Assembly (NCBI GenBank): GCA_040390725.1
Contig: JAZJXT010000006.1
Location: forward strand, 367 to 64,366
Direction: 5' to 3'
From: Patescibacteria group bacterium
GTDB taxonomy: Bacteria > Patescibacteriota > Minisyncoccia > Phycocordibacterales > UBA9973
DNA length: 64,000 bases
Part shown: piece by piece, positions 1 through 64,000 of the stretch
Layout of the letters: each line of letters opens with the position of its first letter
Position numbering within the stretch: the stretch's first letter is position 1
Made by a program: the position numbers and the translations under genes
Notes under the pieces: generated by a model
What the model was told of the DNA's origin: nothing
Databases searched by the model: none
What the model saw: only the letters and a program-made list of their open reading frames with translations

Positions 1-185
1 CAGGGTATGCTCCTTTATCATAAAGATAAAGATTATTGAGGTTTACTCAATAGGGTTTCCCCATTCGGAAATCTCCGGATCAAAGGTTGCTAGGCACCTC
101 CCCGAAGCTTATCGCAGCAACGCCACGTCCTTCATCGCCTCTTAAAGTCAAGGCATCCACCGTACGCCCTTAAATTTCCTGTTAA
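1..185 (-). rRNA. rrl: 23S rRNA, 5' end (the gene continues beyond the window start)
   Basis: The reverse complement of 1-185 matches the conserved 23S 5' domain (GGATGCCTTGAC...GATGAAGGACGTG...GCGATAAGC...GATTTCCGAATGGGGAAACC). No 16S rRNA is found upstream on the minus strand within 5 kb. Confidence 0.8.
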
Positions 186-574
186 GAAATTTGAAAACCA
201 CAAACCCTACATTACATAGGGTTAAAACAAAGCTCTAAAAACATTCTTTCAGGGACCGCTCCCATACTTAAAAAATTCTTAAAACTAATTTCTGTCTAGG
301 CCGAAAAGACCCTCCTCAACCCTGTCGCTCGCGAGCGACGGGGTCAATACCTGACAGCTTTTAATTTTCAATATTCAATCGTCCCGAATTTTCAATAAAA
401 AAACCGCTTTTAGAGCGGTCTTAACAGACAAATAAAAACGTCTGCTAAACCCGCCGTTTTAACTTGTTTTTTATAATTATCATACTGATTAAGCCATACT
501 ATACTAAAGCCAAAAATAAGTCAAATTTCCCCTTCTGGGGATATGTTTATAACGTGGGGAAAGAGGAAAATCAC

Positions 575-1081
575 TTACATCAAACTATCAATGAGATTAT
601 CCAAATTATCAAAAAAAGTTTTTTGGTTAGTCTTACAATTATCGTATTGAGTATTCCCTGGACCACCATATCCATCACAATTAACCCAATAAAGTTTGAA
701 AGTTGCTATTTTAATTCCAGCTCCGTTTGCTTTCGTATAAGTATAATCACCACCCACATGACCCGCCGCTCCATCCAGAAAACTACTAACACAATATGTT
801 TTACCATTTATTATTTTTTGAACTGCTGTGGAGTTTTCACCATTAGACGGCAAGCAAGAATACGCAACTGAAGAATCTTTAACTACCGGAGGCCAACCAT
901 TTTCATATGTTCCCATATATTGCGGAAGTGTTGTTGAAACTGGTGAATTGTTTTGTACCGGATTATTTACAATAGTATTTATTGCAGGAATATTTTGTGG
1001 CTTCAAAAAAGCTACGTAGCCAATAATTAAAATTATTACCACTAACAAAGTTATTATAACTGTACGTGTGTTTATTTTCAT
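575..1081 (-). CDS. hypothetical protein with an N-terminal transmembrane anchor and a secreted domain
   Basis: ORF track; hydrophobic N-terminus (VIITLLVVIILIIGYVAF). Downstream hairpin terminator gctgaactagtcagc. No recognisable family. Confidence 0.4.
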   Translation of the reverse strand: MKINTRTVIITLLVVIILIIGYVAFLKPQNIPAINTIVNNPVQNNSPVSTTLPQYMGTYENGWPPVVKDSSVAYSCLPSNGENSTAVQKIINGKTYCVSSFLDGAAGHVGGDYTYTKANGAGIKIATFKLYWVNCDGYGGPGNTQYDNCKTNQKTFFDNLDNLIDSLM

Positions 1082-1158
1082 AAATTAAGTATATCACAAA
1101 AAAAATGGACAAAAAGAAAAGGCTGAACTAGTCAGCCTTTTTTAAAAACAAATTCATT

Positions 1159-1926
1159 TCATCCCCCTAACTCTGGATACAAAGCATGTAAAAATTTATC
1201 TTTACATTTTGCATACACAATCAAATTCTTTACAATGGGATCTTTGAAATTAATACTTTGCTGATTAACTTTTCCAAAGGACAGATGAAAATCACTGCAA
1301 TCACAAATCACCTCAGTCATTTCAGGATGATTCTCATGGTAAACAAAAAACTGATAATCCCATGCCTGTTTTTCTCTGAGAAAACTGTTAGAAAAAGGAA
1401 GCGGTTTTAAATGATTTTTTGCATCTATATTGCTAAAGGATTGAAGTGCATGAACAAATTCATGGATTAAACAAGATGCTAATCCATCAAGATCTAGAAA
1501 ATTTGTACATGCTTTTGCATTCATACCAAAAGCAGCTTTACCACTTTTTATTAATTCATCAGAGAAAAAAGTAAATACATTCTCGCTGGGCGAACCACTT
1601 GAATCATTATTAAAAGTTTCCATCGCTTGATCCTCAAGAATCAAAAGTGTAATTTTTGATTCTAATCGGAATGTGTCTAGTCTTGCTTCCCGTATCGTAA
1701 GATGTTCTAACCCATAGAGAATAAAATCTCTAGTAAAAGTATCCCGAATAACCTGACACATCTCGCTGGCTCTTTTTACTACACGGCTAGCAAATTCGAT
1801 TTTTGTCTCTGGGGTTTGCTCTGAAACATCAGCGACTTTTTTAATATCTTTTTTGCATAACCATGCCTGGCAGAAAAAACTGAAACAGAACAAAACGATA
1901 ACTGGCATTAATACTGAATTTTTCAT
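1159..1926 (-). CDS. secreted protein with an HExxH motif; putative zinc metallopeptidase-like
   Basis: Signal-peptide-like N-terminus; motif LIHEFVHALQ (HExxH). The family is not identified. Confidence 0.4.
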   Translation of the reverse strand: MKNSVLMPVIVLFCFSFFCQAWLCKKDIKKVADVSEQTPETKIEFASRVVKRASEMCQVIRDTFTRDFILYGLEHLTIREARLDTFRLESKITLLILEDQAMETFNNDSSGSPSENVFTFFSDELIKSGKAAFGMNAKACTNFLDLDGLASCLIHEFVHALQSFSNIDAKNHLKPLPFSNSFLREKQAWDYQFFVYHENHPEMTEVICDCSDFHLSFGKVNQQSINFKDPIVKNLIVYAKCKDKFLHALYPELGG

Positions 1927-2085
1927 TGGTTGGGGGTTAGGGGTTAAACATTATTTAACCTTCCCAACTTAAAATAAACGGGGAAAATTAAATAATGTTT
2001 AACTCAAAATCACCTATGTCAAAAAACTGCTTTACTTTATATACTAACATTTATTAGAAAAAAGTCAAATAAAAATTAAAAAATC

Positions 2086-2580
2086 CTACGGTCCCGTTCC
2101 CGCTCGTTTGATATAGTAGCCTTGGCTGTTTTTATCTATCGTGACAAAAGATCCAGAGTTTATCCAACCATCCTCAGCAGGAACCCCGCCTCCCGCATAC
2201 CATTTGGACGTTTGACCCTTTGGTACTGGCATAGGTTTTACTGAATATGCAACACCAACCATAAAAGCATTATCTGTATCGTCTGCCATAAACCAAAACT
2301 TTTCCGGTTCTTTTGTTGTATTTCTAGTTCCGATAAAAGTTATTTTATTTATTTTGTAATCCAATAATTCCCCCTGATCAGTGAGCCATTTGGTAAAAAG
2401 AGGATAAACAATATCTGAATATTTTTGCATATCTTCAGATTGAACTTGCGCCAAATTTTTACTTTCTGAAACAGAATTTTTCTTCCCCGCATAATATGAC
2501 ATTCCGCCCACAGCCAAAACAGCGATGATTATTAAAATTATTACTATTGGTGCGAAGCCTTTATTTGTTTTCATTCTCAT
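2086..2580 (-). CDS. hypothetical membrane-anchored protein
   Basis: N-terminal TM helix (PIVIILIIIAVLAVGG). Downstream terminator and flanks resemble those of 575-1081. Confidence 0.4.
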   Translation of the reverse strand: MRMKTNKGFAPIVIILIIIAVLAVGGMSYYAGKKNSVSESKNLAQVQSEDMQKYSDIVYPLFTKWLTDQGELLDYKINKITFIGTRNTTKEPEKFWFMADDTDNAFMVGVAYSVKPMPVPKGQTSKWYAGGGVPAEDGWINSGSFVTIDKNSQGYYIKRAGTGP

Positions 2581-2658
2581 AAATTAAGTATAACACAAAA
2601 AAATTGGCAAAAATAAAAAGCTGACATGGTTAGTCAGCTTTAAAAATATTTAAGATAC

Positions 2659-3603
2659 TCAACCCACTATGGATTTAGCATGCTTGATGTGGTCGTTGAA
2701 AGTTTTACGATCACCGCTACAATCATAGAATTGCATATGCACCCCAAACCTTTTTGCCATGATAAAGAAATCATTTGTATGCCAAAGCCCCATTATAATA
2801 GCAATTTTCTTATAACCGTGTTTATGGGCTGCAATTGATGCTTTCGCAAAAGCAAGATAACTTCTAAGCATCATCAGATAAGACTGCATTTTGTCTGCGT
2901 CTGGAAAATCATCCAGATACTCTGATTTTAAATTCAAAGTAGCCATTGGACGATCCTGCAATCCAAACAAATGAACCTTATCTTTATGGGAAAGCCAATA
3001 ACGCACATCTCCCATTGCAAAGTTTTCAGGCTTCATTGTGTCTAAGAGTAATTGACCCTTATAGTCAACTCCATGCAATTCTTTTTCTCCTTGAATCATT
3101 TCTTTTTCCATCGTCTTCAAACTTACCTCCTCAGAAGTTGCATCCTCAACACCAACAGCTTCGTATTTATTAAACTCAAGCAGATAAAAAATAGCCCATT
3201 GGCTTTTATGAGAATCTTCCGAGTGTTCCCCCCTCATAGCATCAAGGTGGGTTTGAGCAATAAAATCAAATTCGATTCCCTTTGCATAAAGCAGTCCTTC
3301 CCTGATAATTTTCTTGTAGTTTTCTACATTTTTAAATACTGCATCAAACTCTTTTTGAAGTTTAGGGTATTTAAAAGTGTGAAGCATTTCAATACCATAA
3401 CTCATCATACTGTCTTCAGTATGCAAAAGAATTGGCAAAGAAGTTGCTTGTACTTCATAAAGAAACTTGAACATATCAAGAGTATCTTTGCCAACCGAAC
3501 TACTACTCAAAACAGCTTTTTCTTGTGACTTACTACTATTATTGTTAGTGCAGGCCAATAAGAAAATAATAATTAGTGGTAAAAAAACAAAAAACTTTTT
3601 CAT
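2659..3603 (-). CDS. putative lipoprotein, unknown function
   Basis: Lipobox-like LLAC after a hydrophobic N-terminus. The 150-bp upstream leader is ~80% identical to the leader of 1159-1926. Confidence 0.45.
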   Translation of the reverse strand: MKKFFVFLPLIIIFLLACTNNNSSKSQEKAVLSSSSVGKDTLDMFKFLYEVQATSLPILLHTEDSMMSYGIEMLHTFKYPKLQKEFDAVFKNVENYKKIIREGLLYAKGIEFDFIAQTHLDAMRGEHSEDSHKSQWAIFYLLEFNKYEAVGVEDATSEEVSLKTMEKEMIQGEKELHGVDYKGQLLLDTMKPENFAMGDVRYWLSHKDKVHLFGLQDRPMATLNLKSEYLDDFPDADKMQSYLMMLRSYLAFAKASIAAHKHGYKKIAIIMGLWHTNDFFIMAKRFGVHMQFYDCSGDRKTFNDHIKHAKSIVG

Positions 3604-3808
3604 GATTTGATTTAATTAAGGTTAAAAACATTACTGAACCTTCCTAATTTAAATAAACAAGGAAAGTTCAATAATGTTTGACCTAAAATCAATATGTCAA
3701 AAAACTATACTATTTTTAAACTATCATACTTTTTACAAAAAGTCAAATAGCAAAATGCCCCCGCCAGCAGGCGGGGGCATTTTTAGTAAATAAATCTTAA
3801 TAAAGAAA

Positions 3809-4504
3809 TTATTGATGATGAGACATGTCTTCACCAAGCTTATTGACGAATCTGCCAGCTGCATCTTTAGCACCCAAGCCAAAAGCAAGAGCACCTCCGA
3901 TAGCAAGCATACCGATAATACCTGTGAAAACTATTTGCATATAAGCAGGAGCTACTCCTAATTGACCTAATGCAATAATGAAAGCAAAAACCCAAATAGC
4001 ATATCTAGCGATAGAAGCTAGCATATTTGCAGAACGCAAGCTCATAGATTTTGCTCCAGCTCCAATTAATTTTGAAACTGCTTCAGCTACAAATGTAGCG
4101 ATAATCAAAATAAATGCAGCTACGATAACTCTAGGCAAGAATCCTAAAACATCTTCTTTCAAGAATACAGAAATATCTCCTAGGCCTACCAAATTTAGAG
4201 AAGGCATAAGGAAAACCAAAATAACAAACCATTTTACAACTTGTCCGATAAAGTAGCCGGAGTCCAAACTCATTCCAGCCTTTTTCATAAACTCACTCAT
4301 ACCAATAGAAGATAAAAGTCTGTCTACTTTTAGAGCGCCGATAACATGCTCAAATGCTTTTGCAACCAAATTACCCAAAATCCAACCTACTACAAAAAAT
4401 ACAATAGCGATAATAAGCTTTGGCGCGAATTGAATAAATCCCCACCACAAATCTTGAAGAGATGCATTAAAAACATCGCCCCATGACATCCAAATATTGT
4501 TCAT
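3809..4504 (-). CDS. multi-pass membrane protein; MscS-related 'conserved TM helix' repeat family (tentative)
   Basis: Repeated amphipathic or TM segments with a glycine-rich C-terminal part. I recall a resemblance to small mechanosensitive-channel-like proteins, but this is not certain. Confidence 0.35.
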   Translation of the reverse strand: MNNIWMSWGDVFNASLQDLWWGFIQFAPKLIIAIVFFVVGWILGNLVAKAFEHVIGALKVDRLLSSIGMSEFMKKAGMSLDSGYFIGQVVKWFVILVFLMPSLNLVGLGDISVFLKEDVLGFLPRVIVAAFILIIATFVAEAVSKLIGAGAKSMSLRSANMLASIARYAIWVFAFIIALGQLGVAPAYMQIVFTGIIGMLAIGGALAFGLGAKDAAGRFVNKLGEDMSHHQ

Positions 4505-4583
4505 AAATTATAAATAAAACTAATTAATAATAAACTTTCTAAGTTCGACCCTATTAAGTTTCTAGTTTCATTATATCAAATTT

Positions 4584-5165
4584 CTAGCTCTTTTTTAAAG
4601 CATGTGTGGATAACTCCTTGGCCTGCAAAACAACCTCATGAGGAAAATCAAGTATATCTCGTATTAGCTTATCATACATATTTAACCTATAAACAAAGTC
4701 TTTCGTATCAAAAATAGCATAAATTATTTCAGTTCCTAGCTCAGCTTCCAGCTTTTTTACGCCTTCTTCTATCTTATTTTTACTTAACTTGTCGCCTACT
4801 ATCAACAAATCCACCCTACTACTCTTGTTTTTGATAAATATACCAGAAACCAAAAAAAGTTTTATTTTACCTATTTTTTTAAAATTATCTAATATTACTT
4901 GCTTGTCTAAATTCTCAGAGCTCAACAAAAGAGTCTCAAATTCAATCTTGTATTTAAAATTAGAATCAAAAATATATTCCTGTCCGTGTTTTTTTATAAA
5001 ACCTGAGGAAATAAGAAGCTTGATTTCCTTGCGGACAGCATCGGCAGTGACTCGGCTTCGTTTTGCAATATCTACACCTTGAAAACCTTTTGTTTTATTC
5101 AATAAAAAAAGCCTCATGATCTTGACCCGAGCCGGACTGCCTAAAATTTTCCCCAATATTTCCAT
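4584..5165 (-). CDS. hypothetical; N-terminal winged-helix-like domain and C-terminal minimal nucleotidyltransferase-like segment (tentative)
   Basis: ORF track; C-terminal SGIFIKNKSSRVDLLIVGD resembles the GS...D.D motif of nucleotidyltransferases. Confidence 0.3.
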   Translation of the reverse strand: MEILGKILGSPARVKIMRLFLLNKTKGFQGVDIAKRSRVTADAVRKEIKLLISSGFIKKHGQEYIFDSNFKYKIEFETLLLSSENLDKQVILDNFKKIGKIKLFLVSGIFIKNKSSRVDLLIVGDKLSKNKIEEGVKKLEAELGTEIIYAIFDTKDFVYRLNMYDKLIRDILDFPHEVVLQAKELSTHALKKS

Positions 5166-5258
5166 AACTACTTTATAAACCTTTTTTACTAAAAAAACAA
5201 GGGCAAAAAGAAAGCCCGGAAAATTATTTATTCAAATAATTTTCCGGGCTAAAAATAA

Positions 5259-5645
5259 TTAACTAACTAATGTTATATCTTTTGAAGTCTTAAAGATAAA
5301 AACTGTCTTAGGGGGAAACTTTTGATCAGTTGCCCCATCAAAAATCTCAACCTCAACATGCTCGAATGTTTTAAACACTCTCACAAACTGACAAGAATAA
5401 TGACCCGGCTTTGTCTTCAGCGTATCAAGCTTGTACTGTGGCTTCATCGCTATGAACAGATTTTTTCTAAACAATTCCGGGGAAAAATTTATTATATCCG
5501 TAATATCTTGTAATTCTTTCGGAGTACAAAAGCAATCCAGTCCGAATGAGCTGGATGTAGCTTTAGAATAAATATCCCCATACATTTTAGCCCTTGGAAG
5601 CCCTAGATCACGCAAGCTTTTAAAAACCAAATTTTCTTTTGTCAT
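5259..5645 (-). CDS. hypothetical protein
   Basis: ORF track only. Confidence 0.3.
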   Translation of the reverse strand: MTKENLVFKSLRDLGLPRAKMYGDIYSKATSSSFGLDCFCTPKELQDITDIINFSPELFRKNLFIAMKPQYKLDTLKTKPGHYSCQFVRVFKTFEHVEVEIFDGATDQKFPPKTVFIFKTSKDITLVS

Positions 5646-5744
5646 AAGACATTATTTTTACTAAAACTCGCCTACTCTTTAAAGGATTTTCGGCTACTCC
5701 TTATTTATTTGTCAAAAAACTTTACCAAGCTCAAAAAAGAACAA

Positions 5745-5825
5745 ACACCAGCTTTTAAAAAGCTGATTCTTGAGTTGTTTTTAAAAACTTTCACAACACA
5801 AAAATCAAATTTCTACTTTATAAAA
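5745..5825. repeat. ~80-bp repeat (R8 copy 1): bidirectional terminator plus conserved spacer, downstream of serC
   Basis: aacaccagctttt-aaaaagctg...ttgagttgttttt...acacaaaaatca.atttcta aligns at ~75% with 10172-10250. Confidence 0.55.
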
Positions 5826-5834
5826 AAATATTCA

Positions 5835-6950
5835 TTATGTCAATACCAGACCTTTTAGGACCCTACAAAACTCTTCTACTTCTTGCCTTGAATGGCTGGG
5901 GAAATTCCCCAGCCTGATTTGTTTTTCTTTATCTTCCCCATAGCCACTAGCCACCAAAAAACCCTTTTCTTTCAAACTTTCTATTATTTTTTTCGACCCA
6001 TTTTTTGTTTCAGCTACTATCACAGTCTCAGAGCGCATTTCTTTATTATTAATTAACGGTTTTAATTCTTTGCATTTTTCTAATGTAGAATATATTAATT
6101 TTGCTTTTACTTTTATCTCACTTTTTAAATTCTCTACTCCTACACTTAAATAATCCTTGCAAACTTCATTTAATAAATACATACCGAAAACATTTGGCGT
6201 TTCTGGAGTTTGATTTTTCTCAGAATATTTTAAAAAACTCGCAAATGAATGATAAGAACCCGTATATTGTTTATTCTTTTTTTCTATCTCCTCCGCTTTT
6301 TTCAAAGCTCGCGGACTGACAAATAGCACGCCGAGCCCCGCCGGCAAGCCGAAGCCTTTTTGTACTGAAAAAAATGCACAATCAACTTTTGAAAAATCAA
6401 CATCGCACACCGGCGCGCTCGACACGATGTCGAGCGCGATTAACTTGTCCGGGAATTTTTCATAAACTTTTTCCAGAAAACTATTAGGTAAAAGTACCCC
6501 ATTAGTAGTTTCATTATGGGTCATACATATTAATTCCGGATCGCAATCACTGGGTATATCCTCCAAAGAAAATGAGCGATCCTCACGAGCTAATATTTCA
6601 GTACTCACTCTGCCTTGATCTTTACTAATTTCAGAAAATTTTTTAGAAAAATATCCATCGACAAAATGCAAAGTATTTTTCTCCGAACAATTCTGCACGA
6701 CACGTTCCATGAATTCTGTCGCGGAACAAGCATAAAAAACATAATATTCATCGGGAATATTCAAAAGTTTTTTTAAGTTACTTGATAAATCCTCATAAAG
6801 TTCCATAAACTTCTCTCCCCTGTGTGATATCGAACCGATATCTTCTCTACCAGCTTGCTCAATAAATTCCCCGAATTTCGGATGAAGATTACTTGGACCA
6901 ACTGTAAAATAATTTAATTTCATAAATTTAAATAATTGTTCTTGTTTCAA
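5835..6950 (-). CDS. serC: phosphoserine aminotransferase (class V aminotransferase)
   Basis: Length and motifs of class-V PLP aminotransferases (FSVQKGFGLPAGLG). Operon context with serA and a serB-containing gene. Confidence 0.7.
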   Translation of the reverse strand: MKQEQLFKFMKLNYFTVGPSNLHPKFGEFIEQAGREDIGSISHRGEKFMELYEDLSSNLKKLLNIPDEYYVFYACSATEFMERVVQNCSEKNTLHFVDGYFSKKFSEISKDQGRVSTEILAREDRSFSLEDIPSDCDPELICMTHNETTNGVLLPNSFLEKVYEKFPDKLIALDIVSSAPVCDVDFSKVDCAFFSVQKGFGLPAGLGVLFVSPRALKKAEEIEKKNKQYTGSYHSFASFLKYSEKNQTPETPNVFGMYLLNEVCKDYLSVGVENLKSEIKVKAKLIYSTLEKCKELKPLINNKEMRSETVIVAETKNGSKKIIESLKEKGFLVASGYGEDKEKQIRLGNFPSHSRQEVEEFCRVLKGLVLT

Positions 6951-7932
6951 CAGTAAATGATAAACTATTGGATAAATTATTATTCTTAGAATTCATAAAT
7001 TTAAAAAGACGATTTGAAACAAATTGCGCGATGTGTTTTTGCGCCTCTTCCGTACTGCCTCCTATGTGTGGAGTCAAAATAACATTCGGTAATTTTTGTA
7101 ACACATTTACTACTTTTTCATTATTACTTTTCGGCTCTTCGGGAAAAACATCCACCGCAGCTCCGGCTAAGTGCCCGGACTTTAAGCTGTGAGCTAAAGC
7201 TTCCAAGTTTACTACTTTTCCACGACTAAGATTCAAAAAATACGAACCTTTACGCATTATTTTAAATTCTTTTTCTCCAATCAAATTATGATTTTCAGCG
7301 CGAGCATCAATATGTAAAGTCACAATATCAGACTTTCTCAAAAGTTCTTCCATGCTGTCACACTTTTTTGCACTTCCCAATGCAGGCCTATCTGCAATAT
7401 CAAAATAATAAACTTGCATACCCATAAATTCCGCCATAAATGAAAGATGTGAACCAATATTCCCATAACCAATAATCCCCAAAGATTTTCCTCTCACTTC
7501 AAAACTCCCCTCTGAGCTTTTATTCCAAACTTTTTTGTGCAAGTTAACGCTTTTATCAAAAACTTTTCGTAAAAGCATTATCATCTCACCCAAAGCAAGC
7601 TCTACTACACTCCTGGTGCTGGAATATGGCGCATTAAATACTGAAACTCCATAATGTCCGCAAGCCAAAAGATCTATCTGGTCAGTACCTATACAAAATG
7701 CTCCCACTGCACGAAGGTCCGGCGCATTTTCCAAAACTTTTTTTGTCACCTTTGTTTTTGACCTGATGCCTAAAATAGAAACACCTTTTAAAGCCCCGAT
7801 GAGCTCTTCTTCATTTAAGGCTTGTACTAAATTTTTTACTTCATATCCTTTTTGGATAAAAAACTTTTCCGCTTCCAAATCAATATTTTCCAACAATAAT
7901 ACTTTTATTTTATTTTTTCTTATTTTTTGCAT
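6928..7932 (-). CDS. serA: D-3-phosphoglycerate dehydrogenase, short form (D-isomer 2-hydroxyacid dehydrogenase)
   Basis: NAD-binding GIIGYGNIGSHLS and the catalytic region typical of D-2-hydroxyacid dehydrogenases; adjacent to serC. No ACT domain (334 aa). Confidence 0.7.
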   Translation of the reverse strand: MQKIRKNKIKVLLLENIDLEAEKFFIQKGYEVKNLVQALNEEELIGALKGVSILGIRSKTKVTKKVLENAPDLRAVGAFCIGTDQIDLLACGHYGVSVFNAPYSSTRSVVELALGEMIMLLRKVFDKSVNLHKKVWNKSSEGSFEVRGKSLGIIGYGNIGSHLSFMAEFMGMQVYYFDIADRPALGSAKKCDSMEELLRKSDIVTLHIDARAENHNLIGEKEFKIMRKGSYFLNLSRGKVVNLEALAHSLKSGHLAGAAVDVFPEEPKSNNEKVVNVLQKLPNVILTPHIGGSTEEAQKHIAQFVSNRLFKFMNSKNNNLSNSLSFTVETRTII

Positions 7933-7949
7933 ATATAATTTTACGATTA

Positions 7950-10127
7950 TTAAATAATAATTTTTAAAACATCTAGGAACGACCTTGCTTGAAAATCAGA
8001 ACGAAGAGCTACGTTTTTCCTGTATATATGCTCAGTATATGCTATAAAATTTTCTGCTATGCCACTTTCTTTTATTTCATAATCAGTGTACCCATCACCT
8101 ATAATGATTGCCGGCATCGGCAAAGAAAGAGCTTTTAGTTGTTTTACTTTTCCTAAATGTTCAGAAGTTAACCGTGAAGAATCAACTCCTATTACTCGGC
8201 CGAATTTATTAAATTTAAATTTATTGGCAAATACATTCCCTGCTGGTATGCCTAATTTTTTTATAGTCGGCAAGATCATCTCTTCGAAACCACCGGAAAC
8301 TACATAAATATTTTCAGCATTTGTATTGAAGAAATCTTCATTGTCCAAGAATGATTTGGTAATAAATTTGGTTATCTGCTTGCCTGCTTCTAATACTTGG
8401 TCTCGTGTCGGCGCCATCAATGCCATTCTTTTTGCCAGTGATTCATCGAAACTTATTTCACCATTCATCCCCGAATTAGTAATATCTTTTATTTTCCAAA
8501 TAATTTGTTTTTTATTCGGGTTATTTTTTAAAGATAAATCTGCCAAAAAATCCAAAGATTCAACACATACAATAGTGCTATCAAAATCAAAAATAATACT
8601 TTTGTATTTTAACTTTTTACTATCACCAACCATTACTCCCCTGTTAAATAAATTCATCGGGTCTACGTCTTTTTTTAATTTATTTAATAAATTCATTTCT
8701 TTTTCACTATACAAAAAACTCAAAAATGATCGACCATTTCCCTTTGGATCTCTTACTGTTTTTCTGCCACATCCATGCTCAGCAGAAATAGTGCCGCCCA
8801 GCATCAAAGGAACATTTAAAAGTTTATCGTATATTTTTTCAGCCTTTTTCCAATTCTTCACAGAGTCTGGCAAAAAATTAAAATGTAAGTGCTGGTCCCC
8901 GATATGCCCCCACATTGCCGTGGCAGGAGCACTATTTTTTGGACAAAATTTCTTAAAATCTTTCTCCGCCTTTTTGTATATTTTCAATAAAACTTTAAAT
9001 TTAGAAACAGGTACGGCAAAATCAGTCCCGAGTTTTTTCATATTATTTTTTTTCAAGAAATTACGTACAGCACTTGGTATGCCATACCTGACTATTTTTA
9101 TAACTTCTTCACCATATTCTTTATTTACTTTAAAAGACTTCTTTGCTCTCTTTATTATTTTTTCTATTTTTTTATCCCCTTTCAAATACTCCACCTCTAC
9201 CAAAGAACTTTCCATGCTAAACGGAAGCTTGTTATTTTTAGAAAACAATTTTAAAGAATTTGAATCAATAAATTCCAAAGAAATAATCCCCTTTTGTCTT
9301 TTTAAATTAAATTTAAATTTTTGAAGATTTTCCGCAAAAGCCAAGGCTTTTTTTTCTTTATTAAAAGAATAAATATATGACATTATTTCCTTTTTTGGAG
9401 AAATGCCCACTTCGGCCTGAAGGATCAAGCCGAAAATTCCCTCTGTACCAATAAAAAGATCTATCAAATCCATATTTTTTGAAGTTAAAACTCCAGCGGA
9501 ATTTTTAACTTTTGGATTCGGCAATTTTGGTAAATTTATAATTTTTCCATCGAGTTTTATTTTCCAATTCTCTGCACTATATTTACCTCGAGGAATATAA
9601 AATATTTTTCCATTTGGCAACATTACCCATAATGCTTTCACATGGTCACGAGTCGGACCGAAACCAAAAGTCCGTGGCCCGGAGGCATTCGTCGCCACAT
9701 TGCCACATAGAAATGCATTCACCTCTCCCGGATGTGGAGCATAAAAAAGATTTTCTTTATCTAGTGCTAAAATTAATTTTTTTAACACTACCCCTGCGGA
9801 CACTATACAAGTCGTTTTATTTTTATTTAAAAATATTCCATTTGATATTTTTTTATAATTTTTTAAGTCCCCTATATTTTCAAATAATTTTTCAGTGCTT
9901 AAGATTATCGCTTCTTCATATGGCATGATACCGGCATTAAGCCCTGTCTTTGCTCCGCTAAAAGTTATGGGTACTTTATTTTTTATTGACTCATTTACGA
10001 TTCTTTTTACTTCAATAATATTTTCAGGATAAAAAGCTCGGCAAGAACTAGCAGACCTCAATGGCTTTATCCTGCCTGCATCCAATAAGTTCTCCTCTTT
10101 TATTATTTTTTGTTTGATTTTTTTCAT
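7950..10127 (-). CDS. serB: fusion protein: N-terminal FAD-linked oxidase (GlcD/D-2-hydroxyacid dehydrogenase type) with a C-terminal HAD phosphoserine phosphatase
   Basis: N-terminal FAD-binding PCMH-like region (ITFSGAKTGLNAG) and the FAD-oxidase C-terminal motif GHIGDQHLH (GHxGDGNxH-like). C-terminal HAD motifs FDFDSTI ... GDGYTD. Confidence 0.65.
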   Translation of the reverse strand: MKKIKQKIIKEENLLDAGRIKPLRSASSCRAFYPENIIEVKRIVNESIKNKVPITFSGAKTGLNAGIMPYEEAIILSTEKLFENIGDLKNYKKISNGIFLNKNKTTCIVSAGVVLKKLILALDKENLFYAPHPGEVNAFLCGNVATNASGPRTFGFGPTRDHVKALWVMLPNGKIFYIPRGKYSAENWKIKLDGKIINLPKLPNPKVKNSAGVLTSKNMDLIDLFIGTEGIFGLILQAEVGISPKKEIMSYIYSFNKEKKALAFAENLQKFKFNLKRQKGIISLEFIDSNSLKLFSKNNKLPFSMESSLVEVEYLKGDKKIEKIIKRAKKSFKVNKEYGEEVIKIVRYGIPSAVRNFLKKNNMKKLGTDFAVPVSKFKVLLKIYKKAEKDFKKFCPKNSAPATAMWGHIGDQHLHFNFLPDSVKNWKKAEKIYDKLLNVPLMLGGTISAEHGCGRKTVRDPKGNGRSFLSFLYSEKEMNLLNKLKKDVDPMNLFNRGVMVGDSKKLKYKSIIFDFDSTIVCVESLDFLADLSLKNNPNKKQIIWKIKDITNSGMNGEISFDESLAKRMALMAPTRDQVLEAGKQITKFITKSFLDNEDFFNTNAENIYVVSGGFEEMILPTIKKLGIPAGNVFANKFKFNKFGRVIGVDSSRLTSEHLGKVKQLKALSLPMPAIIIGDGYTDYEIKESGIAENFIAYTEHIYRKNVALRSDFQARSFLDVLKIII

Positions 10128-10171
10128 ATTATTTTGCTCTTTATTTATTTTTACAACTGAACCTAAATAGA

Positions 10172-10250
10172 AAACACCAGCTTTTTTAGAAAGCTGGTGT
10201 TTGGGTTGTTTTATTTAAAATTTACGACACAAAAATCAGCTTTCTATTGA
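10172..10250. repeat. ~80-bp repeat (R8 copy 2) upstream of the ser operon
   Basis: See 5745-5825. Includes the hairpin aacaccagcttttttagaaagctggtgtt. Confidence 0.55.
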
Positions 10251-10375
10251 ATTAGAAGCTGATGAGGAAGCTACAGAAAGCCCGGAAATTTTCTTTAAAA
10301 TTGTGGCTGATCTAAACATAATATGAATATAGCACATAATAACAAATTATAAAAGTCAGCTGTGGAAAACCCTTT

Positions 10376-12010
10376 TTAATGCTGATAAAATCCTCTCGCC
10401 TCCGAATCAGGAATCATTATTAAATTCACACCTTTTTCTTTGCAAAGCTCTACTGTTTTGTCATCATTTACCGAGCCGGAAGTGGAAAAAATTGTTTTTA
10501 CTCCCCTGTCTATTAATACCTTAGGCGCATCAGGAAATGGGAAGAAACTATCACTATATGCCACTGCATTATTCAAATCCGCCTCTTTTGCATTTGCATC
10601 AAAAGTTCTAGCTGCATCATCGGCACGCAAAAGAGCAAGCTTTGCAGCGCCGACGCGGTCTTGCTGACCGACACCATTACCTACTAGCCGTCCATCTTTT
10701 ACTAAAGTTATCGTATTGCTATTTGAAGTCGCCCCCACCGCCCAAGCTAGCACAATATTTTGCATTTCCTCCTCCCTTATGGGGAGGATTGAGGAGGGGC
10801 GTATTTCAGGCACAAAATCATAGTTCGGTTGCATCATAAATCCACCTCGCACATAACGAAATCTTTTTGCAGTATCGAGCGACGCCATTCCCGCTTTTTC
10901 TATATTTTTATTTGCGAGTAATCTACACTTCCCTTTTTTTCTAGAAAGTATATCTATTGCTTCCGCTGAAAATGAAGGCGCGGAAACAATATCGAGCAAC
11001 CTCCTCACTCCTTCCGGAGAATATTTATGAATTAATTCTTCCGCTATTTTTTCATCGACATGAAAATTGAGCATCACTGAACCGCCGAAAATAGCACGCA
11101 AATCACCAAGCAACATTTTACCAACTGCTTCTATTCCGTCTTCTCCAAATCCCGCTCCGCAAGCATTGCCGTGTTTTGCACCAATTGCTATAAATGGAAC
11201 TTTCCCAAAATTTTTCTCAAACCCCGCGCCGATATGCGTCATAGTTTGCATCATTCTGTCCAAATCACAAATGTTGTTATAACTCATCGGACTTCCTGCT
11301 ACGAGCTCCCATTTATGAATCGCCAAACTGTCACCACCAGATAAATTCTCATACAGACTCGCCGGCTTCTGATAAGCATTCTCACCATAAACACATTCTA
11401 AATTTTTCTTGCCGAAAATTCCTTTGTATCCTCCAGCACTGTGATACTCACTAGAAATAGAACAATATTTTGAAACTACCGCTTCTACTTTTGCCGCTAA
11501 ATTATTTAAAAATTCTTCACGATTTTCTTCACCATTTTTTAACCACTCTAAAACTTTCATTCTATCGAGAGGGTCACAAATAGTAATGCGTCTGCCTTTT
11601 GCACCCGAGCGAATCAATGCTACTCCACCCATATCCGTCTGTGCTATGACGGATTCTTTTGTAGCTTCCGGTTTTGCTATTTCATTTTCCAATGGATATA
11701 AATCAGAACAAACTAAATCAATCCAAGGAATTTCATATTTCTCAAGTTCAGCCAAATGTTCCGGCGTGTCGAGAGCCAAAAGCCCGCCATGAATTTTCGG
11801 ATGAAGGGTAACTACGCGATGACTCAAAATAGCGGGTACTCCGGTAATGTCTGCAACATCAGTGACAGCTATCCCCGCTTCAGTTAAATGTTTTGCTGTA
11901 CCTCCGGAAGAAATTATTTTCCAACCCAAAGCCACTAAGCCCTCGGCAAATTCTTTGATACCTTGCTTGTCATATACTGATATTAGGGCTGTTTTTTGCT
12001 TATTTTGCAT
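10376..12010 (-). CDS. purH: bifunctional AICAR transformylase / IMP cyclohydrolase
   Basis: N-terminal MGS-like domain ALISVYDKQGI...SSGGTAK...TLHPKIHGG, colinear with PurH. Confidence 0.8.
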   Translation of the reverse strand: MQNKQKTALISVYDKQGIKEFAEGLVALGWKIISSGGTAKHLTEAGIAVTDVADITGVPAILSHRVVTLHPKIHGGLLALDTPEHLAELEKYEIPWIDLVCSDLYPLENEIAKPEATKESVIAQTDMGGVALIRSGAKGRRITICDPLDRMKVLEWLKNGEENREEFLNNLAAKVEAVVSKYCSISSEYHSAGGYKGIFGKKNLECVYGENAYQKPASLYENLSGGDSLAIHKWELVAGSPMSYNNICDLDRMMQTMTHIGAGFEKNFGKVPFIAIGAKHGNACGAGFGEDGIEAVGKMLLGDLRAIFGGSVMLNFHVDEKIAEELIHKYSPEGVRRLLDIVSAPSFSAEAIDILSRKKGKCRLLANKNIEKAGMASLDTAKRFRYVRGGFMMQPNYDFVPEIRPSSILPIREEEMQNIVLAWAVGATSNSNTITLVKDGRLVGNGVGQQDRVGAAKLALLRADDAARTFDANAKEADLNNAVAYSDSFFPFPDAPKVLIDRGVKTIFSTSGSVNDDKTVELCKEKGVNLIMIPDSEARGFYQH

Positions 12011-12033
12011 AATTTATTCTAAATTTTTACTTA

Positions 12034-12103
12034 AAAACAAAAGCACCCCGAGCAAATGCAAGGGATGCTTTTATTATAGTACTTTTGAAAAGTTATTTCA
12101 ATT
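12034..12103 (-). promoter_or_regulatory. R2a: consensus sigma70-like promoter (TTGAAA-17-TATAAT) followed by a leader hairpin and U-tract, upstream of purH
   Basis: The minus strand reads ttgaaataacttttcaaaagtactataat, then agcatcccttgcatttgctcggggtgcttttgttttt, then ATG of purH. Near-identical copy at 13598-13668. Confidence 0.55.
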
Positions 12104-12905
12104 AATTATTATTTGTACTTTCCACTATAGTTTGCTTATCTATATTCCAATGTATAGCTTTATTCTTAAGAATTTTTCGTGCTGATAGATCGTTAATATA
12201 AACGTCTTTCCATAACCGTAAAACGTCATCGTGTTTTTCAACTAAAAATACTAACTTTTTTTCTAATTTAGTTATCACTGTTTTTAAGCCGGAAGGATTT
12301 ACCCTAACAAGGTTAATTACTTCATCCAGAATTTGCCTTGTTTCTTTAAAGTTTTGCGCATTATCTATTTTGCTATTCATAATAAATGCAATCTTAGGAA
12401 TGACTTTATTATTTTCAAATATCTCTATTTCTTGCATAGTCTCTGCGTCCCCTGAATCACCAAACGAAACTCCTGGCTCAAAAAATATATTATTTAAATC
12501 TTCTAATGAATTTGTATTTTTTATATCCTGCTCAAGAAGTTGAAAATATTTATTTACAAAACTTTTAAAAAGAGGGCGATCAGACTGTCTAATTTTTACA
12601 AAATAATGAATATGGAGATTTTTAAAATCAGAAAGTTCTTCGATTGTTGTTTTTGCACTATTTATTTTATTAGTAAATTGAGCAATAAACATCTCTTCTG
12701 CCATCTTAGCTTCAATTGGAGCATTTTTTGTACTATCTCGCTTGTACTCCTCCTCTATTTTTTCAGATTCTTGTTTCTGTTGAAATTCAGTATGCTTAAC
12801 AAGTCCTTCACCAATAGCAAGCCCTGCGAGAACAGCTAAGGCATTAGTAACTAAAGGGTTAGCCATAATTTTCTTTCCTATATTCATTCCTTCTTTTTTT
12901 CCCAT
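12102..12905 (-). CDS. hypothetical protein with an N-terminal TM segment
   Basis: ORF track. Confidence 0.35.
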   Translation of the reverse strand: MGKKEGMNIGKKIMANPLVTNALAVLAGLAIGEGLVKHTEFQQKQESEKIEEEYKRDSTKNAPIEAKMAEEMFIAQFTNKINSAKTTIEELSDFKNLHIHYFVKIRQSDRPLFKSFVNKYFQLLEQDIKNTNSLEDLNNIFFEPGVSFGDSGDAETMQEIEIFENNKVIPKIAFIMNSKIDNAQNFKETRQILDEVINLVRVNPSGLKTVITKLEKKLVFLVEKHDDVLRLWKDVYINDLSARKILKNKAIHWNIDKQTIVESTNNN

Positions 12906-13026
12906 AAATTTATTATAAAGTTAATTAGTAATCCGACTCATATATAGTACTCTCTCTCTCTGCACGTCAAGCAAGTATGATTATCCACAGATTCATTTAC
13001 TTGTACATATCTACTAAATATGGTAT

Positions 13027-13129
13027 CTTATAAATGTGCCTGTGGGCGTAAGCCCCTTATCGGCTAAGGATCTTCCAAAGCTGAAGACAGGTACATAAAA
13101 AAACCCAAGCCAGTGCTTGGTTTTTTTTA
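13027..13129 (+). ncRNA. R3a: candidate ~100-nt structured RNA with GNRA hairpin (gggcGTAAgccc) and its own intrinsic terminator, convergent with the 3' end of 13132-13578
   Basis: ~80% identity to the minus-strand copy at 47497-47593, with different but self-complementary terminator stems (compensatory). Ends in aaacccaagccagtgcttggtttttttt. Confidence 0.5.
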
Positions 13130-13131
13130 TT

Positions 13132-13578
13132 TTAATCTTCGTCTATTCCCTGAGTGTAAAGTCTTTGGTCGTATGGCATAACACTCCAAAACATTATATT
13201 GCCATCTCCGACTTGCTTTAAAATAATTTTTATTTTATGTTTTTTGTTATTTAATATCGCATGAAATCCCCAATACTGAACTTGTTTCATTTTATAAAAA
13301 CCGTCGTTTTGCATTTTACCATATTTTTCAATTTGCATACGATGCTCTTGAAGCGTTCCGCATTTAGGAATTATTTCTAATGCTTTTTTGAGAAGTATAA
13401 ATTTTAATATTTGCTCTTTGAGATTTCTCGGGGTACGATTCGGCTTATACTGAAGATGATTGAAACCATCTGAATTTAAAATTATTTTCGTTTGAAAATA
13501 CGGGCAATGAATTTCTTTTCTAAATTCATAAAGTGCTTTTGCTTTTGCGCGAATGTTTTCAAAATCTTGCATAATCAA
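13132..13578 (-). CDS. hypothetical protein, paralog family X (HCP...NS.GF.HL.Y...GDGNI.F.SV motifs)
   Basis: Clear paralogy with 47042-47455 (shared motifs HCP, IILNSDGFNHLQY/IIFNSKGFYHLRY, VGDGNIMFWSV/IGDGNITFLSV). No known family recognised. Confidence 0.5.
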   Translation of the reverse strand: MIMQDFENIRAKAKALYEFRKEIHCPYFQTKIILNSDGFNHLQYKPNRTPRNLKEQILKFILLKKALEIIPKCGTLQEHRMQIEKYGKMQNDGFYKMKQVQYWGFHAILNNKKHKIKIILKQVGDGNIMFWSVMPYDQRLYTQGIDED

Positions 13579-13597
13579 AAGTATAACACAAAAATTA

Positions 13598-13668
13598 AAA
13601 ACAAAAGCGCCCCGAGCAAATGCAAGGGATGCTTCTATTATAGTACTTTTGAAAAGTTATTTCAATTC
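13598..13668 (-). promoter_or_regulatory. R2b: second copy of the promoter/leader-hairpin module, upstream of paralog X1
   Basis: ttgaaataacttttcaaaagtactataat plus hairpin gcatcccttgcatttgctcggggcgc plus U-run; ~90% identical to 12034-12103. Confidence 0.55.
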
Positions 13669-13710
13669 TACCACGGAGGAGTTTTCTCTGTAAAATAATT
13701 TACCTAATAT

Positions 13711-14013
13711 CTATGTGGGCTGTCCAGTATCCTTATCTATCAAATAATCCCCTATCAGATTTCCATTCTTATTAAAAACTTCCATGGAAAAACAAGAAGC
13801 CATTTTTTTACTCATTGAATTCTTAAAAACAACCGTGTTGCCTTCCTTTCCGTCACTTAAACTAACAAATTCATTTAAAATATTCTCGGGATCAAGCTTA
13901 TGAAAAGATACTAATTTTTCTATTGCCTGATCAACTGTTAAAACTTCTCCAATTTTAACAAAATCACTGAACACAGGTGGTTTATCTTTTTTACTACTCT
14001 CCATGGTAACCAT
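13711..14013 (-). CDS. hypothetical protein
   Basis: ORF track. Confidence 0.3.
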   Translation of the reverse strand: MVTMESSKKDKPPVFSDFVKIGEVLTVDQAIEKLVSFHKLDPENILNEFVSLSDGKEGNTVVFKNSMSKKMASCFSMEVFNKNGNLIGDYLIDKDTGQPT

Positions 14014-14201
14014 AAATTTTTTATATTTAAACTATTCCAATCCGACCTCTATATAATACCCCACTATAGTCATTTAGCAAGGACAGTTATACACAGGTAA
14101 AATGTCTATTTATCTATATAGAAAAGACAGTATACATCCAGAAAAAATAAAATACCCTTTCGGGCATTTTATTTTTTAATATATTTTTTATTTTATATTA
14201 G

Positions 14202-14573
14202 TTATTTCAACTCAACTTTGCCACCTACTTCTTCGATTTTCTTTTTAACTTCTTCAGCTTCAGCTTTCTTCATACCTTCTTTCAATGTAGCTGGAGCGCC
14301 GTCTACTAAATCTTTCGCTTCTTTCAATCCTAGACCCAAGACTTCTTTTACGATTTTCATAACAGCGATTTTTTGTTCACCTGCTGATGCTAGCACTACT
14401 GTGTAAGCACTCTTTTCTTCTTCAGCTCCGGCGCCAGCGCCTGCTGCAGGACCAGCCACAGCGACAGCCGCAGCAGATACTCCGAATTTTTCTTCGATAG
14501 CCTTTACTAAATCATTAAGATCAAGCACAGACATACCTTCTATTTTTTCTAACAAATCTTTAAATTTTTCCAT
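14202..14573 (-). CDS. rplL: 50S ribosomal protein L7/L12
   Basis: Ala/Gly-rich hinge and the conserved C-terminal domain [27 protein letters not shown]. Confidence 0.9.
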
Positions 14574-14601
14574 AATAATATTTAAGTTAAATTTTTAATA
14601 A

Positions 14602-15081
14602 TTATTTCTTCTTTGCAACTTCGTTTAATCCTAATGCCAATCTTTGCATAGGAGATTTCAACAAGTATGCCAATTGCGAAAGTAAAACTTCTCGTCCTGG
14701 TATCGTTGCTATTTCCATCATTCTCGTTCCGCTCACAAATTGTCCTTCGAAAATTCCTCCCAAGATATTCAACATATCTTTGTGAGTTTTCTGGAAATTG
14801 TAAACTTCGCGAGCTGGCGCTATTTCATCAGATGAATAAGCTATTGCTACTTCACCTCCGAGCTCCGGCAATTCGCCTTTTGCTTTTCCGGCTAATGCTC
14901 TCTTTAATAAAGTCTTTCGAGAAACTCTATAAGACACTCCTTGATTTCGCAAATTTTTGCGAAGAACTGTCTCATCTCCGGCATGAATGCCGTGAAAGTT
15001 TACGAAGACAAGAGACTTTGACCCCGAGACAGCTGTCTCAAGATCCTTTATCATTCCTTCTTTTATATTTTTTGTTATCAT
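14602..15081 (-). CDS. rplJ: 50S ribosomal protein L10
   Basis: Position immediately upstream of rplL; size and sequence typical of L10. Confidence 0.8.
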   Translation of the reverse strand: MITKNIKEGMIKDLETAVSGSKSLVFVNFHGIHAGDETVLRKNLRNQGVSYRVSRKTLLKRALAGKAKGELPELGGEVAIAYSSDEIAPAREVYNFQKTHKDMLNILGGIFEGQFVSGTRMMEIATIPGREVLLSQLAYLLKSPMQRLALGLNEVAKKK

Positions 15082-15339
15082 AATTTGATTTCAATAAAAA
15101 AAGCAGCTTTTCAGCCGCAAATTAATACACCAATGTATCGACCCCTAAGCAGGACTTCTTCCCTTTTCTCCGGGACGCCTACTGTCATTGCGGTATGTTC
15201 AATATAGCATATTTACAATAAATTGCAAGATTATTTTAAAGTTGTCCACACTTTTGCTTGCATACTTCTACACATTTGTTATTATATAAATAACTTTGGC
15301 TTCGGCCTCCGAGAAACCCCCGCAAGGGGGTTTCGTTGT

Positions 15340-15648
15340 TTATATATAATTTTTTAATTTATTTTTTATAACTTCAAATTCTTCAACAGGGATAACTGCT
15401 ATTTTACGAGCAAGTCTTCTGGTATCAATTAATTTTACCTGAGAAATAATAGCTGATGAACCAGTAGATGGTATTTCTACATACCAAGAACCTTTCTTTT
15501 TATTTGAAGTTAAAGGCACACCGATAAATGTATTTAATGTAACTTTTTTAATAACCAAAACCGGACGCTCAAAAAGCTCGTGTTTTCCACTTTGCTCACT
15601 GCCGATATTTAAACCGACAGAACAAAACCAAATGTCTCTTTCTGACAC
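15340..15648 (-). CDS. mazF: MazF/PemK-family endoribonuclease toxin; no obvious partner antitoxin ORF
   Basis: GLNIGSEQSGKHELFERPVLVIKK matches the MazF/PemK core. Followed by a strong hairpin terminator (gaaacccccgcaagggggtttc). Confidence 0.55.
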   Translation of the reverse strand: MSERDIWFCSVGLNIGSEQSGKHELFERPVLVIKKVTLNTFIGVPLTSNKKKGSWYVEIPSTGSSAIISQVKLIDTRRLARKIAVIPVEEFEVIKNKLKNYI

Positions 15649-15799
15649 ATAAATTGGATTGCGATTATTTATTTTTTTCTTTAATTCATTCCACTCATCA
15701 AAATCTTGAATTCAGCAAGTATAACACGCATGCAATAAAAACCTTGTAAAAAAACTAATAATCTTTATTTAAAATAGAAAAATAAGGTATAATACTTAA

Positions 15800-16633
15800 A
15801 TGTTATCTACAATAATACCAATAGCTTCCGCATTTTTGGCGGCAATCGCCGGGATATTGGCTCGTGTTTTACTTAAAGACACTCCCGCAAAAAAAATGCT
15901 GTCTATAAATTTCCTTATTATGGGAGCAACGCTTCTTGTAATATCCCCTTTCTTTTATAAATTTACAGCTTCTTGGCAAAGTGTTAGTATCGTACTTTTA
16001 ATTGCAATCATTGATACTCTTGGAAATTATTTTTATTTCAAAACATTTGAAAAAACAGAAGCGAGCATTGCTCTGCCATTACTATCTCTCGCTCCGGTTG
16101 TAACATTTTTCTTTGGAGCAATTATTTTAAATGAATATACTTCAATACTTAAAATTATAAGCTCGTTAGTAATTGTTGTGCTTATTATTGTAATTTCAAT
16201 AGACTGGAATGAACTGCCAAAATTTAGAAAAGCAACATTATACCCGGCGCTAATTTCAGCATTTTTATTTGGACTATCAGCTATCCCAAGCAAATATCTA
16301 CTTTCAACCATTCACGCCATAAATGCGCCGACTCTATATATGTTTCGTGCAATACTTATCGGAATTTTTGCACTTATGTTTTTAAAAAACTCGTTGAGTA
16401 ATCTAAAAACAAAAACATACGGCTTTATATTTATCAGAGGGTTATTTGTTATAGGACAATGGATTCTTCTTTATTATGCGATAACCTTAGGCAACACAGG
16501 GGTTGCAGTCACCCTAGGAAATATCACTCCTATATTTGTACTATTTTTAAGTCTTATTTTTCTCAAAGAGAAATTCAATTGGAAAAAAGCTTTGGCAGCA
16601 ATTGCAATTCTTGCCATATCTTTTACGCTTTAA
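15800..16633 (+). CDS. DMT/EamA-family transporter (about 10 TM)
   Basis: Two internally repeated 5-TM halves; hydropathy pattern typical of EamA. Confidence 0.5.
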   Translation: MLSTIIPIASAFLAAIAGILARVLLKDTPAKKMLSINFLIMGATLLVISPFFYKFTASWQSVSIVLLIAIIDTLGNYFYFKTFEKTEASIALPLLSLAPVVTFFFGAIILNEYTSILKIISSLVIVVLIIVISIDWNELPKFRKATLYPALISAFLFGLSAIPSKYLLSTIHAINAPTLYMFRAILIGIFALMFLKNSLSNLKTKTYGFIFIRGLFVIGQWILLYYAITLGNTGVAVTLGNITPIFVLFLSLIFLKEKFNWKKALAAIAILAISFTL

Positions 16634-17163
16634 TTTTTATTAAAGACAGAGACAAACTTCCCTTCGGAAATTCTTTTAGCAACTTCGGACGAGCCGAATA
16701 TTTGTCCATTCATGCAAACATACACTCCTGGTTTTAAAGTTTTTACAGATGCTAAGGCGTAACCTAAATTAAAAGGTGCATCAGATGGCGAGAATCCCGT
16801 CAGAGGTATCATCGCCCCAGTTAAAATAATCACTTTATCTTTTCTTTTCAACTGCGATGTTAAAAATCTGGCAGTATCAGGCATAGTATATGTGCCGTGC
16901 GTAATTATTATTTTTTTTGACTTTGATTTTTCTATAGCTTTTAAAATTTTCTTTAAATCTTCACTCGTTAAAGAGCGGCTATCTTTCATGCAAATATCAA
17001 CAAAAGAAATTACACCCCCCCCCTCAATTTTTAAACTTTTTATAAAAGAAGGTAACACGGATTTCTTCAAAGGAACAATAGCATCCTTTATGCCTTCATA
17101 ATAAGAATCAATCGTCCCGCCTGTTATAATAAACTCTATATTTTGATTGTTTTTCATAACCAC
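16630..17163 (-). CDS. L-asparaginase N-terminal-domain protein
   Basis: IITGGTIDS and ITHGTYTM correspond to the asparaginase TGGTI and HGTDTM motifs. Only ~177 aa (one domain). Confidence 0.5.
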   Translation of the reverse strand: MVMKNNQNIEFIITGGTIDSYYEGIKDAIVPLKKSVLPSFIKSLKIEGGGVISFVDICMKDSRSLTSEDLKKILKAIEKSKSKKIIITHGTYTMPDTARFLTSQLKRKDKVIILTGAMIPLTGFSPSDAPFNLGYALASVKTLKPGVYVCMNGQIFGSSEVAKRISEGKFVSVFNKN

Positions 17164-17450
17164 ATAATAACAAAAACAAAACTTAAATACAAATAAAAAA
17201 AGTCCTCCCCAGGGGGAAGACCATAATTAATTACTCTAGTCGCCACCCAGACCAAAGGCCTGGATCAGTCTCACACAGTGAGACCCGTTTTAAAAATAAA
17301 CTAATCTTCTTAATTAATGTGAATCAGGCTTTTAATTAAAATAAGAAAATCTATTGCAAGAACTCGCGAACGAGGTCGAGGAACTAACTGCATTTAGCAT
17401 AACATAAGTAAAAGCTAAAAGAAATAATTTTAATACTCCCTCATTGAAAC

Positions 17451-18578
17451 TTACGCGTCGACTTTTTTGATGAGGTTATCTGGAGTAACGACACTTGTTT
17501 TTGCATTTGGATATAATTTTAAAAACTCCTTGAAAGATACATCTGTGTCGCTCCATTTACATTCATAAGCGATGATGTCCAATCCTGATTTTTCAATAAA
17601 ATCTATTTCTAAACCGGTTCGTGTTCTCCAAAACATTATCTCCGGAGGAAAAGTTTCCAGTGTTCCATATTTTAACCTTTCCGTTATAAAAAAATTCTCA
17701 AATATCACCCCTTTATCAGCCCTAACTTCAAGCAATTTTTTAATATCAACAAGAGAATTCCTCACGCCAAGATCTAAGAAAAAAACCTTAAAAGCTTTCT
17801 TCAACTCATTACGAGAATTTTGCGAAAAAGAATGAACTATTTTAATAATGAAAGATTGCTCGAGTAAACGAAGATATTTCTGCACCACGGAACGGCTTAT
17901 GCCCAAACTCACAGAAAGCTCATTTACTGAAACCATCTGCCCTATTTGCAAGGCAAGCATTTTTACCAAATCTTCAAAAATACGCGGATTGCGTATTGCT
18001 TCAAAAACAAAAACATCTTTATATAAATAATTAGTGGCTATATTTTTTAAAACAATTTCTTTTTCAGCTCTTGTTTCGGCTGATACAACGGCGGGATAAG
18101 TTCCAAAAAGCAAATAATCCATCAGGTCTTCTTTTGTAATATTTTTTACCATTCTAATTTCTTTAAGAGAAAGAGGCAAAAGAATAAATTCAAAAACTCT
18201 GCCGGTCATCGGTTCGTTTATTTTATTCGCCAAATCAAAAGAGCTTGAACCGGTGGCAATAATTTGAATCTCGGGATATGTGTCATGAAATACTTTTAAA
18301 ATTGTACCGATATCTTGAATAGTTTGAGCTTCATCAAAAACAACAATTTTTTTACCTTTTATCAAAGACAATAAAGCATTAGGTTTACCGACTATAAAAT
18401 GTTCTCGAACATCATTAATCTGGCAATCAAAATATGCGCCATCATTGCCATACTGACTAATAATTTTTTTTGACAAAGTAGTCTTGCCGGACTGTCTGGG
18501 TCCTAAAATTGCAATCATTCTGCCCTTAAACAATAAAGACTCTATTTTGGATTCTATTTGACGCTTATATATAATCAT
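17451..18578 (-). CDS. AAA+ ATPase of the COG1373/DUF4143 type, inserted at a duplicated secY 3' end
   Basis: Walker A GPRQSGKTT, Walker B VVFDEAQ and a C-terminal DUF4143-like region. Its last 7 codons (LIKKVDA) and ~50 nt duplicate the secY 3' end. Confidence 0.6.
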   Translation of the reverse strand: MIIYKRQIESKIESLLFKGRMIAILGPRQSGKTTLSKKIISQYGNDGAYFDCQINDVREHFIVGKPNALLSLIKGKKIVVFDEAQTIQDIGTILKVFHDTYPEIQIIATGSSSFDLANKINEPMTGRVFEFILLPLSLKEIRMVKNITKEDLMDYLLFGTYPAVVSAETRAEKEIVLKNIATNYLYKDVFVFEAIRNPRIFEDLVKMLALQIGQMVSVNELSVSLGISRSVVQKYLRLLEQSFIIKIVHSFSQNSRNELKKAFKVFFLDLGVRNSLVDIKKLLEVRADKGVIFENFFITERLKYGTLETFPPEIMFWRTRTGLEIDFIEKSGLDIIAYECKWSDTDVSFKEFLKLYPNAKTSVVTPDNLIKKVDA

Positions 18579-18637
18579 ATAATAGTCATTATAACAATTT
18601 GCTCTTTAAAAAGCAAATTGTCTTTAAATACAAAATC

Positions 18638-19909
18638 TTAGTACTCTCTCATTGAGACTTGTGCGTCAACTTTTTTGATGAGGTCTAGGACAACAGAGAC
18701 GACGATGAGAAGAGCCGTACCACCAAGGGCAATAGCGGTGATTCCTGTAGCTGCGCGCATAACGAGTGGGAGGACTGCAATGAGACCCAAGAATGTAGCG
18801 CCCATCATCGTGATGCGATTTAATACTTTTGAAATGTATGCGGAAGTACTTGCGCCCGGGCGAATACCAGGAATAAATGCTCCATTTTTCTGCAAGTTGG
18901 TAGATAATGCTTCCGGATCAAATGTAACTGCAGTGTAGAAATATGTGAAGAGAAAAACCAAAATAAAATACAATACAGAGTATAGCCACGATGTTTGTGA
19001 AAACGACATCAACACATGAGAAATACTCATCAAGATAGGCTTCGTAGAAGTAGCCAAAAATGTGCCGATCATTTGAGGGAAAAGCAAAATAGATAGTGCG
19101 AAAATTATCGGAATAACTCCGGCTTGATTCACACGAAGTGGCAAATAAGTAGAACCACCTCCGTAGACTTTTGTGCCACGAACTTGCTTTGCATAAGTGA
19201 CAGGGATAGGGCGTTCTGCTTCGGTGACAATGACGACACCCGCGATAACTATCGCTCCCATAGCTATAAACAAAAGGTAAAGAGGGATTTGTGAAACATC
19301 AAAAGTAAAAAGAAGTTGACCGATGTGTGTAGGAATACCGGCTACGATACCTGCAAAAATTATTAACGATACTCCATTACCAATACCAAATTCTGACATA
19401 AGCTCCCCTATCCACATAAGTAAAATAGAGCCGGCAACAACTACAATCACATTTGTAACTTGGCCAAAAATACTCAAATCACCCAAGATGTGTTGATTGT
19501 GCAAAAGTGCAAGCAAAGAAAAACCTTGAATCGCAGCCAAAGGAATAGTGATGAGTCTGGAATATTGAGTAAATTTCTTTCTACCTAGTTCACCTTCTTC
19601 ATGATAAAGCTTTTTCAAAGCGGGAATCATGATAGTCAACAACTGCATAATAATAGATGAAGTAATATACGGACCGACACCCAACATTAAAATAGAGAGA
19701 TTGGAAAGTCCTCCACCGGAAAAGATGTTTAAGATTCCAAAGAATTGATTATTATTTAAAAATTGATTTAAGGCTACTGAGTCAATGCCTGGAATAGGAA
19801 TAGCCGCAAGCAAACGAAATACAACTAGAGAACCAAGAACAAACAAAATACGCTTGCGCAATGTAGCATCACTCCAAACTTTTTTTGCTTTAATCCAAAA
19901 ATTTTCCAT
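18638..19909 (-). CDS. secY: preprotein translocase subunit SecY
   Basis: 10-TM protein of 423 aa directly downstream of rplO in the spc-type cluster. Confidence 0.85.
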   Translation of the reverse strand: MENFWIKAKKVWSDATLRKRILFVLGSLVVFRLLAAIPIPGIDSVALNQFLNNNQFFGILNIFSGGGLSNLSILMLGVGPYITSSIIMQLLTIMIPALKKLYHEEGELGRKKFTQYSRLITIPLAAIQGFSLLALLHNQHILGDLSIFGQVTNVIVVVAGSILLMWIGELMSEFGIGNGVSLIIFAGIVAGIPTHIGQLLFTFDVSQIPLYLLFIAMGAIVIAGVVIVTEAERPIPVTYAKQVRGTKVYGGGSTYLPLRVNQAGVIPIIFALSILLFPQMIGTFLATSTKPILMSISHVLMSFSQTSWLYSVLYFILVFLFTYFYTAVTFDPEALSTNLQKNGAFIPGIRPGASTSAYISKVLNRITMMGATFLGLIAVLPLVMRAATGITAIALGGTALLIVVSVVLDLIKKVDAQVSMREY

Positions 19910-19916
19910 ATTGTCT

Positions 19917-20234
19917 TTAATTTCTGACTTTGATCTTACCTCCCTTTAACTTTAGTTCTTTTCTCATAGCAGAGAAACTTTTCTTGTCACCTTTTATCAT
20001 ACTAGCGACTTTTTCTTCTTTTAAAATAATAGCCTTGCGGAAAGATTTAAATCTGTAACCGCGATTCTTTGGCAACTTCTTGATAATGTCTCGAAGTTCC
20101 GGACGGCGCTTGTTACCGGCACGAGCTGTCTGCCCCTTGCCTCCTCGGCCGGAAGTTTTCGCGTGCTTACCCCCGCGTCCTACGATGCGGTCTTTTTTAT
20201 TCTTATGTTCTCTTTTTAAATTATGTGTTTGCAT
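19917..20234 (-). CDS. rplO: 50S ribosomal protein L15 (short form)
   Basis: GRGGKGQTARAGNKRR ... LPKNRGYRF. Position between S5 and secY; no L30 gene in the 18-bp gap to rpsE. Confidence 0.7.
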   Translation of the reverse strand: MQTHNLKREHKNKKDRIVGRGGKHAKTSGRGGKGQTARAGNKRRPELRDIIKKLPKNRGYRFKSFRKAIILKEEKVASMIKGDKKSFSAMRKELKLKGGKIKVRN

Positions 20235-20252
20235 TTTATTTTATTTAAATTT

Positions 20253-20807
20253 TTATTTAACATTAACTGCTTCTTCTTTGCCTGCTATTACAACTGTCTC
20301 TGGAACTGGCTTTGAATATTTAACAGAAACAGGAGCAAAGGCCACCATCACTGCTTTTGCATTGTTCAATTTGTTCTTGCTACCGGATAAAATCTTACCT
20401 GTAACATCCTTAACACCAGCCAATTTTACAATGTCATGAAGTACAGAACCGACGACGAGTCCTCGGCCTTTGTTTGGCATTATTTTAACAGAACAACTGG
20501 AGAACTTGCCGGAAACTTCATGAGGCAAAGATGAAGTCTTTGTGAGTTTCAACTTCACCATATTTTTCTTTGCATTTCGGAGAGCTTTGTTTATGGCTAG
20601 AGCTGTATCGCCTGCCTTACCGAGACCCAAACCAATAGCGCCTTTTTTATCTCCGGCAATAATAGCAACAGAGAAAGAGAAACGGCGTCCTCCTGCGACG
20701 ACACGAGTAACACGACGAATGTCTATGATCTTTTGATCAAATTCAGGCTTTGGTCTGTCGAAAGATGATGACCTGCGATTATTCTTTTTTTCATTTCCTT
20801 TTTCCAT
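20253..20807 (-). CDS. rpsE: 30S ribosomal protein S5
   Basis: Conserved RVTRVVAGGRRFSFSVAIIAGDKKGAIGLGLGKA. Confidence 0.9.
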   Translation of the reverse strand: MEKGNEKKNNRRSSSFDRPKPEFDQKIIDIRRVTRVVAGGRRFSFSVAIIAGDKKGAIGLGLGKAGDTALAINKALRNAKKNMVKLKLTKTSSLPHEVSGKFSSCSVKIMPNKGRGLVVGSVLHDIVKLAGVKDVTGKILSGSKNKLNNAKAVMVAFAPVSVKYSKPVPETVVIAGKEEAVNVK

Positions 20808-20831
20808 ATTTTTGTCTGTATTTTTTATTTA

Positions 20832-21173
20832 TTAAAATTTTAATCCAGCAGCTCGCGCTTCATCAGCTACTAATTTTACACGGCCAGTATATTTGAACCC
20901 GTTTCTGTCGAAAACAACTTGGCTTATTTTCTTTGCCAAAGCATTTGCGCCGATCATCTTGCCTACTTGCTTTGCTCGTTCTATCTTTGTACCTTTTGCA
21001 ATTTTTACATCGCTTGCTTCCGCTAGAGTCTTGCCTGCTGTGTCATCAATAAGCTGCGCGTAAATAAATTTGTTTGATCGGAAAACAGAAAGACGTGGGC
21101 GCTCAATAGTACCCTTCATCTTTGCTCTGATTTTTGCTTTCAATCTTATTCTTTTGTCTTCTTTTTTAATCAT
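20832..21173 (-). CDS. rplR: 50S ribosomal protein L18
   Basis: [20 protein letters not shown]. Confidence 0.85.
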
Positions 21174-21192
21174 ATATTTTTATATAAATTTA

Positions 21193-21726
21193 TTATGCAG
21201 TCTTCTTACCTTGTTTTCGTCTGATGACTTCACCTTCATATCGGAAACCTTTACCTTTGTATGGTTCTGGCTTTTTCATTGCTCGAACTCCCGCAGTGAA
21301 AGCTCCCACTGTTTCTTTATCGCTTCCTGTGACAGTAATAACATTTTTTTCTGCTGTTACTGTAAGTCCTTCCGGTATTTTAACAACAACAGGGTGAGAG
21401 AATCCTAAAGCCAAATTCAAATCTTTTCCTTTTACTTCAGACTTGAAACCCACTCCTTCCAAAATCAATTTCTTTACATAAGGAGTAACAACTCCGGCAA
21501 TCATGTTCTTGATGTGTGAAGCATAAGTCCCCCACAAAGCTTTTGAAAATTTATCATTTCTTTTTACATTTAAAGTAATACTCTTGTCAGCGATTTTTAT
21601 TTCGATATCGTCTCGGAAATTCTTAGTCAAAGTCGCCTTTGGACCTTTCACTGTCAAAACTTCGCCACTTTTTGTGACTGTTACTCCCGCTGGTATTAAT
21701 ATTTCTTGTTTTCCTATTCTACTCAT
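21193..21726 (-). CDS. rplF: 50S ribosomal protein L6
   Basis: MSRIGKQEILIPAGVTV and a two-domain L6 pattern. Confidence 0.85.
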   Translation of the reverse strand: MSRIGKQEILIPAGVTVTKSGEVLTVKGPKATLTKNFRDDIEIKIADKSITLNVKRNDKFSKALWGTYASHIKNMIAGVVTPYVKKLILEGVGFKSEVKGKDLNLALGFSHPVVVKIPEGLTVTAEKNVITVTGSDKETVGAFTAGVRAMKKPEPYKGKGFRYEGEVIRRKQGKKTA

Positions 21727-21735
21727 ATAATTTTA

Positions 21736-22122
21736 TTACGAAATTTTAAATAAAGCCTCACCGCCGACTTGTTCTTTGCGTGCTTGCTTGCCGGACATTA
21801 TTCCCTTTGGGGTCGATAATACCAAGAGCCCCGCGCCATTCTTTACTGTGTGAATATCTTTCATTCCGAAATAAACTCTTTTTGATTGCTTGGAAATTCT
21901 TTCAACTTCGGAAATTCTTGGCTTCTTGTCCACGTAAATCAAATTAACTTCCAAAAGTGGCTGACCTTTTTTTGTCTTCTTGGAAATTTCAGAAACATAG
22001 CCTTCTTTTTTCAAGCATTCAGCAATAGCGTTTTTCATTTTAGAATACGGAAAAGCTACGGACTCGTGTCCTGCTCGGCTAGCGTTCTTCATCATTATTA
22101 ACATGTTTGAAATTGAATCCAT
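21736..22122 (-). CDS. rpsH: 30S ribosomal protein S8
   Basis: Sequence and position. Confidence 0.85.
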   Translation of the reverse strand: MDSISNMLIMMKNASRAGHESVAFPYSKMKNAIAECLKKEGYVSEISKKTKKGQPLLEVNLIYVDKKPRISEVERISKQSKRVYFGMKDIHTVKNGAGLLVLSTPKGIMSGKQARKEQVGGEALFKIS

Positions 22123-22187
22123 AATTTTTGTTTTGTCCCGATGTCGGACATATGGTTACCATATGTCCGACATCGGGACTATTTTCT

Positions 22188-22373
22188 CTACCAACTCGAC
22201 TTGCGGATGCCCGGAAGCATTCCTTCATTTGCTAATTCTCTGAAACAAATACGGCAAAGACCAAAGTCTCTCATGAAGCCATTACCTCGGCCACAACGAA
22301 AACATCGATTTTTCTGTCGACTTGAAAACTTTGGTTTCTTTTTTGATCGTGCTATGACGGATGTTTTTGCCAT
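22188..22373 (-). CDS. rpsN: 30S ribosomal protein S14, zinc-ribbon type (type Z, 61 aa)
   Basis: CxxC...CxxC (CFRCGRGNGFMRDFGLCRIC). L5, L24 and L14 are not upstream; tmRNA is there instead. Confidence 0.85.
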   Translation of the reverse strand: MAKTSVIARSKKKPKFSSRQKNRCFRCGRGNGFMRDFGLCRICFRELANEGMLPGIRKSSW

Positions 22374-22526
22374 AAATAATTAAATTGGGATCTGCCCTGT
22401 TAATATCACGCTCTTTTTCTTTAACCCTTTAAAAACTAAAGAATTAAAGGAGAAAAGCGGATTAATCAAGACCGTATTCCCTTGCCTGCCATACTAGCAA
22501 ATTAGAAATAAATAGTCAAATATTTG

Positions 22527-22923
22527 TGGAACTGACGAGAATTGAACTCGTGTGCAAAAGGTTGTTGCAGAGAAATCGACATGCTTGGCTCATTTTTTTG
22601 TTTAAATTTTAAAATTCTTAAATGAGCAAAATATTTTAAAATCGAGTTCTAAGTTTTCGTGAAATATGCGAACAAATATTTCCTTATCCCGATAATATTA
22701 TGCCTCGTCTCATATATCGGAAGTCTATGAGGGAGACACCAGTTTGGCTTACGCGAAAGCTGGAGCGAAAGCAAAATCATTCATACCGAAGTATGGAGAA
22801 GCTTTTGCAAACGCCTTAGAAGTCAATTTTGCAATTAACATTTGAGCGAATTTTTTCGAGATTACGCTCATGCTCGGCATGCATCAATAGCAAAAGGCCT
22901 TTTGTCTATGCCTTGCAGTCCCC
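22527..22923 (-). ncRNA. ssrA: tmRNA (SsrA)
   Basis: Minus-strand 5' GGGGACUG pairs with 3' CAGUUCC + A (the acceptor stem has a G3-U wobble, the alanine identity element). T-arm acgag-TTCAATT-ctcgt. Internal tag-like reading frame ...gat ttt gct ttc gct cca gct ttc gcg TAA (..DFAFAPAFA*). Immediately adjacent to smpB. Confidence 0.7.
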
Positions 22924-22941
22924 TGTGATGTCATTAAATTT

Positions 22942-23385
22942 TCAACGATCTTTCATTTCTCTTCTGACTTCTCTATCAGTATCGCGTTTCTTTATGCTCT
23001 CACGTTTATCGTATTTTTTCTTTCCTTTAACTAAAGCGATTTCCAGCTTTATTTTTCTATTTTTATTATACACTGAAAGAGGAACGATAGTCAAGTTTGT
23101 TTTTTCATTGTCTGAGAGTTCTTTAATTTCTTTTTTTGTGAGCAAAAGTTTTCTATTCCTCAAGGGGTCATAATCTTTCGGCGCATTTTTTACCTGATAA
23201 GGCGGAACATTTGAATTTATTAAAAACGCCTCACCCCCGCGGACAATAACAAAAGCCCCTTCAAGCGACATTTGCCCTCCCCTGATTGATTTGACCTCTT
23301 GCCCTAAAAGCTCGATACCGCATTCAAACTTTTCCAAGATTTCATAATCAAACCTCGCTTTTCTATTTTCCGCATAATTTGCCAT
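22942..23385 (-). CDS. smpB: SsrA-binding protein SmpB
   Basis: ARFDYEILEKFECGIELLGQEVKSIR ... typical SmpB. Confidence 0.85.
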   Translation of the reverse strand: MANYAENRKARFDYEILEKFECGIELLGQEVKSIRGGQMSLEGAFVIVRGGEAFLINSNVPPYQVKNAPKDYDPLRNRKLLLTKKEIKELSDNEKTNLTIVPLSVYNKNRKIKLEIALVKGKKKYDKRESIKKRDTDREVRREMKDR

Positions 23386-23460
23386 AATTTAATCTTAACA
23401 TAATTTGACATATTTTTTGGGCTTGCTATACTATATATGTTTAATATATAAAAGAAATAT

Positions 23461-23736
23461 ATGACTACACAAGTAATTTTCACCATAGATAGAGATTTAA
23501 AAGACAGGGCGATGCGCAAAGCCCGTTCTTTTGGTCTTCCCTTTTCTTCTGTGTTAAATCTTGCCACGCGCGCTTTTGTGGAAGGAAAAATAAACATAGG
23601 CGTAATTGACACAGAGCCATTTAATGAAAAAACTGTTCGTGAACTCCGCTCCACTCTTTCTGATGTCTCAAAAAATAAAAACCTCTCCCCTCGCTTTTCT
23701 TCCGCCAAGGAAGCTATAGAATATCTAAAAAAATAA
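23461..23736 (+). CDS. relB: RelB/DinJ-family antitoxin
   Basis: N-terminal ribbon-helix-helix-like VIFTIDRDLKDRAMRKARSFGLPFSSVLNLATRAFV; 2-nt gap to the toxin gene. Confidence 0.55.
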   Translation: MTTQVIFTIDRDLKDRAMRKARSFGLPFSSVLNLATRAFVEGKINIGVIDTEPFNEKTVRELRSTLSDVSKNKNLSPRFSSAKEAIEYLKK

Positions 23737-23737
23737 T

Positions 23738-23992
23738 ATGCATATAATTTTCCATCACAGTTTCAAGAAGAAGCTCAAAAAGCTTCCAATGAAAGTAAGG
23801 GAAAATTTCTACGAGCGTCTTTTAGTGTTTGAGGAAAATAAATTCAATCCAATTCTAAACAATCACAGCGTGGAAAATAGATTCCCTAGGTGCCGAAGCA
23901 TAAACATCACTGGTGATTTTCGCGCTATATTTAAAGAAGAAAATGACGCTTGTAATTTCCTAAAAATCGGCACACATTCAGAATTATATTAA
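23738..23992 (+). CDS. relE: RelE/ParE-family mRNA interferase toxin
   Basis: FKKKLKKLP...RSINITGDFRAIFKEEND...IGTHSELY matches the RelE/YafQ-type pattern. Confidence 0.55.
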   Translation: MHIIFHHSFKKKLKKLPMKVRENFYERLLVFEENKFNPILNNHSVENRFPRCRSINITGDFRAIFKEENDACNFLKIGTHSELY

Positions 23993-24075
23993 AAATACTC
24001 GTCAGTTCCACAAAAAAAATGAGCCCACCAATATTATTGGCAGGCTCAAAAATAATTCAAATTTTGTGCTCTCAA

Positions 24076-25287
24076 CTATCCACGAAGAAACTCAAAAACC
24101 TTTTCTTCGGAAAATTTTTGCACAACCTGTTCGGCAAACTTCTTTAAACCACTACCTAAGTAAGCACCATTTCCCTTATACCAATAAGTGCTCTCTGAAA
24201 ATTTATCCAGAGCATTTTTATTGTTGCTAATATGATCAATGGTATTTGCCATCAAATCACAAAGCAGTGGAAAAATACCGCTCCCGCTCCACCTTTTCAT
24301 AACGGTAAAAAACGGAATGTTTTTGTGCATAGTGATAGATAATGGATCAATACCGGCAAGCCATTCTGGGTTCACCCACTCCATCGCTGCAACATGATGA
24401 TACGGTGTTGCAATAAACTCAAGGTCAACCAATTCTCTCAACTGAGGACGAAACTCCAAATAATCGGTAGGAATAGGATCAAGGTTTGGAAAGTTTTTGA
24501 TACCCCTATCTCTACGATTATACATTTGATAGAACCAAGCAAACGATTTTGAACCAACAGCATCACAGATAAATTGCGCACGATCTGAAACGTGTGGGTC
24601 TTCGGCGTTAACTGAATCCTGTAAATCTCCAAAATAGACGACTGGCATCGCAAGGAGAACTTCCGGCAAATTACTATTCGGAAGCACAGTTGGTAACTCA
24701 AAAATGTAACGCTCCCGATTAAAATCAACCTGTAAACCAATCGGCTTCATCAACCTTGCGCCTCGTACCGCATCATTACCTAAAGCAACATACGCCGTAC
24801 ACATAGTATACACAGCGGTAAGATGCTTTTCTTCAAACCTTCCTTTTTCAATCATTAAACCCATAAAATCAAAAACTGATTTAAAGGCGTTAAAGGAAAC
24901 ATGAAGCGCAGCAATGTGTGCTCCTAAGTGTTGCTTCTCCGAAACTCTTTTTGAAATCAAGCTCGTTGCTTCGGCTGGACTTGTATCAAAAGTAATACCC
25001 ATGTCCGCCAGCATCAAAAAATTAGTCTTGAAAAAGGACTCCTTTAAGTTCGGCAACGCTTCACGGAATACAGATGACGATTTAAGTTCGTCTGAAAATG
25101 CCCAACGCGGAATCGTCTCGAGAGGATTGTTTCGAATTGCCTGACTAACTAATTCCGGTGAAGCAAACCTTGGTTTACGATGTAACGTTTGGGACGGATG
25201 CAAGCGAACAACCTGCTCAAGCTCAACAGTGCCGACAGAGAAACCCCCAGGGTTTCTTCCATCTTTTTGTAAAATAAGATCTTTCAT
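24076..25287 (-). CDS. hypothetical protein (403 aa), GC-richer than the neighbours
   Basis: ORF track; no family recognised with confidence. Confidence 0.3.
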   Translation of the reverse strand: MKDLILQKDGRNPGGFSVGTVELEQVVRLHPSQTLHRKPRFASPELVSQAIRNNPLETIPRWAFSDELKSSSVFREALPNLKESFFKTNFLMLADMGITFDTSPAEATSLISKRVSEKQHLGAHIAALHVSFNAFKSVFDFMGLMIEKGRFEEKHLTAVYTMCTAYVALGNDAVRGARLMKPIGLQVDFNRERYIFELPTVLPNSNLPEVLLAMPVVYFGDLQDSVNAEDPHVSDRAQFICDAVGSKSFAWFYQMYNRRDRGIKNFPNLDPIPTDYLEFRPQLRELVDLEFIATPYHHVAAMEWVNPEWLAGIDPLSITMHKNIPFFTVMKRWSGSGIFPLLCDLMANTIDHISNNKNALDKFSESTYWYKGNGAYLGSGLKKFAEQVVQKFSEEKVFEFLRG

Positions 25288-25441
25288 TTTTTTAAAATTT
25301 CAACGAACGCTTACTCTTTAGATTTTCAGCTCCCTCTAAAAAAGTACAAATAAGTACAAATTCAATTATAAGTATATATATATATCAGCATTTGTCAAGC
25401 CCCCTATTACCAACTACTATAAAAAGTGCTAGAATACGATT

Positions 25442-26878
25442 ATGCAAGAAAAGAAGAAATTAAATGTTTCGGGATATAGGGGCGTATGGGGGCAGACTTT
25501 AACTGAAGAAATAGCACGTGGGTATGCTCGAGCTTTTGCACTTTTTACCAAGGAAATTACAGGCAAGGAAAAACCGACAATATTAGTGGGGCGCGATGGA
25601 CGCGCGAGCGGTTCGGAAATAAAAGAAATAATAATTCCTGAATTAGAAAAGATAGGGGCGAGTGTAGTGTATGGCGATGTGATGCCCACACCGACAGTTT
25701 TATTTGCCGTCCGCAAGCACGGCTATGACGGCGCGATAATTATCACTGCTTCACACAACCCTATCGAATACAACGGCCTAAAATTTGTAAACAATAAAGC
25801 GCTTTTTACTATTGAAGATGAAGTTTCTAAAATAGAAAGCTACTACGAAAGCGCGCGAAGCAGTGCTTTTGGAAGCATTGCACAGGCTGGCGAGCCGAGC
25901 ATAGCAATCCGCCAGCAGGCGGATATGCGCGCTGACAAAAATACTGCTTCGCGTGCTGAAACACCAAACTTCTCAAAAGAACACGCGGATAAAATTATCA
26001 CGAACATAAATGTCTCGGCTATTCGCGCAAAGAAATTCAAAGTCGCTGTGGATATGATAAATGCTTCCGCTTGCGTAATGGACCCTTATCTATTTGAACA
26101 ATTAGGTGTAGAACTTATTCCATTAAACAATACTCCAAACGGACAATTCGCGCACACTCCGGAACCACTCAAACAAAATTTAACAGGCATTGCTGAACTC
26201 GTAAAAACTTCCGGCGCTGATTTAGGCTTCGCTCACGATCCAGATGCCGACAGATTATTAATAATAAATGAACTAGGTGAAGTTATTTCCGAAGAATATA
26301 CAGTAGCATTCGGCATTGAAAATATTTTATCAAAAAATTCCGGCAAAAATATCGTAATAAATTTATCAACTTCGCAAATGTCTGCCGACATAGGAAAAAA
26401 ATACAGCAGTAAAACTTTCCGTACAAAAATAGGTGAAGGATATGTCGTCGACGGCATCCTCGCGCACGATGCCATCATCGGTGGTGAAGGCAACGGCGGA
26501 TGCATCTACCCTGCTATAAATACTTGCCGTGATAGCTTCACTAGCTTGGCATTAGTTCTAGAAATTCTAGCGGAAAGAAATCAAACTGTCAGCGAATGCG
26601 TCGCAACTTTACCAAAATACTTTATGAAAAAAGATAAATGGTCGCTCGCCGGACTCAATACTCCCCTTTCCGAAATGTATGAAAAATTAAAATCTGAATT
26701 TAACGACACTATAATAGATGAACAAGACGGCCTGCGCCTAGACTTCCCTGACAGCTCCTGGATTCACATCCGCCCCTCCAACACTGAGCCAATAATACGT
26801 ATATTTGGCGAGGCTAAAGCACAGGAACAAATAGACAAATTATTCAAGCAAACAAAGTTGACTTTGGGGCTACAATAG
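25442..26878 (+). CDS. phosphohexomutase (phosphoglucosamine/phosphomanno/phosphoglucomutase family)
   Basis: The active-site serine loop TASHNP (ITASHNPIEYNGLK) and a four-domain length. Confidence 0.7.
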   Translation: MQEKKKLNVSGYRGVWGQTLTEEIARGYARAFALFTKEITGKEKPTILVGRDGRASGSEIKEIIIPELEKIGASVVYGDVMPTPTVLFAVRKHGYDGAIIITASHNPIEYNGLKFVNNKALFTIEDEVSKIESYYESARSSAFGSIAQAGEPSIAIRQQADMRADKNTASRAETPNFSKEHADKIITNINVSAIRAKKFKVAVDMINASACVMDPYLFEQLGVELIPLNNTPNGQFAHTPEPLKQNLTGIAELVKTSGADLGFAHDPDADRLLIINELGEVISEEYTVAFGIENILSKNSGKNIVINLSTSQMSADIGKKYSSKTFRTKIGEGYVVDGILAHDAIIGGEGNGGCIYPAINTCRDSFTSLALVLEILAERNQTVSECVATLPKYFMKKDKWSLAGLNTPLSEMYEKLKSEFNDTIIDEQDGLRLDFPDSSWIHIRPSNTEPIIRIFGEAKAQEQIDKLFKQTKLTLGLQ

Positions 26879-26924
26879 GATAGTATCTATGGTACCTAAA
26901 GCTTTACGGCTTTTTATATAGAAA

Positions 26925-27431
26925 TTGCGTGAAAGAATAAACAACCAAATACGAGCAAAGGAACTTCGAGTCTTAGACAACGAAAACCAAAACCTCGGTG
27001 TTTTAAGCTTTAAAGAAGCATTAGAAATGGCACAAGCGAGAGGTATGGACTTGATAGAAATAGGTCCAAATAGCAACCCTCCTGTCGCCAAGATAATGGA
27101 TTTCGGCAAATATCAATATGAAGCGAGTAAAAAGTTAAAGAAAGCGAAGGCGGGTGCTAAGTCCACAGAGACAAAATCAATCCAAGTAAAGATAGGCACC
27201 GGTGATCACGACTTGGAGCTCAAAGCAAAAACTGCTTCCAAATGGTTAAAAGAAGGACACAGAATAAAAATAGAACTTTTCCTTGCTGGACGCGCGAAAT
27301 ACATGGATGAAAAGTTTTTGAAAGAACGCTTAGACAGAGTATTACATCTGATTACCGAAGATTACAAAATATCAGACACATATAAAAGAGGACCAAAAGG
27401 ATTATTTATAACAATAGAGAAAGCAAAATAA
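26925..27431 (+). CDS. infC: translation initiation factor IF-3
   Basis: IRAKELRVLDNENQNLGVLSFKEALEMAQARGMDLIEIGPNSNPPVAKIMDFGKYQYE aligns with IF-3. The true start may be a non-ATG codon nearby. Confidence 0.85.
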   Translation: MRERINNQIRAKELRVLDNENQNLGVLSFKEALEMAQARGMDLIEIGPNSNPPVAKIMDFGKYQYEASKKLKKAKAGAKSTETKSIQVKIGTGDHDLELKAKTASKWLKEGHRIKIELFLAGRAKYMDEKFLKERLDRVLHLITEDYKISDTYKRGPKGLFITIEKAK

Positions 27432-27457
27432 TTTAAAAATAAAAAACAAAAAATTTT

Positions 27458-27652
27458 ATGAAAGGAATGAAAACAAATAAATCGTTTGCAAAGAGATTAA
27501 AGCTTACAAAGAATGGAAAGGTTCTTTCCCGTAAAGCAGGCTTTAACCATTTCAATGCAAAACAATCCCGCAATACTCAGCTAGCCGGCCGAAAAGGAAA
27601 TAATTTCGTTATCAAGAACAAGCCGAAAAGTCACTTACTGCCTTTCAGCTAA
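27458..27652 (+). CDS. rpmI: 50S ribosomal protein L35
   Basis: MKGMKTNKSFAKRLKLTKNGKVLSRKAG; infC-rpmI-rplT order. Confidence 0.85.
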   Translation: MKGMKTNKSFAKRLKLTKNGKVLSRKAGFNHFNAKQSRNTQLAGRKGNNFVIKNKPKSHLLPFS

Positions 27653-27681
27653 TAATTTATAAATAATTTTCAAATAATAAA

Positions 27682-28035
27682 ATGACAAGAGTAAAAAAAG
27701 GAGTACACGCATTAAAAAGAAGGAGAAGTGTCTTAAAGCAGACCAAAGGAATGCGTCATGGACGCAGTACTAAAGAACGCCAAGCAAAAGAGGCATTGCT
27801 TCATGCTGGTTCTTACTCTTTCGCTCACCGAAAAGATAAAAAAGGCCACAACAGAACTCTTTGGAATATAAAAATAAATGCAGGTTCTCGTGAACTCGGT
27901 ATGACTTACTCTACACTCATCAGTGCATTAAAAAAGAAAAACATAGAAGTTGACCGAAAGATCCTAGCCGACCTAGCTGAAAACAACCCTGAAACTTTCT
28001 CTAGAATCCTAGCAAGCTTAAAAAAACAAGGTTAA
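27682..28035 (+). CDS. rplT: 50S ribosomal protein L20
   Basis: MTRVKKGVHALKRRRSVLKQTKG... Confidence 0.9.
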   Translation: MTRVKKGVHALKRRRSVLKQTKGMRHGRSTKERQAKEALLHAGSYSFAHRKDKKGHNRTLWNIKINAGSRELGMTYSTLISALKKKNIEVDRKILADLAENNPETFSRILASLKKQG

Positions 28036-28773
28036 ACCTTGTTTTTTTATTACACTTCCTCTTCTCTGTAATTCAACCAATCATTTATAAAATCTTTAAA
28101 CTCTTTGTGAGATTGAAAATACTCTGGAAAATTTTCCAAATTTAAAATAGATTTTTCTATCCTGAAAGACCCGCAGTGATCTATAAAACTAGAAAATTTA
28201 TAATCAGCTAAAAACTTTTTTGTTTCTGCTAAATTTTTAATTCCCTCTTCCTTCCAAGTCTTATCTATCAACTTTACTGGATTTAATCCGATATAAGCAA
28301 ATAAATATTTTAAATAATTATCACCCATAGCGTGTCTACCTTTAAATGTTCCTTGAAATAAACTGCCAGTACGATTGTTCTTTTTATTGAAATACATAGT
28401 ATATGCCGTTGTTAACTTCTGCATAAATAAACTAATTCCATTTTGAACTTTTTCTCTAGCTAGAATATGAAAGTGATTAGGCATTAAACAATAAGAACCA
28501 ATTTCAACCAAAGTATCACTTTTTTCCAATTCCCAAAAATCTGACAAGGTTAAACCTTGTTTTTGGTAATCCCCTATATCTACTTTTTCGATACTATTAC
28601 ATAAATACAAAAGAACCATAAATCTATCGTAGTCATTTATGTCATCAAAAATAATTCTTTTATCTACTCCTCTATTATACAGATGGAAAAATTCACCAAT
28701 TGAAAATTCAATATTTCTAGTCATTGTTATATTTTAACAAAAAATAAAGGCAAAAACAAGGTTTAACCTTGTT
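28025..28773 (-). mobile_element. IS200/IS605-like (RAYT-like) element: Y1 transposase gene bracketed by identical palindromic hairpins
   Basis: Hairpins aacaaggtt(t)aaaccttgtt at 28025-28043 and 28755-28773, plus a third copy inside the CDS at 28545-28562. Confidence 0.55.
28050..28724 (-). CDS. IS200-like Y1 (HuH) transposase / REP-associated tyrosine transposase-like
   Basis: YCLMPNHFHIL (HuH motif of Y1 transposases) and GSLFQGTFK (GxLWQxR-like). Confidence 0.6.
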   Translation of the reverse strand: MTRNIEFSIGEFFHLYNRGVDKRIIFDDINDYDRFMVLLYLCNSIEKVDIGDYQKQGLTLSDFWELEKSDTLVEIGSYCLMPNHFHILAREKVQNGISLFMQKLTTAYTMYFNKKNNRTGSLFQGTFKGRHAMGDNYLKYLFAYIGLNPVKLIDKTWKEEGIKNLAETKKFLADYKFSSFIDHCGSFRIEKSILNLENFPEYFQSHKEFKDFINDWLNYREEEV

Positions 28774-28775
28774 TT

Positions 28776-29339
28776 TTAAATAAAATTACCTATTTCTTTA
28801 ATAAGATAATCTAAAGTTTTATAAACAATTCCATTCAAACCTAAACTTTTTGCAATCTCAATATTTTTTTCTCCATCATCAATAAAGAGAATTTCCTCTG
28901 GCAAACAACCACATCGCTGGATAGCTGTTTCAAAGATTTCTTTGCTTGGTTTAATAAGTTTCAAATCAGAAGAAATAAGTATAGGGTCAAACATTCCTAA
29001 TTTTTCAGAAATTAACCTCTCTAATAAACTTCGAGGAATATTCGTAAGCAATCCTATTTTATATTTATCTTTTAAATTATTTTCTATAAAATCAAATAAT
29101 TCATAATTAACTTTCGGCGCATTATTTACTGCTTTCCAGATTTCATTCTCAAAAATACCCGACTTTTCAGAAATTAGTTTTACAAGTTCATTTTCAGACA
29201 AATCTCCCGCATCAAGAACATCAAGTTTTTTTATCCATTCTATTTGTTCTGATGCCGGAATAAATTTCTCAATAACTGTTTTATAAACAGGGGTAGACAA
29301 TACACCAAAAAAATCAAAAAGAATTGTTTTAATTTTCAT
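28776..29339 (-). CDS. HAD-superfamily hydrolase
   Basis: Motif I ILFDFFGVL. Confidence 0.55.
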   Translation of the reverse strand: MKIKTILFDFFGVLSTPVYKTVIEKFIPASEQIEWIKKLDVLDAGDLSENELVKLISEKSGIFENEIWKAVNNAPKVNYELFDFIENNLKDKYKIGLLTNIPRSLLERLISEKLGMFDPILISSDLKLIKPSKEIFETAIQRCGCLPEEILFIDDGEKNIEIAKSLGLNGIVYKTLDYLIKEIGNFI

Positions 29340-29577
29340 ATTTTTTTCTATGTATAATTAAGGAACTAATTGCAATAACTGCCCAAATAGACTGTAATGC
29401 AACAGATGGCCAAGCGTACTGGTAAAAAACATTTGCACCTACACCAATAGCGCCAAACAAATTCATAATTTGGTAAACCTTGCTATCCCCCGCGACTTTT
29501 TTAGAAGAAACAAGAAAATAAGCGCCGACAATCAATACTGTTCCAACCCAACCTGCTATTTGAGTAACGTTTTCCAT
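29329..29577 (-). CDS. small membrane protein
   Basis: Two predicted TM helices. Confidence 0.3.
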   Translation of the reverse strand: MENVTQIAGWVGTVLIVGAYFLVSSKKVAGDSKVYQIMNLFGAIGVGANVFYQYAWPSVALQSIWAVIAISSLIIHRKKYEN

Positions 29578-29580
29578 TTT

Positions 29581-30183
29581 TTATAATTTAAACTCCTCCA
29601 CTTTTGTTTTCATTACTAATTCTATAATTCTAGAAACTAAACGCTTTGGATCAGAGTCAAAAAGAATCTTATCATTCGGACGGTGGCCTTTTTCGATAAT
29701 CATTTTTATTTCTTCGGCAGTTTCCCAGCCTTCATCTTCCAAAATTCCTATAGGCTTATTATCTTCAAATGCTACTGTGAATTCATGAATAGTACCAATA
29801 CGTCCACAACCTAAAAAAACAGCATCAGTGGAACGAGTAAGCAAAATATCTCGCATAGCATAACCGAAACCTGTATAAATAAGAACATCCATGTAGTCTA
29901 CAGGTAATTTAAAAACTTCTACATGCTCTTTTTCAGTTGCTGCCGGTGAAAGACCGATAGAAATACCTCCGGCTTCTTTCGCGCCCATTGCTGACCAAAG
30001 AGGAAACCCTGTAGTAGCACCAGAAACTAAAATACCTCCTTGGCGTACTATTTCCGCACCAAGTTCTTTAGCTTTGTTTAAAGCATTAGGTCCGCAGTGA
30101 CCTGTCTCAGCTGCACCGGAGACACACAGCTTGAGCTGATGATGTCCATGCTTTAAATAAGGATTTGATGATAATACGTCCAT
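29581..30183 (-). CDS. LOG/TIGR00725-like Rossmann-fold nucleotide-binding protein
   Basis: GCGRIGTIHEF resembles the PGGxGTxxE motif. Confidence 0.4.
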   Translation of the reverse strand: MDVLSSNPYLKHGHHQLKLCVSGAAETGHCGPNALNKAKELGAEIVRQGGILVSGATTGFPLWSAMGAKEAGGISIGLSPAATEKEHVEVFKLPVDYMDVLIYTGFGYAMRDILLTRSTDAVFLGCGRIGTIHEFTVAFEDNKPIGILEDEGWETAEEIKMIIEKGHRPNDKILFDSDPKRLVSRIIELVMKTKVEEFKL

Positions 30184-30202
30184 AAATTTATTCTAACATT
30201 TT

Positions 30203-31567
30203 TTAACACTCGAGCACAACAACATCATTTCTGTCAGGAGCATAAGCATCGATACCTAAATCATCTCTCAATTTTTGCACCAAAAATAAAGCGGACTTGG
30301 GCTCACCCATCACGACAAAAACTTTTTTGACGCTATCTTCCATGTCTTCCACAAAATCAATCAATGCGTTGGAATCTTTATGTCCGGAATATCCGGAGAT
30401 AGTCACGATATGCGAACGCACTACTACATCTTCACCAGAAATATGCACAGTCTTTACCCCTTCTTGAATCAAACGCCCTGGAGTACCGACTGACTGATAA
30501 CCAGTCAAAAGAAGAGTGTTGTTTGGGTCGGGCAAATAATGCCTTTCATGGTGCACTACCCTGCCCCCGGAAGACATACCAGAGCCCGCAATAACTATTT
30601 TAGGGTTTGGAATATTGGCTATCAATTTTGATTCTTCAGAACGTAACGTCTCATGCAATCCAGGGAAATCAAAAATATGTTTTCCATCAGAAATAGCTTT
30701 TTGTGCAGTTTCATTAAAATAATTTTTATACTTCTTAAAAACATCCGTCAAATGAATAGCGAGCGGTGAATCCAAATAAATAGGCATAACAGGCACACGA
30801 TCATCTTCTACGAGCGCATCTATTTCAAACAATAGTTCTTGTGAACGTTCGAGTGAAAAGGTAGGGATAATAAGAGTACCTTTTCTTTTATAATTATCTT
30901 CAATAGTTTCTTCTAATTTTTTTCTTCTCTCACTTCTCTCTTCGTGATTCCTGTCACCATAAGCACTTTCCATTATTAGATAATCCGCATCAGTTATCTT
31001 TTCAGTATCAGGCAAAAGCGGTGAAGGACTGTTGCCCAAGTCACCGGTAAAAACAATTTTCTTTTCATTATAAATAAATTGCACCATGGCCGAACCTAAA
31101 ATATGCCCTGCGTTTAAAAATGAAACTTCAAAATTATCGGCAATTTTTATTTTTTCTTTATATTCAAATCCCTGCCAGAGAGATAATGCTAATTTAACAT
31201 TTTCTTCGGTGTAAATTTTATGTAAATTATGTTCGGTGCTTTTTGAAAGTATACCCATAGTGTCCTCGAGCATAGGGCCAGCCAGAGCCTTGGTAGGAGT
31301 TGTGGAATAAATTTTTCCTCGGAAACCTTCTGAGATTAATTTAGGAATTCTTCCCAAGTGATCCACGTGCGCGTGAGTAATAAAAAGTATATCTATGGTT
31401 TTAGCATCATAAGGAAATGGGTCCCAGTTTATATCATCAGCTAATTTCAAGCCTTGAGTCAATCCGCAGTCAACCAATATTTTTTTATCTCCGACTTCCA
31501 GCAAAAAATTCGCCCCGGTCACAGTACCGGCTCCTCCACAAAAAGTTATTTTCATTATGCACTGCAT
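30203..31567 (-). CDS. MBL-fold beta-CASP ribonuclease (RNase J/CPSF-like)
   Basis: ITHAHVDHLG (HxHxDH) and the beta-CASP length. Confidence 0.6.
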   Translation of the reverse strand: MQCIMKITFCGGAGTVTGANFLLEVGDKKILVDCGLTQGLKLADDINWDPFPYDAKTIDILFITHAHVDHLGRIPKLISEGFRGKIYSTTPTKALAGPMLEDTMGILSKSTEHNLHKIYTEENVKLALSLWQGFEYKEKIKIADNFEVSFLNAGHILGSAMVQFIYNEKKIVFTGDLGNSPSPLLPDTEKITDADYLIMESAYGDRNHEERSERRKKLEETIEDNYKRKGTLIIPTFSLERSQELLFEIDALVEDDRVPVMPIYLDSPLAIHLTDVFKKYKNYFNETAQKAISDGKHIFDFPGLHETLRSEESKLIANIPNPKIVIAGSGMSSGGRVVHHERHYLPDPNNTLLLTGYQSVGTPGRLIQEGVKTVHISGEDVVVRSHIVTISGYSGHKDSNALIDFVEDMEDSVKKVFVVMGEPKSALFLVQKLRDDLGIDAYAPDRNDVVVLEC

Positions 31568-31574
31568 GAGTTAA

Positions 31575-32018
31575 TTATACCGCACTTTTTTCCATAACCA
31601 TAATTTTTTTGAAAAAATACAAAAGCGCTAGTGATCCTCCACCTAAATCAAAACAAATATCTGAAGAAGTATCCAATACATTGAACAGATTTTGAATAGT
31701 AAAATGATTAACAAGAATTTCAAAAATTTCCCATCCCAAGCCCACCAACAAAACCCCTAAAAGAACTTTAAAAATATATTTAAAAGACATTTCTTTTGGC
31801 GGAAAAAGCCAAATCAAAGCAAAAGAAAGCCATGCTCCCCCTAAAAAGTGCATTGGCATATCAAAATACCAGATACTGGAGTACCAATAAAACTTATTGG
31901 CGACGAAATTCATCCCAAAAATAATAAAAATTAAAGGCGCTATTATTTTTAACAATTTTTCTTTATTTATTGTGTTGTTCATAATGTTTATTATATCACT
32001 TGGAAGAAAAAACCGCAC
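31575..32018 (-). CDS. hypothetical membrane protein
   Basis: ORF track; hydrophobic. Confidence 0.3.
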   Translation of the reverse strand: MRFFLPSDIINIMNNTINKEKLLKIIAPLIFIIFGMNFVANKFYWYSSIWYFDMPMHFLGGAWLSFALIWLFPPKEMSFKYIFKVLLGVLLVGLGWEIFEILVNHFTIQNLFNVLDTSSDICFDLGGGSLALLYFFKKIMVMEKSAV

Positions 32019-32267
32019 AAATTAAATTGGTGCGGAGTCTTTCTTAGGACTACCTCCAATGTATTACCATAGCTTATAGCTAAGTGGGTGCTAGACATGA
32101 GAGGCCAAGGCCAAACACGATCGAAGCTCCCATAAAATAGTGTTCTAGGTAATAATTGAAAATAACCCTACCTAAAGTATACGCTCTTAAAATTTTTACG
32201 CAACAAGATTTTCAAAAAGACACGAAATTTTACCAAAAACAAGCAAAAGTATTTTAATAATCTAAAT

Positions 32268-32912
32268 TTAAAGCTCAAAATTTTTCAATTTTTCAACATA
32301 ACCGGAAATTGACGCATCATTTATATCTTCCGGCTTGATTTTTGAATGTGAAAAAATCTCTTTTTCGATTTCAAAAATACAATTTTCTTTTTTATCATAA
32401 TCATCGGCATGAAGTTGCGAATATCTGCCCGCGTATCTTCTTTTACCCTCCGAAAGTCGCTCACTCACAGACACTACACCGAGAGGCGCGACTCGCAAGT
32501 CAGCATAATTACAAATTTTTTTCTCCATATCATTTCCCTCTCTAGTCTGACAACTGTGAACAAAGCCGACGCCATCTATTAAAGATAAAACTCTTTCTGA
32601 CATACCTAGCTCCCTCACTATTTCCAATGTTGCCTTGTGTTCATCTCTGCCATATTTTGCAAAATACTCATCTTGAATTTTCTGCCAATATTCCAATCCT
32701 TCAGGCTCTAAAAATTCCAAGAAATATTTAAGTTCCGACTTTATCATATTCCCCATGTCGTGCAAAAGTGAAGCAGTGATGATAGCTTGCCTGTCCACCG
32801 GCACATTTATGGATTCACAAATCTGTAGAGCTACACCCGCCACCCGTAATTGATGCGAAGCCAAACTTGGCATCAACTTATATTCTTTATAAATGTCAGA
32901 AATATTCCGCAT
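32268..32912 (-). CDS. HD-domain phosphohydrolase
   Basis: H...HD motif (SLLHDMGN). Confidence 0.5.
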   Translation of the reverse strand: MRNISDIYKEYKLMPSLASHQLRVAGVALQICESINVPVDRQAIITASLLHDMGNMIKSELKYFLEFLEPEGLEYWQKIQDEYFAKYGRDEHKATLEIVRELGMSERVLSLIDGVGFVHSCQTREGNDMEKKICNYADLRVAPLGVVSVSERLSEGKRRYAGRYSQLHADDYDKKENCIFEIEKEIFSHSKIKPEDINDASISGYVEKLKNFEL

Positions 32913-32917
32913 AAATT

Positions 32918-33508
32918 TTATTCAAAATATCCAAGCTCTTCTAAGAAGTTTTCGAGAATTCGAAGTGGTACGCCAACGACAGTATCTATGGAGCCCTCTA
33001 CTTTTTTCGCATAATGCAAAAATGCTCGCGAATGAAAACCTGCTGCTGTATAAGTTATCGAGTTATCTGCCATTTCTTTTATGACACGTTCTGGAATTTC
33101 TCCCCAATCTATGTATGTAGTATCTACGGCCTGTAAAGTTTTATTTAGTCCGATATGATGCGCAACCACGGAGGTGTACATTGTAGTTTTACTATTTACA
33201 TATTCTTTATGCCAACGCATCACTTCTTCTTTTGAAATTGGCTTTTCTCGGAGTTCGCCATTGTGCACGGCAACACCGTCAAAAGTTATAATGATTGAAT
33301 TTGAATCAAAATTATTTTTTTCGAGTATCGCATCCATTTTCGCCAAAGCAATTTTTAAAACCAAATCTTTAAAATCATCCGAGCGTATTTTCTTTTCATC
33401 TATGTCTGCAATCTTAACATCAAAAACAAAACCGGCATCTTCTAAAAGTTTCTTGCGAAACAAAGACGCCGATCCGAGAATTAATTTTGTTTTCTCTTTT
33501 TTATTCAT
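32918..33508 (-). CDS. maf: Maf-like nucleoside triphosphate pyrophosphatase
   Basis: LILGSASLFRKKLL is Maf-like. Confidence 0.7.
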   Translation of the reverse strand: MNKKEKTKLILGSASLFRKKLLEDAGFVFDVKIADIDEKKIRSDDFKDLVLKIALAKMDAILEKNNFDSNSIIITFDGVAVHNGELREKPISKEEVMRWHKEYVNSKTTMYTSVVAHHIGLNKTLQAVDTTYIDWGEIPERVIKEMADNSITYTAAGFHSRAFLHYAKKVEGSIDTVVGVPLRILENFLEELGYFE

Positions 33509-33534
33509 TTTTAAAACATAGAAATTAAAAACTT

Positions 33535-34008
33535 TTATTTATGTTCAGCGTAGATAAAATCAACGTCTATTTTCTCATAAGAAAAGATTTCTTCTTTTTT
33601 GAAAAATCTTGCGACTTCCGCCTCGCCTGCTTCTACGCCATCAGAAGCATGCACGATATTTGATTGAGTTGAAAGAGAAAAATCTCCACGGATAGTGCCT
33701 GCATTTGCCTCCCATGCTTTTGTCGGGCCTACTAATAAACGAATAGCGGACACAGCATTAATACCTTCTACGGCTAGGACTATCACAGGGCAGTGTTTCA
33801 TAAAGTCTCGAATACCAGGGAAAAATGGCTTGTCTTTGATATGCGCATAATGTTCCTCGAGCATTGCGTCTTCTAAATTCATCATTTTCATGCCGACGAT
33901 TTTTAACCCCTTTTTCTCAAGACGGCTCACAATCTCCCCCACCAAATTCCTCTGCACTGCATCCGGCTTGATAATAATCAACGATTTTTCACTGTTTGGT
34001 CTTGCCAT
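33535..34008 (-). CDS. ndk: nucleoside diphosphate kinase
   Basis: ERSLIIIKPDAVQRNLVGEI...NIVHASD. Confidence 0.85.
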   Translation of the reverse strand: MARPNSEKSLIIIKPDAVQRNLVGEIVSRLEKKGLKIVGMKMMNLEDAMLEEHYAHIKDKPFFPGIRDFMKHCPVIVLAVEGINAVSAIRLLVGPTKAWEANAGTIRGDFSLSTQSNIVHASDGVEAGEAEVARFFKKEEIFSYEKIDVDFIYAEHK

Positions 34009-34112
34009 AAAATATATTATAAATTAAATACTAATAGCCCTATACTATCAGAAAAATACTTTTTTGCAAAATAAAAGCCCGGCAATCAAATAATGATTAC
34101 TGGGCTTTAAAT

Positions 34113-34922
34113 TCACAATGGTATAAACAATGTGTCACTACTATCAACAAGAAAATCTTTATATGAATATAGTGTCACCTCAAAAGCAGAGAGCCGTATT
34201 TTAGCGGGAAAATCAATTGTCCCACCATTTCGAGAACCAGATGTCCATGGAACATTCTTGCTGATCCTAGGCTGATAACTACCTGAAGTATATTCCATAG
34301 AAACAACTACTTTTTCCCCAAATAACTCAGTCACAAAGAAACCATTTTTTCTTATGGAAAAAATAAGAGCTAAGGCTGTATTATAAGGAATGACAGCTTT
34401 TTCAAAATTAAGATTTAGTGTTTCTAGATAATCATCAATACCCGGACAGTCTTCACGTGACTTTACCCCAGTACATATAAAACTAAGATGATCTAAAGAA
34501 CTTAAATGATACCTTTTCAAGCTTTGAATTTCTATCAACAAATGGTTAAAATTTACCTTCTCTTTTATAATTTTTTTAAACAAATTTTCGTCAAAAGCAA
34601 AAGTTTTGTATAACATAAAAACACATTTTTTGGTATGTTTTACATAAGAAAACCTATTGCGAATGCGGCAAAACCCTCTGTCCTCAAAAGAAGCCAGTAT
34701 CCCTCCTAGAGTTTTCTCTTTAACGAAAGAGAGAAGCTTTAACTGAAACGTAAAAGAATTTTTTTCAATTGGTAAACATTTTTTTACCTTCTGAAAAACA
34801 CTCTCAAATTCTGGCAACAAAAACTTTTCAAAGTATTTATTTATGCCATTTCTCTTAATTTCTTCCTCCAGGGCTATTTTAAACTCCGGAGAAAACTCGT
34901 AATTTTCTTTTAACTCTTCCAT
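34113..34922 (-). CDS. hypothetical protein
   Basis: ORF track. Confidence 0.3.
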   Translation of the reverse strand: MEELKENYEFSPEFKIALEEEIKRNGINKYFEKFLLPEFESVFQKVKKCLPIEKNSFTFQLKLLSFVKEKTLGGILASFEDRGFCRIRNRFSYVKHTKKCVFMLYKTFAFDENLFKKIIKEKVNFNHLLIEIQSLKRYHLSSLDHLSFICTGVKSREDCPGIDDYLETLNLNFEKAVIPYNTALALIFSIRKNGFFVTELFGEKVVVSMEYTSGSYQPRISKNVPWTSGSRNGGTIDFPAKIRLSAFEVTLYSYKDFLVDSSDTLFIPL

Positions 34923-35335
34923 TTTTATCTACTTTTTATTTAACTGTCAAAGAACTTTGGGCAAGGTAGTTCGAAAACCTTTTAGGATTTTTATTGTGAA
35001 GCTTCCGTGCTCCTTTCTAAAATTTTTTATTTAAACTACCTCCATTTTTAATTTAAAGAACAAAACGACCTCACTTGAGGCCGCTTTTGAAAATTTGTTT
35101 TAGTTTTGGAGATTATTGCAAACGCTCTGAAGCAGCCTCAAGTTGTATTGGGCTGTAGCGGCGGAGAACCATATTTACTTTTGCAATTATCTTATTCACT
35201 TTTCTAATATATACTTATTAAAATCTTTGTCAAATCATACTAATGCTCATGCTGTGGATAACTTAGGAATGAGCAAAATAAAAAACCCGGACAATTGCCG
35301 GGTTCCCTGAAGATAGACCCCATCACAACATAGGG

Positions 35336-35866
35336 TCAGACTTGTGTTAGTTCAAAAAGAACAACTTTTTCATACCTACGGGAGGGAGAAAGCCTGTCTG
35401 TAAAATAACAAAATTTAGGCGTTATTCCAATATATAATTTCCCTCCATTGGAAGGAAAAACAGCTATTGAATCTCCTTCCTGAAAAAAAAGATGAGGATT
35501 ACTTTGAAAAATTCTCAATATCTGCCACGGAGAAAAATTCCGGCCTTGAAAGGCGACATCCGCAGGACAAACATCTTCCTGAATGGAGGTACTGAAAAAA
35601 TCTTTTGCAGTTCGTTCAACACCAGGGAAGCTTATTCGAGAGTCGAAAGTATTAAAATCACGGACTGTATCCGCGTTAAAATTTCCACCCACTGTGGCTT
35701 CCACTGCGTGTTTTAAGCTGCAGAAAGTTTCCGGGTAGTTGCAACCCGCTATGGCCTTTTTTAAAATCAACGAAGCTTTTTCGTCAAGATTGATTTTCAA
35801 TAATTGAATAAGGCCATTCAATAATGTTCTTGTGCCGGGCATGCCGACTGTTATTGTGTCTCCCAT
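35336..35866 (-). CDS. hypothetical protein (GC-richer), immediately downstream of the 924-aa ATPase
   Basis: ORF track. Confidence 0.3.
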   Translation of the reverse strand: MGDTITVGMPGTRTLLNGLIQLLKINLDEKASLILKKAIAGCNYPETFCSLKHAVEATVGGNFNADTVRDFNTFDSRISFPGVERTAKDFFSTSIQEDVCPADVAFQGRNFSPWQILRIFQSNPHLFFQEGDSIAVFPSNGGKLYIGITPKFCYFTDRLSPSRRYEKVVLFELTQV

Positions 35867-35999
35867 CGCTTTTTTAAAGCTAGTTTCTGCCCGCGTTTAG
35901 TAGCGGAACTACACTTTTTCACTATTCGAATATTAAGAACAATGAACCAAATTCATTTTCTACTTATTGAGATATTTTGCAAATAAAAACTGTGGATAA

Positions 36000-38774
36000 C
36001 TAATCGCTCTGTCTTTCGTATTTTGCCATGATTTCGGCCTCTACCTCTTCCCTATCCCTGCCATATTTTAGATATGAAAGCTCTTTTAGGCTGTCCACTA
36101 TCTCAACATTCCCGGCCTCTGGTGCAAGGGTATGCATATTAAAAGGCTTTGTCGGCTGGCCATTTACCAGCATGCTCACATAAGCATTATAATTATCAAG
36201 CTTCATGATATCTATCGCTTTAAAAGTCGGCTGAAATCTTTTTTCCAAAAAATCTGCATCTTCGGAGCTGACGCGGAAAATAGCCATCGAACCGACGTTA
36301 CCAAAAACAGCATCTTTGATATCATCTTCGAGCTGAGCTATATACTGGTGCGCAATATTTAACGACAAACGATATTTACGAGCTTCGGAAAGAATCGAAG
36401 CGATAGAATCAGTCGTGACGTTTTGGAATTCATCTATATACAAATAAAAATCATTCATCTTTTTACCAAACATATCAACACGAGAAAGAGCCGCCATTTG
36501 TATTTTACCCACGAGCACGAGACCTATCAAATTCGCATTCATCTCGCCCAGGCGCCCCTTGGAAAGGTTCACAAGAAGAATTTTTTTATTGTCCATAATT
36601 TCTCGAAAATTAAAAACGGACTTTTCTTGGAGCACTACGGGACGCATGATGTCATTTGAAATAAAGTTATCAAATTTGGAAGTAATATAAGGCACGAAGT
36701 TCGCCAAACTTTGATCTCCCGTCGTCTGCTCGGCTGAAATCCAGAATTGCTTGATGATAGGATTTTTACATTTTGCGAGTTTCATATCACGAAATTCTTT
36801 ATCACCGAGTACGCGCGAAATCTCGAGCAAAGTACAGCCGGAATCCGGGTCTTCCATTATTAAAAAAGCGGAGTTTTTAAAATACTGTTCGAACATCGGC
36901 CCACCGGAAGTTTTCATGTCGAAAAGTTTATTAAAAATTCCCATCAATTCATTTACCACAAAAGTTTTCTGCTCAGGATATTTGCGGTCAAATTCGAGCA
37001 TATTTAGGCCCATCGGGCGCGCAGTGTAGGCAGGGTCAAAATAAATAACATCATCAATGCGCTCTTTTGGAATACGCGAAAGAATAGTCTGAATATCTGT
37101 GCCGTGCGGATCAATATAACAACAACCATCACCATTTCGTATGTCTTGCGTTATCATGTTCAACATAATATTGGTCTTACCGGTACCCGTCTGACCTATA
37201 ACATACATATGTCGCACGCGGTCCTCGCGAGCCATATGTATTTCAGTGTCGCGCCCACGATAGCTATTTACTCCCAAGGTAATCCCCTCTTTGCCCATCT
37301 CCAAAGGAGCCGGAGCGACTCCTGCCTTTGCTTCTTTGAGTTGAGGCATTCCTAAAATTCCTATCGGGAAATGAAAAACAGAAGCGAGCTCTTTTAAGTT
37401 CATCGGCATTATTCTTTTCGGCATAAAAGCGCGATACGAAAAATCATGAAAAAATTCTTTCAGAGCGGAACCTTTTAACTGCTCAAATAAAATAGAATTG
37501 CTGGCGGGCTCGGTGAATTGATTAAAAGAAGATTCTATTTCTGCCAAGATTGATTCAGCTCTTTCTTTATTTTCAGCAGAAGCGACGACGCGAATACCGG
37601 CTTTCATAATAGTACTTTTTAATTTGTTCGCTATATTTTCAGCCGCATTTTGATCAACAGACCTGCGCCCTCTCATATATTTTGGATCATTCTTTCCCTT
37701 ATTATCAAAATCACCCAAGACAAGATCTCTAGAAGCTTTCCAGATAGCTTGATGAAATTTATAAAAATTATCAGATGCATGCATTATGGATGTTCCGCTT
37801 TTTACATCGTCTAAAATCATATGAAAATCTTGAGTGAATTTTTCTCCCGCAGGAGCAAAGAGAAATTGAATAGCGGCACCCTCACCTTCTGTTTTTAATT
37901 TAGAAAAAACATTTAAAACCGTACTCATAGGATCATGCTCGATATTATCGTAAGTTTTTATCGGCAACACAGAACGCTGAGAAAAATGCGCACATGCACC
38001 GACAGAAACACCCTTGTCATTAAATACATTATAGTCATCTAAAACTTCTCGGATTTTTGCATCATGATAAAAAGCTAAAACTTGTTTTTCAAAAAGTGAA
38101 ATACGATTGTTTGGTATTGCAGCATAAATAACCACTGAATCGCTCTGGCTACCCAAGGCTACTTCCAAAACAAAATAATTATCCTTGGAATTATTCCTAT
38201 CTTCGGATATGGACTGCATGCCGGCATAAAATTGTTCCATCGCGCCGATAAATTCTTTGAAACCTTTTTTATCGCCTTCATCTTTTGGCGGAGGCAATGT
38301 GACTTCAAAAAGCGTCATATTTAAAGACTTCCAAAGAGGTGTGCCTTCTTTTAAGCCGGGTATTATTTGCCCTGTACTTAAATATTGAATCAATAGTCTA
38401 TGAAAATCATCATCGATATGCGGGCTATTCATTTCCTCAACTACAGACATGGCATTGCGAATTCCTTTTGTAAGCATAATACCCAAGAGCTCTTCCATGG
38501 TAGCATCATGAGGCTCCGGTTTTAATTTTAGAACGATGGCTTCGGCTTCTTTTTTTTCAATGATATGATTTTTATGCACGGCTTGCTCTAGTGGAATTTT
38601 TTTATATTCATGAGCAACAGCCCGAGCTGCTTCTTCGGCAGCATGTTCAAAATGCCCTTTGTCTTTTAATTCCTGTTCTTTTTTAGCGACATGCGCGCGC
38701 AAATAATCAAGCTCTTCATGGGGAGTTTGAAACTTCGGCATTTCTTTTAAAAAACTTCCTGCAGTTCCTAACAT
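36000..38774 (-). CDS. large P-loop ATPase of the VirB4/VirD4 (TraG/TraD, AAA_10/DUF87) type
   Basis: Walker A IGQTGTGKT, Walker B LYIDEF, downstream ARKYRLSLNIAHQ (RKxG...TQ/AHQ-like motif of FtsK-HerA-clade T4SS ATPases), and a ~500-aa N-terminal extension. Confidence 0.5.
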   Translation of the reverse strand: MLGTAGSFLKEMPKFQTPHEELDYLRAHVAKKEQELKDKGHFEHAAEEAARAVAHEYKKIPLEQAVHKNHIIEKKEAEAIVLKLKPEPHDATMEELLGIMLTKGIRNAMSVVEEMNSPHIDDDFHRLLIQYLSTGQIIPGLKEGTPLWKSLNMTLFEVTLPPPKDEGDKKGFKEFIGAMEQFYAGMQSISEDRNNSKDNYFVLEVALGSQSDSVVIYAAIPNNRISLFEKQVLAFYHDAKIREVLDDYNVFNDKGVSVGACAHFSQRSVLPIKTYDNIEHDPMSTVLNVFSKLKTEGEGAAIQFLFAPAGEKFTQDFHMILDDVKSGTSIMHASDNFYKFHQAIWKASRDLVLGDFDNKGKNDPKYMRGRRSVDQNAAENIANKLKSTIMKAGIRVVASAENKERAESILAEIESSFNQFTEPASNSILFEQLKGSALKEFFHDFSYRAFMPKRIMPMNLKELASVFHFPIGILGMPQLKEAKAGVAPAPLEMGKEGITLGVNSYRGRDTEIHMAREDRVRHMYVIGQTGTGKTNIMLNMITQDIRNGDGCCYIDPHGTDIQTILSRIPKERIDDVIYFDPAYTARPMGLNMLEFDRKYPEQKTFVVNELMGIFNKLFDMKTSGGPMFEQYFKNSAFLIMEDPDSGCTLLEISRVLGDKEFRDMKLAKCKNPIIKQFWISAEQTTGDQSLANFVPYITSKFDNFISNDIMRPVVLQEKSVFNFREIMDNKKILLVNLSKGRLGEMNANLIGLVLVGKIQMAALSRVDMFGKKMNDFYLYIDEFQNVTTDSIASILSEARKYRLSLNIAHQYIAQLEDDIKDAVFGNVGSMAIFRVSSEDADFLEKRFQPTFKAIDIMKLDNYNAYVSMLVNGQPTKPFNMHTLAPEAGNVEIVDSLKELSYLKYGRDREEVEAEIMAKYERQSD

Positions 38775-38817
38775 ACCTTAATTATACAATAAATAAAATA
38801 AAAATGTGTATTTATAT

Positions 38818-39591
38818 TTATCTAGAAGTTAAAATTTCTGCTTCGCCGTCGGTGATGGCAATAGTGTTTTCGAAATGCGCGCTGCGCTTGCCATCGGATG
38901 TGCGGAAAGTATAGCCGTCTTTATCGATTGTCACATTTTTGGTGCCATTATTTAACATCGGCTCGATAGCTATGACCATACCTTTTACCAGTTTCGCGCC
39001 CGTGCCCTTTTTGCCAAAATTCGGAATATATGGATCTTCGTGAATTGCTTTACCTACTCCATGCCCGGAAAGAACTTCTACAATGCCGAATTTGCCTTGA
39101 GATTTTACAAAGTTTTCTATAGCGTAGCCAATATCCCCCACTCTATTGCCTACTCGCGCAGCATCGATGCCGACGTGCAATGCTCTCTCAGTAATATCCA
39201 TGAGTTTTTCTGATTGAGCATTGACCTTGCCGACAGGCACCGTGAGAGCCATATCAGTATAGAGTTCTTTGTGCATCAAACCTAAATCAATCGAAACAAT
39301 ATCCCCTTCTTTTAATATTTTTTCTTCACTGGGAATGCCATGCACGACTTCTTCATTTACTGAAACACAAAGAGATGCCGGATAAGGAGTCTTGGCACCT
39401 TCTGGGCGATAATTTAAAAATGCCGGATAATCCCCGCCGTCTCGTATTAATTTTTCCGCATATCTATCCAAATCTTTTGTAGAAATTCCCGGAGCCACCA
39501 TGTCTTTTACTTTATACAAAACAGTCGCGAGCCTCCTGCCCCCTTCACGCAGTATTTCTATTTCTTCCGGTGTTTTTATTATAATTGCCAT
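38818..39591 (-). CDS. map: methionine aminopeptidase type I
   Basis: Pita-bread fold metal ligands and a ~257-aa length. Confidence 0.8.
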   Translation of the reverse strand: MAIIIKTPEEIEILREGGRRLATVLYKVKDMVAPGISTKDLDRYAEKLIRDGGDYPAFLNYRPEGAKTPYPASLCVSVNEEVVHGIPSEEKILKEGDIVSIDLGLMHKELYTDMALTVPVGKVNAQSEKLMDITERALHVGIDAARVGNRVGDIGYAIENFVKSQGKFGIVEVLSGHGVGKAIHEDPYIPNFGKKGTGAKLVKGMVIAIEPMLNNGTKNVTIDKDGYTFRTSDGKRSAHFENTIAITDGEAEILTSR

Positions 39592-39595
39592 AAAT

Positions 39596-40276
39596 TTATG
39601 ATATTACCGTTCCCAAAAAATCTTCCCCATTTAAACATCTTTCCAAATTCGAAATATTTTTTCCGTTTAAAATCATGACTTGCATTTTATCTTCTTCTGC
39701 GAGCTTGGAAGCGATAGGGTCAAAAGGAGAAGAAAGCCCCGGGTTCCATTCACTCGGTATTAACTTTCGATATTCTTGCCAGCTAATTTTCTCTATCTTT
39801 TTTGCATCCGGAAATTTATTCGGATCTTTATCATAAGCATAATCAATATTGGAAAGATTGATAACTTTTTTGGCACCTGTTGAAACTGCCGCTAAAACCG
39901 CATCCAAATCAGTGCTTTGCCCCGGCTCACAAGCCGAGCCTATTATTATAGGTTTTCCTAAATTTAAATTCTGGTGTAAATCCGCAATGACTTTTTCATA
40001 AGCAACATCTCCAAAAATTACTCGCAATAATTCCGCATTTAATTTGAGCGATGCAATACCTATCCAATCCAAATCTACATTTGATGGATTCGATAATTCT
40101 TTCGCAACATTTTGGTATTTCCTGCAAATTTTTCCTCCACCAGTAATGATGACGAATTTTTTTCCTTTTTGTACTTGTGATAAAATTAAATTTTTAAAAT
40201 CTTTCAAAAACCCTGTATCTATTTCTTCAGGAATAATGAGCGAGCCCCCTAATGAAATTATTATTGTTTCTTCCAT
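39596..40276 (-). CDS. pyrH: amino-acid-kinase-family protein, probably UMP kinase (archaeal type)
   Basis: IISLGGSLI ... ITGGG pattern. Confidence 0.45.
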   Translation of the reverse strand: MEETIIISLGGSLIIPEEIDTGFLKDFKNLILSQVQKGKKFVIITGGGKICRKYQNVAKELSNPSNVDLDWIGIASLKLNAELLRVIFGDVAYEKVIADLHQNLNLGKPIIIGSACEPGQSTDLDAVLAAVSTGAKKVINLSNIDYAYDKDPNKFPDAKKIEKISWQEYRKLIPSEWNPGLSSPFDPIASKLAEEDKMQVMILNGKNISNLERCLNGEDFLGTVIS

Positions 40277-40277
40277 G

Positions 40278-40865
40278 TTAATATCCTAAAGCTTTAATAA
40301 TATCTTTTTGCACATCTTCGACGGACTGCTCGCCATTTACGGTAAAAAGTTCATAGCCTTGCTTGCCTTTAAAATAATTCATTGAAGGAATTACATTATT
40401 TACATATTCATCAAATCTTTTTTCAATGCCTTCCCTGGTATCATCAGCCCTGCCTCGCAATAAATTTCTTTTCATTGCTTCTTCTCGGCCTACTTCGATA
40501 TAAATTATTTTTACCTTTTCTCTTCTAAAAAATTTTATCATTTTTTCAAATGATTCTGCCTGTACTAAAGTGCGAGGATAACCATCCGCTATCAAATTTT
40601 TTTCATCAGACAAAGAAGAAGTCAAAATACTAGTGAAAATAGAAGTGGTTAAAAAATCAGGCTGGAGCTCCCCGCGAGCCATAGAGTCTTTTATCAAATA
40701 CCCAACATGATTGCCGGACTCTACTAGCTTCCTGTATTCATTTCCGGGATAAGCGCAAATAGTTTCCTTGGATGTCTTCTCTTTCAAGAAGTCCATCAGG
40801 AGCTTTATTTGTGTGCCCTTGCCGGAACCAACTATACCAAAAAATACTAAAGTTTCACTTTTCAT
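40278..40865 (-). CDS. adk: adenylate kinase
   Basis: GIVGSGKGTQ P-loop and the LID LLRGRADD. Confidence 0.7.
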   Translation of the reverse strand: MKSETLVFFGIVGSGKGTQIKLLMDFLKEKTSKETICAYPGNEYRKLVESGNHVGYLIKDSMARGELQPDFLTTSIFTSILTSSLSDEKNLIADGYPRTLVQAESFEKMIKFFRREKVKIIYIEVGREEAMKRNLLRGRADDTREGIEKRFDEYVNNVIPSMNYFKGKQGYELFTVNGEQSVEDVQKDIIKALGY

Positions 40866-40903
40866 ATATCAACAATACAGGATTTGTGCATAATAATCAA
40901 GAT

Positions 40904-40988
40904 TCCCCTCTTGAGGGGTGGCTCGCTTTAGCGAGACAATACTCCACCTCCCCCGCCTTCAAGGCGGGTACTCCTCAAGAGGAGAATT
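40904..40988 (+). repeat. R6a: ~90-110-nt structured repeat (ttcccctcttgaggggtgg ... ccacctcccc-hairpin-gggtactcctcaagaggagaat)
   Basis: Three same-orientation copies with conserved outer stems and a third hairpin showing compensatory changes (cccgcc/ggcggg here). Confidence 0.55.
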
Positions 40989-41014
40989 AAATCCGAGGTG
41001 AATTTAAAAACAAA

Positions 41015-41599
41015 TTGTGCTTTAATGTATATATGAAAAGAGAAATCATAACAATAGCCGGAGCGCCTGGCAGTGGCAAGTCCAGCACTGCGGACCTAGT
41101 AGCTAAAAACCTTAACTTTCAGCGTTTTTCATCGGGAGATTTCATGAGAAAAATTGCGCTCGAAATGGGGATAACAATAAATGAACTACAAACAGTCGCA
41201 GAGAATGACAAGACAATAGATTACAAAATTGATGAAGAAGTTAAAAAAGCCGGAGAACTAAACAAGGTGGTTATTGATTCCAGATTGGCATTTCACTGGA
41301 TGCCGGGTAGCTTCAAAGTTTACCTCGACCTCCCCCCACAAATAGCCAAGCAAAGAATTTTAAATAATTTAAAAACAAATCTTCTCAGACAAAAAAGTGA
41401 AGGCTCTTCTGATATAGAAGAAATTTACCAAAAAATAACAAGCCGTCTGGAAAGTGAAAAAAAGAGATACAAAGAACTTTATGATATAGACCATATGGAT
41501 AAAAATAATTTCGATCTGATAGTGGACACCGACAAAAATAATTTACAGGAAGTCGTAAAAATAATTACTGCCAAATATCAAGAATGGCTGGAAAAATAA
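41015..41599 (+). CDS. cytidylate-kinase-like P-loop kinase
   Basis: IAGAPGSGKSS Walker A and length. Confidence 0.45.
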   Translation: MCFNVYMKREIITIAGAPGSGKSSTADLVAKNLNFQRFSSGDFMRKIALEMGITINELQTVAENDKTIDYKIDEEVKKAGELNKVVIDSRLAFHWMPGSFKVYLDLPPQIAKQRILNNLKTNLLRQKSEGSSDIEEIYQKITSRLESEKKRYKELYDIDHMDKNNFDLIVDTDKNNLQEVVKIITAKYQEWLEK

Positions 41600-41677
41600 T
41601 AAGCTATCAAGCCTATTACTATCATCACAATAAAAATAATTAAAGTTTTAAAAAAATGTTTTGTAATCATTTTATTT

Positions 41678-41860
41678 TTATCTATAACCCATAAAATACA
41701 AAATCACTGCTAAGATAATAAGAATAAATACCAAGACATAAGGTATATTCCACCACCAATTTTTTTTATCCATGTGTTTTTCAAATTTCTCATAGCCATC
41801 AGTCACGATAAAAACAGGCAGAACCACCATCACAAAATAAAGAAAAAATATTATAGGCAT
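41678..41860 (-). CDS. small two-TM membrane peptide
   Basis: ORF track. Confidence 0.3.
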   Translation of the reverse strand: MPIIFFLYFVMVVLPVFIVTDGYEKFEKHMDKKNWWWNIPYVLVFILIILAVILYFMGYR

Positions 41861-41884
41861 AATTTTTTTATAAACTTGATATTT

Positions 41885-43597
41885 TTAATGTAAACTATTA
41901 CTTAAATAAGCCCTGGTCTTTGGGCCAAAATATCCGGAGGCAGGAATTATACCTACAACATTTTGCCATTCAATCATTGCAGCCTTGGTAAGTTTGCCGA
42001 AATTTCCATTTTTGCCAACCTTGGACAGAGCCCTAGCTTCCAGACCTTTATCCTGATGAATCAAAAAATCCTGCAGAGCCATCACTGCCTTACCTTTACT
42101 TCCCAAGCCAAGATTTATTGTAATATCTTTTATTGACGAAACAGCCACAAATTTAAAAGATTTGGAGGGTACCAGAACTGAAGACTTGGCCAGAGAATTT
42201 ACAGTCAACACATTGATATTATCTGATACCGTCGCTGACCCTACGCCTAAAGAATTTTTAAATTTCACATAAACAGTCTGCACTCCATCTCCAGCTGAAA
42301 GTGTCCATGATTTCTTCTGAGTGAAAGGCACCCATGACGCTCCAAGAAAAGAATTATTATTTGCAATCATCATTTGAGTAGCACCCTGACTGAAAAGAGT
42401 TAAAATGACATTAGAAGAAGGAGCCCCAGCCTCGCCATTATTTATCAAAACTGAAGCATGAGTAGTATTTGGTATGTTTAAAATATTTATTGTGGCTGTA
42501 TTTGTTGTTGTCGTACTCGTAGTATCCACAGGTGTTACATCTGGCTCAACATAAGAAGATGTAGTATGACGAATAGTTTGAACACTACCATTTACTACCG
42601 CTGTATCAGTCGGGCCGTCATTAGTCGATGCTACGAACACACCGACATCGTCTCCATTTACTATGCCATCACTGCCACTGTCAACATAAACAGGAATTTC
42701 AAAATTTAAAGTTCTAACATTAGTCGCAGTTGGGGTAATATTTGCTGTAATAAAAATTCTCAAACCTCCATTTGGAATAGCTGTTGTTAATCCGCTCAAA
42801 TTCCATTTTTGATTATTAGATGTCACAGTCATTAAGCCCAAATCAGTATCACTGCCTGCATTGAAAATATTATCACCATCATCTACCCAAGCATGCACAG
42901 CAGAAATATCAGTACTATTTACCGCAGTGCCGATATTTTGCACACCGAGACCTGTCAGCTTGTCATCTCTTCTGTCAAAAACCCCATTTGATGCAGATCC
43001 ACCCGCAGTACCGTTGTCATAAAAAATATCTTCACCAGCTTGATACTTGCCATCACTATTGGCATCACTAAATGCCCATGTATTGTTAACGTTAGACATT
43101 GGTCCAAAAAGAGGACCAGATCCTAATATAAAAGACATTGCGCCACTGGTACAAGTCGTATCGTTGGAAATAAAGACTTGCTCGCCAATATTAAAAGGAG
43201 GGATTAAGCTTTTTGCACAAAGCGAGACAAGTCCGGAAGGACTTTGGCTATCCACGATATCAACAGCACCAAAAGGTACTAAAGGTGCACCCTGATATAT
43301 CGCGGTAAAACTTCCACTACCGTTAGTAGTAGAACCTTGTCCGGAACTTATTCCGTCCGTATCTACCACAGTATCAGCAGTAAAAGAACTTCCATTCCAC
43401 GCATCAGGAATTTTTACATCCATCACCAAGACATTCGTATCACCTCTGTGCACTGTCGCTGTCGGAGCGACGTTGTTCGTAATATTAGTCGCCAAGGAAG
43501 CACTAGCAAGAGACGGGAGTTGAGAAAAAATTAAGCCAGCAATTATAAATACACTTTTTATAACTTTATTCATCAGTAAATTATAACATAATTGCAA
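41885..43597 (-). CDS. large secreted surface protein with a C-terminal peptidoglycan-binding (PG_binding_1-like) domain
   Basis: Signal peptide, a Thr/Asn/Gly/Ser-rich body, and C-terminal KGKAVMALQDFL...GNFGKLTKAAMIEWQ (PG-binding helical motif). Confidence 0.55.
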   Translation of the reverse strand: MQLCYNLLMNKVIKSVFIIAGLIFSQLPSLASASLATNITNNVAPTATVHRGDTNVLVMDVKIPDAWNGSSFTADTVVDTDGISSGQGSTTNGSGSFTAIYQGAPLVPFGAVDIVDSQSPSGLVSLCAKSLIPPFNIGEQVFISNDTTCTSGAMSFILGSGPLFGPMSNVNNTWAFSDANSDGKYQAGEDIFYDNGTAGGSASNGVFDRRDDKLTGLGVQNIGTAVNSTDISAVHAWVDDGDNIFNAGSDTDLGLMTVTSNNQKWNLSGLTTAIPNGGLRIFITANITPTATNVRTLNFEIPVYVDSGSDGIVNGDDVGVFVASTNDGPTDTAVVNGSVQTIRHTTSSYVEPDVTPVDTTSTTTTNTATINILNIPNTTHASVLINNGEAGAPSSNVILTLFSQGATQMMIANNNSFLGASWVPFTQKKSWTLSAGDGVQTVYVKFKNSLGVGSATVSDNINVLTVNSLAKSSVLVPSKSFKFVAVSSIKDITINLGLGSKGKAVMALQDFLIHQDKGLEARALSKVGKNGNFGKLTKAAMIEWQNVVGIIPASGYFGPKTRAYLSNSLH

Positions 43598-43618
43598 AAA
43601 AAAATACGCAAGAATTTA

Positions 43619-43738
43619 TTCCCCTCTTGAGGGGTGGACTTTGTATCCAAAGGACGGGGTGGAAGAATTCATCCACCTCCCCCTGCGGGTACTCCTCAAG
43701 AGGAGAATCAAAAAAAACACCCTCTCGGGTGTTTTTTT
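43619..43738 (+). repeat. R6b: second copy of the structured repeat, with a 3' intrinsic terminator (acaccctctcgggtgttttttt)
   Basis: See R6a. The middle insert actttgtatccaaaggacggggtggaag is shared with R6c. Confidence 0.55.
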
Positions 43739-43758
43739 GTTAATAACAAATTTATTAT

Positions 43759-45711
43759 TTATTCGTTATCCCCTGCCTCCATTTTCATTTTAGCTTTTGT
43801 CTTTGGACCTACGAGACCATCAGCTACGAGATCATGAGCCTTTTGCCATTTCTTTATTACAGAAATAGTCTTTGGACCAAGCTTTCCATCAACTACCAAA
43901 CCAAGATTAAGAAGTTGATTAAGAAGTTTTTGAAGTTCCATAACTGCATCACCTTTACTGCCATTCTTTAGAGTCATTGTGCCCAAATTAAATGGACCAT
44001 GAGCCTTTACGCCTTCGTTGTTTACGCAAAGATCGCCAGTAGAAGTGTTGTATTTATTTCCTCCGGAACATCCTGGAGACATTGTTGTCTCAGTTACTGC
44101 AGGAGTAGTAGGAGTCGCTGCTGTAACTGTAATAGTCACAGGAGTTTCACTCTGTGCTACTGTCGAAGTAGTCGAACCGGAAGGCGTAGGAGGTGTGCAA
44201 GTTGGGTAGTCAGTCGCGCCGTTTGAACAAATAGATGTACATGCTGGATAGTCAGTAGCTCCATTATCACAAACAAAATTATTACTGCTTGGTCGGCGAG
44301 CAACATCTACTGTGCCTGTTCCGGCAGCAGCAAAGTAAAAATCACTTGTATGGTCTGGAGTTGGAGATGCACCTACATTAGTTGAACCCCAAACACCAGC
44401 GCTTTTATATCCCCCATAAACCTTCATAGTGTCAGAGCTAGAAGCCCCTACCAATACCACCGGTAATGCTGAAAGTGATGAATCAATATTGAATAACTTC
44501 GTGATAATCAAAGCGCCTCCGAAAGTTTTCACTCCGCTACCGCTCAAAGAAAGATTATAGTAAGTACCAGAAGAAGCTACATTAGTAAATTTAACTGTTT
44601 GAGCTCCACCTGTGTAATTTACATTGTTACCTGTTGCAGTAGCATCAAGGTTAAATGTAGCAGATGTTCCGCCAAGATTCAAAGTAGTAGATGCTCCTTG
44701 TGTAAGAGTTCCAGAACCTGCGAGAGCAGTTCCGACTGTTAATGTGCCATTATTTGTATATGTTCCATCAACAGTCAAACTAGGGATACTAAGAGTTCCT
44801 GTTAAAGTTTTAGTTGAACCGGACAAAGTGTGCACACCTGAACTTGCAGTAAATGTGCCGGAATTTGCCAAGCTTCCTGCGATACCCACAGTAGCTGCAG
44901 CTGTTTCAGAATATGTTCCGCCGACAGTAACGTCATCACTAAATACAAGAGTAGCAGCCGCATTAACATTCATAGTTCCACTGTCAGTAACAGCGCCAGT
45001 GAAAGTCTTTGTTCCTGTGCCGGAAATTGTCAAAGTTCCTCCGCTAGCAACATTAGTAGTATTAGAAGCAGTAAATGTGTTGCCTGCCATAGTCAATGTA
45101 GCTCCATTAGCAACACTCAATGCGCCAGTAGCAGTAAGTGTATTTGCTCCAGCAGATAATGTGCCGGAATTTACAGCCAAAGTGCCTCCGACTGTAGTTG
45201 TACCAGACAAAGAAACTGTACCAGAACCACCAACTATAACATTGTTATATGTTGTATAAGTACCCATTGCTTGTGCACCTGCACCATTAAAAGTAAGAGT
45301 GCTACCTGTTCCGTCAAAAGTTCCACCAGCACCAAAGTTACCACCTACATTAATTGCACCTGCACTAGTTGTCAAAACAGCGCTTGACCCATTAAAAGTA
45401 ATATTACCACTTACTGTCAATGTTCCACCACTTACTGTCAATGTTCCACCACCAGCAGTATTATTTATAGTAATTGACGATGCGCCTGCAGAACCCGAGG
45501 CTAAAGTGACATTATCTCCTCCAACTATAGTAACTGCATCACCTTCAACTGGGACAATGCCTCCTACCCAAGTAGCCCCTGTATTCCAAGGACCTCCCCC
45601 TCCAGTAGAAGAGATTGCCGAGGCTTCAGCTTTGTTGGCTGAGAAACCAACAAGCATCAAAGCAAAAACAAAGAAAACAGAAACAAAACGAAATATTTTT
45701 TTATTTAACAT
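43759..45711 (-). CDS. large secreted Gly/Thr/Ser-rich (beta-helix-like repeats) surface protein with a C-terminal peptidoglycan-binding domain
   Basis: Signal peptide; repeats GGTLTVSGNITFNG etc.; C-terminal KGDAVMELQKLLN...DGKLGPKTISVIKKWQ. Confidence 0.55.
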   Translation of the reverse strand: MLNKKIFRFVSVFFVFALMLVGFSANKAEASAISSTGGGGPWNTGATWVGGIVPVEGDAVTIVGGDNVTLASGSAGASSITINNTAGGGTLTVSGGTLTVSGNITFNGSSAVLTTSAGAINVGGNFGAGGTFDGTGSTLTFNGAGAQAMGTYTTYNNVIVGGSGTVSLSGTTTVGGTLAVNSGTLSAGANTLTATGALSVANGATLTMAGNTFTASNTTNVASGGTLTISGTGTKTFTGAVTDSGTMNVNAAATLVFSDDVTVGGTYSETAAATVGIAGSLANSGTFTASSGVHTLSGSTKTLTGTLSIPSLTVDGTYTNNGTLTVGTALAGSGTLTQGASTTLNLGGTSATFNLDATATGNNVNYTGGAQTVKFTNVASSGTYYNLSLSGSGVKTFGGALIITKLFNIDSSLSALPVVLVGASSSDTMKVYGGYKSAGVWGSTNVGASPTPDHTSDFYFAAAGTGTVDVARRPSSNNFVCDNGATDYPACTSICSNGATDYPTCTPPTPSGSTTSTVAQSETPVTITVTAATPTTPAVTETTMSPGCSGGNKYNTSTGDLCVNNEGVKAHGPFNLGTMTLKNGSKGDAVMELQKLLNQLLNLGLVVDGKLGPKTISVIKKWQKAHDLVADGLVGPKTKAKMKMEAGDNE

Positions 45712-45944
45712 AAATTTTTTAAACTTAATAATAATGAATAATAATAAAGACCTAAATAAATGCTTGCAATAAGCACTAATTATTATAACAAATAGAAAAA
45801 TACAAGGATAGTAAAGGTGTGGATAAGTCAGCTTGTCTATGTCCTACTTGTCATGACTGCTTTTCTTTGCCGCGATTATTAAAAGAATAATGGCAATAGC
45901 TAGCAATGCCCCCAATATATATATATTAATCATAACATTTGTAC

Positions 45945-46142
45945 TCATAAGTTAGTTTCATTTTTTCTACTAAGAACATACATCGACCAAAAGATTATTG
46001 ACAAAATAAATCCGGAAATTACAACAGCATAATTTACCTCGACACCCATCAAGCTCGTAAGGAATACAGACGCAAAGAAAACTTGTCCTAAATCTTTACA
46101 TACTTCTCCTAAGGCTTTTGGATTTGCAAGTGAATTAAACAT
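45945..46142 (-). CDS. small membrane protein
   Basis: ORF track; 2 TM. Confidence 0.3.
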   Translation of the reverse strand: MFNSLANPKALGEVCKDLGQVFFASVFLTSLMGVEVNYAVVISGFILSIIFWSMYVLSRKNETNL

Positions 46143-46211
46143 AATCCAAGTATAACATAAAAATTAAAAAACCACTCAGTGAGAGTGGTTTTTTAATTAG
46201 AATAAATTTAT

Positions 46212-46709
46212 TTATTCCTGCACCAAAACAGTCGCTACGTTTTGGTATTTATCACAATCCACAAGAAGAGTTTTGGATTTCAAGTAAACATCAGGCAAAA
46301 CCACTATCTTGAAACTCCATGGCTTTATAGTAAATGTCGTCCCCACCTTTATTGTCCGAGTATTTGGAGACCTGTTATCCATCATAATACCAGTATTATC
46401 TTTATATGTAACGTTAAAAGGATGTGCCTGACATGTCTTATCAAGCTGAATTCTCCTGTCAGCATACTTTACTAAAGCGTTTGCGTATGACAAAGTTATA
46501 GCTGAACTTGTAACAGGACTAGGCTCAAGGTCTTGAACTGATTCCGGCTCAGTCCCTACCGTAGCTGTATTTTCAGCCGGATTTGTTACATCCGGAGCTA
46601 CCGCTTGCTTATTTTTAGACATAAATAATAAAACTAATACAATAACAACAACTACTCCTGCCCAAACCCACATAGATTTATTTTTTTCCATAAAATTTTT
46701 TACCACCAC
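46212..46709 (-). CDS. secreted/anchored hypothetical protein
   Basis: N-terminal TM/signal; ORF track. Confidence 0.35.
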   Translation of the reverse strand: MVVKNFMEKNKSMWVWAGVVVVIVLVLLFMSKNKQAVAPDVTNPAENTATVGTEPESVQDLEPSPVTSSAITLSYANALVKYADRRIQLDKTCQAHPFNVTYKDNTGIMMDNRSPNTRTIKVGTTFTIKPWSFKIVVLPDVYLKSKTLLVDCDKYQNVATVLVQE

Positions 46710-46812
46710 AGCCTTACGCTTAGGCAGTTATGTTAATTTTTAATTAATAAAACATTTATAATACTTTAATTATATCATACATAATGCCGTATCAACAAGT
46801 AAAATATTACAG

Positions 46813-46904
46813 CCTCACCCCCTTAATCCCCTCTCCGGAGTACCAGAGAGGGGAAACCAAATTCAAACACAAAAAAGCACCCATTTCTGAGTGCTTTTTT
46901 GTTT
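46813..46904 (+). repeat. R5 inverted-repeat end (cctcacccc-N5-cccctctcc-loop-gagagggg) plus R4 terminator repeat copy 1
   Basis: Inverted partner at 47617-47637. Direct repeat of aaaccaaat.caaacacaaaaaagcacccatttctgagtgcttttttgttt at 47638-47690. Confidence 0.6.
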
Positions 46905-46974
46905 GCTTGTTGAAAAATTTTCCACAGATATATTGCTTTTATTGTTAAAAAGTGTATAGTAATAATGTACTCGT

Positions 46975-47058
46975 GAACCGTAAGGTTTATTCGGCTAAGG
47001 AATTCCATACGCCGCAAGCGAGTACTACAAAGACGCCGTCGCTATGACGGCTTTTTTG
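46975..47058 (+). ncRNA. R3c: partial, degenerate copy of the R3 element, convergent with the 3' end of paralog X2, with its own terminator (gccgtcgctatgacggctttttt)
   Basis: cCGTAAGgtttaTTCGGCTAAGGAatTCC aligns to the cGTAAGccccTTATCGGCTAAGGAtcTTCC of R3a. Confidence 0.4.
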
Positions 47059-47455
47059 TTTGCTTTTCTTTCTTTTTCCAAACGCTCAAGAATGTAATAT
47101 TTCCATCACCTATCCTGCGCAAAACAACAGAAACAGTGGCTCCACTTTTTCCGGCGATTTCTTTTAATTCCCAAATCTCAAAATATTTACCGAGCGGTTT
47201 TGAATACTGCTGTTTTTTATAATCAAAAATACTTTTTGCGTTTTTAATTACAGGAATCACCAACGGAAGCAACCCCATTTTAAATTGTTGCTCTTTAATA
47301 TTTCTTTGTTTGCCGTGGCTATCATATCTTAAATGATAAAATCCTTTAGAATTAAAAATAATCTCTTCATTTAAAATAGGGCAATGCACTTTGCCAATGG
47401 TTTTATACCAAGCCCCCTTTTCTTTCAAAAATTCTTGAAACGATTGTTTTTCCAC
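47042..47455 (-). CDS. hypothetical protein, paralog family X (second copy)
   Basis: See 13132-13578. Confidence 0.5.
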   Translation of the reverse strand: MEKQSFQEFLKEKGAWYKTIGKVHCPILNEEIIFNSKGFYHLRYDSHGKQRNIKEQQFKMGLLPLVIPVIKNAKSIFDYKKQQYSKPLGKYFEIWELKEIAGKSGATVSVVLRRIGDGNITFLSVWKKKEKQTKKPS

Positions 47456-47496
47456 AAAATAGATTATAGCATAATAAGAAAAATATTTTATAAAAC

Positions 47497-47593
47497 AAAA
47501 AATCCACCTTTCGGTGGGTTCTTTGTTATGCCTGGCTTCAAGCTTAGGAATACCTTAGCTGAACGGGGCTTACGCCCACAGGCACACTTATAA
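47497..47593 (-). ncRNA. R3b: full copy of the R3 structured element, co-directional with and immediately upstream of paralog X2, ending in the terminator cccaccgaaaggtgg + U-run
   Basis: ~80% identity to 13027-13129 including the gggcgtaagcccc hairpin. Confidence 0.5.
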
Positions 47594-47616
47594 TCTAACA
47601 TAAAATTTTTAATTTT

Positions 47617-47690
47617 GGAGAGGGGTCAGGGGTGAGGAAAAACCAAATACAAACACAAAAAAGCACCCATTTCTGAGTGCTTTTTTGTTT
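47617..47690 (+). repeat. R5 inverted-repeat end (ggagaggggtcaggggtgagg) plus R4 terminator repeat copy 2
   Basis: Reverse complement of the first half of 46813-46853; R4 ~95% identical to 46854-46904. Confidence 0.6.
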
Positions 47691-47736
47691 CAATTTATCC
47701 GGAATTGATAACCGCTATAACTTAACAAACTATAGA

Positions 47737-50700
47737 CTAGCTAGTTAGGCCAACAGAATTTGTTGGGTAATTATTCAAGTATAAAGTGTTGTTTGTTGTC
47801 TCATTTCCTGTTGCACCACCTGCTGTGTCAGTCCAGACAAATGTTGCAGCTGCACCAACAGAACTTGAGATAGAGCTCGAGTGAGCACCACCAGAGTTAG
47901 GAACAGCTGAAACTGGGACAAAGATCTTGAAGGTAATAGTTGTTCCGTGTGCAATAAGGTAACCACCGTTATTAAAGGTGATTGTACTATTACCACTAGA
48001 GAACGAACCAGCTGTTGTTTCAAGAACAGCACCTGAAGCATCTTTTACAAAAATACTTGTTGTAGAAGAAGAAACTCCAGTTCCAGATGTAGAATCTGCA
48101 CCATCAGCAAGAGTTGCGTCAGTTGTAGATACATGAATATCTAAGCTCTGTAGAGTGATGTCTCCTGCTTGATCAGCGCTAACTGTAACGTTCATAGCGT
48201 TTTCGTTACCAACAGCTAGGACACCACCAGCAGCAACTACTGCGACAACTGGCTTTGAACCAACAACTCTCATAGTAGGAGTTGAGACAGTGATAGTACC
48301 AGTGTCTGAACTCGCTCCTCCGATAGTGTAGTAAACCTTTGTCATAGTAAGTTGTGAAGTGCCGTTATCAGAAGTGTATGCACCGATACCAGCAGCACCG
48401 ACAGATCCATAAGAAATCATTACAGGGAATGTAGCACCAGAAGAACCATTTGGAACAGCAAGGTTAAGACCTGTGATGTCAAATGTGTTGCCAGTAGTGT
48501 TAACATTACCAGTTTGTCCTCCTACAGTGATAGCAGTGATAGGATCAGTTGCGCCACTTGTAGAGAATGTGATTTCAGTAATATTTGCATTTCCGTTTGA
48601 AGATACAAATTTGAATGAACCTGTAGTTGCATTACTTACTCCTGTAGCTCCCGCTGCAACATACTGAGAAGTAGTTGAACTTGAAGTAACCAATGTAGGT
48701 GTAGCGACAGTACCAGTAGCCATTGTTATTGTTTGACCAGTAACATCTGTAAGACTAGTATTGCCATTTGCAAAGATAGAAACATTTGAACTTGAACCGA
48801 TACCTTGTGGAGCAAGCTTAGTAAGTATTGTACCGTAGTTTGCACCTCCAAGATCAGCCATCAAATCAATTGTCTTTGTTGCACCTGGTGCAAGAGTAAA
48901 GTCAACTGAGAAAGTATCAGTACCAGTTGGAGCAATTGGATTTGAACCAGAACCTGAAGTTTCTGAAGTTCTCAATCCGTTTACATAAGTGATAGCTGTA
49001 GCTGTCTTACCAGCGACAGTGATAGCAGCACCTAATGCACAACCTCCAGTACCTGCTGTAGAAACAGTTGTAGTAAGTTGTGTTGAACTTGCAACTGCAG
49101 TTACTGTACCAACTAGGTCTACTGTAGGACAATCAACAGTGATCACATCACCAGCATTGAAGCTAGCAGAAGATGATACGTTGATAGCGTGACCAGCACC
49201 TGCTGTAAAGTCACTACCAGCAGCAACCAATGTAGGAGTAGCAAATGTTGTTGTAACTCTCAAGCTAGTAACACGAACAGATTCAGATGTACTCTGGTTC
49301 TGCATAGTGTAAGAGCCAAGTTTTACGTTTGCAGTATTTGCATTCATAACTTGATTACCATAGCTAGCGTTCTTTCCAACGTTAAGAGTACCAGTTTGAA
49401 TGTTCAAAGTGTTACCTGTAACGCTTGGGATAGCCAAGCCATTGTGTGAGTTCATACCTTCAGCACCAGTAGAACTTCCTACTAGGCTAGCGTGAAGAGT
49501 ACCAGCTGTGTAGTTGATACTTGTGCTGTTTCGGATATCTGCACGGATTTCCAAATAACTATCAACACCTGCAGGCACAATCATTTGTGAGCCTGGTGTC
49601 ATATCTATTTGAGTACCGGAAGTACCAGTTGCAGTTTGAGTACCAATTTGTGAACCATTAAAGTAAGCAGTAACGTTCTGAAGAGTTGTTGTACTTCCAG
49701 AAGAAACTGTTCCACTAATAGTTGGTGTGAAAGAAAGCGTGTTTACCTTCATATCTTCACCGTAAGCATGCAATTTGAACTTAGCGATAGCTACGTTTGT
49801 AGCACCACCAGTCACTTTAGTCATAGCTTGGAAAGTAGGGTCAATAACAGCTGTCATTGAACCTGCGTTTATAGTGATTGAAGAGTAAGTTGCGTTTGTT
49901 ACACCTCCGAATACAACGTTGATTCCGACTTGAGAGTCGTAAACCATCATATCAGAAGCTAATTGAACTGAAAGTTGAATAGTTCTTGCAGAACCTTTTA
50001 CGACATCTGCGCGAACATCCAAAGTGTGGTTACCAGTAGTAAGTTCAACTGGCATTGCAGACAAGTCAAAGGTTACATAATTTGAACCATTAACTGTTGT
50101 CATTGTACCTGTAGAACCTAGAGCAAGTCCGTCTTTGTATAGTTTTACATTCGCTAGAGCGTCAGTAGGAGCAGAACCGATAACTCGGAAGTTTGCAGCC
50201 TTGAGCCATAGAGAGTGTGTACCTACAACATTGATAGGAGCTGACCATACTGTGTAAGCAGTAGTACCAGGGTTAACTGTAGGGTTAACAGGTAGAGTAT
50301 TTGTAGTGAAGCTTACTGAAGCAGCATTTGATCCAGTAGCGACATACATAGTATTACCAACCAAGTTAACATTTGTAGCTGCACCGCCAGTAACTGTGAA
50401 AGAAGTCATATTTACGCCAAGACTGTAAGCAGTGTTACCGACATTAAGCACGTCAGCTCTTACGGAAATAGTTCTTGAACCACTAACCATAAGATTAAGA
50501 CTACTCATAGTAAGATCACCGTTATTGTTGAAAGAGTAACCATCTGTCAAACGTGTTACACCATCGTATAGGTAAACGTTTGTAAGAGTACTCTGATCAG
50601 AAATACCAGTTCTCTTTAACATAACAGAGTTAACTGTTCCAGTTCCTGTGAATGTAACGTGTAACAAGTCAGCAGTAGCTTGACCGGCAACGATTGTGCC

Positions 50701-51273
50701 AGCAGCTGGGTTGTCTGTTGCAAGCATTACAGTAACAGGACCAGTTTGAGAAGCAGTAGAACTTGCTGCGTAGCAAGCTCCGCCAGTTACAGGACTAAAT
50801 CCTGCAGCTGAAGTACAACCAGGTGGAAGGAATGTGTTTGCCATTACGCTAGCACATGACATGCCAGTTGTTGAACTGTATCCAGAAGCTGAAGTACAGC
50901 CTGCTGGGAAGTTACCTGATACTGAACCGTGAGCGACTAATGAAGCTCGTGACATTGGTCCGAATACTCCGTCAGCTGTAAGGCCGGCAGAAGCTTGGAA
51001 CATTTTCACTGCAGCCTTAGTTGCGTTTCCGAAGTATGTTGTTTCCATACCTGCAGAACCAGCACTAACACCGTCAACGTGGAAACCCTTTTCATTAAGC
51101 ATCTGTTGAAGACACATAACTTGAGAATTTCTCATTCCATATTTCAAAGTCATAGTGAAGCCAGTACAATTTGCTGCGTTGACTTCTGTTGCATTTACAG
51201 CAACAACACCAACGAACATAACTGCCGCCATCACAACTCCTGAAAGGAATTTTGATTTAAATAAATTACTCAT
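47737..51273 (-). CDS. giant (1178 aa) secreted Thr/Ser/Gly/Val-rich surface protein with an N-terminal peptidoglycan-binding domain
   Basis: Signal peptide, then CTGFTMTLKYGMRNSQVMCLQQMLNEKGF...ATKAAVKMFQASAGLTADGVFGP (PG_binding_1-like), followed by >1000 aa of low-complexity beta-rich sequence. Confidence 0.55.
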   Translation of the reverse strand: MSNLFKSKFLSGVVMAAVMFVGVVAVNATEVNAANCTGFTMTLKYGMRNSQVMCLQQMLNEKGFHVDGVSAGSAGMETTYFGNATKAAVKMFQASAGLTADGVFGPMSRASLVAHGSVSGNFPAGCTSASGYSSTTGMSCASVMANTFLPPGCTSAAGFSPVTGGACYAASSTASQTGPVTVMLATDNPAAGTIVAGQATADLLHVTFTGTGTVNSVMLKRTGISDQSTLTNVYLYDGVTRLTDGYSFNNNGDLTMSSLNLMVSGSRTISVRADVLNVGNTAYSLGVNMTSFTVTGGAATNVNLVGNTMYVATGSNAASVSFTTNTLPVNPTVNPGTTAYTVWSAPINVVGTHSLWLKAANFRVIGSAPTDALANVKLYKDGLALGSTGTMTTVNGSNYVTFDLSAMPVELTTGNHTLDVRADVVKGSARTIQLSVQLASDMMVYDSQVGINVVFGGVTNATYSSITINAGSMTAVIDPTFQAMTKVTGGATNVAIAKFKLHAYGEDMKVNTLSFTPTISGTVSSGSTTTLQNVTAYFNGSQIGTQTATGTSGTQIDMTPGSQMIVPAGVDSYLEIRADIRNSTSINYTAGTLHASLVGSSTGAEGMNSHNGLAIPSVTGNTLNIQTGTLNVGKNASYGNQVMNANTANVKLGSYTMQNQSTSESVRVTSLRVTTTFATPTLVAAGSDFTAGAGHAINVSSSASFNAGDVITVDCPTVDLVGTVTAVASSTQLTTTVSTAGTGGCALGAAITVAGKTATAITYVNGLRTSETSGSGSNPIAPTGTDTFSVDFTLAPGATKTIDLMADLGGANYGTILTKLAPQGIGSSSNVSIFANGNTSLTDVTGQTITMATGTVATPTLVTSSSTTSQYVAAGATGVSNATTGSFKFVSSNGNANITEITFSTSGATDPITAITVGGQTGNVNTTGNTFDITGLNLAVPNGSSGATFPVMISYGSVGAAGIGAYTSDNGTSQLTMTKVYYTIGGASSDTGTITVSTPTMRVVGSKPVVAVVAAGGVLAVGNENAMNVTVSADQAGDITLQSLDIHVSTTDATLADGADSTSGTGVSSSTTSIFVKDASGAVLETTAGSFSSGNSTITFNNGGYLIAHGTTITFKIFVPVSAVPNSGGAHSSSISSSVGAAATFVWTDTAGGATGNETTNNTLYLNNYPTNSVGLTS

Positions 51274-51687
51274 AATATTAATTTTTAATTCCGCTTAAGA
51301 ATTTTATAAAATGTTTAACTTTTATATAAATTCAAAATCGGGATTGTGTGGTTGTAATTTAGTTTCGACTTGTCATAATTTTTTTATTAAAAAATGACAA
51401 AACTAAAACCACACTGTTAATCTAATATCTCGCTTTTTAACGCGAGACAATTTAGACACAAACTTGATAACCATCAAAAACAGAAAACAATTTTCGTATT
51501 CTATTTTCAATGATCTTGTATCGTGTGCGCAAACTTTTTCCATAACAGAAAAAGCTTTGCCCAAGACACATAACTATTATAGTACTTGCACTATAAATAG
51601 AGCAAGTAAAATTGTGGATAAACCCCTTAATAAATAAAGAGTTCGCCACGTTTTTGATATTAGCAAATTTAGAACCTTTAAGCAAAT

Positions 51688-52506
51688 TTAGATATTATAT
51701 TTTGACCACCTCTTCTCCCCTGTTTTTTTTAACAAATTGTCCTTTACCATAGAGATGAGTTCGCGCTGTAAAGTTTTCTCTCCGCATGTCCTTAAGACAC
51801 CTTGGGCGTTATCTTTGATGTCCTTTATTGTCGCTCCACCTTTGTCCTTTATAATTTTTATTATCTCTTCATGGCGTTGTTTTTTTAGATTATTGAAAGC
51901 CTCTCCCCCCGCCCTCTCCAAAGTAGAGGGAGCTTTAATTTTGTCCGATATCGCTTTCATTAAAGTGTGTCCTTTTTGAAGACCAAAATTTATAGATTGA
52001 TGTCCGTTAGAAACTTCTTTCACCCTCTCCTTGATAAGGAGAGGGTTGGGGTGAGGTGAATTTTGAAATTTATTTTCTACTTCTTCTTCCCCAAAAAAAT
52101 CCTCCAATAAAACAGAATTTCTTTGCGTATCCAACACCTCTGAATTTAAAAATTCTTTCATTTTTAAAAACTCTCTTTTTAAAATAGTAGAATTCATTTC
52201 TGAAATTAAATTCACGGTCAAAGCTATGTCCAATAAAGATATTATGGCAGAAATTTTTTGATCTAAATGTGTATGTAAGGAATCTGTGTCCGATATAATT
52301 TCCGTACCTAATGTCCTTAATTTATTACGTAATGGCTCTTCTTTGTCCATTATGTCCGTTACCATATAAAGAGCTATTATAAGCTTATTTGTTTTTGTGT
52401 AGGACATCAACATTCCTCCTGTATTCCCATGTCTCCTGAGCACTGAAAGAGCTGATGTCGCATAGCTGTCTTTGAGATTTTTATTTTCATCTAACATGTT
52501 GTCCAT
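51688..52506 (-). CDS. hypothetical protein carrying in-frame R5-like palindromic segments
   Basis: ORF track. ccctctccttgataaggagagggttggggtgagg at 52023-52057 lies inside the ORF and encodes ..HPNPLLIKER.. Confidence 0.35.
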   Translation of the reverse strand: MDNMLDENKNLKDSYATSALSVLRRHGNTGGMLMSYTKTNKLIIALYMVTDIMDKEEPLRNKLRTLGTEIISDTDSLHTHLDQKISAIISLLDIALTVNLISEMNSTILKREFLKMKEFLNSEVLDTQRNSVLLEDFFGEEEVENKFQNSPHPNPLLIKERVKEVSNGHQSINFGLQKGHTLMKAISDKIKAPSTLERAGGEAFNNLKKQRHEEIIKIIKDKGGATIKDIKDNAQGVLRTCGEKTLQRELISMVKDNLLKKTGEKRWSKYNI

Positions 52507-52538
52507 TATATATAAAAGACATAGAAATGCAAATCTTA

Positions 52539-52650
52539 TTCCCCTCTTGAGGGGTGGACTTTGTACTCAAAGGACGGGGTGGAGGTTTTCGGGTTAATAA
52601 ATTCTCCACCTCCCCCCGACAGTAGTCGGGGTACTCCTCAAGAGGAGAAT
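52539..52650 (+). repeat. R6c: third copy of the structured repeat
   Basis: ttcccctcttgaggggtggactttgtactcaaaggacggggtggagg...ccacctccccccgacagtagtcggggtactcctcaagaggagaat. Confidence 0.55.
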
Positions 52651-52680
52651 TAAAAAAAATATGTTAAAATACATTTACTT

Positions 52681-54960
52681 ATGGCAAAAAATTCAAACAG
52701 TAAAAATAATAAAAACAGCAAGGAAAAAATTAAAGATAAAAATGAAAAACCTGCACGCGGGAACAAAGAATCTTCCGGAAAAAATAATCAGCAAAAGAAA
52801 TTAAAAACAGAAACAAAACACAGCATCATAGCAATAATATTTTTTGTTCTAGCGGTATTTCTTTTCATGGCGGCATTTGATTGGGCGGGCATGGCAGGAA
52901 AATTTGTTCATGATGTTTTGCATTATCTTTTGGGTTGGGGTTATGGGCTTTTGCCTGCTCTATTTGTATTGTTAGGAATTTCTTTTCTAAAATCAGAATA
53001 CGAAAATGTCGGATGGTTGCGAGCAGGCAGTGGACTTTTATTTTTAATGTCCGGACTAGGCATCATAGACATAGCTTCCGCAAATCATTCAGGCGGACTT
53101 TTTGGAGAAATTTCCGCCGCTCCTTTAGTTTACTTTTTTGATCCATCTGCAAGTATTGTTTTCCTCGGAGCAATTTTAATAATTTCCATTTTAATAATGT
53201 TTGATGCTGAGCTCGCAGTCATGCCATTCTTTGAAAGAGTTTGGGTAGCGATTAAAAGAATTTTTGTAAAAAATAATACAGAAGAAAGTGAAGAGGAGGA
53301 AGAATCTACCTCACCTGAACCACAAGAAGAGGAAGAAGAAGTGCCTGAAGAAAAAGAAACGACCGGAGAAAAAATTAAAAAAGTATTAGGTGTCGGCAAA
53401 AAAGAAAAAACAAAAGAAGAAAAAGTAGAGGAAGAAGAAATGCCGGTCAGAAAAACAAGAAGCTTGTTATCAACCTATGTCCCTCCCCCACTCACACTCC
53501 TCGAAGAAGACAAAGGTAAACCAAACACTGGCGACATCAAAGCAAATGGAAATATTATCAAACGCACACTAGCGAACTTCGGCATCGAAGTCGAAATGGA
53601 TGAGATAACTGTCGGCCCTAGTATCACACGTTATGCTTTGAAGCCAGCCGAGGGAGTAAAACTTTCAAAAATAGTAGCCCTCCAAAGTGACCTTGCTCTC
53701 GCATTAGCTGCTCACCCCTTGCGTATCGAAGCCCCCATCCCAGGCAAGTCACTCGTCGGTATTGAAATCCCTAACAAAGTAAAATCCACCGTCGGACTAG
53801 CTACACTTCTTTCAGATGATAAATTTAAAAATTCACCAAACCCTCTCGATGTGGCCCTCGGTCGTGGAATTTCCGGAAAAGCAGTATTCGACAACTTGGC
53901 AAAAATGCCTCATGCGCTCATCGCTGGTACAACAGGATCCGGAAAATCCGTCACCATTCACTCAGTCATTACTTCCCTTTTATATAGAAACGGCCCAGAT
54001 GATTTGAAGTTAATAATGGTTGACCCAAAGCGTGTAGAATTAACTTTATACAATAAAATTCCCCACCTACTCACTCCTGTCATCACTGAAGCAAAAAAAT
54101 GTATCTTGGCTTTGAAATGGGCAGCAAAAGAAATGGATAGGCGTTATGATATCCTCCAAGAAGAATCCGTACGTGATATCAATTCTTACCATGAAACTAT
54201 TTATCCTAGATTATTAAAGACTTACGAAAAAGCCACAGAAAAAGGCGACGAGACGGCAAAACAACCAGAACGCATGCCATATATTGTCATTATTATAGAT
54301 GAGCTCGCAGACATCATGATCGCCTACCCTCGAGAACTAGAGTCTGCAATAGTCCGCCTCGCTCAAATGTCTCGAGCTGTCGGCATACATATTATATTGT
54401 CCACTCAACGCCCGGAAGTAAATGTCATCACCGGATTGATCAAAGCAAACATCCCTGCGCGTATTGCCCTCAAAGTTTCTTCCGGTATAGATTCACGCAC
54501 AATATTAGATGCCACCGGTGCAGAAAAACTTTTAGGTGCCGGAGATATGCTTTACTCTTCCGGTAAAGCTCAGCCAGAACGTCTACAATCAGCATTTATA
54601 ACCGAAGCTGAAGTAAAAAGCGTCGTAAAATATCTCGCAGATGCTTACAAAGATGAAGTCATGGAAGACATTGCTATGACGACAGGCAATATTTCCGCTG
54701 ACAAAAGTATTTTTGAAAGCACTCTAGATGATGCGGGTGACGATGACGAAATGTACGAAGAAGCTCGTGCTTGTGTTATAGAGGCCGGTAAAGCATCCAC
54801 TTCGTATTTGCAAAGAAAATTAAAATTGGGTTATGCCAGAGCAGCACGACTCATGGATATGCTAGAAGAACGCGGAGTCATCAGTGCTGGCGACGGTGCA
54901 AAACCTAGAGAGGTTTTAGAAAAGATTGAACATACAGAATCCGGTGAAAACGTCATATAA
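52681..54960 (+). CDS. ftsK: DNA translocase FtsK/SpoIIIE
   Basis: N-terminal TM segments, an acidic linker, and a C-terminal motor with Walker A IAGTTGSGKS and a gamma-domain-like end. Confidence 0.85.
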   Translation: MAKNSNSKNNKNSKEKIKDKNEKPARGNKESSGKNNQQKKLKTETKHSIIAIIFFVLAVFLFMAAFDWAGMAGKFVHDVLHYLLGWGYGLLPALFVLLGISFLKSEYENVGWLRAGSGLLFLMSGLGIIDIASANHSGGLFGEISAAPLVYFFDPSASIVFLGAILIISILIMFDAELAVMPFFERVWVAIKRIFVKNNTEESEEEEESTSPEPQEEEEEVPEEKETTGEKIKKVLGVGKKEKTKEEKVEEEEMPVRKTRSLLSTYVPPPLTLLEEDKGKPNTGDIKANGNIIKRTLANFGIEVEMDEITVGPSITRYALKPAEGVKLSKIVALQSDLALALAAHPLRIEAPIPGKSLVGIEIPNKVKSTVGLATLLSDDKFKNSPNPLDVALGRGISGKAVFDNLAKMPHALIAGTTGSGKSVTIHSVITSLLYRNGPDDLKLIMVDPKRVELTLYNKIPHLLTPVITEAKKCILALKWAAKEMDRRYDILQEESVRDINSYHETIYPRLLKTYEKATEKGDETAKQPERMPYIVIIIDELADIMIAYPRELESAIVRLAQMSRAVGIHIILSTQRPEVNVITGLIKANIPARIALKVSSGIDSRTILDATGAEKLLGAGDMLYSSGKAQPERLQSAFITEAEVKSVVKYLADAYKDEVMEDIAMTTGNISADKSIFESTLDDAGDDDEMYEEARACVIEAGKASTSYLQRKLKLGYARAARLMDMLEERGVISAGDGAKPREVLEKIEHTESGENVI

Positions 54961-55288
54961 AAAAATAATAACGGTGGGCGGGTTTTCACTTTTCTTTGTA
55001 TTGATTATTTTTTATGCATTTTTTACATCAGAAAATTTAATCTTTGGTGTTAAGATAAAAAATGTAAATATAGTAGATGGTGCAAAAGTGGAAAATAACA
55101 TTTTAGAAGTCAAAGGAACAGCGAAAAATGCAGTAGAATTGAGCTTAAATGGACGAGATATTTCCGTAGACCAAGGTGGCAATTTTAACGAGACAATTAT
55201 ATTGCTTTCGGGGTATAATATCATAGACATAAAAGCAAAGGATAAATTTGGAAATGTTGATGAGAAAAATTATAAATTAATTTATTAA
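54926..55288 (+). CDS. hypothetical membrane/secreted protein (the start is probably downstream of the listed ATG)
   Basis: ORF track; overlaps the ftsK end. Confidence 0.3.
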
Positions 55289-55295
55289 AAAATAT

Positions 55296-56333
55296 ATGCA
55301 GCAAAAAAAAGCAAAAAAAGAAGACAAGACAAGCAATAATGATTTGGAAGAAACACTAAAATCAATCCAAACAAAATTCGGCGAAGGCTCTATTATTAAA
55401 ATGGGTGACACTCCAAAAGTAGACTTGAATGTCATACCGACAGGTTCCCTTGGTTTGGATATGGCTCTAGGCGTCGGTGGAATACCACGTGGCAGAATCA
55501 TCGAAGTTTTCGGACCGGAATCATCCGGTAAAACTACCCTAGCTTCACACATCGTCGCTGAAGCGCAAAAACTCGGAGGTATCTGCGCGTACATCGATGC
55601 CGAACACGCAATGGATCCGGAATATACCAAAAAACTCGGAGTAAAAATAAATGACCTTCTCGTTTCCCAGCCTGACACCGGCGAGCAAGCATTAGAAATA
55701 GTTGAGAGCCTCGTGCGCTCCGGAAAAATTGATGTTATCGTCATAGACTCCGTCGCAGCATTGACTCCAAAAGACGAAATCGAGGGCGATATGGGCGCGT
55801 ATCACGTGGGCAAGCAGGCCCGCCTGATGTCCCAAGCTCTCCGTAAACTTACCGCAATAGTAGCCAAATCAAAAACCGTCGTCATTTTCATAAACCAAAT
55901 CCGTATGCAAATAGGCGTGATGTTCGGCAATCCAGAAACGACACCGGGAGGCAAGGCTTTGAAATTCTACACTTCTATCCGCCTCGACATCCGCAAAATA
56001 GCGCAAATTAAAAAAGGCGAAGACGTCGTCGGCTCCCGCACTCGCGTGAAAGTCGTAAAAAATAAAGTCGCCGCTCCTTTCAAGCAAACAGAATTCGACA
56101 TCATTTACAATGAAGGTATTTCCAAAGAAGGAGAAATAATAGCATTGGGTGAGAAATTCAAAATCGTAGAAAAATCCGGCAATTCATATTTCTATATGCC
56201 AGCCGGTGAAGGCAAGGAAAAAGTAAAGCTCGGCGTAGGCTACGACAACACTCGCACATTCTTAAAAGAAAATTCCAAAATCGCTGAACAAATCTTGAAA
56301 GAAATCAGAAAGAAGTTTGCAGAGGAGGTTTAA
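55296..56333 (+). CDS. recA: recombinase RecA
   Basis: [18 protein letters not shown] and the conserved L1/L2 regions. Confidence 0.9.
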
Positions 56334-56336
56334 TAC

Positions 56337-56386
56337 CCTCACCTAGCCTCACCCCTTAACCCCCTCTCCAGAGTACTAGAGAGGGG
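56337..56386 (+). repeat. R5 inverted-repeat end bounding the hicBA cassette (left)
   Basis: cctcacctagcctcacccc-ttaa-ccccctctcc-agagtactaga-gagagggg. Confidence 0.55.
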
Positions 56387-56519
56387 TAAAATACTTGCAT
56401 ACTTTTTTGGCTATGATATAATATACTCACTAAATGTGAAAGGCATCCTATATGGGTGCTTTTCTTGTTTTTAAATCATTAAAGCTTGCATTACAGTATA
56501 GATTTGATATTATCAAGAT

Positions 56520-56768
56520 ATGTCCAAAGAATTCTCTTATAAAATAGAATACGAGGTTGATAAGAAATCCGGTCAAGTAACGGCGACTATTCCTGAGCTT
56601 AATCACATTTCTTCTTTTGGTGATTCATTTGCCGAAGCGGAAGCCAATGTTCGTGAAGCATCATTGGGGTATTTGGAGTTGCTAGTTAAAAAACAAAAAA
56701 GAATCCCTGCTCCTGCATTTCACACTGATGGAACGTATTTAAAACTTTTTATTCCAAAGTTTGCTTAA
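56520..56768 (+). CDS. hicB: HicB-family antitoxin
   Basis: UPF0150/HicB-like fold signature (YKIEYEVDKKSGQVTATIPELNHISSFGDSFAEAEANVREA); overlaps hicA by 8 nt. Confidence 0.55.
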   Translation: MSKEFSYKIEYEVDKKSGQVTATIPELNHISSFGDSFAEAEANVREASLGYLELLVKKQKRIPAPAFHTDGTYLKLFIPKFA

Positions 56769-56994
56769 AAAAATGAGCAAATTAAATCCTTTATCAGCTA
56801 GAAAGGTTATTCAGAAACTCAAAAAAATAGGTTTTATTAAAACGCATCAGCGCGGAAGTCATTTGTATTTAGAAAACGGTGATAAGGTCGTAACAATTCC
56901 CGTTCACGGTTCAAAGGATATTCCCGTAGGTACTCTTTACAACATTGTCGTTAAACAAGCCGAACTTTCCATAAAAGAATTTCAGAATTTATAA
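56761..56994 (+). CDS. hicA: HicA-family mRNA interferase toxin
   Basis: KLKKIGFIKTHQRGSHLYLENGDKVVTIPVHGSKDIPVGTLYNIVKQA matches the HicA/YcfA pattern. Confidence 0.6.
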   Translation: MLKKMSKLNPLSARKVIQKLKKIGFIKTHQRGSHLYLENGDKVVTIPVHGSKDIPVGTLYNIVVKQAELSIKEFQNL

Positions 56995-57004
56995 TTTTTT
57001 TATT

Positions 57005-57051
57005 CCTCCCCTCTCTAAAATTTTTATTTTGGAGAGGGGTCGGGGGTGAGG
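57005..57051 (+). repeat. R5 inverted-repeat end bounding the hicBA cassette (right)
   Basis: cccctctc-loop-ggagagggg tcggggg tgagg; reverse complement of the left end core. Confidence 0.55.
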
Positions 57052-57090
57052 AAATTTGATTTTATTTTAAAATTTGATAACATACTAAAT

Positions 57091-57672
57091 ATGGCAACAT
57101 TAGAATACAGTGAAATACGCGGAGGAAAAATCATCTTACATGATGACGAGCCTTGTGAAGTTATCGACTCGCACGTCGCTCGCACCCAACAACGCAAACC
57201 TCAAAACCAGGTCAAGCTTAAAAGTCTTATTTCCGGCAAGGTCTTCCCTGCTACTTATCACGTTTCCGACAAAGCTGACGAAGCGGAAATCGAAAAACGT
57301 GAAGTGAAATTCCTTTATCACAACAAGGGCGAATATTGGTTCTGTGATCCTACTGATCCAAAAAACAGATTTAAATTAAACGAAGCGTTGCTCGGCAACA
57401 CTGTAAAATTCTTGAAAGATAATGAAAACGTCACCGCGCTAGTCTGGACGACAGAAGACGATGAGGAAAAAACTATCGGACTCAAGCTCCCTATCAAAAT
57501 GCAATTCAAAGTAAAAGAAGCTCCTCCTGCTGTCCGCGGAGACACTTCCAAGGGTGGCAATAAATTCATCGTCCTTGAAAATGGCTCCTCTATCACAGTG
57601 CCTATGTTTATAAACGAAGGTGACACTGTCATCATAAATACCGAAACCGGCGACTACGTCGAACGAGCCTAA
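57091..57672 (+). CDS. efp: elongation factor P (start moved to the internal ATG at 57091)
   Basis: Three-domain EF-P pattern, including the KPGKG-like loop region. Confidence 0.8.
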   Translation: MATLEYSEIRGGKIILHDDEPCEVIDSHVARTQQRKPQNQVKLKSLISGKVFPATYHVSDKADEAEIEKREVKFLYHNKGEYWFCDPTDPKNRFKLNEALLGNTVKFLKDNENVTALVWTTEDDEEKTIGLKLPIKMQFKVKEAPPAVRGDTSKGGNKFIVLENGSSITVPMFINEGDTVIINTETGDYVERA

Positions 57673-57731
57673 AAAATAAGTAAAAAGAAAGGACACCATT
57701 GGTGTCCTTTAAAATTGTTTTTAGTCTTTTG

Positions 57732-58232
57732 CTATTTAATCCGCCGATGAAGCGACTTTTGGAGATTAGCTTCCTCTGCTTCATGCCTTGCTTTTTCAAT
57801 GGCAATATTTAAATGTAAAATCTTACCATGATCATTTTTATATTGGATTTTTGTAAACTCCTTTAATTTTTCACAGTAAACAGAATTATTTATGTATTTA
57901 GGCAACATATTAATCCCGATGCTAAAAACCATAAGGCGTTCACGTCTATTAAAGTTTTTAATTTTAATAAAAGTATCGAGCATTTTAATTAAAACATTTT
58001 CTTCAGAAGACACCATAGTATAATGGTATTTTCCGTTCTGAAAAAATTCAATCAAAGGACCAGATACGCCCTTTTTATCTTCTGCCATGGTTTGGAATTT
58101 CGAAAATATTTCTTGGATTTTTTCTTCGGGTATTGGCACCTCTGTTTTTTTATCAAGATACTCTCTTAATATATTAACCAAACGCCTTTTTCCTGAAATT
58201 ACTATTTCGTATTGAAATAATATTTTTCGCAC
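57732..58232 (-). CDS. hypothetical protein
   Basis: ORF track. Confidence 0.3.
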   Translation of the reverse strand: MRKILFQYEIVISGKRRLVNILREYLDKKTEVPIPEEKIQEIFSKFQTMAEDKKGVSGPLIEFFQNGKYHYTMVSSEENVLIKMLDTFIKIKNFNRRERLMVFSIGINMLPKYINNSVYCEKLKEFTKIQYKNDHGKILHLNIAIEKARHEAEEANLQKSLHRRIK

Positions 58233-58365
58233 TTCTAGTACTTTCTTTTTTGTTAAAGCTACAAATAAATCAACCTATTTTATCCGAAAAAGCAATAGCA
58301 CTATTGACTATTTAATAAAAAAATGATAATCTTTTTATTCAGCCAAGGGGGCTGAGTTTTGTTTT

Positions 58366-59931
58366 TTGACAAAATTAAATAAAAATTTTCATCACCAAAA
58401 TTTCGTAATCATGAAATCAATTTTTTCTTTCGCATGGGCTTTAGCTCTCCTTTTGTTGGTAGGAAAAACCAACGCACAAATTTCAAATTTTATTGTTAAC
58501 CAGGACACAATTTGTGCTGGAGACACTGTTTTTGTTACCAACCTGTCAACAGGTTCAAACCTGAAAAGTAACTGGTACAGCGCTAACGGCTCTCCTCAGA
58601 CATGGGAAGGAATAACAATCCCTATGGGTGTTACCTACTGGAATCCCGGTACGTATCAAATTGAACTGATCGTGGAAGACACGGTGTCGCATATTCAAAG
58701 TACGCCGTTTATTGTTACTATTTATGTGTATCCAATACCGCAGACATTTACTACCACGCCAAGTGGAAACATTTACCAAAATTGTAACGGCAATCCCGTG
58801 ACAGTTACAGCCAACACCGCCGGAGGAGTAAATTACCTTTGGAGACACAATGGTAATACTGTTGACACAAATGCTACGGCAAACCTAAGTGGTACAGGAG
58901 CGTATTTTGTGTACGCTACTAACATTTACGGTTGTCGAAATAGCCAAGGTTGGTATGTCTATGTGAATCCAAATCCAGCACTAAACATAAGCCTGGGAGT
59001 TAATGGAAACAATAATGACACTGTTTCTATTTGCAACAACCCGCTAAATACAAACTATGCGTATGTAAACTGGAGCAGTCCGATAAGTATTCTTCCTTCG
59101 TTCCAATGGAATGATGGATCAAATGGTAATAACTTAGCTGTTACCCAATCCGGAAACTACTGGGCCATACTAACAGACTTAAATACTGGATGTAGTGATA
59201 CGGACAGTGTTTATGTTTATTTACATCAACTGCCTGTACCGGTAATTACATCACCTATGCTAGAGTTTTGCGAAGGAGCAGGCACAGTCTTACTCGTAGC
59301 CACTCACTATCCTTCCTATTCATGGAGCAATAGTGCAAATACTCAAAGCACTTATGTGAATTGGGGAGGTGTCTTTACTGTAACAGTTACCGATACCTTT
59401 GGTTGCACAGGAACAGCACTGAGTGTACAAACTATTGTATGGCCAAACCCAGTTGCCGAAATAGAAACAATTGATTGTGAAATGGCTGCAGGGCTGATCA
59501 CACTTGGACCGGGAGATTCCATTCAATGGTCATTAAACGGAATACCTATTCCCCAATCCAACAGTCAATTCTTGTTGGCAACTGGGACAGGTTTCTATAC
59601 AGTGACAGTAACAAATTCACACGGTTGCACAGGCACATCATTGCCCATGCCTATGAATTGCACTGAAACTGGCGTAGACTTACTTGCCCAAATGAAAGGC
59701 ATAAATGTTTATCCAAACCCAGTTGTAAATCAACTGACGGTTAAATTTGCAAACCAAAATACCAAATACAAAGTCCAAATCGTGGACATGGTTGGTAAAA
59801 GTTTGGCAGAGGCTGAAGGAACCGATGAAGTAATCATTCCGCGAGGAAACATTACTCCGGGTTATTATATTGTCAAAATCCGTGACAGTGAAAATAGCCA
59901 AGAAAAAACTGCACAGATTATCGTGCAGTAA
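58366..59931 (+). CDS. secreted protein with a Bacteroidota-type T9SS C-terminal sorting domain
   Basis: Signal peptide ending ...KTNAQ. C-terminus VYPNPVVNQLTVKF...KVQIVDMVGKSL...GYYIVKIRD...IIVQ (Por_Secre_tail pattern). Noticeably higher GC than the flanks. Confidence 0.55.
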   Translation: MTKLNKNFHHQNFVIMKSIFSFAWALALLLLVGKTNAQISNFIVNQDTICAGDTVFVTNLSTGSNLKSNWYSANGSPQTWEGITIPMGVTYWNPGTYQIELIVEDTVSHIQSTPFIVTIYVYPIPQTFTTTPSGNIYQNCNGNPVTVTANTAGGVNYLWRHNGNTVDTNATANLSGTGAYFVYATNIYGCRNSQGWYVYVNPNPALNISLGVNGNNNDTVSICNNPLNTNYAYVNWSSPISILPSFQWNDGSNGNNLAVTQSGNYWAILTDLNTGCSDTDSVYVYLHQLPVPVITSPMLEFCEGAGTVLLVATHYPSYSWSNSANTQSTYVNWGGVFTVTVTDTFGCTGTALSVQTIVWPNPVAEIETIDCEMAAGLITLGPGDSIQWSLNGIPIPQSNSQFLLATGTGFYTVTVTNSHGCTGTSLPMPMNCTETGVDLLAQMKGINVYPNPVVNQLTVKFANQNTKYKVQIVDMVGKSLAEAEGTDEVIIPRGNITPGYYIVKIRDSENSQEKTAQIIVQ

Positions 59932-60049
59932 AATTAAATGGTGTTAATACACCCCACCCGCTTAATACAAGCGGGTGTTTTTTTATCTAAAATCAAAATA
60001 ATACCCAATAAAATATGAATATTTCAACCCTTGACTTATTGCTATAAAT

Positions 60050-61399
60050 ATGCTAGACTTGATAGATAGGCGGAGTAACCGCTATTATTTGTACCTTGTA
60101 ATCAACAATTCAATATATCTTATGAAGAATTCAGTATTTTCCGTATGGGCTACTGCCCTTTTCTTTTTGTTGGCTTTTAATAAAACCAATGCGCAATTTT
60201 CCTGCATGTCTAATATCCATGTCAGTACTGGAGTCAGCTTTGTCGTTGACTGTAGCAATCAAAAAGTTGTTACTTTCACTACAGACAGCTTGTCCAGAGC
60301 TTACTCATGGATGATAGGCAGTACTCCATTGGGAGTTGCTATCTCCATGACGGTGACTATCACTACCCCGGGCGATTACAACATCACAGCAACCGACACT
60401 ATGAATAGTTGGTGCTATGACGTTGTTCAGATTCACGCACTGCCACGTCCTGTGACAGTGGTGAATGTGAATGTTCCTGGATCAACGGTTATTGGGAACA
60501 CTACCTTTGTCTGTTCAAACCCAAACGGCTATTCCCTGAATGGAAACACCACCGGTGTCAGCTATTACTGGGATAACGGACCAGGTCCATTGATCAGGCA
60601 TGTTTTCCAAGGAGGAGTTTACATCTTTACAGGTGTAGATAGCTACGGATGCACAACATCCGATACCGTAAACTTGGTTATCTGGCAAAGCCCGACTCCT
60701 GCAATAATTGGAAACGTTCCAGTGTGCTCTGGGTCGAGCTTGGTGCTGTCGGTTGATAGTCCTACCATCTACTCTAGTGTTAATTGGAGTGGTGTCGGCA
60801 CATCAGGCAACAGTCCCACTGCATCGGTGAACACAACAATCAATTACGCGAGTTATATCGTGGATATGACTGCAACTGATGCAAATGGATGCTCTGCAAC
60901 AACCACTGCCCTTGTGACCGTAAAGCCTACTCCGCTGACACCTACGGTATTTAGTACCAGCCCTGTGGCATGCAAAATGTATGACATACACGGTGGTAAT
61001 TTATACCAATGGATGATGGGTTCAGGAGCAGGTTCGATAATTCCGGGAGCAACGAGTTCTGTTTATTATCCTACCAGCCCAAATTATTACTGGGTGGTAG
61101 AAACAGATATCGTTTCTGGGTGTGGTAGCGCATCTCTGCCATTATGGTCAGATTGCAACATTGCGTCTGGTGTGGATGACGAACTGGATAAAAAAGATAA
61201 ACTGAAAATTTCTTCAGAAGGAATAAGCATAGAATTTGCTGATGCCGAAATACACACTGTTAAAGTGATTGACGGTATTGGGCAAGTTGTAGCAACTGAA
61301 ACTTCCTCAACTGAAATTTTGTTTCGGAACATCAAACCAGGAATTTATTTCCTGCGTGTTGATGAGAAGCCAGCGGTAAAAATCGCTGTACGACAATAA
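60050..61399 (+). CDS. second secreted protein with a T9SS-type C-terminal sorting domain
   Basis: Signal peptide ...KTNAQ. C-terminus ISIEFADAEIHTVKVIDGIGQVV...GIYFLRVDEKPAVKIAVRQ. GC-richer. Confidence 0.5.
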   Translation: MLDLIDRRSNRYYLYLVINNSIYLMKNSVFSVWATALFFLLAFNKTNAQFSCMSNIHVSTGVSFVVDCSNQKVVTFTTDSLSRAYSWMIGSTPLGVAISMTVTITTPGDYNITATDTMNSWCYDVVQIHALPRPVTVVNVNVPGSTVIGNTTFVCSNPNGYSLNGNTTGVSYYWDNGPGPLIRHVFQGGVYIFTGVDSYGCTTSDTVNLVIWQSPTPAIIGNVPVCSGSSLVLSVDSPTIYSSVNWSGVGTSGNSPTASVNTTINYASYIVDMTATDANGCSATTTALVTVKPTPLTPTVFSTSPVACKMYDIHGGNLYQWMMGSGAGSIIPGATSSVYYPTSPNYYWVVETDIVSGCGSASLPLWSDCNIASGVDDELDKKDKLKISSEGISIEFADAEIHTVKVIDGIGQVVATETSSTEILFRNIKPGIYFLRVDEKPAVKIAVRQ

Positions 61400-61546
61400 A
61401 ATGGTGTATTACACCGACCCATATTGAACAACAATATGGGTTATTTTTTTGCCTAAATACTAAAAAATACAAAAATTTGACATAAAAGTATCCGTTAATA
61501 TATACTGAAAATATAAAATTTAATTATAATTAACAGAAATAATATT

Positions 61547-62575
61547 ATGGCAAAAACAAAAGAAAAGTTTATTTATACATACATCTGGCTCGACGGCTAC
61601 AAGCCGGAGCCGAACTTAAGGGGCAAAGACAAAATCCTCGAAGGTATTAAAACATTAAAAGAACTCCCAGGCTGGTCATTTGACGGTAGCTCAACACAGC
61701 AAGCAAAAGGTCATTTCTCGGACTGCTTACTCAATCCGGTAAAAATGATTCCTGACCCAGCACGAGAAAGAAGCTTTTTGGTTTTCTGTGAAGTTTTAAA
61801 TCCGGATGGCACTCCGCATATTTCAAATACTCGTGCACAACTCGCTCCATATGATTTCAAAGGAAGCTGGTTTGGAATGGAACAAGAATATGTATTTATA
61901 AAAAATGGCCGACCGATAGGTTTCCCCATAGATGCAAAAAAGTTTCCGAAACCTCAGGGCGAATATTATTGCGGAGTCGGTGCAGAAAATATTTCCGGCC
62001 GAGAATTAATGGAGGAGCACACTTTGATGTGCATCGAAGCAGGCATTCCTCTGACTGGCACAAATGCCGAAGTTCTCTTAGGTCAATGGGAATTCCAGCT
62101 TTTTGGACAAGATGGCGCACTGGATACTGCTGACCTCCTTTGGCTCACTCGCTATCTTTTAGTACGCACTGCGGAATCTTACGGCGTATCAGTTTCCTTT
62201 CACCCAAAACCGCTCACCAAAGGCGACTGGAACGGTTCCGGACTTCACACAAACTTTTCTACAAATAAAATGCGTGGCGCTGGCGGTAAAGAATTATTCC
62301 AAAGAATTTACAAAGCATTTGAAAAAAATGCAAAAATGCATATTGATCATTATGGATCAGACAATCACCTACGCCTCACGGGAAAACATGAAACACAATC
62401 TATCCACACATTCTCGACTGGTGTTTCCGACCGTGGAGCATCTATCAGAATTCCGCTTTCGACCGACAAAGAAATGCGTGGTTATCTCGAAGACCGACGC
62501 CCAGCATCAAACGGCGACCCATACAAAATCTTGCTCGCAATTTGCAAAACATTAAAAGAAGCAAAAGCGGATTAA
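61547..62575 (+). CDS. glnII: glutamine synthetase type II (eukaryote-like GSII)
   Basis: ~342 aa; N-terminal YIWLDG and the catalytic-domain motifs NGSGLHTNFST ... are typical of GSII rather than GSI or GSIII. Confidence 0.65.
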   Translation: MAKTKEKFIYTYIWLDGYKPEPNLRGKDKILEGIKTLKELPGWSFDGSSTQQAKGHFSDCLLNPVKMIPDPARERSFLVFCEVLNPDGTPHISNTRAQLAPYDFKGSWFGMEQEYVFIKNGRPIGFPIDAKKFPKPQGEYYCGVGAENISGRELMEEHTLMCIEAGIPLTGTNAEVLLGQWEFQLFGQDGALDTADLLWLTRYLLVRTAESYGVSVSFHPKPLTKGDWNGSGLHTNFSTNKMRGAGGKELFQRIYKAFEKNAKMHIDHYGSDNHLRLTGKHETQSIHTFSTGVSDRGASIRIPLSTDKEMRGYLEDRRPASNGDPYKILLAICKTLKEAKAD

Positions 62576-62602
62576 AAGAATTTTCAAATCGCCAGGCAAG
62601 AC

Positions 62603-63088
62603 CTAGCGATTTTTATTTATTATTGATTTTTTGTTTTGGGGGAAATTTTCTAAAATTTCACTTATTTTTTTATTTAACCCTGGATGTATAAAATTAGGAG
62701 CTATTTCATTTAAAGGTATTAAAACAAAATCACGTTCTGTTAAAAGTGGGTGCGGAATTTCGAGAATATCATTTTTGAAAACAAGGTCATCGTAAAAAAG
62801 AATATCAATATCTATCTCGCGCGGGCCCCAATAAAAAGTTTCTTTTCTGCCGACTTTTTTTTCTATTTCTTTTACGAAAGTTAAAAGCTCCAGTGGGGTA
62901 AGATTTGTTTCCGCTTCTATCGCAGTATTTAGAAAATTATTTTGCTCGGTAAAACCCACTGCCTTACTCTCATACACCGACGCGTATTTTAAAACTTTTA
63001 TTTTCTCGGACAAAAATCTATACGCTTTTTTAATATTCTCTTCTCTATCTCCCGTATTTGAGCCCAATGCCAAATATATTTTATGCAT
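62603..63088 (-). CDS. folK: 2-amino-4-hydroxy-6-hydroxymethyldihydropteridine pyrophosphokinase
   Basis: IYLALGSNTGDR and the HPPK length. Confidence 0.75.
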   Translation of the reverse strand: MHKIYLALGSNTGDREENIKKAYRFLSEKIKVLKYASVYESKAVGFTEQNNFLNTAIEAETNLTPLELLTFVKEIEKKVGRKETFYWGPREIDIDILFYDDLVFKNDILEIPHPLLTERDFVLIPLNEIAPNFIHPGLNKKISEILENFPQNKKSIINKNR

Positions 63089-63089
63089 A

Positions 63090-63443
63090 TTATCTTGATT
63101 TTTCTATCTCCACACCGACGGATTCTATACCAGGGAATTTATTTGGTTTCTCTACTCGCACTTGCACTTTTTGTGCCATTTTTTCTGCCAAACAAATATC
63201 GGCAATAGTATCAGCCAAAGTTTCAATCAATACAAATTCTTTTTGCGCCACTAATTGGGTTATTTTTTCTTTAAAAATTACATAATTTACAGTATCATTT
63301 ATATCTTCACTTTTTACAGATTTACTAATGTCCGCCCACACAGCTATATTTAATAAAAGGCTTTGTGTAGCATTTCGCTCTATGGTATGTTCGCCCACAT
63401 TTGCAGTCACTATAAAATTTTTAATAAATATTTTTCCAATCAT
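63090..63443 (-). CDS. folB: dihydroneopterin aldolase
   Basis: Size and the conserved IFIKNFIVTANVGEHTIER pattern. Confidence 0.65.
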   Translation of the reverse strand: MIGKIFIKNFIVTANVGEHTIERNATQSLLLNIAVWADISKSVKSEDINDTVNYVIFKEKITQLVAQKEFVLIETLADTIADICLAEKMAQKVQVRVEKPNKFPGIESVGVEIEKSR

Positions 63444-63478
63444 ACTTTTATGCTAACATTTTTTGCATTATTTTTCTA

Positions 63479-64000
63479 TTATTTTAATTCGTCTAGCAAT
63501 ACTAAGAATTTTTTATTTTCCAATACATCGTGTGTGCGCACTATATTTGCGCCATTTAATACAGCAAAAGCTGTCTCTGCCAATCCCGCCTCGAGCCTTT
63601 CACTCGGCCCCGGTACTTCTTTTAAATTCAATTTCTCTTGCAAAACCTTGCCTAAATGGCTCTTCCTAGAAACACCCACCAGTAAAGGCATCCCCCATTT
63701 GGTGAACTTTTTAAATTCCCTTATTATGGTTAAATTATGCTCGACTGATTTACCGAAACCAATCCCCGGGTCTAAAATAAACTGCTCTTTTTTTACGCCA
63801 TTTTTTAACCCGAATTTTATTTGCTCCGCAAAAAATTTATTTATCTCTGAAATTACATTTTTATATTTTATCTCACCCTTTTGCATCGTACGTGGTTCAC
63901 CTTTTATATGATAAATAATAATCGGCACTTTATATTTCGCCACAACTTTTGCCATAGCCTTGTCATATGTAAAACCGCCTAAACTGTTTATTATATTCGC
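63479..64000 (-). CDS. folP: dihydropteroate synthase (N-terminus beyond the window end)
   Basis: LLVGVSRKS and the C-terminal DHPS region. The ORF is open to the window edge. Confidence 0.7.
   Translation of the reverse strand, partial: ANIINSLGGFTYDKAMAKVVAKYKVPIIIYHIKGEPRTMQKGEIKYKNVISEINKFFAEQIKFGLKNGVKKEQFILDPGIGFGKSVEHNLTIIREFKKFTKWGMPLLVGVSRKSHLGKVLQEKLNLKEVPGPSERLEAGLAETAFAVLNGANIVRTHDVLENKKFLVLLDELK

Follow-up and report, generated by a model that had tools for sequence, protein, structure and literature searches.

The window analyzed here (64,000 nucleotides in all), from a Nomurabacteria/Paceibacterota-like (Patescibacteria) genome, carries three minus-strand ORFs arranged head-to-tail in a tight operon (Table 1). 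These encode a 725-residue protein combining an FAD oxidase with a HAD phosphatase, followed by SerA and SerC. A first-pass annotation had described the same three genes as one minus-strand operon, and the ORFs and domain assignments agree with that description. The ATG at which the shorter serC ORF begins is also the start called on the Logan contig.

Table 1. Features of the ser locus (positions within the window; strand as called)
Feature	Position	Strand	Description and basis
purH	10376-12010		Backbone gene bounding the island
Inserted island	5166-10375	minus	Between backbone genes purH and HTH gene
Extended -10 box, TGCTATATT	10326-10334	minus	Promoter-like; promoter scan; 6 nt upstream of leader ATG
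Candidate leader peptide, MFRSATILKKISGLSVASSSASNSIES then stop	10236-10319	minus	9 Ser codons, 8 of them TCN
Putative attenuator copy B, complete	10164-10273	minus	Covariance model R1, 97.4 bits
Copy B segments	0: 10253-10263; 1: 10224-10246; 2: 10187-10209	minus	
Copy B terminator	hairpin 10172-10202; U-run 10165-10171	minus	Terminator scan
Fusion ORF	7950-10127	minus	725 aa; ORF scan
Predicted FAD oxidase domain	8628-10127	minus	N-terminal ~500 aa of fusion; Pfam, invariant residues, PDB profile/fold, AF2 model
SerB domain	7950-8627	minus	C-terminal ~225 aa of fusion; PSPH/SerB-type phosphoserine phosphatase, HAD-IB
serA	6928-7932	minus	334 aa, ORF scan; type II 3-phosphoglycerate dehydrogenase catalytic core, without ACT domain
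serC, longest ORF	5835-6950	minus	371 aa if TTG start
serC from ATG	5835-6923	minus	362 aa; phosphoserine aminotransferase; Aminotran_5 and serC models
Putative attenuator copy A, truncated	5735-5831	minus	Covariance model R1, 61.6 bits
Copy A segments	1: 5793-5815; 2: 5756-5778; 0: absent	minus	
Copy A terminator	hairpin 5747-5767; U-run 5733-5746	minus	Terminator scan
DUF805b RNA motif (Rfam RF02914)	5669-5702	minus	5' leader of ORF128; full-length model, 39.5 bits (gathering score 35.6)
ORF128	5259-5645	minus	Function unknown; no Pfam/NCBIfam match
Hairpin terminator, perfect 17 bp	5213-5250	minus	Closes island; inverted repeat and terminator scans
HTH gene	4584-5165		Backbone gene bounding the island

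A ser module in a variable slot

The operon lies in an island that also holds an RNA element upstream of it (the putative attenuator), a truncated copy of that element, the DUF805b RNA and ORF128. In seven related genomes the HTH gene comes directly after purH, 23-165 bp away, and in 10 other related genomes the same slot carries different cargo; none of 19 related Nomurabacteria/Paceibacterota loci has ser genes in the interval from purH to the next backbone gene. Because it is absent from the same site in these 19 genomes, we conclude that the ser operon was inserted into a variable slot and that it arrived as a unit. The first-pass annotation had suggested acquisition as a unit on the strength of the flanking repeats; insertion as a unit is borne out by the 19 loci, but the repeats are not its signature. 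In GC content and codon usage, proposed as a check on its origin, the operon shows no anomaly. The 19 related loci contain no homologue of ORF128, which tblastn recovered only in the Logan copy of the same contig. After the terminator that closes the island comes the HTH gene's own promoter, a conserved part of the backbone. On balance, and with somewhat better than even confidence, we favor a reading of the whole as an inserted ser module with a serine leader-peptide attenuator and an oxidase-SerB fusion.

Enzymes of the operon and the oxidase-SerB fusion

The SerB half of the fusion scores 116 bits against 3kd3 and 77 bits against human PSPH, and TIGR01488 matches above its cut-off. Its stand-alone relatives, PSPH-type HAD-IB phosphatases that are 64-66% identical, head serB-serA-serC operons with the same gene order in related uncultured bacteria (P0153, P0181, P0224; loci L007-L010), in which SerA and SerC are 68-69% identical to those described here (68% for SerC of a related operon). 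In those related loci, however, SerB is either stand-alone or fused to SerA, SerA carries an ACT domain, and there is neither an FAD oxidase nor a copy of the RNA element.

SerA contains the Pfam domains 2-Hacid_dh and 2-Hacid_dh_C, and matches NCBIfam PRK11790 with 470.5 bits (cut-off 404) over model positions 6-322 of 410 only. Its scores for type II structures are approximately 300 bits, compared with 195 bits for a type III structure, and it is 69% identical to a 407-residue relative bearing ACT. By these comparisons SerA is assigned as a type II enzyme from which the ACT domain has been lost. The position of its CXC motif reads A-F-C, Tyr and Asn stand at the two "NADH-lock" positions that are Phe153 and His208 in yeast Ser33, and the position at which type I enzymes have an Arg that keeps out 2-oxoglutarate is Ala (PMC13434204). 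The first-pass annotation had attributed 2-oxoglutarate coupling to short-form SerA enzymes, but this "transhydrogenase" activity belongs to type II (ACT-bearing) PHGDHs and not to short type III enzymes (PMC13434204); the SerA encoded here is a type II core without ACT.

All 29 family-invariant residues in a 35-sequence alignment (A2) are retained by the oxidase domain, including the GHIGDxHLHFN and SAEHG motifs, whose counterparts in D2HGDH are the His-His-Glu metal triad, the catalytic His and Arg386 (PMC7801405). The AF2 model of the domain is confident (pLDDT 89.3), and its nearest structures by PDB profile and fold are LDHD, LctD, D-LDH and D2HGDH, ahead of ADPS, at 19-21% identity to solved enzymes. 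The domain therefore groups with GlcD, D-LDH and D2HGDH rather than with alkyl-DHAP synthase, a point that the first-pass annotation had marked for checking, and is predicted to be an FAD- and metal-dependent D-2-hydroxyacid dehydrogenase of an uncharacterized clade. Its closest homologues are 36-37% identical, and the neighborhoods of the nearest five that were read, which represent three distinct contexts, show no ser linkage. Orthology with D2HGDH is rejected because the profile score for D2HGDH (159 bits) falls below those for LctD (252 bits) and LDHD (199 bits), D2HGDH Lys401 aligns to Gly, and those five homologues are without ser linkage. The nearly invariant Lys365 of the oxidase lies two residues from the Lys401 position, D2HGDH Asn443 is conserved as the invariant N417, and the D2HGDH Thr390 position is Pro, as it is in the D-2-HG-active yeast enzymes Dld2/3.

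In bacteria, serA is among the commonest gene neighbors of d2hgdh (PMC8651671). Where D2HGDH and SerA are coupled, as in Pseudomonas stutzeri and P. aeruginosa (PA0317) and in the published d2hgdh-serA neighborhoods, an FAD/Zn-type D-2-hydroxyacid dehydrogenase is likewise linked genetically to a type II-like SerA; there, 2-oxoglutarate is turned into D-2-HG by SerA, and D2HGDH recycles the product (PMC8651671, PMC9504171, PMC10025160). Here, in contrast, the oxidase belongs to a different, uncharacterized clade and is fused to SerB instead of merely adjoining serA, SerA lacks both ACT and the full CXC/NADH-lock signature, and no ETF or other electron-acceptor gene is seen in the 64-kb window. 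Most likely, the oxidase would re-oxidize a D-2-hydroxy acid by-product of the serine pathway, the best candidate being D-2-hydroxyglutarate, which SerA would form by reducing the 2-oxoglutarate that SerC releases. We infer the substrate, as we do the electron acceptor, and regard D-2-hydroxyglutarate as plausible.

Somewhat unlikely, in our judgment, is a genuine fusion whose oxidase acts on another D-2-hydroxy acid (D-lactate, glycolate, D-glycerate or D-malate) untied to any SerA by-product, so that the fusion would be a neutral or regulatory accident of insertion. The best sequence and fold matches, which are D-lactate and broad D-2-hydroxyacid dehydrogenases, speak for such a substrate, as do the lack of conservation of D2HGDH Lys401 at its column, the unrelated contexts of the remaining clade members, and a SerA without the full CXC motif or the NADH lock. 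That the oxidase is fused to the pathway's committed last enzyme, within the operon and under a putative serine attenuator, nevertheless argues for a pathway-linked role, and the polar/charged pocket (Asn417, Lys365) resembles those of D2HGDH and Dld2/3, unlike the hydrophobic pocket of LDHD (PMC7801405).

The fusion itself comprises FAD_binding_4 (residues 32-176), FAD-oxidase_C (276-497) and HAD (511-683) domains (Pfam) in an uninterrupted ORF. The NCBI MAG agrees on it exactly with the Logan assembly of SRR26324628, although these assemblies probably derive from the same reads of one metagenome sample. Among 1.84e9 cluster representatives, and again in a 5.8e9-cluster search, the fusion protein alone matches both halves, with no other full-length match; no comparable fusion exists in the protein collections searched, and no description of one was found in the literature searched. 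Essentially no linker separates the two halves, and the junction contains an in-frame ATG (...NRGV-M-VGDSKKLKYKSIIFDFDST) from which a separate SerB could also be made. That adjacent oxidase and serB genes were joined by a consensus error or a rare stop-removing variant would account for the singleton status of the protein (its 90% cluster has one member), for the absence of a linker and for an ATG exactly at the expected start of a separate serB; the close stand-alone relative P0123 begins at MKYKSIIFDFDST. We consider this explanation quite improbable. The conserved C-terminal oxidase motif DPMNLFNRG and the HAD domain share one frame, so that a frameshift, which the first-pass annotation had raised, is not involved and only a stop-codon substitution could join the genes; no stop codon or remnant is visible in the junction DNA. 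Were there two genes after all, the ser operon would still begin with the oxidase.

A four-segment RNA element flanking the operon

The repeats share a 77-bp core (5743-5815 and 10172-10246) with 80.5% identity (blastn E 3e-10, whole window) and a weaker gapped extension (~5697-5826 and ~10137-10257, 72% identity), so that the earlier estimate of ~75% over 5745-5825 and 10172-10250 was essentially right. Neither nhmmer nor a covariance model finds further copies in the 64 kb. A bidirectional terminator had been assigned to each repeat; this holds for the copy B hairpin, which is called on both strands, but that of copy A is called on the minus strand only. Truncated copy A, in which the sole ORF is a five-codon mini-ORF (MNIFL-stop) overlapping the serC stop as TAATG, lies downstream of serC and would serve as the operon terminator. 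Copy B (fold z = -5.6) has a leader ORF that places the run SSSASNS on segment 0 and its TGA stop inside segment 1; when the 181-nt leader is shuffled 20000 times, a serine density this high arises 84 times.

Thirteen further copies were retrieved, either with a pattern for segments 2/3 alone or in an nhmmer search with an element profile, and about 10 independent copies are available; the element occurs at unrelated loci in at least 10 other contigs, with sequence conserved well beyond the hairpin. Segments 1:2 are paired in 81% (33-42% in slid controls), segments 0:1 plus 2:3 in 88% (28-46% in slid controls), and copy L036b shows a triple compensatory change. The repeats are copies of a previously undescribed, conserved RNA element of four segments with mutually exclusive helices, ending in a terminator. 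Leader ORFs with FFF or YYY on segment 0 lie upstream of prephenate dehydratase, chorismate mutase, or an aminotransferase with PDT/PDH, and the spacing TGCTATAYT + 6 nt + GTG/ATG recurs in L031, L035, L038 and L039a. Because copy B encodes MFRSATILKKISGLSVASSSASNSIES and other copies pair Phe/Tyr runs with matching genes, the copy upstream of the operon is probably a serine-sensing leader-peptide attenuator, for which a ribosome-stalling mechanism may be inferred. Some copies fit this reading less well: L032 stands ahead of an aaRS and L039a ahead of a racemase, L034 carries an in-frame stop, and copy A is without a leader; nor do the related serB-serA-serC operons (L007-L010) have the element.

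A regulatory RNA that senses otherwise, whether as a riboswitch or as an attenuator bound by protein or tRNA, seems improbable to us. In its favor, the primary sequence of segments 1 and 2 is far better conserved than pairing alone demands, the frame and stop of the upstream ORF differ among copies, and certain downstream genes mismatch the codon run. Nevertheless, no Rfam family matches the element, its variable part is the codon run on segment 0, which tracks the pathway (Phe/Tyr for aromatic genes, Ser for the ser operon), and each of the three stop positions lies inside segment 1 or at its border, where leader-peptide attenuation needs it. The first-pass view of the repeats as ordinary terminators or insertion scars (a duplicated target), to which their terminator-like hairpins and their bracketing of an island absent from relatives lend some color, is very unlikely given that the empty sites of seven relatives hold no element copy, the island continues past copy A to take in ORF128, a Pfam domain search finds no integrase or transposase in it, and the element recurs in other contigs with promoter, short ORF and alternative helices.

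A model for serine attenuation

In the leader-peptide model, transcription would start at the extended -10 promoter just past purH, and the first feature of the transcript would be a 27-codon ORF, probably leaderless, in which TCN serine codons abound. In the four-segment RNA that follows, 0:1 and 2:3 would pair together, or 1:2 instead, with 2:3 forming the intrinsic terminator. When Ser-tRNA is scarce, a ribosome stalled on the Ser run in segment 0 would leave segment 1 free to pair with segment 2, blocking the terminator so that the operon is transcribed; when serine is plentiful, a ribosome at the stop inside segment 1 would mask that segment, the terminator would form, and transcription would end.

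We know of no earlier description of a ser operon preceded by a leader peptide specific for serine, and none was found in the literature searched. As in trpL, pheL, thrL, ilvL and hisL of Proteobacteria, a short ORF with a codon run for the amino acid under control overlaps the initial one of four segments, the 1:2/3:4 pairings and the 2:3 pairing exclude each other in the classical numbering, and the last hairpin is an intrinsic terminator (PMC1183508). Unlike those attenuators, the element is a different sequence family, in Patescibacteria and with no Rfam model; its leader is apparently leaderless, starting 6 nt past the -10 box, and a single conserved RNA scaffold serves for different codon runs. 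The T-box of serA/serS in Firmicutes (for instance in Paenibacillus polymyxa, PMC8002221) likewise reads tRNA-Ser charging by antitermination, but no T-box sequence, Stem I or Rfam T-box match is present here, and sensing would go through the ribosome rather than direct tRNA binding. With the serine-binding ACT domain lost from SerA, end-product control would rest on the attenuator and, if this reading is true, serine shortage would probably switch the operon on.

A serine operon headed by an oxidase-phosphatase fusion

Three head-to-tail ORFs on the minus strand, separated by intergenic gaps of 17 and 4 nt, make up the ser operon: a gene that fuses an N-terminal FAD oxidase to a C-terminal HAD phosphatase (SerB), followed by serA and serC. 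The third ORF matches the NCBIfam serC models at scores below their cut-offs, and an alternative TTG start listed for it, at 6950, would run into serA. The first-pass annotation had taken the product of the first gene for a single fused protein, and we confirm that it is encoded by one uninterrupted ORF. An identical protein is present in the NCBI Patescibacteria MAG and in the Logan assembly of run SRR26324628, an agreement that holds at the assembly level for one sample. At the junction, …DPMNLFNRGV-M-VGDSKKLKYKSIIFDFDST…, the C-terminal motif of the oxidase and HAD motif I share a frame with effectively no linker between them, and an in-frame ATG is located at this point; P0123, a close stand-alone SerB relative, begins MKYKSIIFDFDST. 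Because both motifs lie in one frame, a frameshift artefact joining two genes is excluded, which leaves the loss of a stop codon as the one way in which they could have been joined. We consider the fusion to be very probably real.

No second protein matching both halves was found, either in a word-indexed search of 5.8 billion clusters using the full protein and the HAD half alone, or in an exhaustive phmmer search of 1.84 billion 50%-identity representatives, for which the runner-up (269 bits) matches the oxidase half only and lies far under the expected two-domain score. Moreover, the nearest neighbours of the two halves differ, with the HAD half having stand-alone relatives at 64-66% identity and the oxidase half having nothing above 36-37%. 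No oxidase is encoded upstream of the closest stand-alone SerB genes, where tRNA-like sequence (contig L006) or an unrelated ORF (contig L040) is seen instead, and a fusion to SerB is not mentioned in the literature searched on d2hgdh-serA neighbourhoods.

The solved proteins nearest to the HAD half are phosphoserine phosphatases (3kd3, 116 bits; human PSPH, 77 bits). The catalytic motifs DFDST, VSGG, GKVKQLK and GDGYTD are all present, and the domain is placed in the HAD-IB cap class by TIGR01488 (HAD-SF-IB, 47.1 bits versus a cut-off of 45), while the match to the SerB equivalog model TIGR00338 (72 bits) misses the cut-off of 144. P0123, which is 64% identical to the HAD half, heads serB-serA-serC operons in 24 contigs, and fusions of the same HAD domain to 2-Hacid_dh also occur. 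In groundwater contigs, the closest SerB relatives are encoded in operons of serB (220 aa), serA (407 aa, with an ACT domain) and serC (359 aa), which continue with a second 2-hydroxyacid dehydrogenase, glycerate kinase, enolase and PPDK and contain no oxidase. The window SerA and SerC are 69% and 68% identical, respectively, to the proteins of these relatives. Upstream of the serB gene of one relative (contig L010), about 500 nt are gene-free, unusually GC-rich and contain many hairpins, and this region could be a structured RNA. Elsewhere in the window, a short glutamine-synthetase-like protein is encoded that may bear on glutamate/2-oxoglutarate nitrogen handling in this reduced genome.

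Positions of the features discussed, in the window and in related loci
Feature	Sequence	Position	Strand	Description
23S rRNA gene, 5' end	window	1-183	-	at window edge
Inserted island	window	5166-10375		attenuator, ser operon, second element copy, DUF805b RNA, ORF128
DUF805b RNA motif	window	5669-5702	-	full-length Rfam match, 39.5 bits (gathering score 35.6)
Repeat core, copy A	window	5743-5815
serC	window	5835-6923	-	362 aa from ATG start; Aminotran_5 (Pfam)
serA	window	6928-7932	-	334 aa; two 2-hydroxyacid dehydrogenase domains (Pfam)
Fusion gene	window	7950-10127	-	725 aa; FAD_binding_4 residues 32-176, FAD-oxidase_C 276-497, HAD 511-683 (Pfam)
Repeat core, copy B	window	10172-10246
TGA of candidate leader ORF	window	10236-10238		inside segment 1
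SSSASNS of candidate leader ORF	window	10253-10263		segment 0
Three ORFs between rplL and purH	window	12102-14013	-	267, 148 and 100 aa; no Pfam match
rplL	window	14202-14573
tmRNA gene	window	22524-22922	-	110 bits
Transposase-like ORF	window	28050-28724	-	IS200/Y1 type
Coupling-protein-like ORF	window	36000-38774	-	924 aa; weak TrwB/TraG matches
Weak third repeat hit	window	59916-59984
Glutamine-synthetase-like ORF	window	61547-62575	+	342 aa
Upstream region of serB	L010	1140-1640
Element, single copy	L027	20940-21034
Element, two copies	L036	2048-2162, 1699-1825
Element, two copies	L039	709-818, 1574-1685
Conserved ~100-aa ORF	L027	21053-21415
Conserved ~100-aa ORF	L030	2153-2515
Conserved ~100-aa ORF	L037	1907-2209

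SerA and the substrate of the oxidase domain

The second ORF is named phosphoglycerate dehydrogenase by NCBIfam (PRK11790, 470.5 bits versus a cut-off of 404), although only positions 6-322 of the 410 in the model are covered. With type II structures (E. coli, Brucella and yeast Ser33) SerA scores about 300 bits, compared with 195 bits for type III and 123 bits for type I, which identifies it, at the level of sequence, as a type II PHGDH catalytic core. The C-terminal ACT domain associated with serine feedback is absent, the chain stopping at residue 334, where the ACT domain of the 407-aa relative begins, so that the enzyme is formally "short". Transhydrogenase activity with 3PG and 2-oxoglutarate is a property of type II enzymes and has been tied to a CXC motif and a Phe/His NADH lock (PMC13434204). 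The first-pass annotation had cited short-form SerA enzymes as reported to reduce 2-oxoglutarate to D-2-hydroxyglutarate (D-2-HG). In the window SerA, the type II core and the second, more important Cys of the CXC motif are kept (A-F-C versus C128-F-C130), but the ACT domain, the first Cys and both lock residues (F153 replaced by Tyr and H208 by Asn) are missing. The residue at the first CXC position is Ala, and replacing Arg by Ala there makes a type I enzyme able to accept 2-oxoglutarate (PMC13434204). SerA may plausibly produce D-2-HG.

Both Pfam domains of the oxidase half score over their cut-offs (FAD_binding_4, 65 bits; FAD-oxidase_C, 86 bits), and an alignment of 35 sequences, comprising the domain and its nearest homologues, defines a coherent family of ~500 aa in which all 29 invariant positions are kept in the window protein. 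The longer family members P0018, P0287, P0263, P0336 and P0265 carry no informative extra Pfam domain. The family profile scores 252 bits against LctD, 199 bits against mouse LDHD, 178 bits against both 3pm9 and 9qgz (a chain deposited as glycolate oxidase in an entry titled D-lactate dehydrogenase), 159 bits against human D2HGDH, which is sixth by profile score, and 73 bits against alkyl-DHAP synthase (ADPS). Foldseek searches using an AlphaFold (AF2) model of the oxidase domain alone (pLDDT 89.3) return the same order for the predicted fold, with the GlcD/D-LDH/D2HGDH group occupying ranks 1-25, human D2HGDH at rank 14, and ADPS appearing from rank 26. By both measures the domain stands apart from ADPS, the kinship that the first-pass annotation had named as fatal to its reading, and the oxidase half is an FAD-linked D-2-hydroxyacid dehydrogenase of the GlcD/D-LDH/D2HGDH group in the VAO/PCMH superfamily.

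Residues described for D2HGDH (PMC7801405) were carried over to the window protein through the LDHD and 3pm9 alignments, a mapping that reproduces the description of LDHD in the same paper. R386, H434, H441, E475 and H476, which provide the carboxylate Arg, metal triad and catalytic His of human D2HGDH (PMC7801405), correspond to R347, H408, H415, E450 and H451, all of which are invariant in the 35-sequence alignment, and the residues needed for 2-hydroxyacid chemistry are intact. Of the D2HGDH residues that line the distal pocket, N443 corresponds to N417, which is invariant in the family, Y432 to W406, both being aromatic, and T390 to P351, a proline likewise found in the D-2-HG-active yeast Dld2/3 (PMC7801405). 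The pocket is predicted to be polar and charged, not hydrophobic. Lys401 of D2HGDH is strictly conserved and forms a salt bridge to the C5-carboxylate (PMC7801405); in the window protein, Gly367 is aligned at this position, two residues before the D of D-F-A-V-P, with the nearly invariant K365 two residues upstream. Given this replacement and the ranks of D2HGDH by profile and by fold, the oxidase domain is not a D2HGDH orthologue. In gene neighbourhoods of d2hgdh, serA and etfAB rank among the most frequent genes (PMC8651671). No ser genes lie beside the nearest oxidase homologues (P0003, P0005 and P0010) in five contigs representing three distinct contexts, and inspection of the larger window ORFs revealed no ETF or ferredoxin gene. 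D-2-HG is a tentative candidate for the physiological substrate, which we rate at somewhat below even chances; the oxidase might recycle D-2-HG or another pathway-linked D-2-hydroxy acid.

Candidate leader peptides and the repeat element

The direct repeats reported to flank the operon are real, with a 77-bp core at 80.5% identity (E 3e-10) that a weaker extension brings to about 130 bp. Copy B lies upstream of the operon and copy A follows serC. A bidirectional terminator hairpin had been described for each repeat; we find a terminator-like hairpin in both, called on both strands in copy B and confined to the minus strand in copy A. In the minus-strand reading of copy B, segment 0 (AUCAGCUUCUA), segment 1 (UAGAAAGCUGAUUUUUGUGUCGU), segment 2 (ACAACCCAAACACCAGCUUUCUA) and segment 3 (AAGCUGGUGUUU, then Us) permit pairings 0:1, 1:2 and 2:3, of which 1:2 excludes the 2:3 terminator. 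A third copy of the element was located by nhmmer in a related genome (L027), and a metagenome scan using a pattern built from segments 2 and 3 only retrieved ten further contigs. These searches give about ten independent copies, in which the conservation of segments 2 and 3 is partly by construction because the pattern fixes them; it imposes nothing on the ORFs, the promoter or segments 0 and 1, and both of these segments are kept in all ten contigs. In a 14-copy alignment, 81% of cells are paired in helix 1:2 (slid controls, 33-42%) and 88% in helices 0:1 and 2:3 (slid controls, 28-46%), the range across all helix tests being 81-94% compared with 28-46% for the controls. Compensatory changes are present, including one position in copy L036b that is altered jointly in segments 1, 2 and 3.

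The idea that segment 1 encodes the end of a conserved small protein (…RELIFAL, then stop) is rejected: the window copies have only 8-9 open codons ahead of it, and from copy to copy the true upstream ORF is read in different frames. It is as RNA that segment 1 is conserved. A dispersed repeat of the MITE/REP type is rejected because the 64 kb contain just two copies and the roughly 300 kb of related loci a single one, target duplications are lacking, and the orientation relative to genes is constant. No Rfam family exists for the element, a sub-threshold match to "Phe_leader" (18.6 bits, E 0.94) is not evidence, and the weak third hit in the window is an unrelated GC-rich terminator. The element occurs twice in L039, flanking a single Asp/Glu-racemase gene, and twice in L036, in tandem before prephenate dehydratase; the paired arrangement therefore recurs and is not peculiar to the window.

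Four other copies have an extended -10 box, TGCTATAYT, upstream, followed 6 nt on by a GTG or ATG at which a short ORF, often starting MNKNI, opens. The codon run of the leader ORF falls precisely on segment 0, and the position of the stop ranges from the start of segment 1 through its interior to its end. FFF precedes prephenate dehydratase (PDT) in L035 and in the two tandem copies of L036; YFFF precedes a class IV aminotransferase, PDT and prephenate dehydrogenase/PDT in L038; YYY precedes chorismate mutase in L039b; and TTTSSTS precedes a 100-aa ORF and an IMPase-family gene in L027, L030 and L037. Codon runs thus track the downstream pathway across independent loci, with the exceptions of L032 (FFF before a class II aaRS), L039a (FAYYF before the Asp/Glu racemase) and L034 (in-frame stop). 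The conserved ~100-aa ORF (MPWMLVVTGNNCGPTAHIHTIIAQAKE…) that follows the element with the Thr/Ser-run leader (ITTTSSTS) has no Pfam match, and the inositol-monophosphatase-family gene comes next.

Upstream of copy B, TGCTATATT is followed by 6 nt and then by an ATG that opens a candidate leader ORF of 27 codons, MFRSATILKKISGLSVASSSASNSIES. Nine of these are Ser codons (eight TCN and one AGC), six of them falling within 10 codons, and this Ser density is reached in 84 of 20000 leader shuffles (0.4%). Moreover, the position of the SSSASNS run and of the stop codon relative to segments 0 and 1 reproduces the geometry of the FFF and YYY copies. The arrangement is that of classical leader-peptide attenuation, with segment 0 equivalent to the classical region 1 and segment 1 to region 2. 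A ribosome stalled on segment 0 would leave segment 1 free to sequester segment 2, giving read-through, and an unhindered ribosome would end inside segment 1, leaving the 2:3 hairpin free to form and transcription to terminate. Copy B is, in our judgement, probably a Ser-responsive attenuator, and control of this type may make up for the feedback that went with the ACT domain. Copy A begins 20 nt beyond serC and has no segment 0, and the one ORF in it, a mini-ORF of 5 codons, overlaps the stop of serC. With R1, the covariance model of the element, copy A scores 61.6 bits, compared with 97.4 bits for copy B, and it is best read as the terminator of the operon. Leader peptides in Patescibacteria, or serine leader peptides, were not found in the literature searched, which is no proof of novelty.

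The purH-HTH slot and the serine module

A purH scan of species-representative genomes yielded 19 Nomurabacteria/Paceibacterota loci at 58-76% identity, all of which share the backbone rplJ-rplL-purH-HTH (193 aa)-MscS-like. The HTH gene follows purH by 23-165 bp in seven related loci, and in ten others (L011, L013, L014, L019, L020, L022, L023, L026, L027 and L029) the slot between the two genes is occupied by other cargo of 1-7.8 kb, most of it encoding secreted proteins. This cargo usually opens with a signal-peptide protein (MKKY…), and some examples end in a peptidoglycan-binding-like tail. Because ser genes are absent from the slot in all 17 loci that span the junction, the island is an insertion in a variable slot, which upholds the proposal that the operon was acquired as a unit; the slot itself has the look of a gene-gain hot spot. 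The repeats had also been read as a mark of the acquisition event. This part of the proposal is not sustained, as no copy of the element is present at empty purH-HTH sites, which argues against a duplicated target, and no integrase or transposase gene lies within the island. Nor is the operon compositionally anomalous: in GC, GC3 and codon usage the inserted genes stay within the spread of 40 other window genes, so that either the source was compositionally similar or the event is old.

The DUF805b RNA motif lies in the leader of ORF128, the island gene after copy A, and partly overlaps the weak 3' extension of that repeat; ORF128 (128 aa) has no Pfam or NCBIfam match and is not a DUF805 protein. 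Since rplL adjoins purH in all 19 related loci, the three ORFs that separate these genes in the window constitute a second lineage-specific insertion beside the ser island. The transposase-like and TrwB/TraG-like ORFs may point to mobile DNA in other parts of the window.

Read jointly, these features would describe a self-contained, rewired serine module in which a D-2-HG-recycling oxidase is joined to the phosphatase and ACT feedback is replaced by a Ser attenuator drawn from a modular family, a combination that we consider unlikely to hold in full. One polypeptide would then carry both reactions that pull the unfavourable SerA step, and SerA would have shed allosteric feedback with its ACT domain as the serine-codon leader-peptide attenuator took over. 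In addition, one Patescibacteria RNA scaffold would have been adapted to Ser, Phe, Tyr, Thr/Ser or Ile/Val by swapping the codon run. If the D-2-HG idea is right, the fusion would provide the first case in which by-product recycling is physically tied to serine synthesis, raising the question of which electron acceptor is used by an organism that has no respiratory chain.

The usual picture of Patescibacteria (CPR) is of bacteria devoid of amino-acid biosynthesis and of elaborate regulation. The window contains a complete phosphorylated serine pathway, acquired as a cassette, and a domain fusion found nowhere else among about 15 billion predicted proteins. It also points to a family of ribosome-sensing attenuators in the CPR radiation, one of which would have the first leader peptide specific for serine. 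Such a family would imply tight transcription-translation coupling in minimal cells, and would represent a compact amino-acid-sensing scaffold that can be re-programmed by codon change.

Follow-up and report, generated by a model that had tools for sequence, protein, structure and literature searches.

The window analysed here (the whole 64-kb stretch of DNA) contained two genes of one small protein family, X1 and X2, and three copies (c1, c2 and c3) of an RNA of 58–59 nt that is predicted to fold as a three-way junction (Table 1). A covariance model built from these copies matched them and nothing else in the window (E-values between 3e-19 and 5e-18; next match, E = 0.57), and their occurrence there is not a matter of chance. 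Copies c1 and c3 each face their X gene in convergent orientation; c2 precedes X2 in tandem, both being read from one strand. The preliminary description of this DNA had reported two copies, missing c3, and made no mention of the tandem arrangement. The two elements that it did list are real and do share ~80% identity (80% of columns, flanks included), but the start positions given for them take in part of the promoter. The convergence of X1 with c1 and the paralogy of X1 and X2 (31% identity, E = 3e-20) were correctly recognized.

Table 1. Coordinates of the RNA copies, protein genes, expression signals and direct repeats in the window.
Feature	Position	Strand	Remarks
73-nt direct repeat, left copy	12031-12103		Family D2, 97% identical; brackets orf267 + c1 + X1; holds purH promoter and leader
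DnaA box TTATCCACA	12981-12989	+	Exact consensus; ~55 nt upstream of c1 start
c1 promoter	13001-13029	+	-35-like TTGTAC, 17-nt spacer, extended -10 TGgTATCTT; ends 6 nt before predicted RNA start
RNA c1	13036-13094	+	59-nt core (P1, P2 with GUAA loop, P3); covariance model 76.3 bits, E = 3e-19; fold z = -5.6
c1 A-rich linker and bidirectional intrinsic terminator	13095-13128	+	Predicted hairpin 13105-13120; common to X1; scored on both strands
X1	13132-13572	-	146 aa, basic, distantly LPD3-like; convergent with c1; ATG at 13572; NCBI V4439_03760
Extended -10 TGTTATACT	13580-13588	-	7 nt upstream of X1 ATG
73-nt direct repeat, right copy	13595-13667		Immediately upstream of X1; TTGAAA-17-TATAAT, 11 of 12 matches
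57-nt direct repeat, left copy	46848-46904		Family D6, 95% identical; terminator hairpin; brackets c3 + X2 + c2
DnaA-box-like TTTTCCACA	46918-46926	+	One mismatch; ~49 nt upstream of c3
RNA c3	46967-47025	+	Diverged 59-nt predicted three-way junction of the X2 type, convergent with X2; 72.1 bits; fold z = -4.1
c3 linker and bidirectional terminator	47026-47057	+	Predicted hairpin 47035-47051; X2 stop codon in loop
X2	47042-47455	-	137 aa, X1 paralog; GTG start; 100% identical to P0245
Extended -10 TGCTATAAT	47471-47463	-	7 nt before X2 GTG
c2 linker and bidirectional terminator	47497-47527	-	Predicted hairpin 47517-47504
RNA c2	47528-47585	-	Canonical X1-type 58-nt core, tandem upstream of X2; 76.5 bits; fold z = -4.9
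57-nt direct repeat, right copy	47634-47690		Also terminator of upstream gene

The RNA gene measures ~95 nt. In the predicted fold of the core, P1 has 7–10 bp and P2 has 4 bp under a GNRA loop, and the long P3 is a regular helix apart from a single A·A mismatch. The GNRA hairpin and the outer stem singled out previously are both present as parts of this junction; the loop caps a plain 4-bp stem, the P2 hairpin of c1 and c2 reading GGGC-GUAA-GCCC, and c3 differs from these two by compensatory changes in P1 and P2 (GGGC/GCCC to AACC/GGUU). None of 200 shuffled sequences folded as well as the window copies (z-scores from -4.1 to -5.6). Sixty-six homologous copies, i.e. the three from the window and 63 from other loci, were aligned for covariation analysis, and 97.2% of the 1241 alignment cells were paired, with changes on both sides in 11 of 19 pairs. 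These pairing and covariation values were reached by none of 500 shuffled controls, slid controls paired in only 23–47% of cells, and RNAalifold independently predicted the same junction. The alignment included 100 G-U cells, and pairing was 97.2% on the assigned strand vs 89.7% on the opposite one, an asymmetry that fixes the strand of the RNA. Both the fold and its strand are shown by these comparative sequence data.

The element is a structured RNA class outside Rfam and previously undescribed. No Rfam 15 family matched it, either in the gathering scan of the window, which returned only 23S rRNA, tmRNA and DUF805b, or in scans of both loci at E-values up to 10, where the only matches were terminator-driven and sub-threshold (e.g. 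Leu_leader, 30 bits vs a threshold of 50); no known, unrelated RNA was matched. A search of the literature on small RNAs or RNA antitoxins of Patescibacteria retrieved no relevant description. A tRNA or tmRNA identity was rejected, ARAGORN giving only the tmRNA at 22526-22922 of the window. SRP (4.5S) RNA was considered on account of the motif CAGC(U/C)AAGG, which we take to resemble the 4.5S 3′ strand, and was rejected on its other pairing topology, on a P3 hairpin backed by covariation and on the lack of the domain IV (helix 8) motif, …AGG.CC-GNRA-GG.AGCA…, which occurred neither in the element nor anywhere in 1.19 Mb of sequence from related loci, with no Rfam SRP match. The junction strands also differ from those of 5S rRNA, the 23S GTPase-centre 58-mer, the hammerhead, twister and pistol cores and the T-loop (compared by eye), for which Rfam was likewise negative.

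The RNA appears to form a transcription unit of its own, every window copy carrying promoter and bidirectional terminator signals. The c1 promoter was missed by a simple consensus scan because of its weak -35 element; the same layout, with near-consensus TTGACA and TGnTATAAT elements, recurred in ~165 homologous loci, ending 6–7 nt before nucleotide 1. The intrinsic terminators were found for each copy as first described, with stems that differ in sequence and are each self-complementary, and each scored on both strands. At convergent loci this shared terminator is the only overlap of RNA and X. A DnaA box with at most one mismatch was located at -60 to -45 in 57 of 178 unique RNA upstream regions vs 25 of 2000 control windows, so that about a third of the RNA promoters have a box in this position, and DnaA may have a role here. 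The window contained no DnaA-box cluster (24 matches vs 18.7 expected), and closeness to dnaA/oriC was rejected, DnaA signature motifs being found in no locus.

Proteins of the X family are ~137–160 aa in length and basic (median pI 9.7) and fall into 1333 clusters at 50% identity; X1 and X2 (pI 9.6–9.9) have a confident predicted model of an alpha/beta globular protein. Residues H41, R51, Q56, K59 and W103 lie on a conserved surface. X1 is identical (100%) to family member P0001 (pI 9.6), whose AF2 model has a pLDDT of 88. Instead of belonging to no recognizable family, as previously stated, X is a distantly LPD3-like protein. X1 matched Pfam LPD3 (PF18798) with 17 bits (E = 0.007; model positions 2–113 of 114), below the gathering cut-off of 27 bits, and matches, again scoring below the cut-off, were found in 4 of 24 X members (best E = 7e-4). 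With Foldseek against BFVD, the best matches were LPD3-annotated phage polyvalent proteins (probability 0.99, TM ~0.5, E ~0.02–0.03). A homology search with X2 gave 140 relatives, two of which have a precomputed LPD3 match, one of them marked 'faint'; looking up the exact X2 sequence read here gave no match. The LPD3 domain occurs in polyvalent proteins of phages and conjugative elements and has no known function (PMC5512222), and none was given in the LPD3 literature searched. No solved relative of X was found in the PDB, either by Foldseek or by sequence profile search, PADLOC and NCBIfam returned nothing on X, and no X relative was found among 2.9 M viral contigs. X showed no recombinase, transposase or nuclease signature, and an identity as IS200/IS605 TnpA or RAYT was rejected (no Y1_Tnp domain, PF01797, in 24 X members; the conserved HLQ in a predicted helix and not in a beta-strand). 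An extended -10 lies 7 nt from the X1 ATG, so that a leaderless X1 mRNA is predicted; at other loci an extended -10 recurs 6–12 nt before the X ATG, -10-like k-mers being enriched 5–8 fold, and X mRNAs in general look leaderless. With autoregulation in mind, we searched the X 5′ regions for motifs resembling the RNA and found only promoter -10 k-mers to be enriched.

The functional link between a structured RNA and a small protein family that was proposed from the window alone is strongly supported by comparative data and extends well beyond this genome, RNA–X adjacency being near-absolute and found in either orientation. The RNA lay beside X in all 80 protein-seeded loci, from 80 Patescibacteria genomes (77 convergent, 2 tandem), with a median gap of 39 nt between the X stop codon and the RNA core. 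Of the metagenome loci retrieved by way of the RNA, 112 were informative, and at 97 of these it adjoined X, complete or in part (84 full X convergent, 3 tandem and 10 partial), leaving 15 with none. Convergence was seen at 161 loci overall (~95%), and apart from c2–X2 the tandem arrangement was observed in five of ~200 other loci (L024, L042, L083, L112 and L114). The association is asymmetric: the RNA can occur without X, but no X lacking the RNA was encountered in loci found through either partner. Intact, promoter-bearing RNA was present next to truncated or absent X, truncation affecting ~10–20% of RNA-seeded loci. The type of RNA also tracks the protein subfamily, a pattern of co-diversification. 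All X2-type proteins examined (in the window and at loci L205, L209, L211 and L212) were accompanied by a convergent c3-type RNA, and the distant member P0244 by a further diverged RNA with P2 capped by UUCG. This pattern could also simply go back to an ancient duplication of the entire cassette.

The surroundings of the cassette, i.e. the RNA gene with its X gene, were variable, and this variability, together with an enrichment of flanking direct repeats, is in keeping with the suggestion in the preliminary description of a mobile unit. No neighbouring family occurred in more than four loci, as assessed by tblastn with ribosomal and neighbouring proteins and by all-vs-all clustering of ORFs from 80 loci, and relatives of ~80% identity were located at different genomic loci. 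Some cassettes neighbour a Gp49 + HTH pair or other HTH genes, and several lie inside or beside ribosomal-protein operons (str, S10/spc/alpha or L20). One MAG contained two X loci (L015 and L066). Flanking direct repeats were detected at 19 of 126 real cassettes vs 13 of 322 pseudo-cassettes (p = 1.4e-4), and a repeat end was flush with the cassette in 10 of 126 vs 3 of 322 (p = 3e-4). The repeats are locus-specific and 31–197 nt long, and were detected at only 8–15% of loci. A single terminase-encoding phage contig carried the RNA alone, with its promoter and no X. A looser half-pattern of the RNA gave 32 matches in viral contigs, 31 of which were chance and were rejected by the covariance model, and the c3-type pattern had no match there.

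We tentatively read the cassette, at a probability of roughly 40%, as a relocating two-gene RNA–protein module in which the RNA is an obligatory partner that restrains X, with a logic like that of type III toxin–antitoxin systems. The RNA gene, independently transcribed from a putative sigma-70 promoter that in many cases has a DnaA box upstream, comprises the 58–59-nt junction, followed by an A-rich linker and then by an intrinsic terminator. With the adjacent X gene (~140–160 aa, basic, LPD3-like) it would make up a self-contained cassette of ~690 bp, and such cassettes are widespread among Patescibacteria. RNA and X would be a cognate pair, the RNA being the obligatory partner and most likely binding X, with the sequence-conserved 5′ strand of P3 (UCRGCUAAGG) and the three-way junction as contact sites. 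Binding would hold in check the activity of X, presumed to be harmful or otherwise active, according to the RNA-antitoxin/protein-effector logic of a type III-like conflict module. The cassette would relocate between genomic sites as a unit, and may often be left bracketed by long local target duplications. The linkage in either orientation, the co-diversification, the asymmetry of the association, the flanking repeats and the basic nature of X all speak for this reading. An accessory or conflict character is suggested by the lack of a conserved neighbour, the 1333 clusters at 50% identity, the several copies in the window and the two X loci of one MAG, the HTH and Gp49 neighbours, the likeness of X to LPD3 and the phage contig with the RNA only. 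Telling against a toxin–antitoxin-like reading are the single-unit RNA, the conservation of the RNA above that of the protein, the sites at ribosomal operons, the restriction of phage carriage to one contig and of the direct repeats to 8–15% of loci, and the alternative of an old cassette duplication.

Some of these observations would also suit a housekeeping ribonucleoprotein, in which the RNA would be a lineage-specific core RNA of Patescibacteria, linked for instance to translation or replication, and X the protein devoted to its binding, maturation or chaperoning; adjacency would then reflect co-function and not conflict. Within the X1 type the RNA scores ~65–76 bits (the maximum being near 76) vs 45–80% identity for the protein, and in many candidate families the RNA sequence stays extremely conserved as X diverges to 45%; such a gap between the two is in keeping with constraint on the RNA from a conserved partner in the cell. 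The near-consensus promoters, the DnaA box positioned at them, the cassettes in or near ribosomal-protein operons, the basic nature of X and the persistence of the RNA beside truncated X all agree with such a ribonucleoprotein. The genomic position of the cassette, however, is not kept even in close relatives, X is often truncated, and a genome can hold several diverged cassettes, as in the window (two X genes and three RNAs) and in the MAG with two X loci. Nor would a very large and fast-diverging X family, related to a domain found in the polyvalent proteins of phages and plasmids, or the enrichment of flanking direct repeats be expected of it, and we regard a housekeeping role as rather unlikely, though a serious contender.

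The direct repeats raise the question of whether the cassette moves itself, as a minimal element of ~690 bp in which X and/or the RNA would be the mobility machinery, either with the RNA as a guide or scaffold or with a replication or priming function provided jointly by the RNA and the DnaA box, and in which insertion would create long target duplications. Insertion sites do vary, both window cassettes are bracketed, and the repeats are locus-specific and exceed controls; where they are flush on both sides, the insert holds X and the RNA only (693 nt in L171 and 688 nt in L012), and a DnaA box lies 5–35 nt from the RNA-side repeat boundary. Against this stand an X protein with none of the enzymatic signatures sought, the lack of terminal inverted repeats or conserved element ends across loci, and a proportion of at least 85% of cassettes with no detectable flanking repeat. 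The repeats could come from host recombination, they vary in length more than a defined staggered cut would allow (the duplication at L214 apparently spans ~490 nt), and few multi-copy genomes were seen. Self-mobilization is improbable in our view, and its most specific form, in which the RNA, the LPD3-like protein and a host DnaA site at the edge of the cassette would constitute a transposase-less minimal element that directs its own insertion or replication with long target duplications, slightly more so. If true, such RNA-dependent mobility would be unrelated to the OMEGA, IS110-bridge and group II intron mechanisms and would represent a new kind of element.

It is similarly improbable that RNA and X are independent neighbours, the RNA being a trans-acting sRNA, possibly regulated by DnaA, and X merely sharing its terminator, with adjacency a product of compaction or hitch-hiking. 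The separate promoters of the two genes, their physical overlap in nothing but the terminator, and the occurrence of the RNA without X at some loci and in the phage contig would all follow from this. It does not explain why adjacency persists in 80 of 80 loci while every other neighbour changes, or why the RNA type tracks the protein subfamily. Adjacency is moreover kept after inversion of the relative orientation, and therefore the shared terminator is not its reason.

The same inversions bear on the cis-antisense mechanism that had been put forward from the window, according to which the RNA and the convergent X mRNA would pair through their 3′ ends, and the RNA would control stability or translation of the message, as in type I systems. 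The predominance of convergent loci and the overlap of the c3 terminator with the last X2 codons conform to it, but complementarity is limited to the 30–40 nt of the terminator, the covarying junction core lies outside the overlap, the tandem loci, c2–X2 included, have no antisense overlap at all, and X1 is a soluble basic protein of 146 aa and not a small hydrophobic peptide; we consider this mechanism very improbable. Least credible of all is a riboswitch or leader, in which the junction would be an aptamer controlling its own terminator and, with it, read-through into X (tandem) or antisense transcription across X (convergent). A compact junction directly followed by a terminator would agree with this, as would the place of c2 ahead of X2, with both read in one direction. 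At more than 90% of loci, however, the RNA strand carries no gene downstream, the P1 3′ strand has no complementarity to the highly variable terminators that could provide an antiterminator, the regulatory logic would be reversed between the two orientations, and no Rfam riboswitch matched.

Patescibacteria (the candidate phyla radiation) are a huge and mostly uncultured group of ultra-small bacteria whose genomes are tiny and whose non-coding RNAs are almost entirely uncharacterized. The RNA partner provides the first concrete functional lead for LPD3-like proteins, and a 58-nt RNA with a 146-aa protein makes a compact and experimentally tractable pair, of which the positioned DnaA box and the predicted leaderless X mRNAs are further testable regulatory features. 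LPD3 polyvalent proteins themselves differ from X, a stand-alone chromosomal protein, in that LPD3 is there a domain of a giant virion-delivered protein, and no RNA partner has been reported for them. With TnpB/IscB and their omega-RNAs and with IS110 and its bridge RNA, the cassette shares a compact design of one protein and one structured RNA at the edge, and variable insertion sites. It departs from them in the size of X (~150 aa), which lacks RuvC, HNH or DEDD signatures, in an RNA usually on the opposite strand with a putative promoter of its own, in the lack of conserved ends, and in flanking duplications that are long and variable.

Pairs of RNA and protein genes such as smpB–ssrA, or rsr with Y RNA, offer another parallel: a gene for a protein of ~150 aa, RNA-binding in those pairs, adjoins the gene of a structured and highly conserved RNA with its own promoter and terminator. 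The cassette differs in that its RNA (Rfam, ARAGORN) and X (Pfam, NCBIfam) fall outside those families and in being positionally unstable, multi-copy and often degraded. The convergent RNA with 3′ ends overlapping at a shared terminator is also seen in type I toxin–antitoxin systems (bsrG/SR4 and txpA/RatA of Bacillus subtilis); there, however, the toxin is a hydrophobic peptide of <60 aa, in contrast to the soluble, basic X of 137–160 aa, and in the cassette the overlap is confined to the terminator, the structured core is clear of X, and tandem arrangements exist.

The resemblance in logic is to type III toxin–antitoxin systems (ToxIN, CptIN and TenpIN), likewise two-gene modules, in which a protein gene is paired with one for a small structured RNA. 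Shared features are an RNA with predicted strong expression of its own, a terminator between RNA and protein gene (in tandem loci, e.g. c2–X2), co-diversification of cognate RNA and protein, accessory and relocating loci, and the possibility of an orphan RNA where the protein is never alone; the carriage of the RNA only by a phage recalls phage-encoded pseudo-ToxI. The cassette RNA differs in being a single 58-nt junction and not a tandem array of 34–36-nt repeats, TRF finding no tandem array at either window locus and each locus having one junction unit; ~95% of the cassettes are convergent, whereas the RNA of type III systems lies upstream of the toxin on the same strand; X is outside the ToxN/AbiQ, CptN and TenpN folds and families; and the cassette RNA is far more conserved than X. 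To our knowledge, the known type III antitoxin RNAs are not far more conserved than their proteins. The cassette resembles type III systems in logic and is not a member of them, and the toxin–antitoxin-like reading, if true, would make it a new architecture of RNA-antitoxin system.

All three RNA copies in the window (c1, c2 and c3) fold into the same three-way junction, in which helix P1 has 7-10 bp, P2 has 4 bp with a GUAA cap and P3 is long with a small apical hairpin. The preliminary description had proposed two RNA-like stretches, and both were found when the loci were read and aligned, but its count fell short by the third copy, c3. Fold z-scores of the three cores ranged from -4.1 to -5.6 and were equalled by 0 of 200 shuffles. 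Relative to c1 and c2, c3 carries compensatory changes in P1 and P2 (GGGC/GCCC to AACC/GGUU) and retains UCGGCUAAGGAAUUCC despite them. Every core has an extended -10 element upstream, ending 6 nt ahead of the first paired G, and is followed on its 3' side by a linker rich in A and then by an intrinsic terminator scoring on both strands. When the 64 kb were searched with a covariance model of the three copies, these alone were matched (E about 1e-18; next best E = 0.57), and the model from 66 aligned copies gave the same three and no others.

Features of the window in and around the RNA–protein cassettes, with other RNA genes and repeats
Feature	Position	Strand	Remarks
c1 core	13036-13094	+	convergent with X1
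c2 core	47585-47528	-	tandem, upstream of X2
c3 core	46967-47025	+	convergent with X2
X1	13132-13572		146 aa; paralogue of X2
X2	47042-47455		137 aa; paralogue of X1
Extended -10 of X1	13580-13588	-	
Extended -10 of X2	47463-47471	-	
orf267	12102-12905	-	within repeat-bracketed segment with c1 and X1; same arrangement in homologous locus L218
orf100	13711-14013	-	between rplL and X1
73-nt direct repeat	12031-12103, 13595-13667		97% identical; brackets orf267, c1 and X1
57-nt direct repeat	46848-46904, 47634-47690		95% identical; brackets c3, X2 and c2
Further direct-repeat pairs	17418-17476 / 18626-18684; 1060-1121 / 2559-2620; 28022-28072 / 28752-28802		51-62 nt; 78-83% identical; 0.7-1.5 kb apart
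DnaA box of c1	12981-12989		exact consensus
DnaA box of c3	46918-46926		one mismatch
G/C-rich hairpin repeats	43616-43717, 52536-52659, 40966-40996, 46806-46848, 47603-47640, 57005-57054		
23S rRNA gene, 5' end	1-183	-	extends past left window edge
DUF805b RNA motif	5669-5702	-	Rfam, 39.5 bits, above gathering score
tmRNA gene	22524-22922	-	Rfam, 110 bits; ARAGORN tag peptide AKLTSKAFAKASPYFGMNDFAFAPAFA*

Across the 66 aligned copies, which were protein-linked or diverse, 97.2% of cells pair and changes on both sides occur in 11 of 19 pairs (72 cells); none of 500 shuffles matched these values, slid partners paired in 23-47%, and RNAalifold independently found the same junction. Owing to 100 G-U cells, the fold is better on the assigned strand (97.2% of cells paired) than on its complement (89.7%). 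About 165 unique loci display a sigma-70 promoter (-35 TTGACA or TTGCNT; extended -10 TGnTAnaaT) whose spacing predicts transcription to start at the first nucleotide of the core, and downstream of the core a linker, AACAAAGA, followed by a terminator with a freely varying stem. Since the P3 tip is absent from natural ‘mini’ copies (L022, L056 and L211), and a distant RNA type has a longer UUCG-capped stem in place of the GNRA-capped P2, what stays constant is the junction together with the 5' strand of P3.

Scanned against Rfam 15 at gathering thresholds, the window returned only the 5' end of 23S rRNA, tmRNA and the DUF805b motif, while permissive Rfam scans of both loci gave only sub-threshold, terminator-driven matches. 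SRP RNA was rejected on its different pairing topology and the absence of the domain IV motif, 5S rRNA and known small ribozymes on their differing junction strands (compared by eye) and the negative Rfam result, and tRNA-like folds because ARAGORN reported tmRNA only in the window. No Rfam family and no description in the searchable literature matched the feature.

The adjoining small proteins X1 and X2 are 31% identical. The nearest relatives of X1 form 97 clusters made up wholly of hypothetical proteins from Patescibacteria and Paceibacteria, none with a Pfam domain; an exhaustive profile search for X retrieved 1333 clusters at 50% identity. The X2 subfamily comprises 140 relatives in many candidate classes, two of them with a precomputed match to LPD3, which belongs to a set of 40 function-less domains found in the polyvalent proteins of phages and conjugative elements (PMC5512222). 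X1 aligned with Pfam LPD3 (PF18798) end-to-end but below threshold (E = 0.007; best family member 7e-4). A confident AlphaFold2 model of X from a 24-sequence alignment (pLDDT 88, pTM 0.81) found LPD3-annotated polyvalent proteins as its top viral predicted-structure matches (probability 0.99, TM about 0.5-0.55) and matched no solved structure significantly. Members are basic throughout the family (median pI 9.7), with invariant polar residues that include S36, H41, R51, Q56, K59 and W103. An extended -10 lies 6-12 nt 5' of the X start codon, in X1 and X2 as well, which predicts leaderless mRNAs, and X is probably translated from such messages.

Linkage was examined both ways. The RNA model found the RNA adjoining X in all 80 protein-seeded loci from GTDB species genomes, convergent in 77 (the core ending a median of 39 nt past the X stop) and upstream on the same strand in two. 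An RNA-only sequence pattern yielded 120 metagenome loci, two being chance hits, with a full convergent X in 84, a tandem X in three, a partial X in 10 and no detectable X despite room in 15, six loci ending too soon; in several ‘no X’ loci the last X codons (…GIEDE*) persist past the terminator. The RNA thus exists without X, whereas X without the RNA was never seen. Every X2-type protein examined (the window, L205/L207, L209/L210, L211 and L212/L213) has a c3-type RNA, downstream and convergent, every X1-type protein a c1/c2-type RNA, and the distant member P0244 a third type; in L211, as in the window, another copy of the RNA lies upstream of X. At least two X1-type cassettes lie on different contigs of MAG H52-bin079 (L015, L066). 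On these data the structured sRNA is established as a gene of its own, and RNA and protein as a two-gene cassette.

No neighbour besides X and the RNA is conserved, and relatives only about 20% diverged occupy different loci. Some cassettes lie in or adjoin ribosomal-protein operons, e.g. S12-S7-[X, RNA]-EF-G, and near some are HTH regulators or a Gp49/HTH toxin–antitoxin pair; other nearby ORFs resemble NYN or TIR, by eye only. ORFs of about 160-250 aa adjoining the RNA in L116 (1693-2421, -), L181 (4647-5396, -) and L101 (8526-9008, +) likewise look NYN/LabA-like by eye only, and in L116 and L181 X survives beside this ORF only as a C-terminal remnant, which suggests that X was replaced there. 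Pfam gave no match for orf267 or orf100. One phage contig (IMG/VR UViG_3300042090_000315), which encodes a terminase large subunit (4155-5768; E = 3e-85), has a canonical RNA at 490-547 together with a promoter and a DnaA-like box, but it lacks an X gene and any obvious terminator; the viral collection contained no X relatives.

Each of the two window cassettes sits between long direct repeats. The 73-nt repeat contains a promoter close to consensus (TTGAAA-17-TATAAT) as well as a hairpin-bearing leader; one of its copies drives purH and the other lies upstream of X1, and orf267, c1 and X1 are bracketed as if they were an insertion. The 57-nt repeat holds a 15-bp terminator hairpin, its right copy being the terminator of the upstream gene. 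Elsewhere, 19 of 126 cassettes were flanked by repeats of 24 nt or more, versus 13 of 322 control pseudo-cassettes (p = 1.4e-4), and in 10 versus three a repeat ended right at the cassette edge (p = 3e-4). These repeats are locus-specific promoter or 5'-coding sequence (31-197 nt), and the smallest bracketed inserts (688-693 nt) contain X and the RNA only; that the cassette mobilises itself nevertheless seems improbable to us. In L214, two direct-repeat pairs (56 and 63 nt; 4818-4971 and 5680-6172) surround the cassette, with a 108-aa ORF between repeats on one side only, a pattern resembling the duplication of some 490 nt around the insertion and a later deletion. The three further pairs in the window could be repeated promoter/terminator regions, or bracketed insertions like the X cassettes. 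A G/C-rich hairpin-forming repeat family (CCCCTCTC…GAGAGGGG, GGGGTGAGG, CTCCTCAAGAGGAG) is scattered in this AT-rich genome; two members abut the direct repeats flanking the X2 cassette, and the family may consist of REP/MITE-like elements or be a further family of RNAs. Of 178 unique promoters, 57 (about 32%) have a DnaA box (TTATCCACA, either orientation, up to one mismatch) between -60 and -45 relative to the RNA start, versus 1.25% of control windows, and no dnaA gene was found near the cassettes.

The feature is real and of high interest: a new class of RNA with an obligate protein partner, in microbial dark matter. Our preferred reading is a module of the conflict type, in which X would be restrained by the RNA. 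Several observations together speak for it: the RNA occurs alone and X never does; RNA copies are found in excess or as orphans and have strong promoters; X often decays; the cassette behaves as an accessory, relocating unit; X is LPD3-like; and a phage carries the RNA. Against it stands chiefly the extreme degree to which the RNA sequence is conserved, which fits constraint by a conserved cellular partner, so that a housekeeping RNP, though the less probable reading, stays a serious rival. Mere hitch-hiking of RNA and X is unlikely, as their adjacency outlasts every rearrangement, inversion of relative orientation included, which also excludes as general mechanisms a cis-regulatory leader and cis-antisense pairing, one of the options named in the preliminary description. 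That X binds the RNA, that X is toxic, that DnaA plays a part and how the flanking duplications arose are inferences, and the mechanism is only moderately constrained. A conflict module of this kind would follow the logic of type III toxin–antitoxin systems; the cassette is not a member of that class, however, having no repeat array, a mostly convergent arrangement and an X protein that is not ToxN-like.

Follow-up and report, generated by a model that had tools for sequence, protein, structure and literature searches.

PDC-S01 (COG1373) proteins, in which an ATPase is fused to a PD-(D/E)XK domain, are described as the fourth most common 'defence' in prokaryotes and as prevalent in small-genome lineages, without experimental validation (PMC12988326). 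The DUF4143 domain belongs to the PD-(D/E)XK superfamily (PMC3424549), and PDC-S01 was defined as a family by being 'embedded' within other systems (10.1101/2024.01.29.577857). It is among the most abundant uncharacterised prokaryotic families, now routinely counted as defence and recognised only via this 'embedded' occurrence. The searchable literature yielded nothing on insertion mode, mobility, flanking repeats or host-gene 3'-end fusion of DUF4143, COG1373, PF13173, PF13635 or PDC-S01 genes.

The window analysed here, a stretch of 64,000 nucleotides from a Nomurabacteria (CPR) genome, shows the embedding of one PDC-S01 copy at nucleotide resolution. A 1.15-kb single-gene insertion, consisting of a bare promoter-plus-ORF unit, sits in the last codons of the essential gene secY, between a reconstituted gene end and a displaced, allele-like remnant (Table 1). 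Although this footprint matches that of an integrative element, the insertion carries no integrase, which raises the question of what carries out the integration: the host, a recombinase acting in trans, or the ATPase-nuclease. The case is also relevant to the way in which CPR bacteria, whose genomes are tiny, gain accessory genes without damage to their packed essential operons.

Table 1. Features of the secY-ATPase-asparaginase region, in positions of the window.
Feature	Position	Strand	Basis
Asparaginase N-terminal-domain gene, downstream neighbour	16630..17163	-	Pfam Asparaginase E = 6e-25
Spacer, 254 nt, with hairpins and an intrinsic terminator at 17201-17222	17164..17417	-	Terminator scan, fold z-score -2.7
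Distal repeat copy, displaced secY tail	17418..17476	-	Repeat search, sequence reading
ATPase ORF, 375 aa, AAA_14 + DUF4143; last 9 codons and stop in distal repeat	17451..18578	-	Pfam, PADLOC
Inserted segment of 1,149 nt with the palindrome, the promoter and ATPase codons up to 366	17477..18625	-	Repeat boundaries
Extended -10 promoter element TGTTATAAT	18588..18596	-	Read from sequence
Perfect 14+14 palindrome, halves ACAATTTGCTTTTT and AAAGAGCAAATTGT	18594..18621	-	Inverted-repeat search
Proximal repeat copy, functional secY tail from codon D409, stop and about 12 nt	18626..18684	-	Repeat search, sequence reading
secY, complete, 423 aa; last 15 codons and stop within proximal repeat	18638..19909	-	Pfam SecY E = 1e-100

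The sequence-only reading of this DNA had proposed that the end of secY is duplicated at its junction with the ATPase gene. A repeat search of the window confirms this, with a direct repeat of 59 nt at 83% identity and a spacing of 1208 nt; the pair is real, but the positions first assigned to it (17429-17483 and 18637-18690) were a few bases off. A BLAST search of the entire window with the element returned this repeat pair alone (E = 1.4e-11), and neither a third secY-tail copy nor a second ATPase copy was found. The repeat extends about 12 nt beyond the secY stop codon and ends 4 nt short of the palindrome. On the minus strand, the copy proximal to secY reads DLIKKVDAQVSMREY followed by a stop and completes the full-length SecY, residues 1-423 of which align with 80 relatives at 71-87% identity and end in a tail that agrees with theirs. 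The distal copy, in the same frame and on the same strand, reads NLIKKVDA-stop-VSMREY-stop. Over 48 coding nucleotides it departs from the proximal copy by seven transitions, namely five synonymous changes, one D-to-N and one Q-to-stop. Reading both copies also upheld the claim that the ATPase ORF ends in the SecY residues LIKKVDA and then stops through a CAA-to-TAA change. The longest perfect match between the copies is 16 nt, and mismatches are spread along the full repeat, reaching as far as the cassette and including the 12 nt that follow the stop.

The L15-secY-ATPase-asparaginase junctions recur at 100% identity on a 3.5-kb contig of an independent Logan assembly. A structured RNA or tRNA as the insertion target was rejected. 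Rfam matches in the window are limited to a 23S 5' end, a DUF805b motif and a tmRNA at 22524-22922, with none at the element. No tRNA is present at the window's repeat or within loci L084, L089, L092, L108, L119 and L131, and the tRNA-Val of locus L101 is far from that locus's repeat.

The boundaries of the repeats coincide on both sides with the limits of conservation among ATPase relatives, in which the conserved stretch runs from the palindrome to the final shared codons (..TPDNLI or ..ENIVxHF), with variable C-terminal tails beyond. The enclosed segment has a GC content of 32.5% vs 39.6% in secY. It has no terminal inverted repeats, the best end-to-end alignment scoring 7 vs a shuffled mean of 6.8, and neither a tyrosine or serine recombinase nor an rve or DDE domain was found in its single ORF with Pfam and NCBIfam. 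Likewise, no integrase was identified in the part of the window's ORFs that was scanned. The sole mobility gene noticed in the window is a RAYT/Y1 transposase-like gene at 28068-28724; such genes do not make repeats of this kind.

The palindrome is kept in 18 of 19 loci with ATPases 59-83% identical, and the sequence upstream of it varies from locus to locus. It is read as QFAFKRAICY in N-terminally extended ORF calls of homologs, and it is probably an operator for the winged-helix domain of the ATPase protein itself. The extended -10 element TGTTATAAT overlaps the right half of the palindrome and ends 9 nt before the ATPase ATG; TATAAT or a near variant is kept in ATPase relatives. A consensus promoter scan missed this element because the -35 hexamer, TTGCTT, fits the consensus at only 3 of 6 positions.

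Judged by its sequence, the ATPase is a member of PDC-S01 / COG1373, comprising an AAA+ ATPase, a winged helix and a PD-(D/E)XK nuclease, and its gene is a candidate anti-phage defence gene. Pfam places AAA_14 at residues 20-141 (E = 1.9e-27) and DUF4143 at residues 187-343 (E = 9e-37), with only weak HTH and RecA-like P-loop matches besides these in Pfam and NCBIfam, and the PADLOC PDC-S01 model PDLC04789 matches residues 4-371 over its positions 2-371 of 375 (E = 7.6e-121). The Walker A motif GPRQSGKTT (G26-T34) and the FDEAQ motif are kept across 40 homologs, in which G26, R28, Q29, G31, K32, T33, T34, D82 and Q85 are invariant and E83 and A84 are at least 90% conserved; the nuclease residues D326, E339 and K341 (D...E-x-K) are invariant or nearly so. 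An AlphaFold2 model was obtained with a mean pLDDT of 89. Among the structural neighbours of its ATPase domain, Orc1/Cdc6, RuvB and STAND ATPases score above TnsC and MuB (ranks 46-49), and the predicted structure resembles the latter two only in general AAA+ features. Searching solved structures by sequence gave only P-loop matches, to RecA. A phage origin was rejected: PHROGs gave only a weak clamp-loader match and an IMG/VR scan revealed no relatives.

Comparison with relatives established that the ATPase segment is a real insertion. The sequence-only reading had named, as evidence against mobility, relatives that share the arrangement and offer no empty site; this was not what was observed, and secY has a single tail and no ATPase after it in 78 of 80 related species. 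Among 81 secY loci, an ATPase after secY together with a second secY tail occurs only in the window and in L003. In a neighbour-joining tree of six proteins, the window clusters with its closest relatives, L002 and L006, and L003 with L008 and L007. In each of these four partners the site is empty, secY being followed by a cmk-like gene, adk and map. L003, a non-sister species, carries an ATPase of a different subfamily (43% identity to that of the window) at the same place, where 41 nt of its own secY tail are repeated, and this arrangement was recovered on 9 contigs that represent several samples. Each of the two secY-site ATPases has far closer relatives in other places, at 82-83% and 76% identity, and these have no SecY tail. 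The secY tail has thus been used twice, independently, by two ATPase subfamilies within the same 45-60 nt. Other insertions at this hotspot show target repeats only in L021, where a non-ATPase gene, a PaaX/Cas2-like ORF, has a similar flanking repeat.

The usual order secY-adk-map is indeed broken in the window, but the insertion, to which the break had been attributed, is not its sole cause, as L038 and L074 have the order secY-asparaginase-...-adk without an ATPase. The operon is also interrupted upstream of S14, where the tmRNA gene is located, and the adk block was therefore moved by a larger rearrangement, separate from the insertion. At L038 an asparaginase homolog of 65% identity starts about 20-40 nt past the secY stop (tblastn synteny), which makes this locus the closest proxy for an empty site with the window's downstream flank. 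The spacer following the ATPase gene has no BLAST homolog in any fetched locus, its only match being the window's own Logan contig, and may lie outside the element proper.

The search was extended to about 40 distinct ATPase loci of the family, nearly all from Patescibacteria and four on plasmids of other phyla. Further flanked copies, which the sequence-only reading had thought worth seeking, do exist: flanking repeats occur at 8 of these loci and are absent at 32. In five of the eight, the repeat is the 3' end of a co-oriented upstream gene, namely secY twice, rpmB (L108-111), an ORF of 328 aa (L101) and a glycosyltransferase gene (L131). In a geometry-matched control, repeats were present at 6 of 34 ATPase loci vs 14 of 1250 other ORFs (Fisher p = 6.5e-6), an enrichment of about 16-fold. 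Repeat length (21-87 nt), position relative to the stop codon (-38 to +169 nt, the latter at P0095 in L131) and target all differ among close members of the family, and three of the repeats (L108, L089 and L119) are 100% identical. Flanking repeats are absent from the four plasmid homologs, which come from Treponema, Desulfosarcina, Trichlorobacter and Bacteroides. Two further candidates were rejected: the unusual C-terminal tails of two homologs, P0088 and P0023, do not repeat the end of an upstream gene, and a 111-nt repeat at L061 is the conserved N-terminus of two pilin paralogs. Identical ATPase proteins found on 5-24 contigs always share one genomic context; therefore there is no sign of recent movement, and recent transposition was rejected. 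At about 70% identity, ATPases are found in records named Paceibacterota, Peregrinibacteria, Magasanikbacteria and Gracilibacteria.

The differences between repeat copies are 25 synonymous vs 6 non-synonymous, with 19-35% synonymous expected. By locus, these are 5/2 in the window, 2/0 in L003, 9/0 in L101 and 9/4 in L131, and in the window alone the synonymous bias has P = 0.004-0.045. In the window and L003 the ATPase tail is translated from the distal copy, and part of the bias there could come from selection on that tail; in L101 and L131 the distal copy falls outside any ORF. Since they differ mostly at synonymous sites, the copies resemble two alleles of a working gene end and not a fresh duplication that decayed in place. 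Of the two outcomes offered earlier, a target duplication or a reconstituted gene end, the latter hence fits better. The term site-specific integration, also used earlier, describes the outcome and not a demonstrated mechanism, as the 1.15-kb element holds no integrase or other recombinase. Comparison with 76 relatives did not tell which copy of the secY tail is native. A sliding-window comparison traced no recombinant tract in secY, whose third-codon positions are saturated at about 0.4-0.6 identity to every available relative.

We lean, at somewhat better than even confidence, towards a horizontally acquired single-gene cassette in the last 15 codons of secY, flanked by two secY alleles that recombination has joined. 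The cassette would bring its own palindromic operator, extended -10 promoter and one PDC-S01 / COG1373 ORF, which, having no fixed stop of its own, would run in frame into the distal copy. The proximal copy would maintain the essential secY, and the distal one would be a displaced remnant. Most likely one allele was resident and the other was brought with the cassette from a related lineage; these donor and recipient origins, and the route, are inferred. Incoming DNA already bearing a secY tail and the ATPase would recombine with the resident secY tail, either by Campbell-type integration of a circularised cassette or by homology-facilitated illegitimate recombination following DNA uptake. In the latter case, the right-hand junction would lie in a short stretch of microhomology shared by SecY (..DLIKK) and the native end of the ATPase (..PDNLIK). 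The recombination enzyme would be a host or trans-acting function and not one encoded by the cassette. Horizontal spread is supported by the ATPases shared at about 70% identity among several named lineages and by the lower GC of the cassette relative to its flanks. Against this account, neither a donor genome nor a circular form was seen, the longest perfect match is short for a RecA-dependent crossover, the element has no integrase, and the 32 family loci lack repeats. Recombination with a pre-existing secY-tail copy also leaves unexplained the first arrival at a new target and the sharing of the same 45-60 nt by two unrelated subfamilies.

That sharing would be accounted for, as would several other observations, if the cassette were an autonomous minimal mobile element whose ATPase-nuclease recognised gene 3' ends and made widely staggered cuts, with fill-in giving a long target duplication of variable length (21-87 nt). 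The enrichment of repeats around this family, their position at the limits of the conserved unit, the perfect repeats at three loci, as a fresh duplication would give, and the invariant nuclease triad and Walker motifs are all in line with such activity, as are the DNA-loading AAA+ proteins MuB and TnsC among the structural neighbours, beside Orc1/Cdc6 and RuvB, and the definition of the family as 'embedded' (10.1101/2024.01.29.577857). We nevertheless assign this origin only a small, if appreciable, probability. The element lacks terminal inverted repeats and any strand-transfer or recombinase domain, it is present only once in the window, identical proteins never occur in two contexts, and the plasmid homologs are without repeats. 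The repeats vary in length and in position relative to the stop, the same repeat type surrounds the PaaX/Cas2-like ORF of L021, and the synonymous-biased divergence, chiefly that in L101 outside ORFs, is unlike in-place decay. Both this bias and the perfect repeats elsewhere could be reconciled if an identical duplication arose in place first, by any mechanism, and secY with the proximal repeat was later swapped for a diverged allele by ordinary homologous recombination up to the heterologous cassette, an outcome that would look like a two-allele origin. CPR bacteria are thought to take up DNA, which would have made such a swap feasible. It is clearly unlikely all the same, as the differences reach the cassette and the replaced tract must have ended exactly at the junction, a coincidence required independently in L101 and L131, and no such tract is traceable at the saturated third-codon positions of secY.

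The 17% divergence of the repeats indicates that the event is not recent, and an asparaginase-like gene lies further downstream in L003 as well as in the window; both would agree with a secY end duplicated locally long ago and a gene gained, inherited vertically without mobility and lost in most relatives. Such a history would need at least four precise losses on the tree, the two ATPases are of different subfamilies with closer relatives in unrelated contexts, and the asparaginase-like proteins of L003 and the window are just 29.5% identical, so that we regard it as very improbable. Scarcely credible is an assembly artefact or chimeric contig, which might be suspected of a metagenome-assembled genome with unusual surrounding synteny: a separate Logan assembly has the same junctions, the equivalent in L003 recurs across contigs and samples, and an assembler would not be misled by 59-nt copies that are 83% identical.

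It is an unlikely prospect that PDC-S01 genes are, instead of or besides defence genes, minimal autonomous mobile elements in which the AAA+/winged-helix/PD-(D/E)XK protein catalyses or directs the insertion of its own 1.1-1.2-kb gene at conserved-gene 3' ends, with long duplications that leave the target gene whole. If true, autonomous mobility would explain the abundance of PDC-S01 and its frequent 'embedded' position in operons. If the mechanism is instead ordinary recombination after DNA uptake, the locus would be a neat, though unsurprising, case of a hotspot for gene gain.

Among described systems, PDC-S01 / COG1373 is matched by the window's ATPase in domain order and over the full length of its model. 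IS elements and DDE transposons differ, as the window's family has no fixed short target duplication (21-87 nt, with variable offsets and allele-like divergence) and no near-identical copies in different contexts, with one copy in the window. Free-standing homing endonuclease genes resemble the window in being lone nuclease genes with their own promoter, amid conserved genes and patchily distributed. Homing, however, copies the gene through repair, leaves no duplication and destroys its target, whereas here there is a 59-nt duplication and both copies keep the presumed target. In Tn7, which inserts at attTn7, TnsD reads the conserved 3' end of glmS, TnsA is a PD-(D/E)XK nuclease and TnsC is an AAA+ ATPase. 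The window shares with it insertion by the 3' end of an essential gene without inactivation, and a repertoire of nuclease and AAA+ ATPase. It differs from Tn7 in having no TnsB DDE transposase, terminal inverted repeats or 5-bp duplication, and in an insertion that lies inside the coding tail and not downstream of it.

Integrase-driven elements at the 3' ends of tRNA, tmRNA and protein genes, which bring a replacement gene end with them, share several features with the locus: their att repeats are the 3' end of the target gene, which is kept intact, one site is empty in relatives and reused by different elements, and the repeat copies are allele-like. Repeats of a target-gene 3' end with a reconstituted gene are also seen in L003, L108, L101 and L131. 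The window's element, in contrast, spans 1.15 kb, its one ORF has no tyrosine or serine recombinase domain, and the repeats of its close family members vary in length, position and target, with no excised form known. Homology-facilitated illegitimate recombination, a process of naturally transformable bacteria, combines a one-sided homologous anchor with a microhomology junction. The proximal tail would then be of donor type and the distal tail of recipient type, with a junction in ..CTCATCAAA..; given the donor with an ATPase already beside secY that it requires, this process is a candidate route for the insertion described here.

The 3′ end of secY is duplicated beyond the ATPase gene in the window, as the sequence-only reading had proposed. 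The repeat search reported one strong direct repeat (59 nt, 83% identity), which is unique in the 64-kb window as a pair (BLAST E = 1.4e-11), and BLAST found no second ATPase gene there. The proximal copy, translated as DLIKKVDAQVSMREY followed by a stop, completes a full-length SecY, and the distal copy reads NLIKKVDA-stop-VSMREY-stop in the same frame. Since the distal copy is in frame with the SecY reading, the ATPase ORF ends in SecY residues and its stop is a CAA-to-TAA change, also as first read. The repeat extends ~12 nt beyond the stop and ends 4 nt short of a palindrome that is overlapped by an extended -10 promoter (TGTTATAAT), whose end lies 9 nt upstream of the ATG. The spacer after the distal copy contains several hairpins (fold z = -2.7); neither an Rfam match nor, in 150 related loci, a homolog was found for it.

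Features in the window and, where a locus is named, in related loci
Feature	Position	Strand	Remark
secY	18638-19909	minus	full-length SecY
ATPase ORF	17451-18578	minus	375 aa; Pfam AAA_14 + DUF4143
Asparaginase-N-domain gene	16630-17163	minus
Proximal repeat copy	18626-18684
Distal repeat copy	17418-17476
Inserted unit	17477-18625		1,149 nt
Palindrome	18594-18621		perfect 14+14
Spacer	17164-17417	minus	254 nt, non-coding
Strong terminator	17201-17222		within spacer
tmRNA gene	22524-22922	minus	directly upstream of S14 (region 22188-22922)
adk	40278-40865		Pfam
map	38818-39591		Pfam
TraG/VirD4-like gene	36000-38774	minus	924 aa; weak coupling-protein-like matches
Y1 (IS200-like) transposase-like gene	28068-28724	minus	REP-associated tyrosine type
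MazF/PemK-type toxin gene	15340-15648	minus	solitary; near rplJ, rplL
DUF805b RNA motif	5669-5702	minus	39.5 bits, just over Rfam gathering threshold
L021 ORF with repeats	8278-9041		repeats 8278-8317, 9002-9041
L036 map with repeats	10182-11133
L084 tandem ATPase genes	4001-6673
L094 tandem ATPase genes	736-3284
L092 solo left-end copy	3668-3726		88 nt past ATPase stop

The proposed insertion at the secY end, with the gene end reconstituted, is borne out by the relatives. A scan for secY in one genome per species gave 80 loci (71-87% identity), all Nomurabacteria or Paceibacterota, and 78 of them have a single secY tail with no ATPase after it. The one other occupied locus, L003, contains an ORF that reads ...NIVDHFNQ followed by IKKVDAQISMREY and a stop, through a copy of its own secY tail (41 nt, 97.6% identical). 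In relatives secY is usually followed by a convergent cmk-like gene, adk, an amino-acid-kinase-family gene, map and a TraG-like gene. In 39/76 loci no more than 130 nt separate secY from the cmk-like gene or adk, and about 16 loci carry 1.1 kb or more of additional DNA after secY, so the spot is variable. The amino-acid-kinase gene is present in some relatives and missing from others, and in L036 map lies between 71-nt direct repeats (~90% identity) that overlap its own stop codon.

The insertion was also first read as breaking the secY-adk-map continuation. The adk and map genes, which directly follow secY as a block in most relatives, do lie elsewhere in the window, but not because of the insertion. 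Loci L038 and L074 have the order secY-asparaginase-...-adk with no ATPase, and the ribosomal-protein (spc) operon is truncated as well: upstream of S14 the tmRNA gene takes the place of the relatives' L5, L24 and L14, and the 64-kb window has none of these three. Both flanks of the S14-to-secY block have thus lost their usual neighbours, and the displacement of adk and map belongs to a larger rearrangement than a 1.15-kb insertion. The TraG/VirD4-like gene, right after map in most relatives, is unusually placed beside housekeeping genes. Copies of the Y1 transposase-like gene in L079 and L046, 48% identical to it, have short palindromic repeats on either side.

Similar duplications, for which the sequence-only reading had advised a search across this ATPase family, are found at 8 of ~40 separate loci of the family, a set made up of metagenome contigs, the genome loci L003 and L061, contigs with named homologs and four plasmids from other phyla. 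Besides the two secY tails, the repeated segments are the last 9 codons of rpmB (Pfam Ribosomal_L28) in L108-111 (28 nt, 100%), where the ATPase ORF is again fused in frame (..FL, then IKKMVEKK and the stop); the 3′ part of a 328-aa upstream ORF in L101 (75 nt, 88%); and a glycosyltransferase gene 3′ end in L131 (71-87 nt), repeated 169 nt past the ATPase stop. Repeats also occur in L089 (36 nt, 100%), L119/120 (21 nt, 100%) and at the second ATPase gene of L084 (22 nt, twice). The other 32 of ~40 loci, including the four plasmid homologs, have no flanking repeats. Under a fixed geometry, repeats were scored for 6/34 ATPase genes versus 14/1250 other ORFs (Fisher p = 6.5e-6), the control positives being REP/RAYT-type genes, intergenic palindromes and a PaaX_M/Cas2-like ORF. 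The tandem ATPase genes of L084 and L094 are of different subfamilies (38-41% mutual identity), which suggests that the same spot was reached more than once.

The phenomenon is not exclusive to the ATPase, since L021 has perfect 40-nt direct repeats on either side of a 182-aa ORF (PaaX central Cas2-like domain) that lies 6 nt after secY; what is repeated there is the 3′ end of the convergent cmk-like gene. The secY hotspot has in this ORF another type of single-gene cassette that comes with a duplicated gene end; its homologs in L029 and L054 have palindromes on their flanks in place of the direct repeats.

Where the ATPase is 59-83% identical to that of the window, conservation between loci starts at the palindrome, or, in a 66-71% subfamily, at a hairpin ~45 nt further upstream. 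It stops with the last conserved codons (..TPDNLI or ..ENIVxHF); from there on the C-terminal tails and the DNA downstream are different. The window repeat abuts both limits, which defines the inserted unit. This unit lacks terminal inverted repeats and is lower in GC than secY (32.5% versus 39.6%). In L092 the left end of the element itself recurs alone at 96% identity, as the hairpin and half of the palindrome with a 6-nt deletion; this may be a remnant of a second cassette, deleted or replaced.

How the duplication arose can be weighed from the distribution of the ATPases and from the repeat copies. The same junctions are present in a separate Logan assembly, the L003 structure was assembled in 9 contigs, and an assembly artefact is scarcely credible. 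Occupation of one site in both the window and L003 could be read as vertical inheritance with multiple losses, which we consider very improbable. The two ATPases are 43% identical; each has far closer relatives elsewhere (82-83% for the window, 76% for L003), which are without a SecY tail and, for the L003 protein, 13 residues shorter. An NJ tree built on six concatenated proteins places the window beside L002 and L006, and L003 beside L008 and L007; all four are empty after secY. Most parsimoniously, the same 45-60 nt received an insertion twice, independently and from different subfamilies. An autonomous element making long staggered cuts, for which flanking repeats would be expected, is unlikely; identical ATPase proteins on 5-24 contigs had one context every time.

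Compared codon by codon, the copies differ by 5 synonymous and 2 non-synonymous changes in the window (all seven transitions), 2 and 0 in L003, 9 and 0 in L101, and 9 and 4 in L131, in total 25 versus 6, where random substitution would give 19-35% synonymous (L101 alone, P ~2e-5). The distal copy lies outside any ORF in L101 and L131, so translation cannot explain this bias. Neutral decay after in-place duplication should give mostly non-synonymous differences, contrary to the copies seen. In-place duplication with later allelic replacement of secY is decidedly unlikely. The copies look like two alleles, each evolved as a working gene end. Their third-position identity (0.67-0.86) exceeds that between the window secY and any available relative (~0.4-0.6), so a donor would have been nearer in kinship than any sampled genome. 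The best-supported reading, which we think somewhat probable, is recombination of the resident secY tail with incoming DNA that already carried a secY tail and the ATPase, either by Campbell-style integration of a circularised cassette or by homology-facilitated illegitimate recombination following DNA uptake. By the latter route, the right-hand junction would have formed at microhomology (ACCTCATCAAA) between the native ATPase end, ..PDNLL/IK-stop in relatives, and SecY ..DLIKK. The proximal copy keeps secY intact, and the ATPase, having no fixed stop, terminates in the secY-tail remnant. Weak points of recombination are that perfect identity between the window's copies spans only 16 nt, that neither a donor among the sampled genomes nor a circular form was seen and no recombinase was identified in the element, and that it accounts neither for the cassette's first arrival at its target nor for two subfamilies sharing one site.

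The ATPase has a weak HTH between AAA_14 and DUF4143, the latter a member of the PD-(D/E)XK nucleases (PMC3424549), and matches over its full length the PADLOC single-gene phage-defence candidate PDC-S01 (E = 7.6e-121). Across 40 homologs Walker A, D82, D326, E339 and K341 vary little or not at all, and E83 is near-invariant. No solved structure related by sequence was found; the AlphaFold2 model (mean pLDDT 89) resembles winged-helix AAA+ proteins, namely Orc1/Cdc6, RuvB and STAND ATPases, with MuB and TnsC lower in the list. The protein family is known: PDC candidates are defined as genes "embedded" within other defence systems (10.1101/2024.01.29.577857), and PDC-S01, an ATPase fused to a PD-(D/E)XK domain, is the fourth commonest "defence" in prokaryotes and still an unvalidated candidate (PMC12988326). 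As far as the searchable literature shows, what is newly described here for this family is that it inserts as a bare gene within the coding ends of essential genes, that the repeats on its flanks are allele-like, and that one site has been used again without any recombinase.
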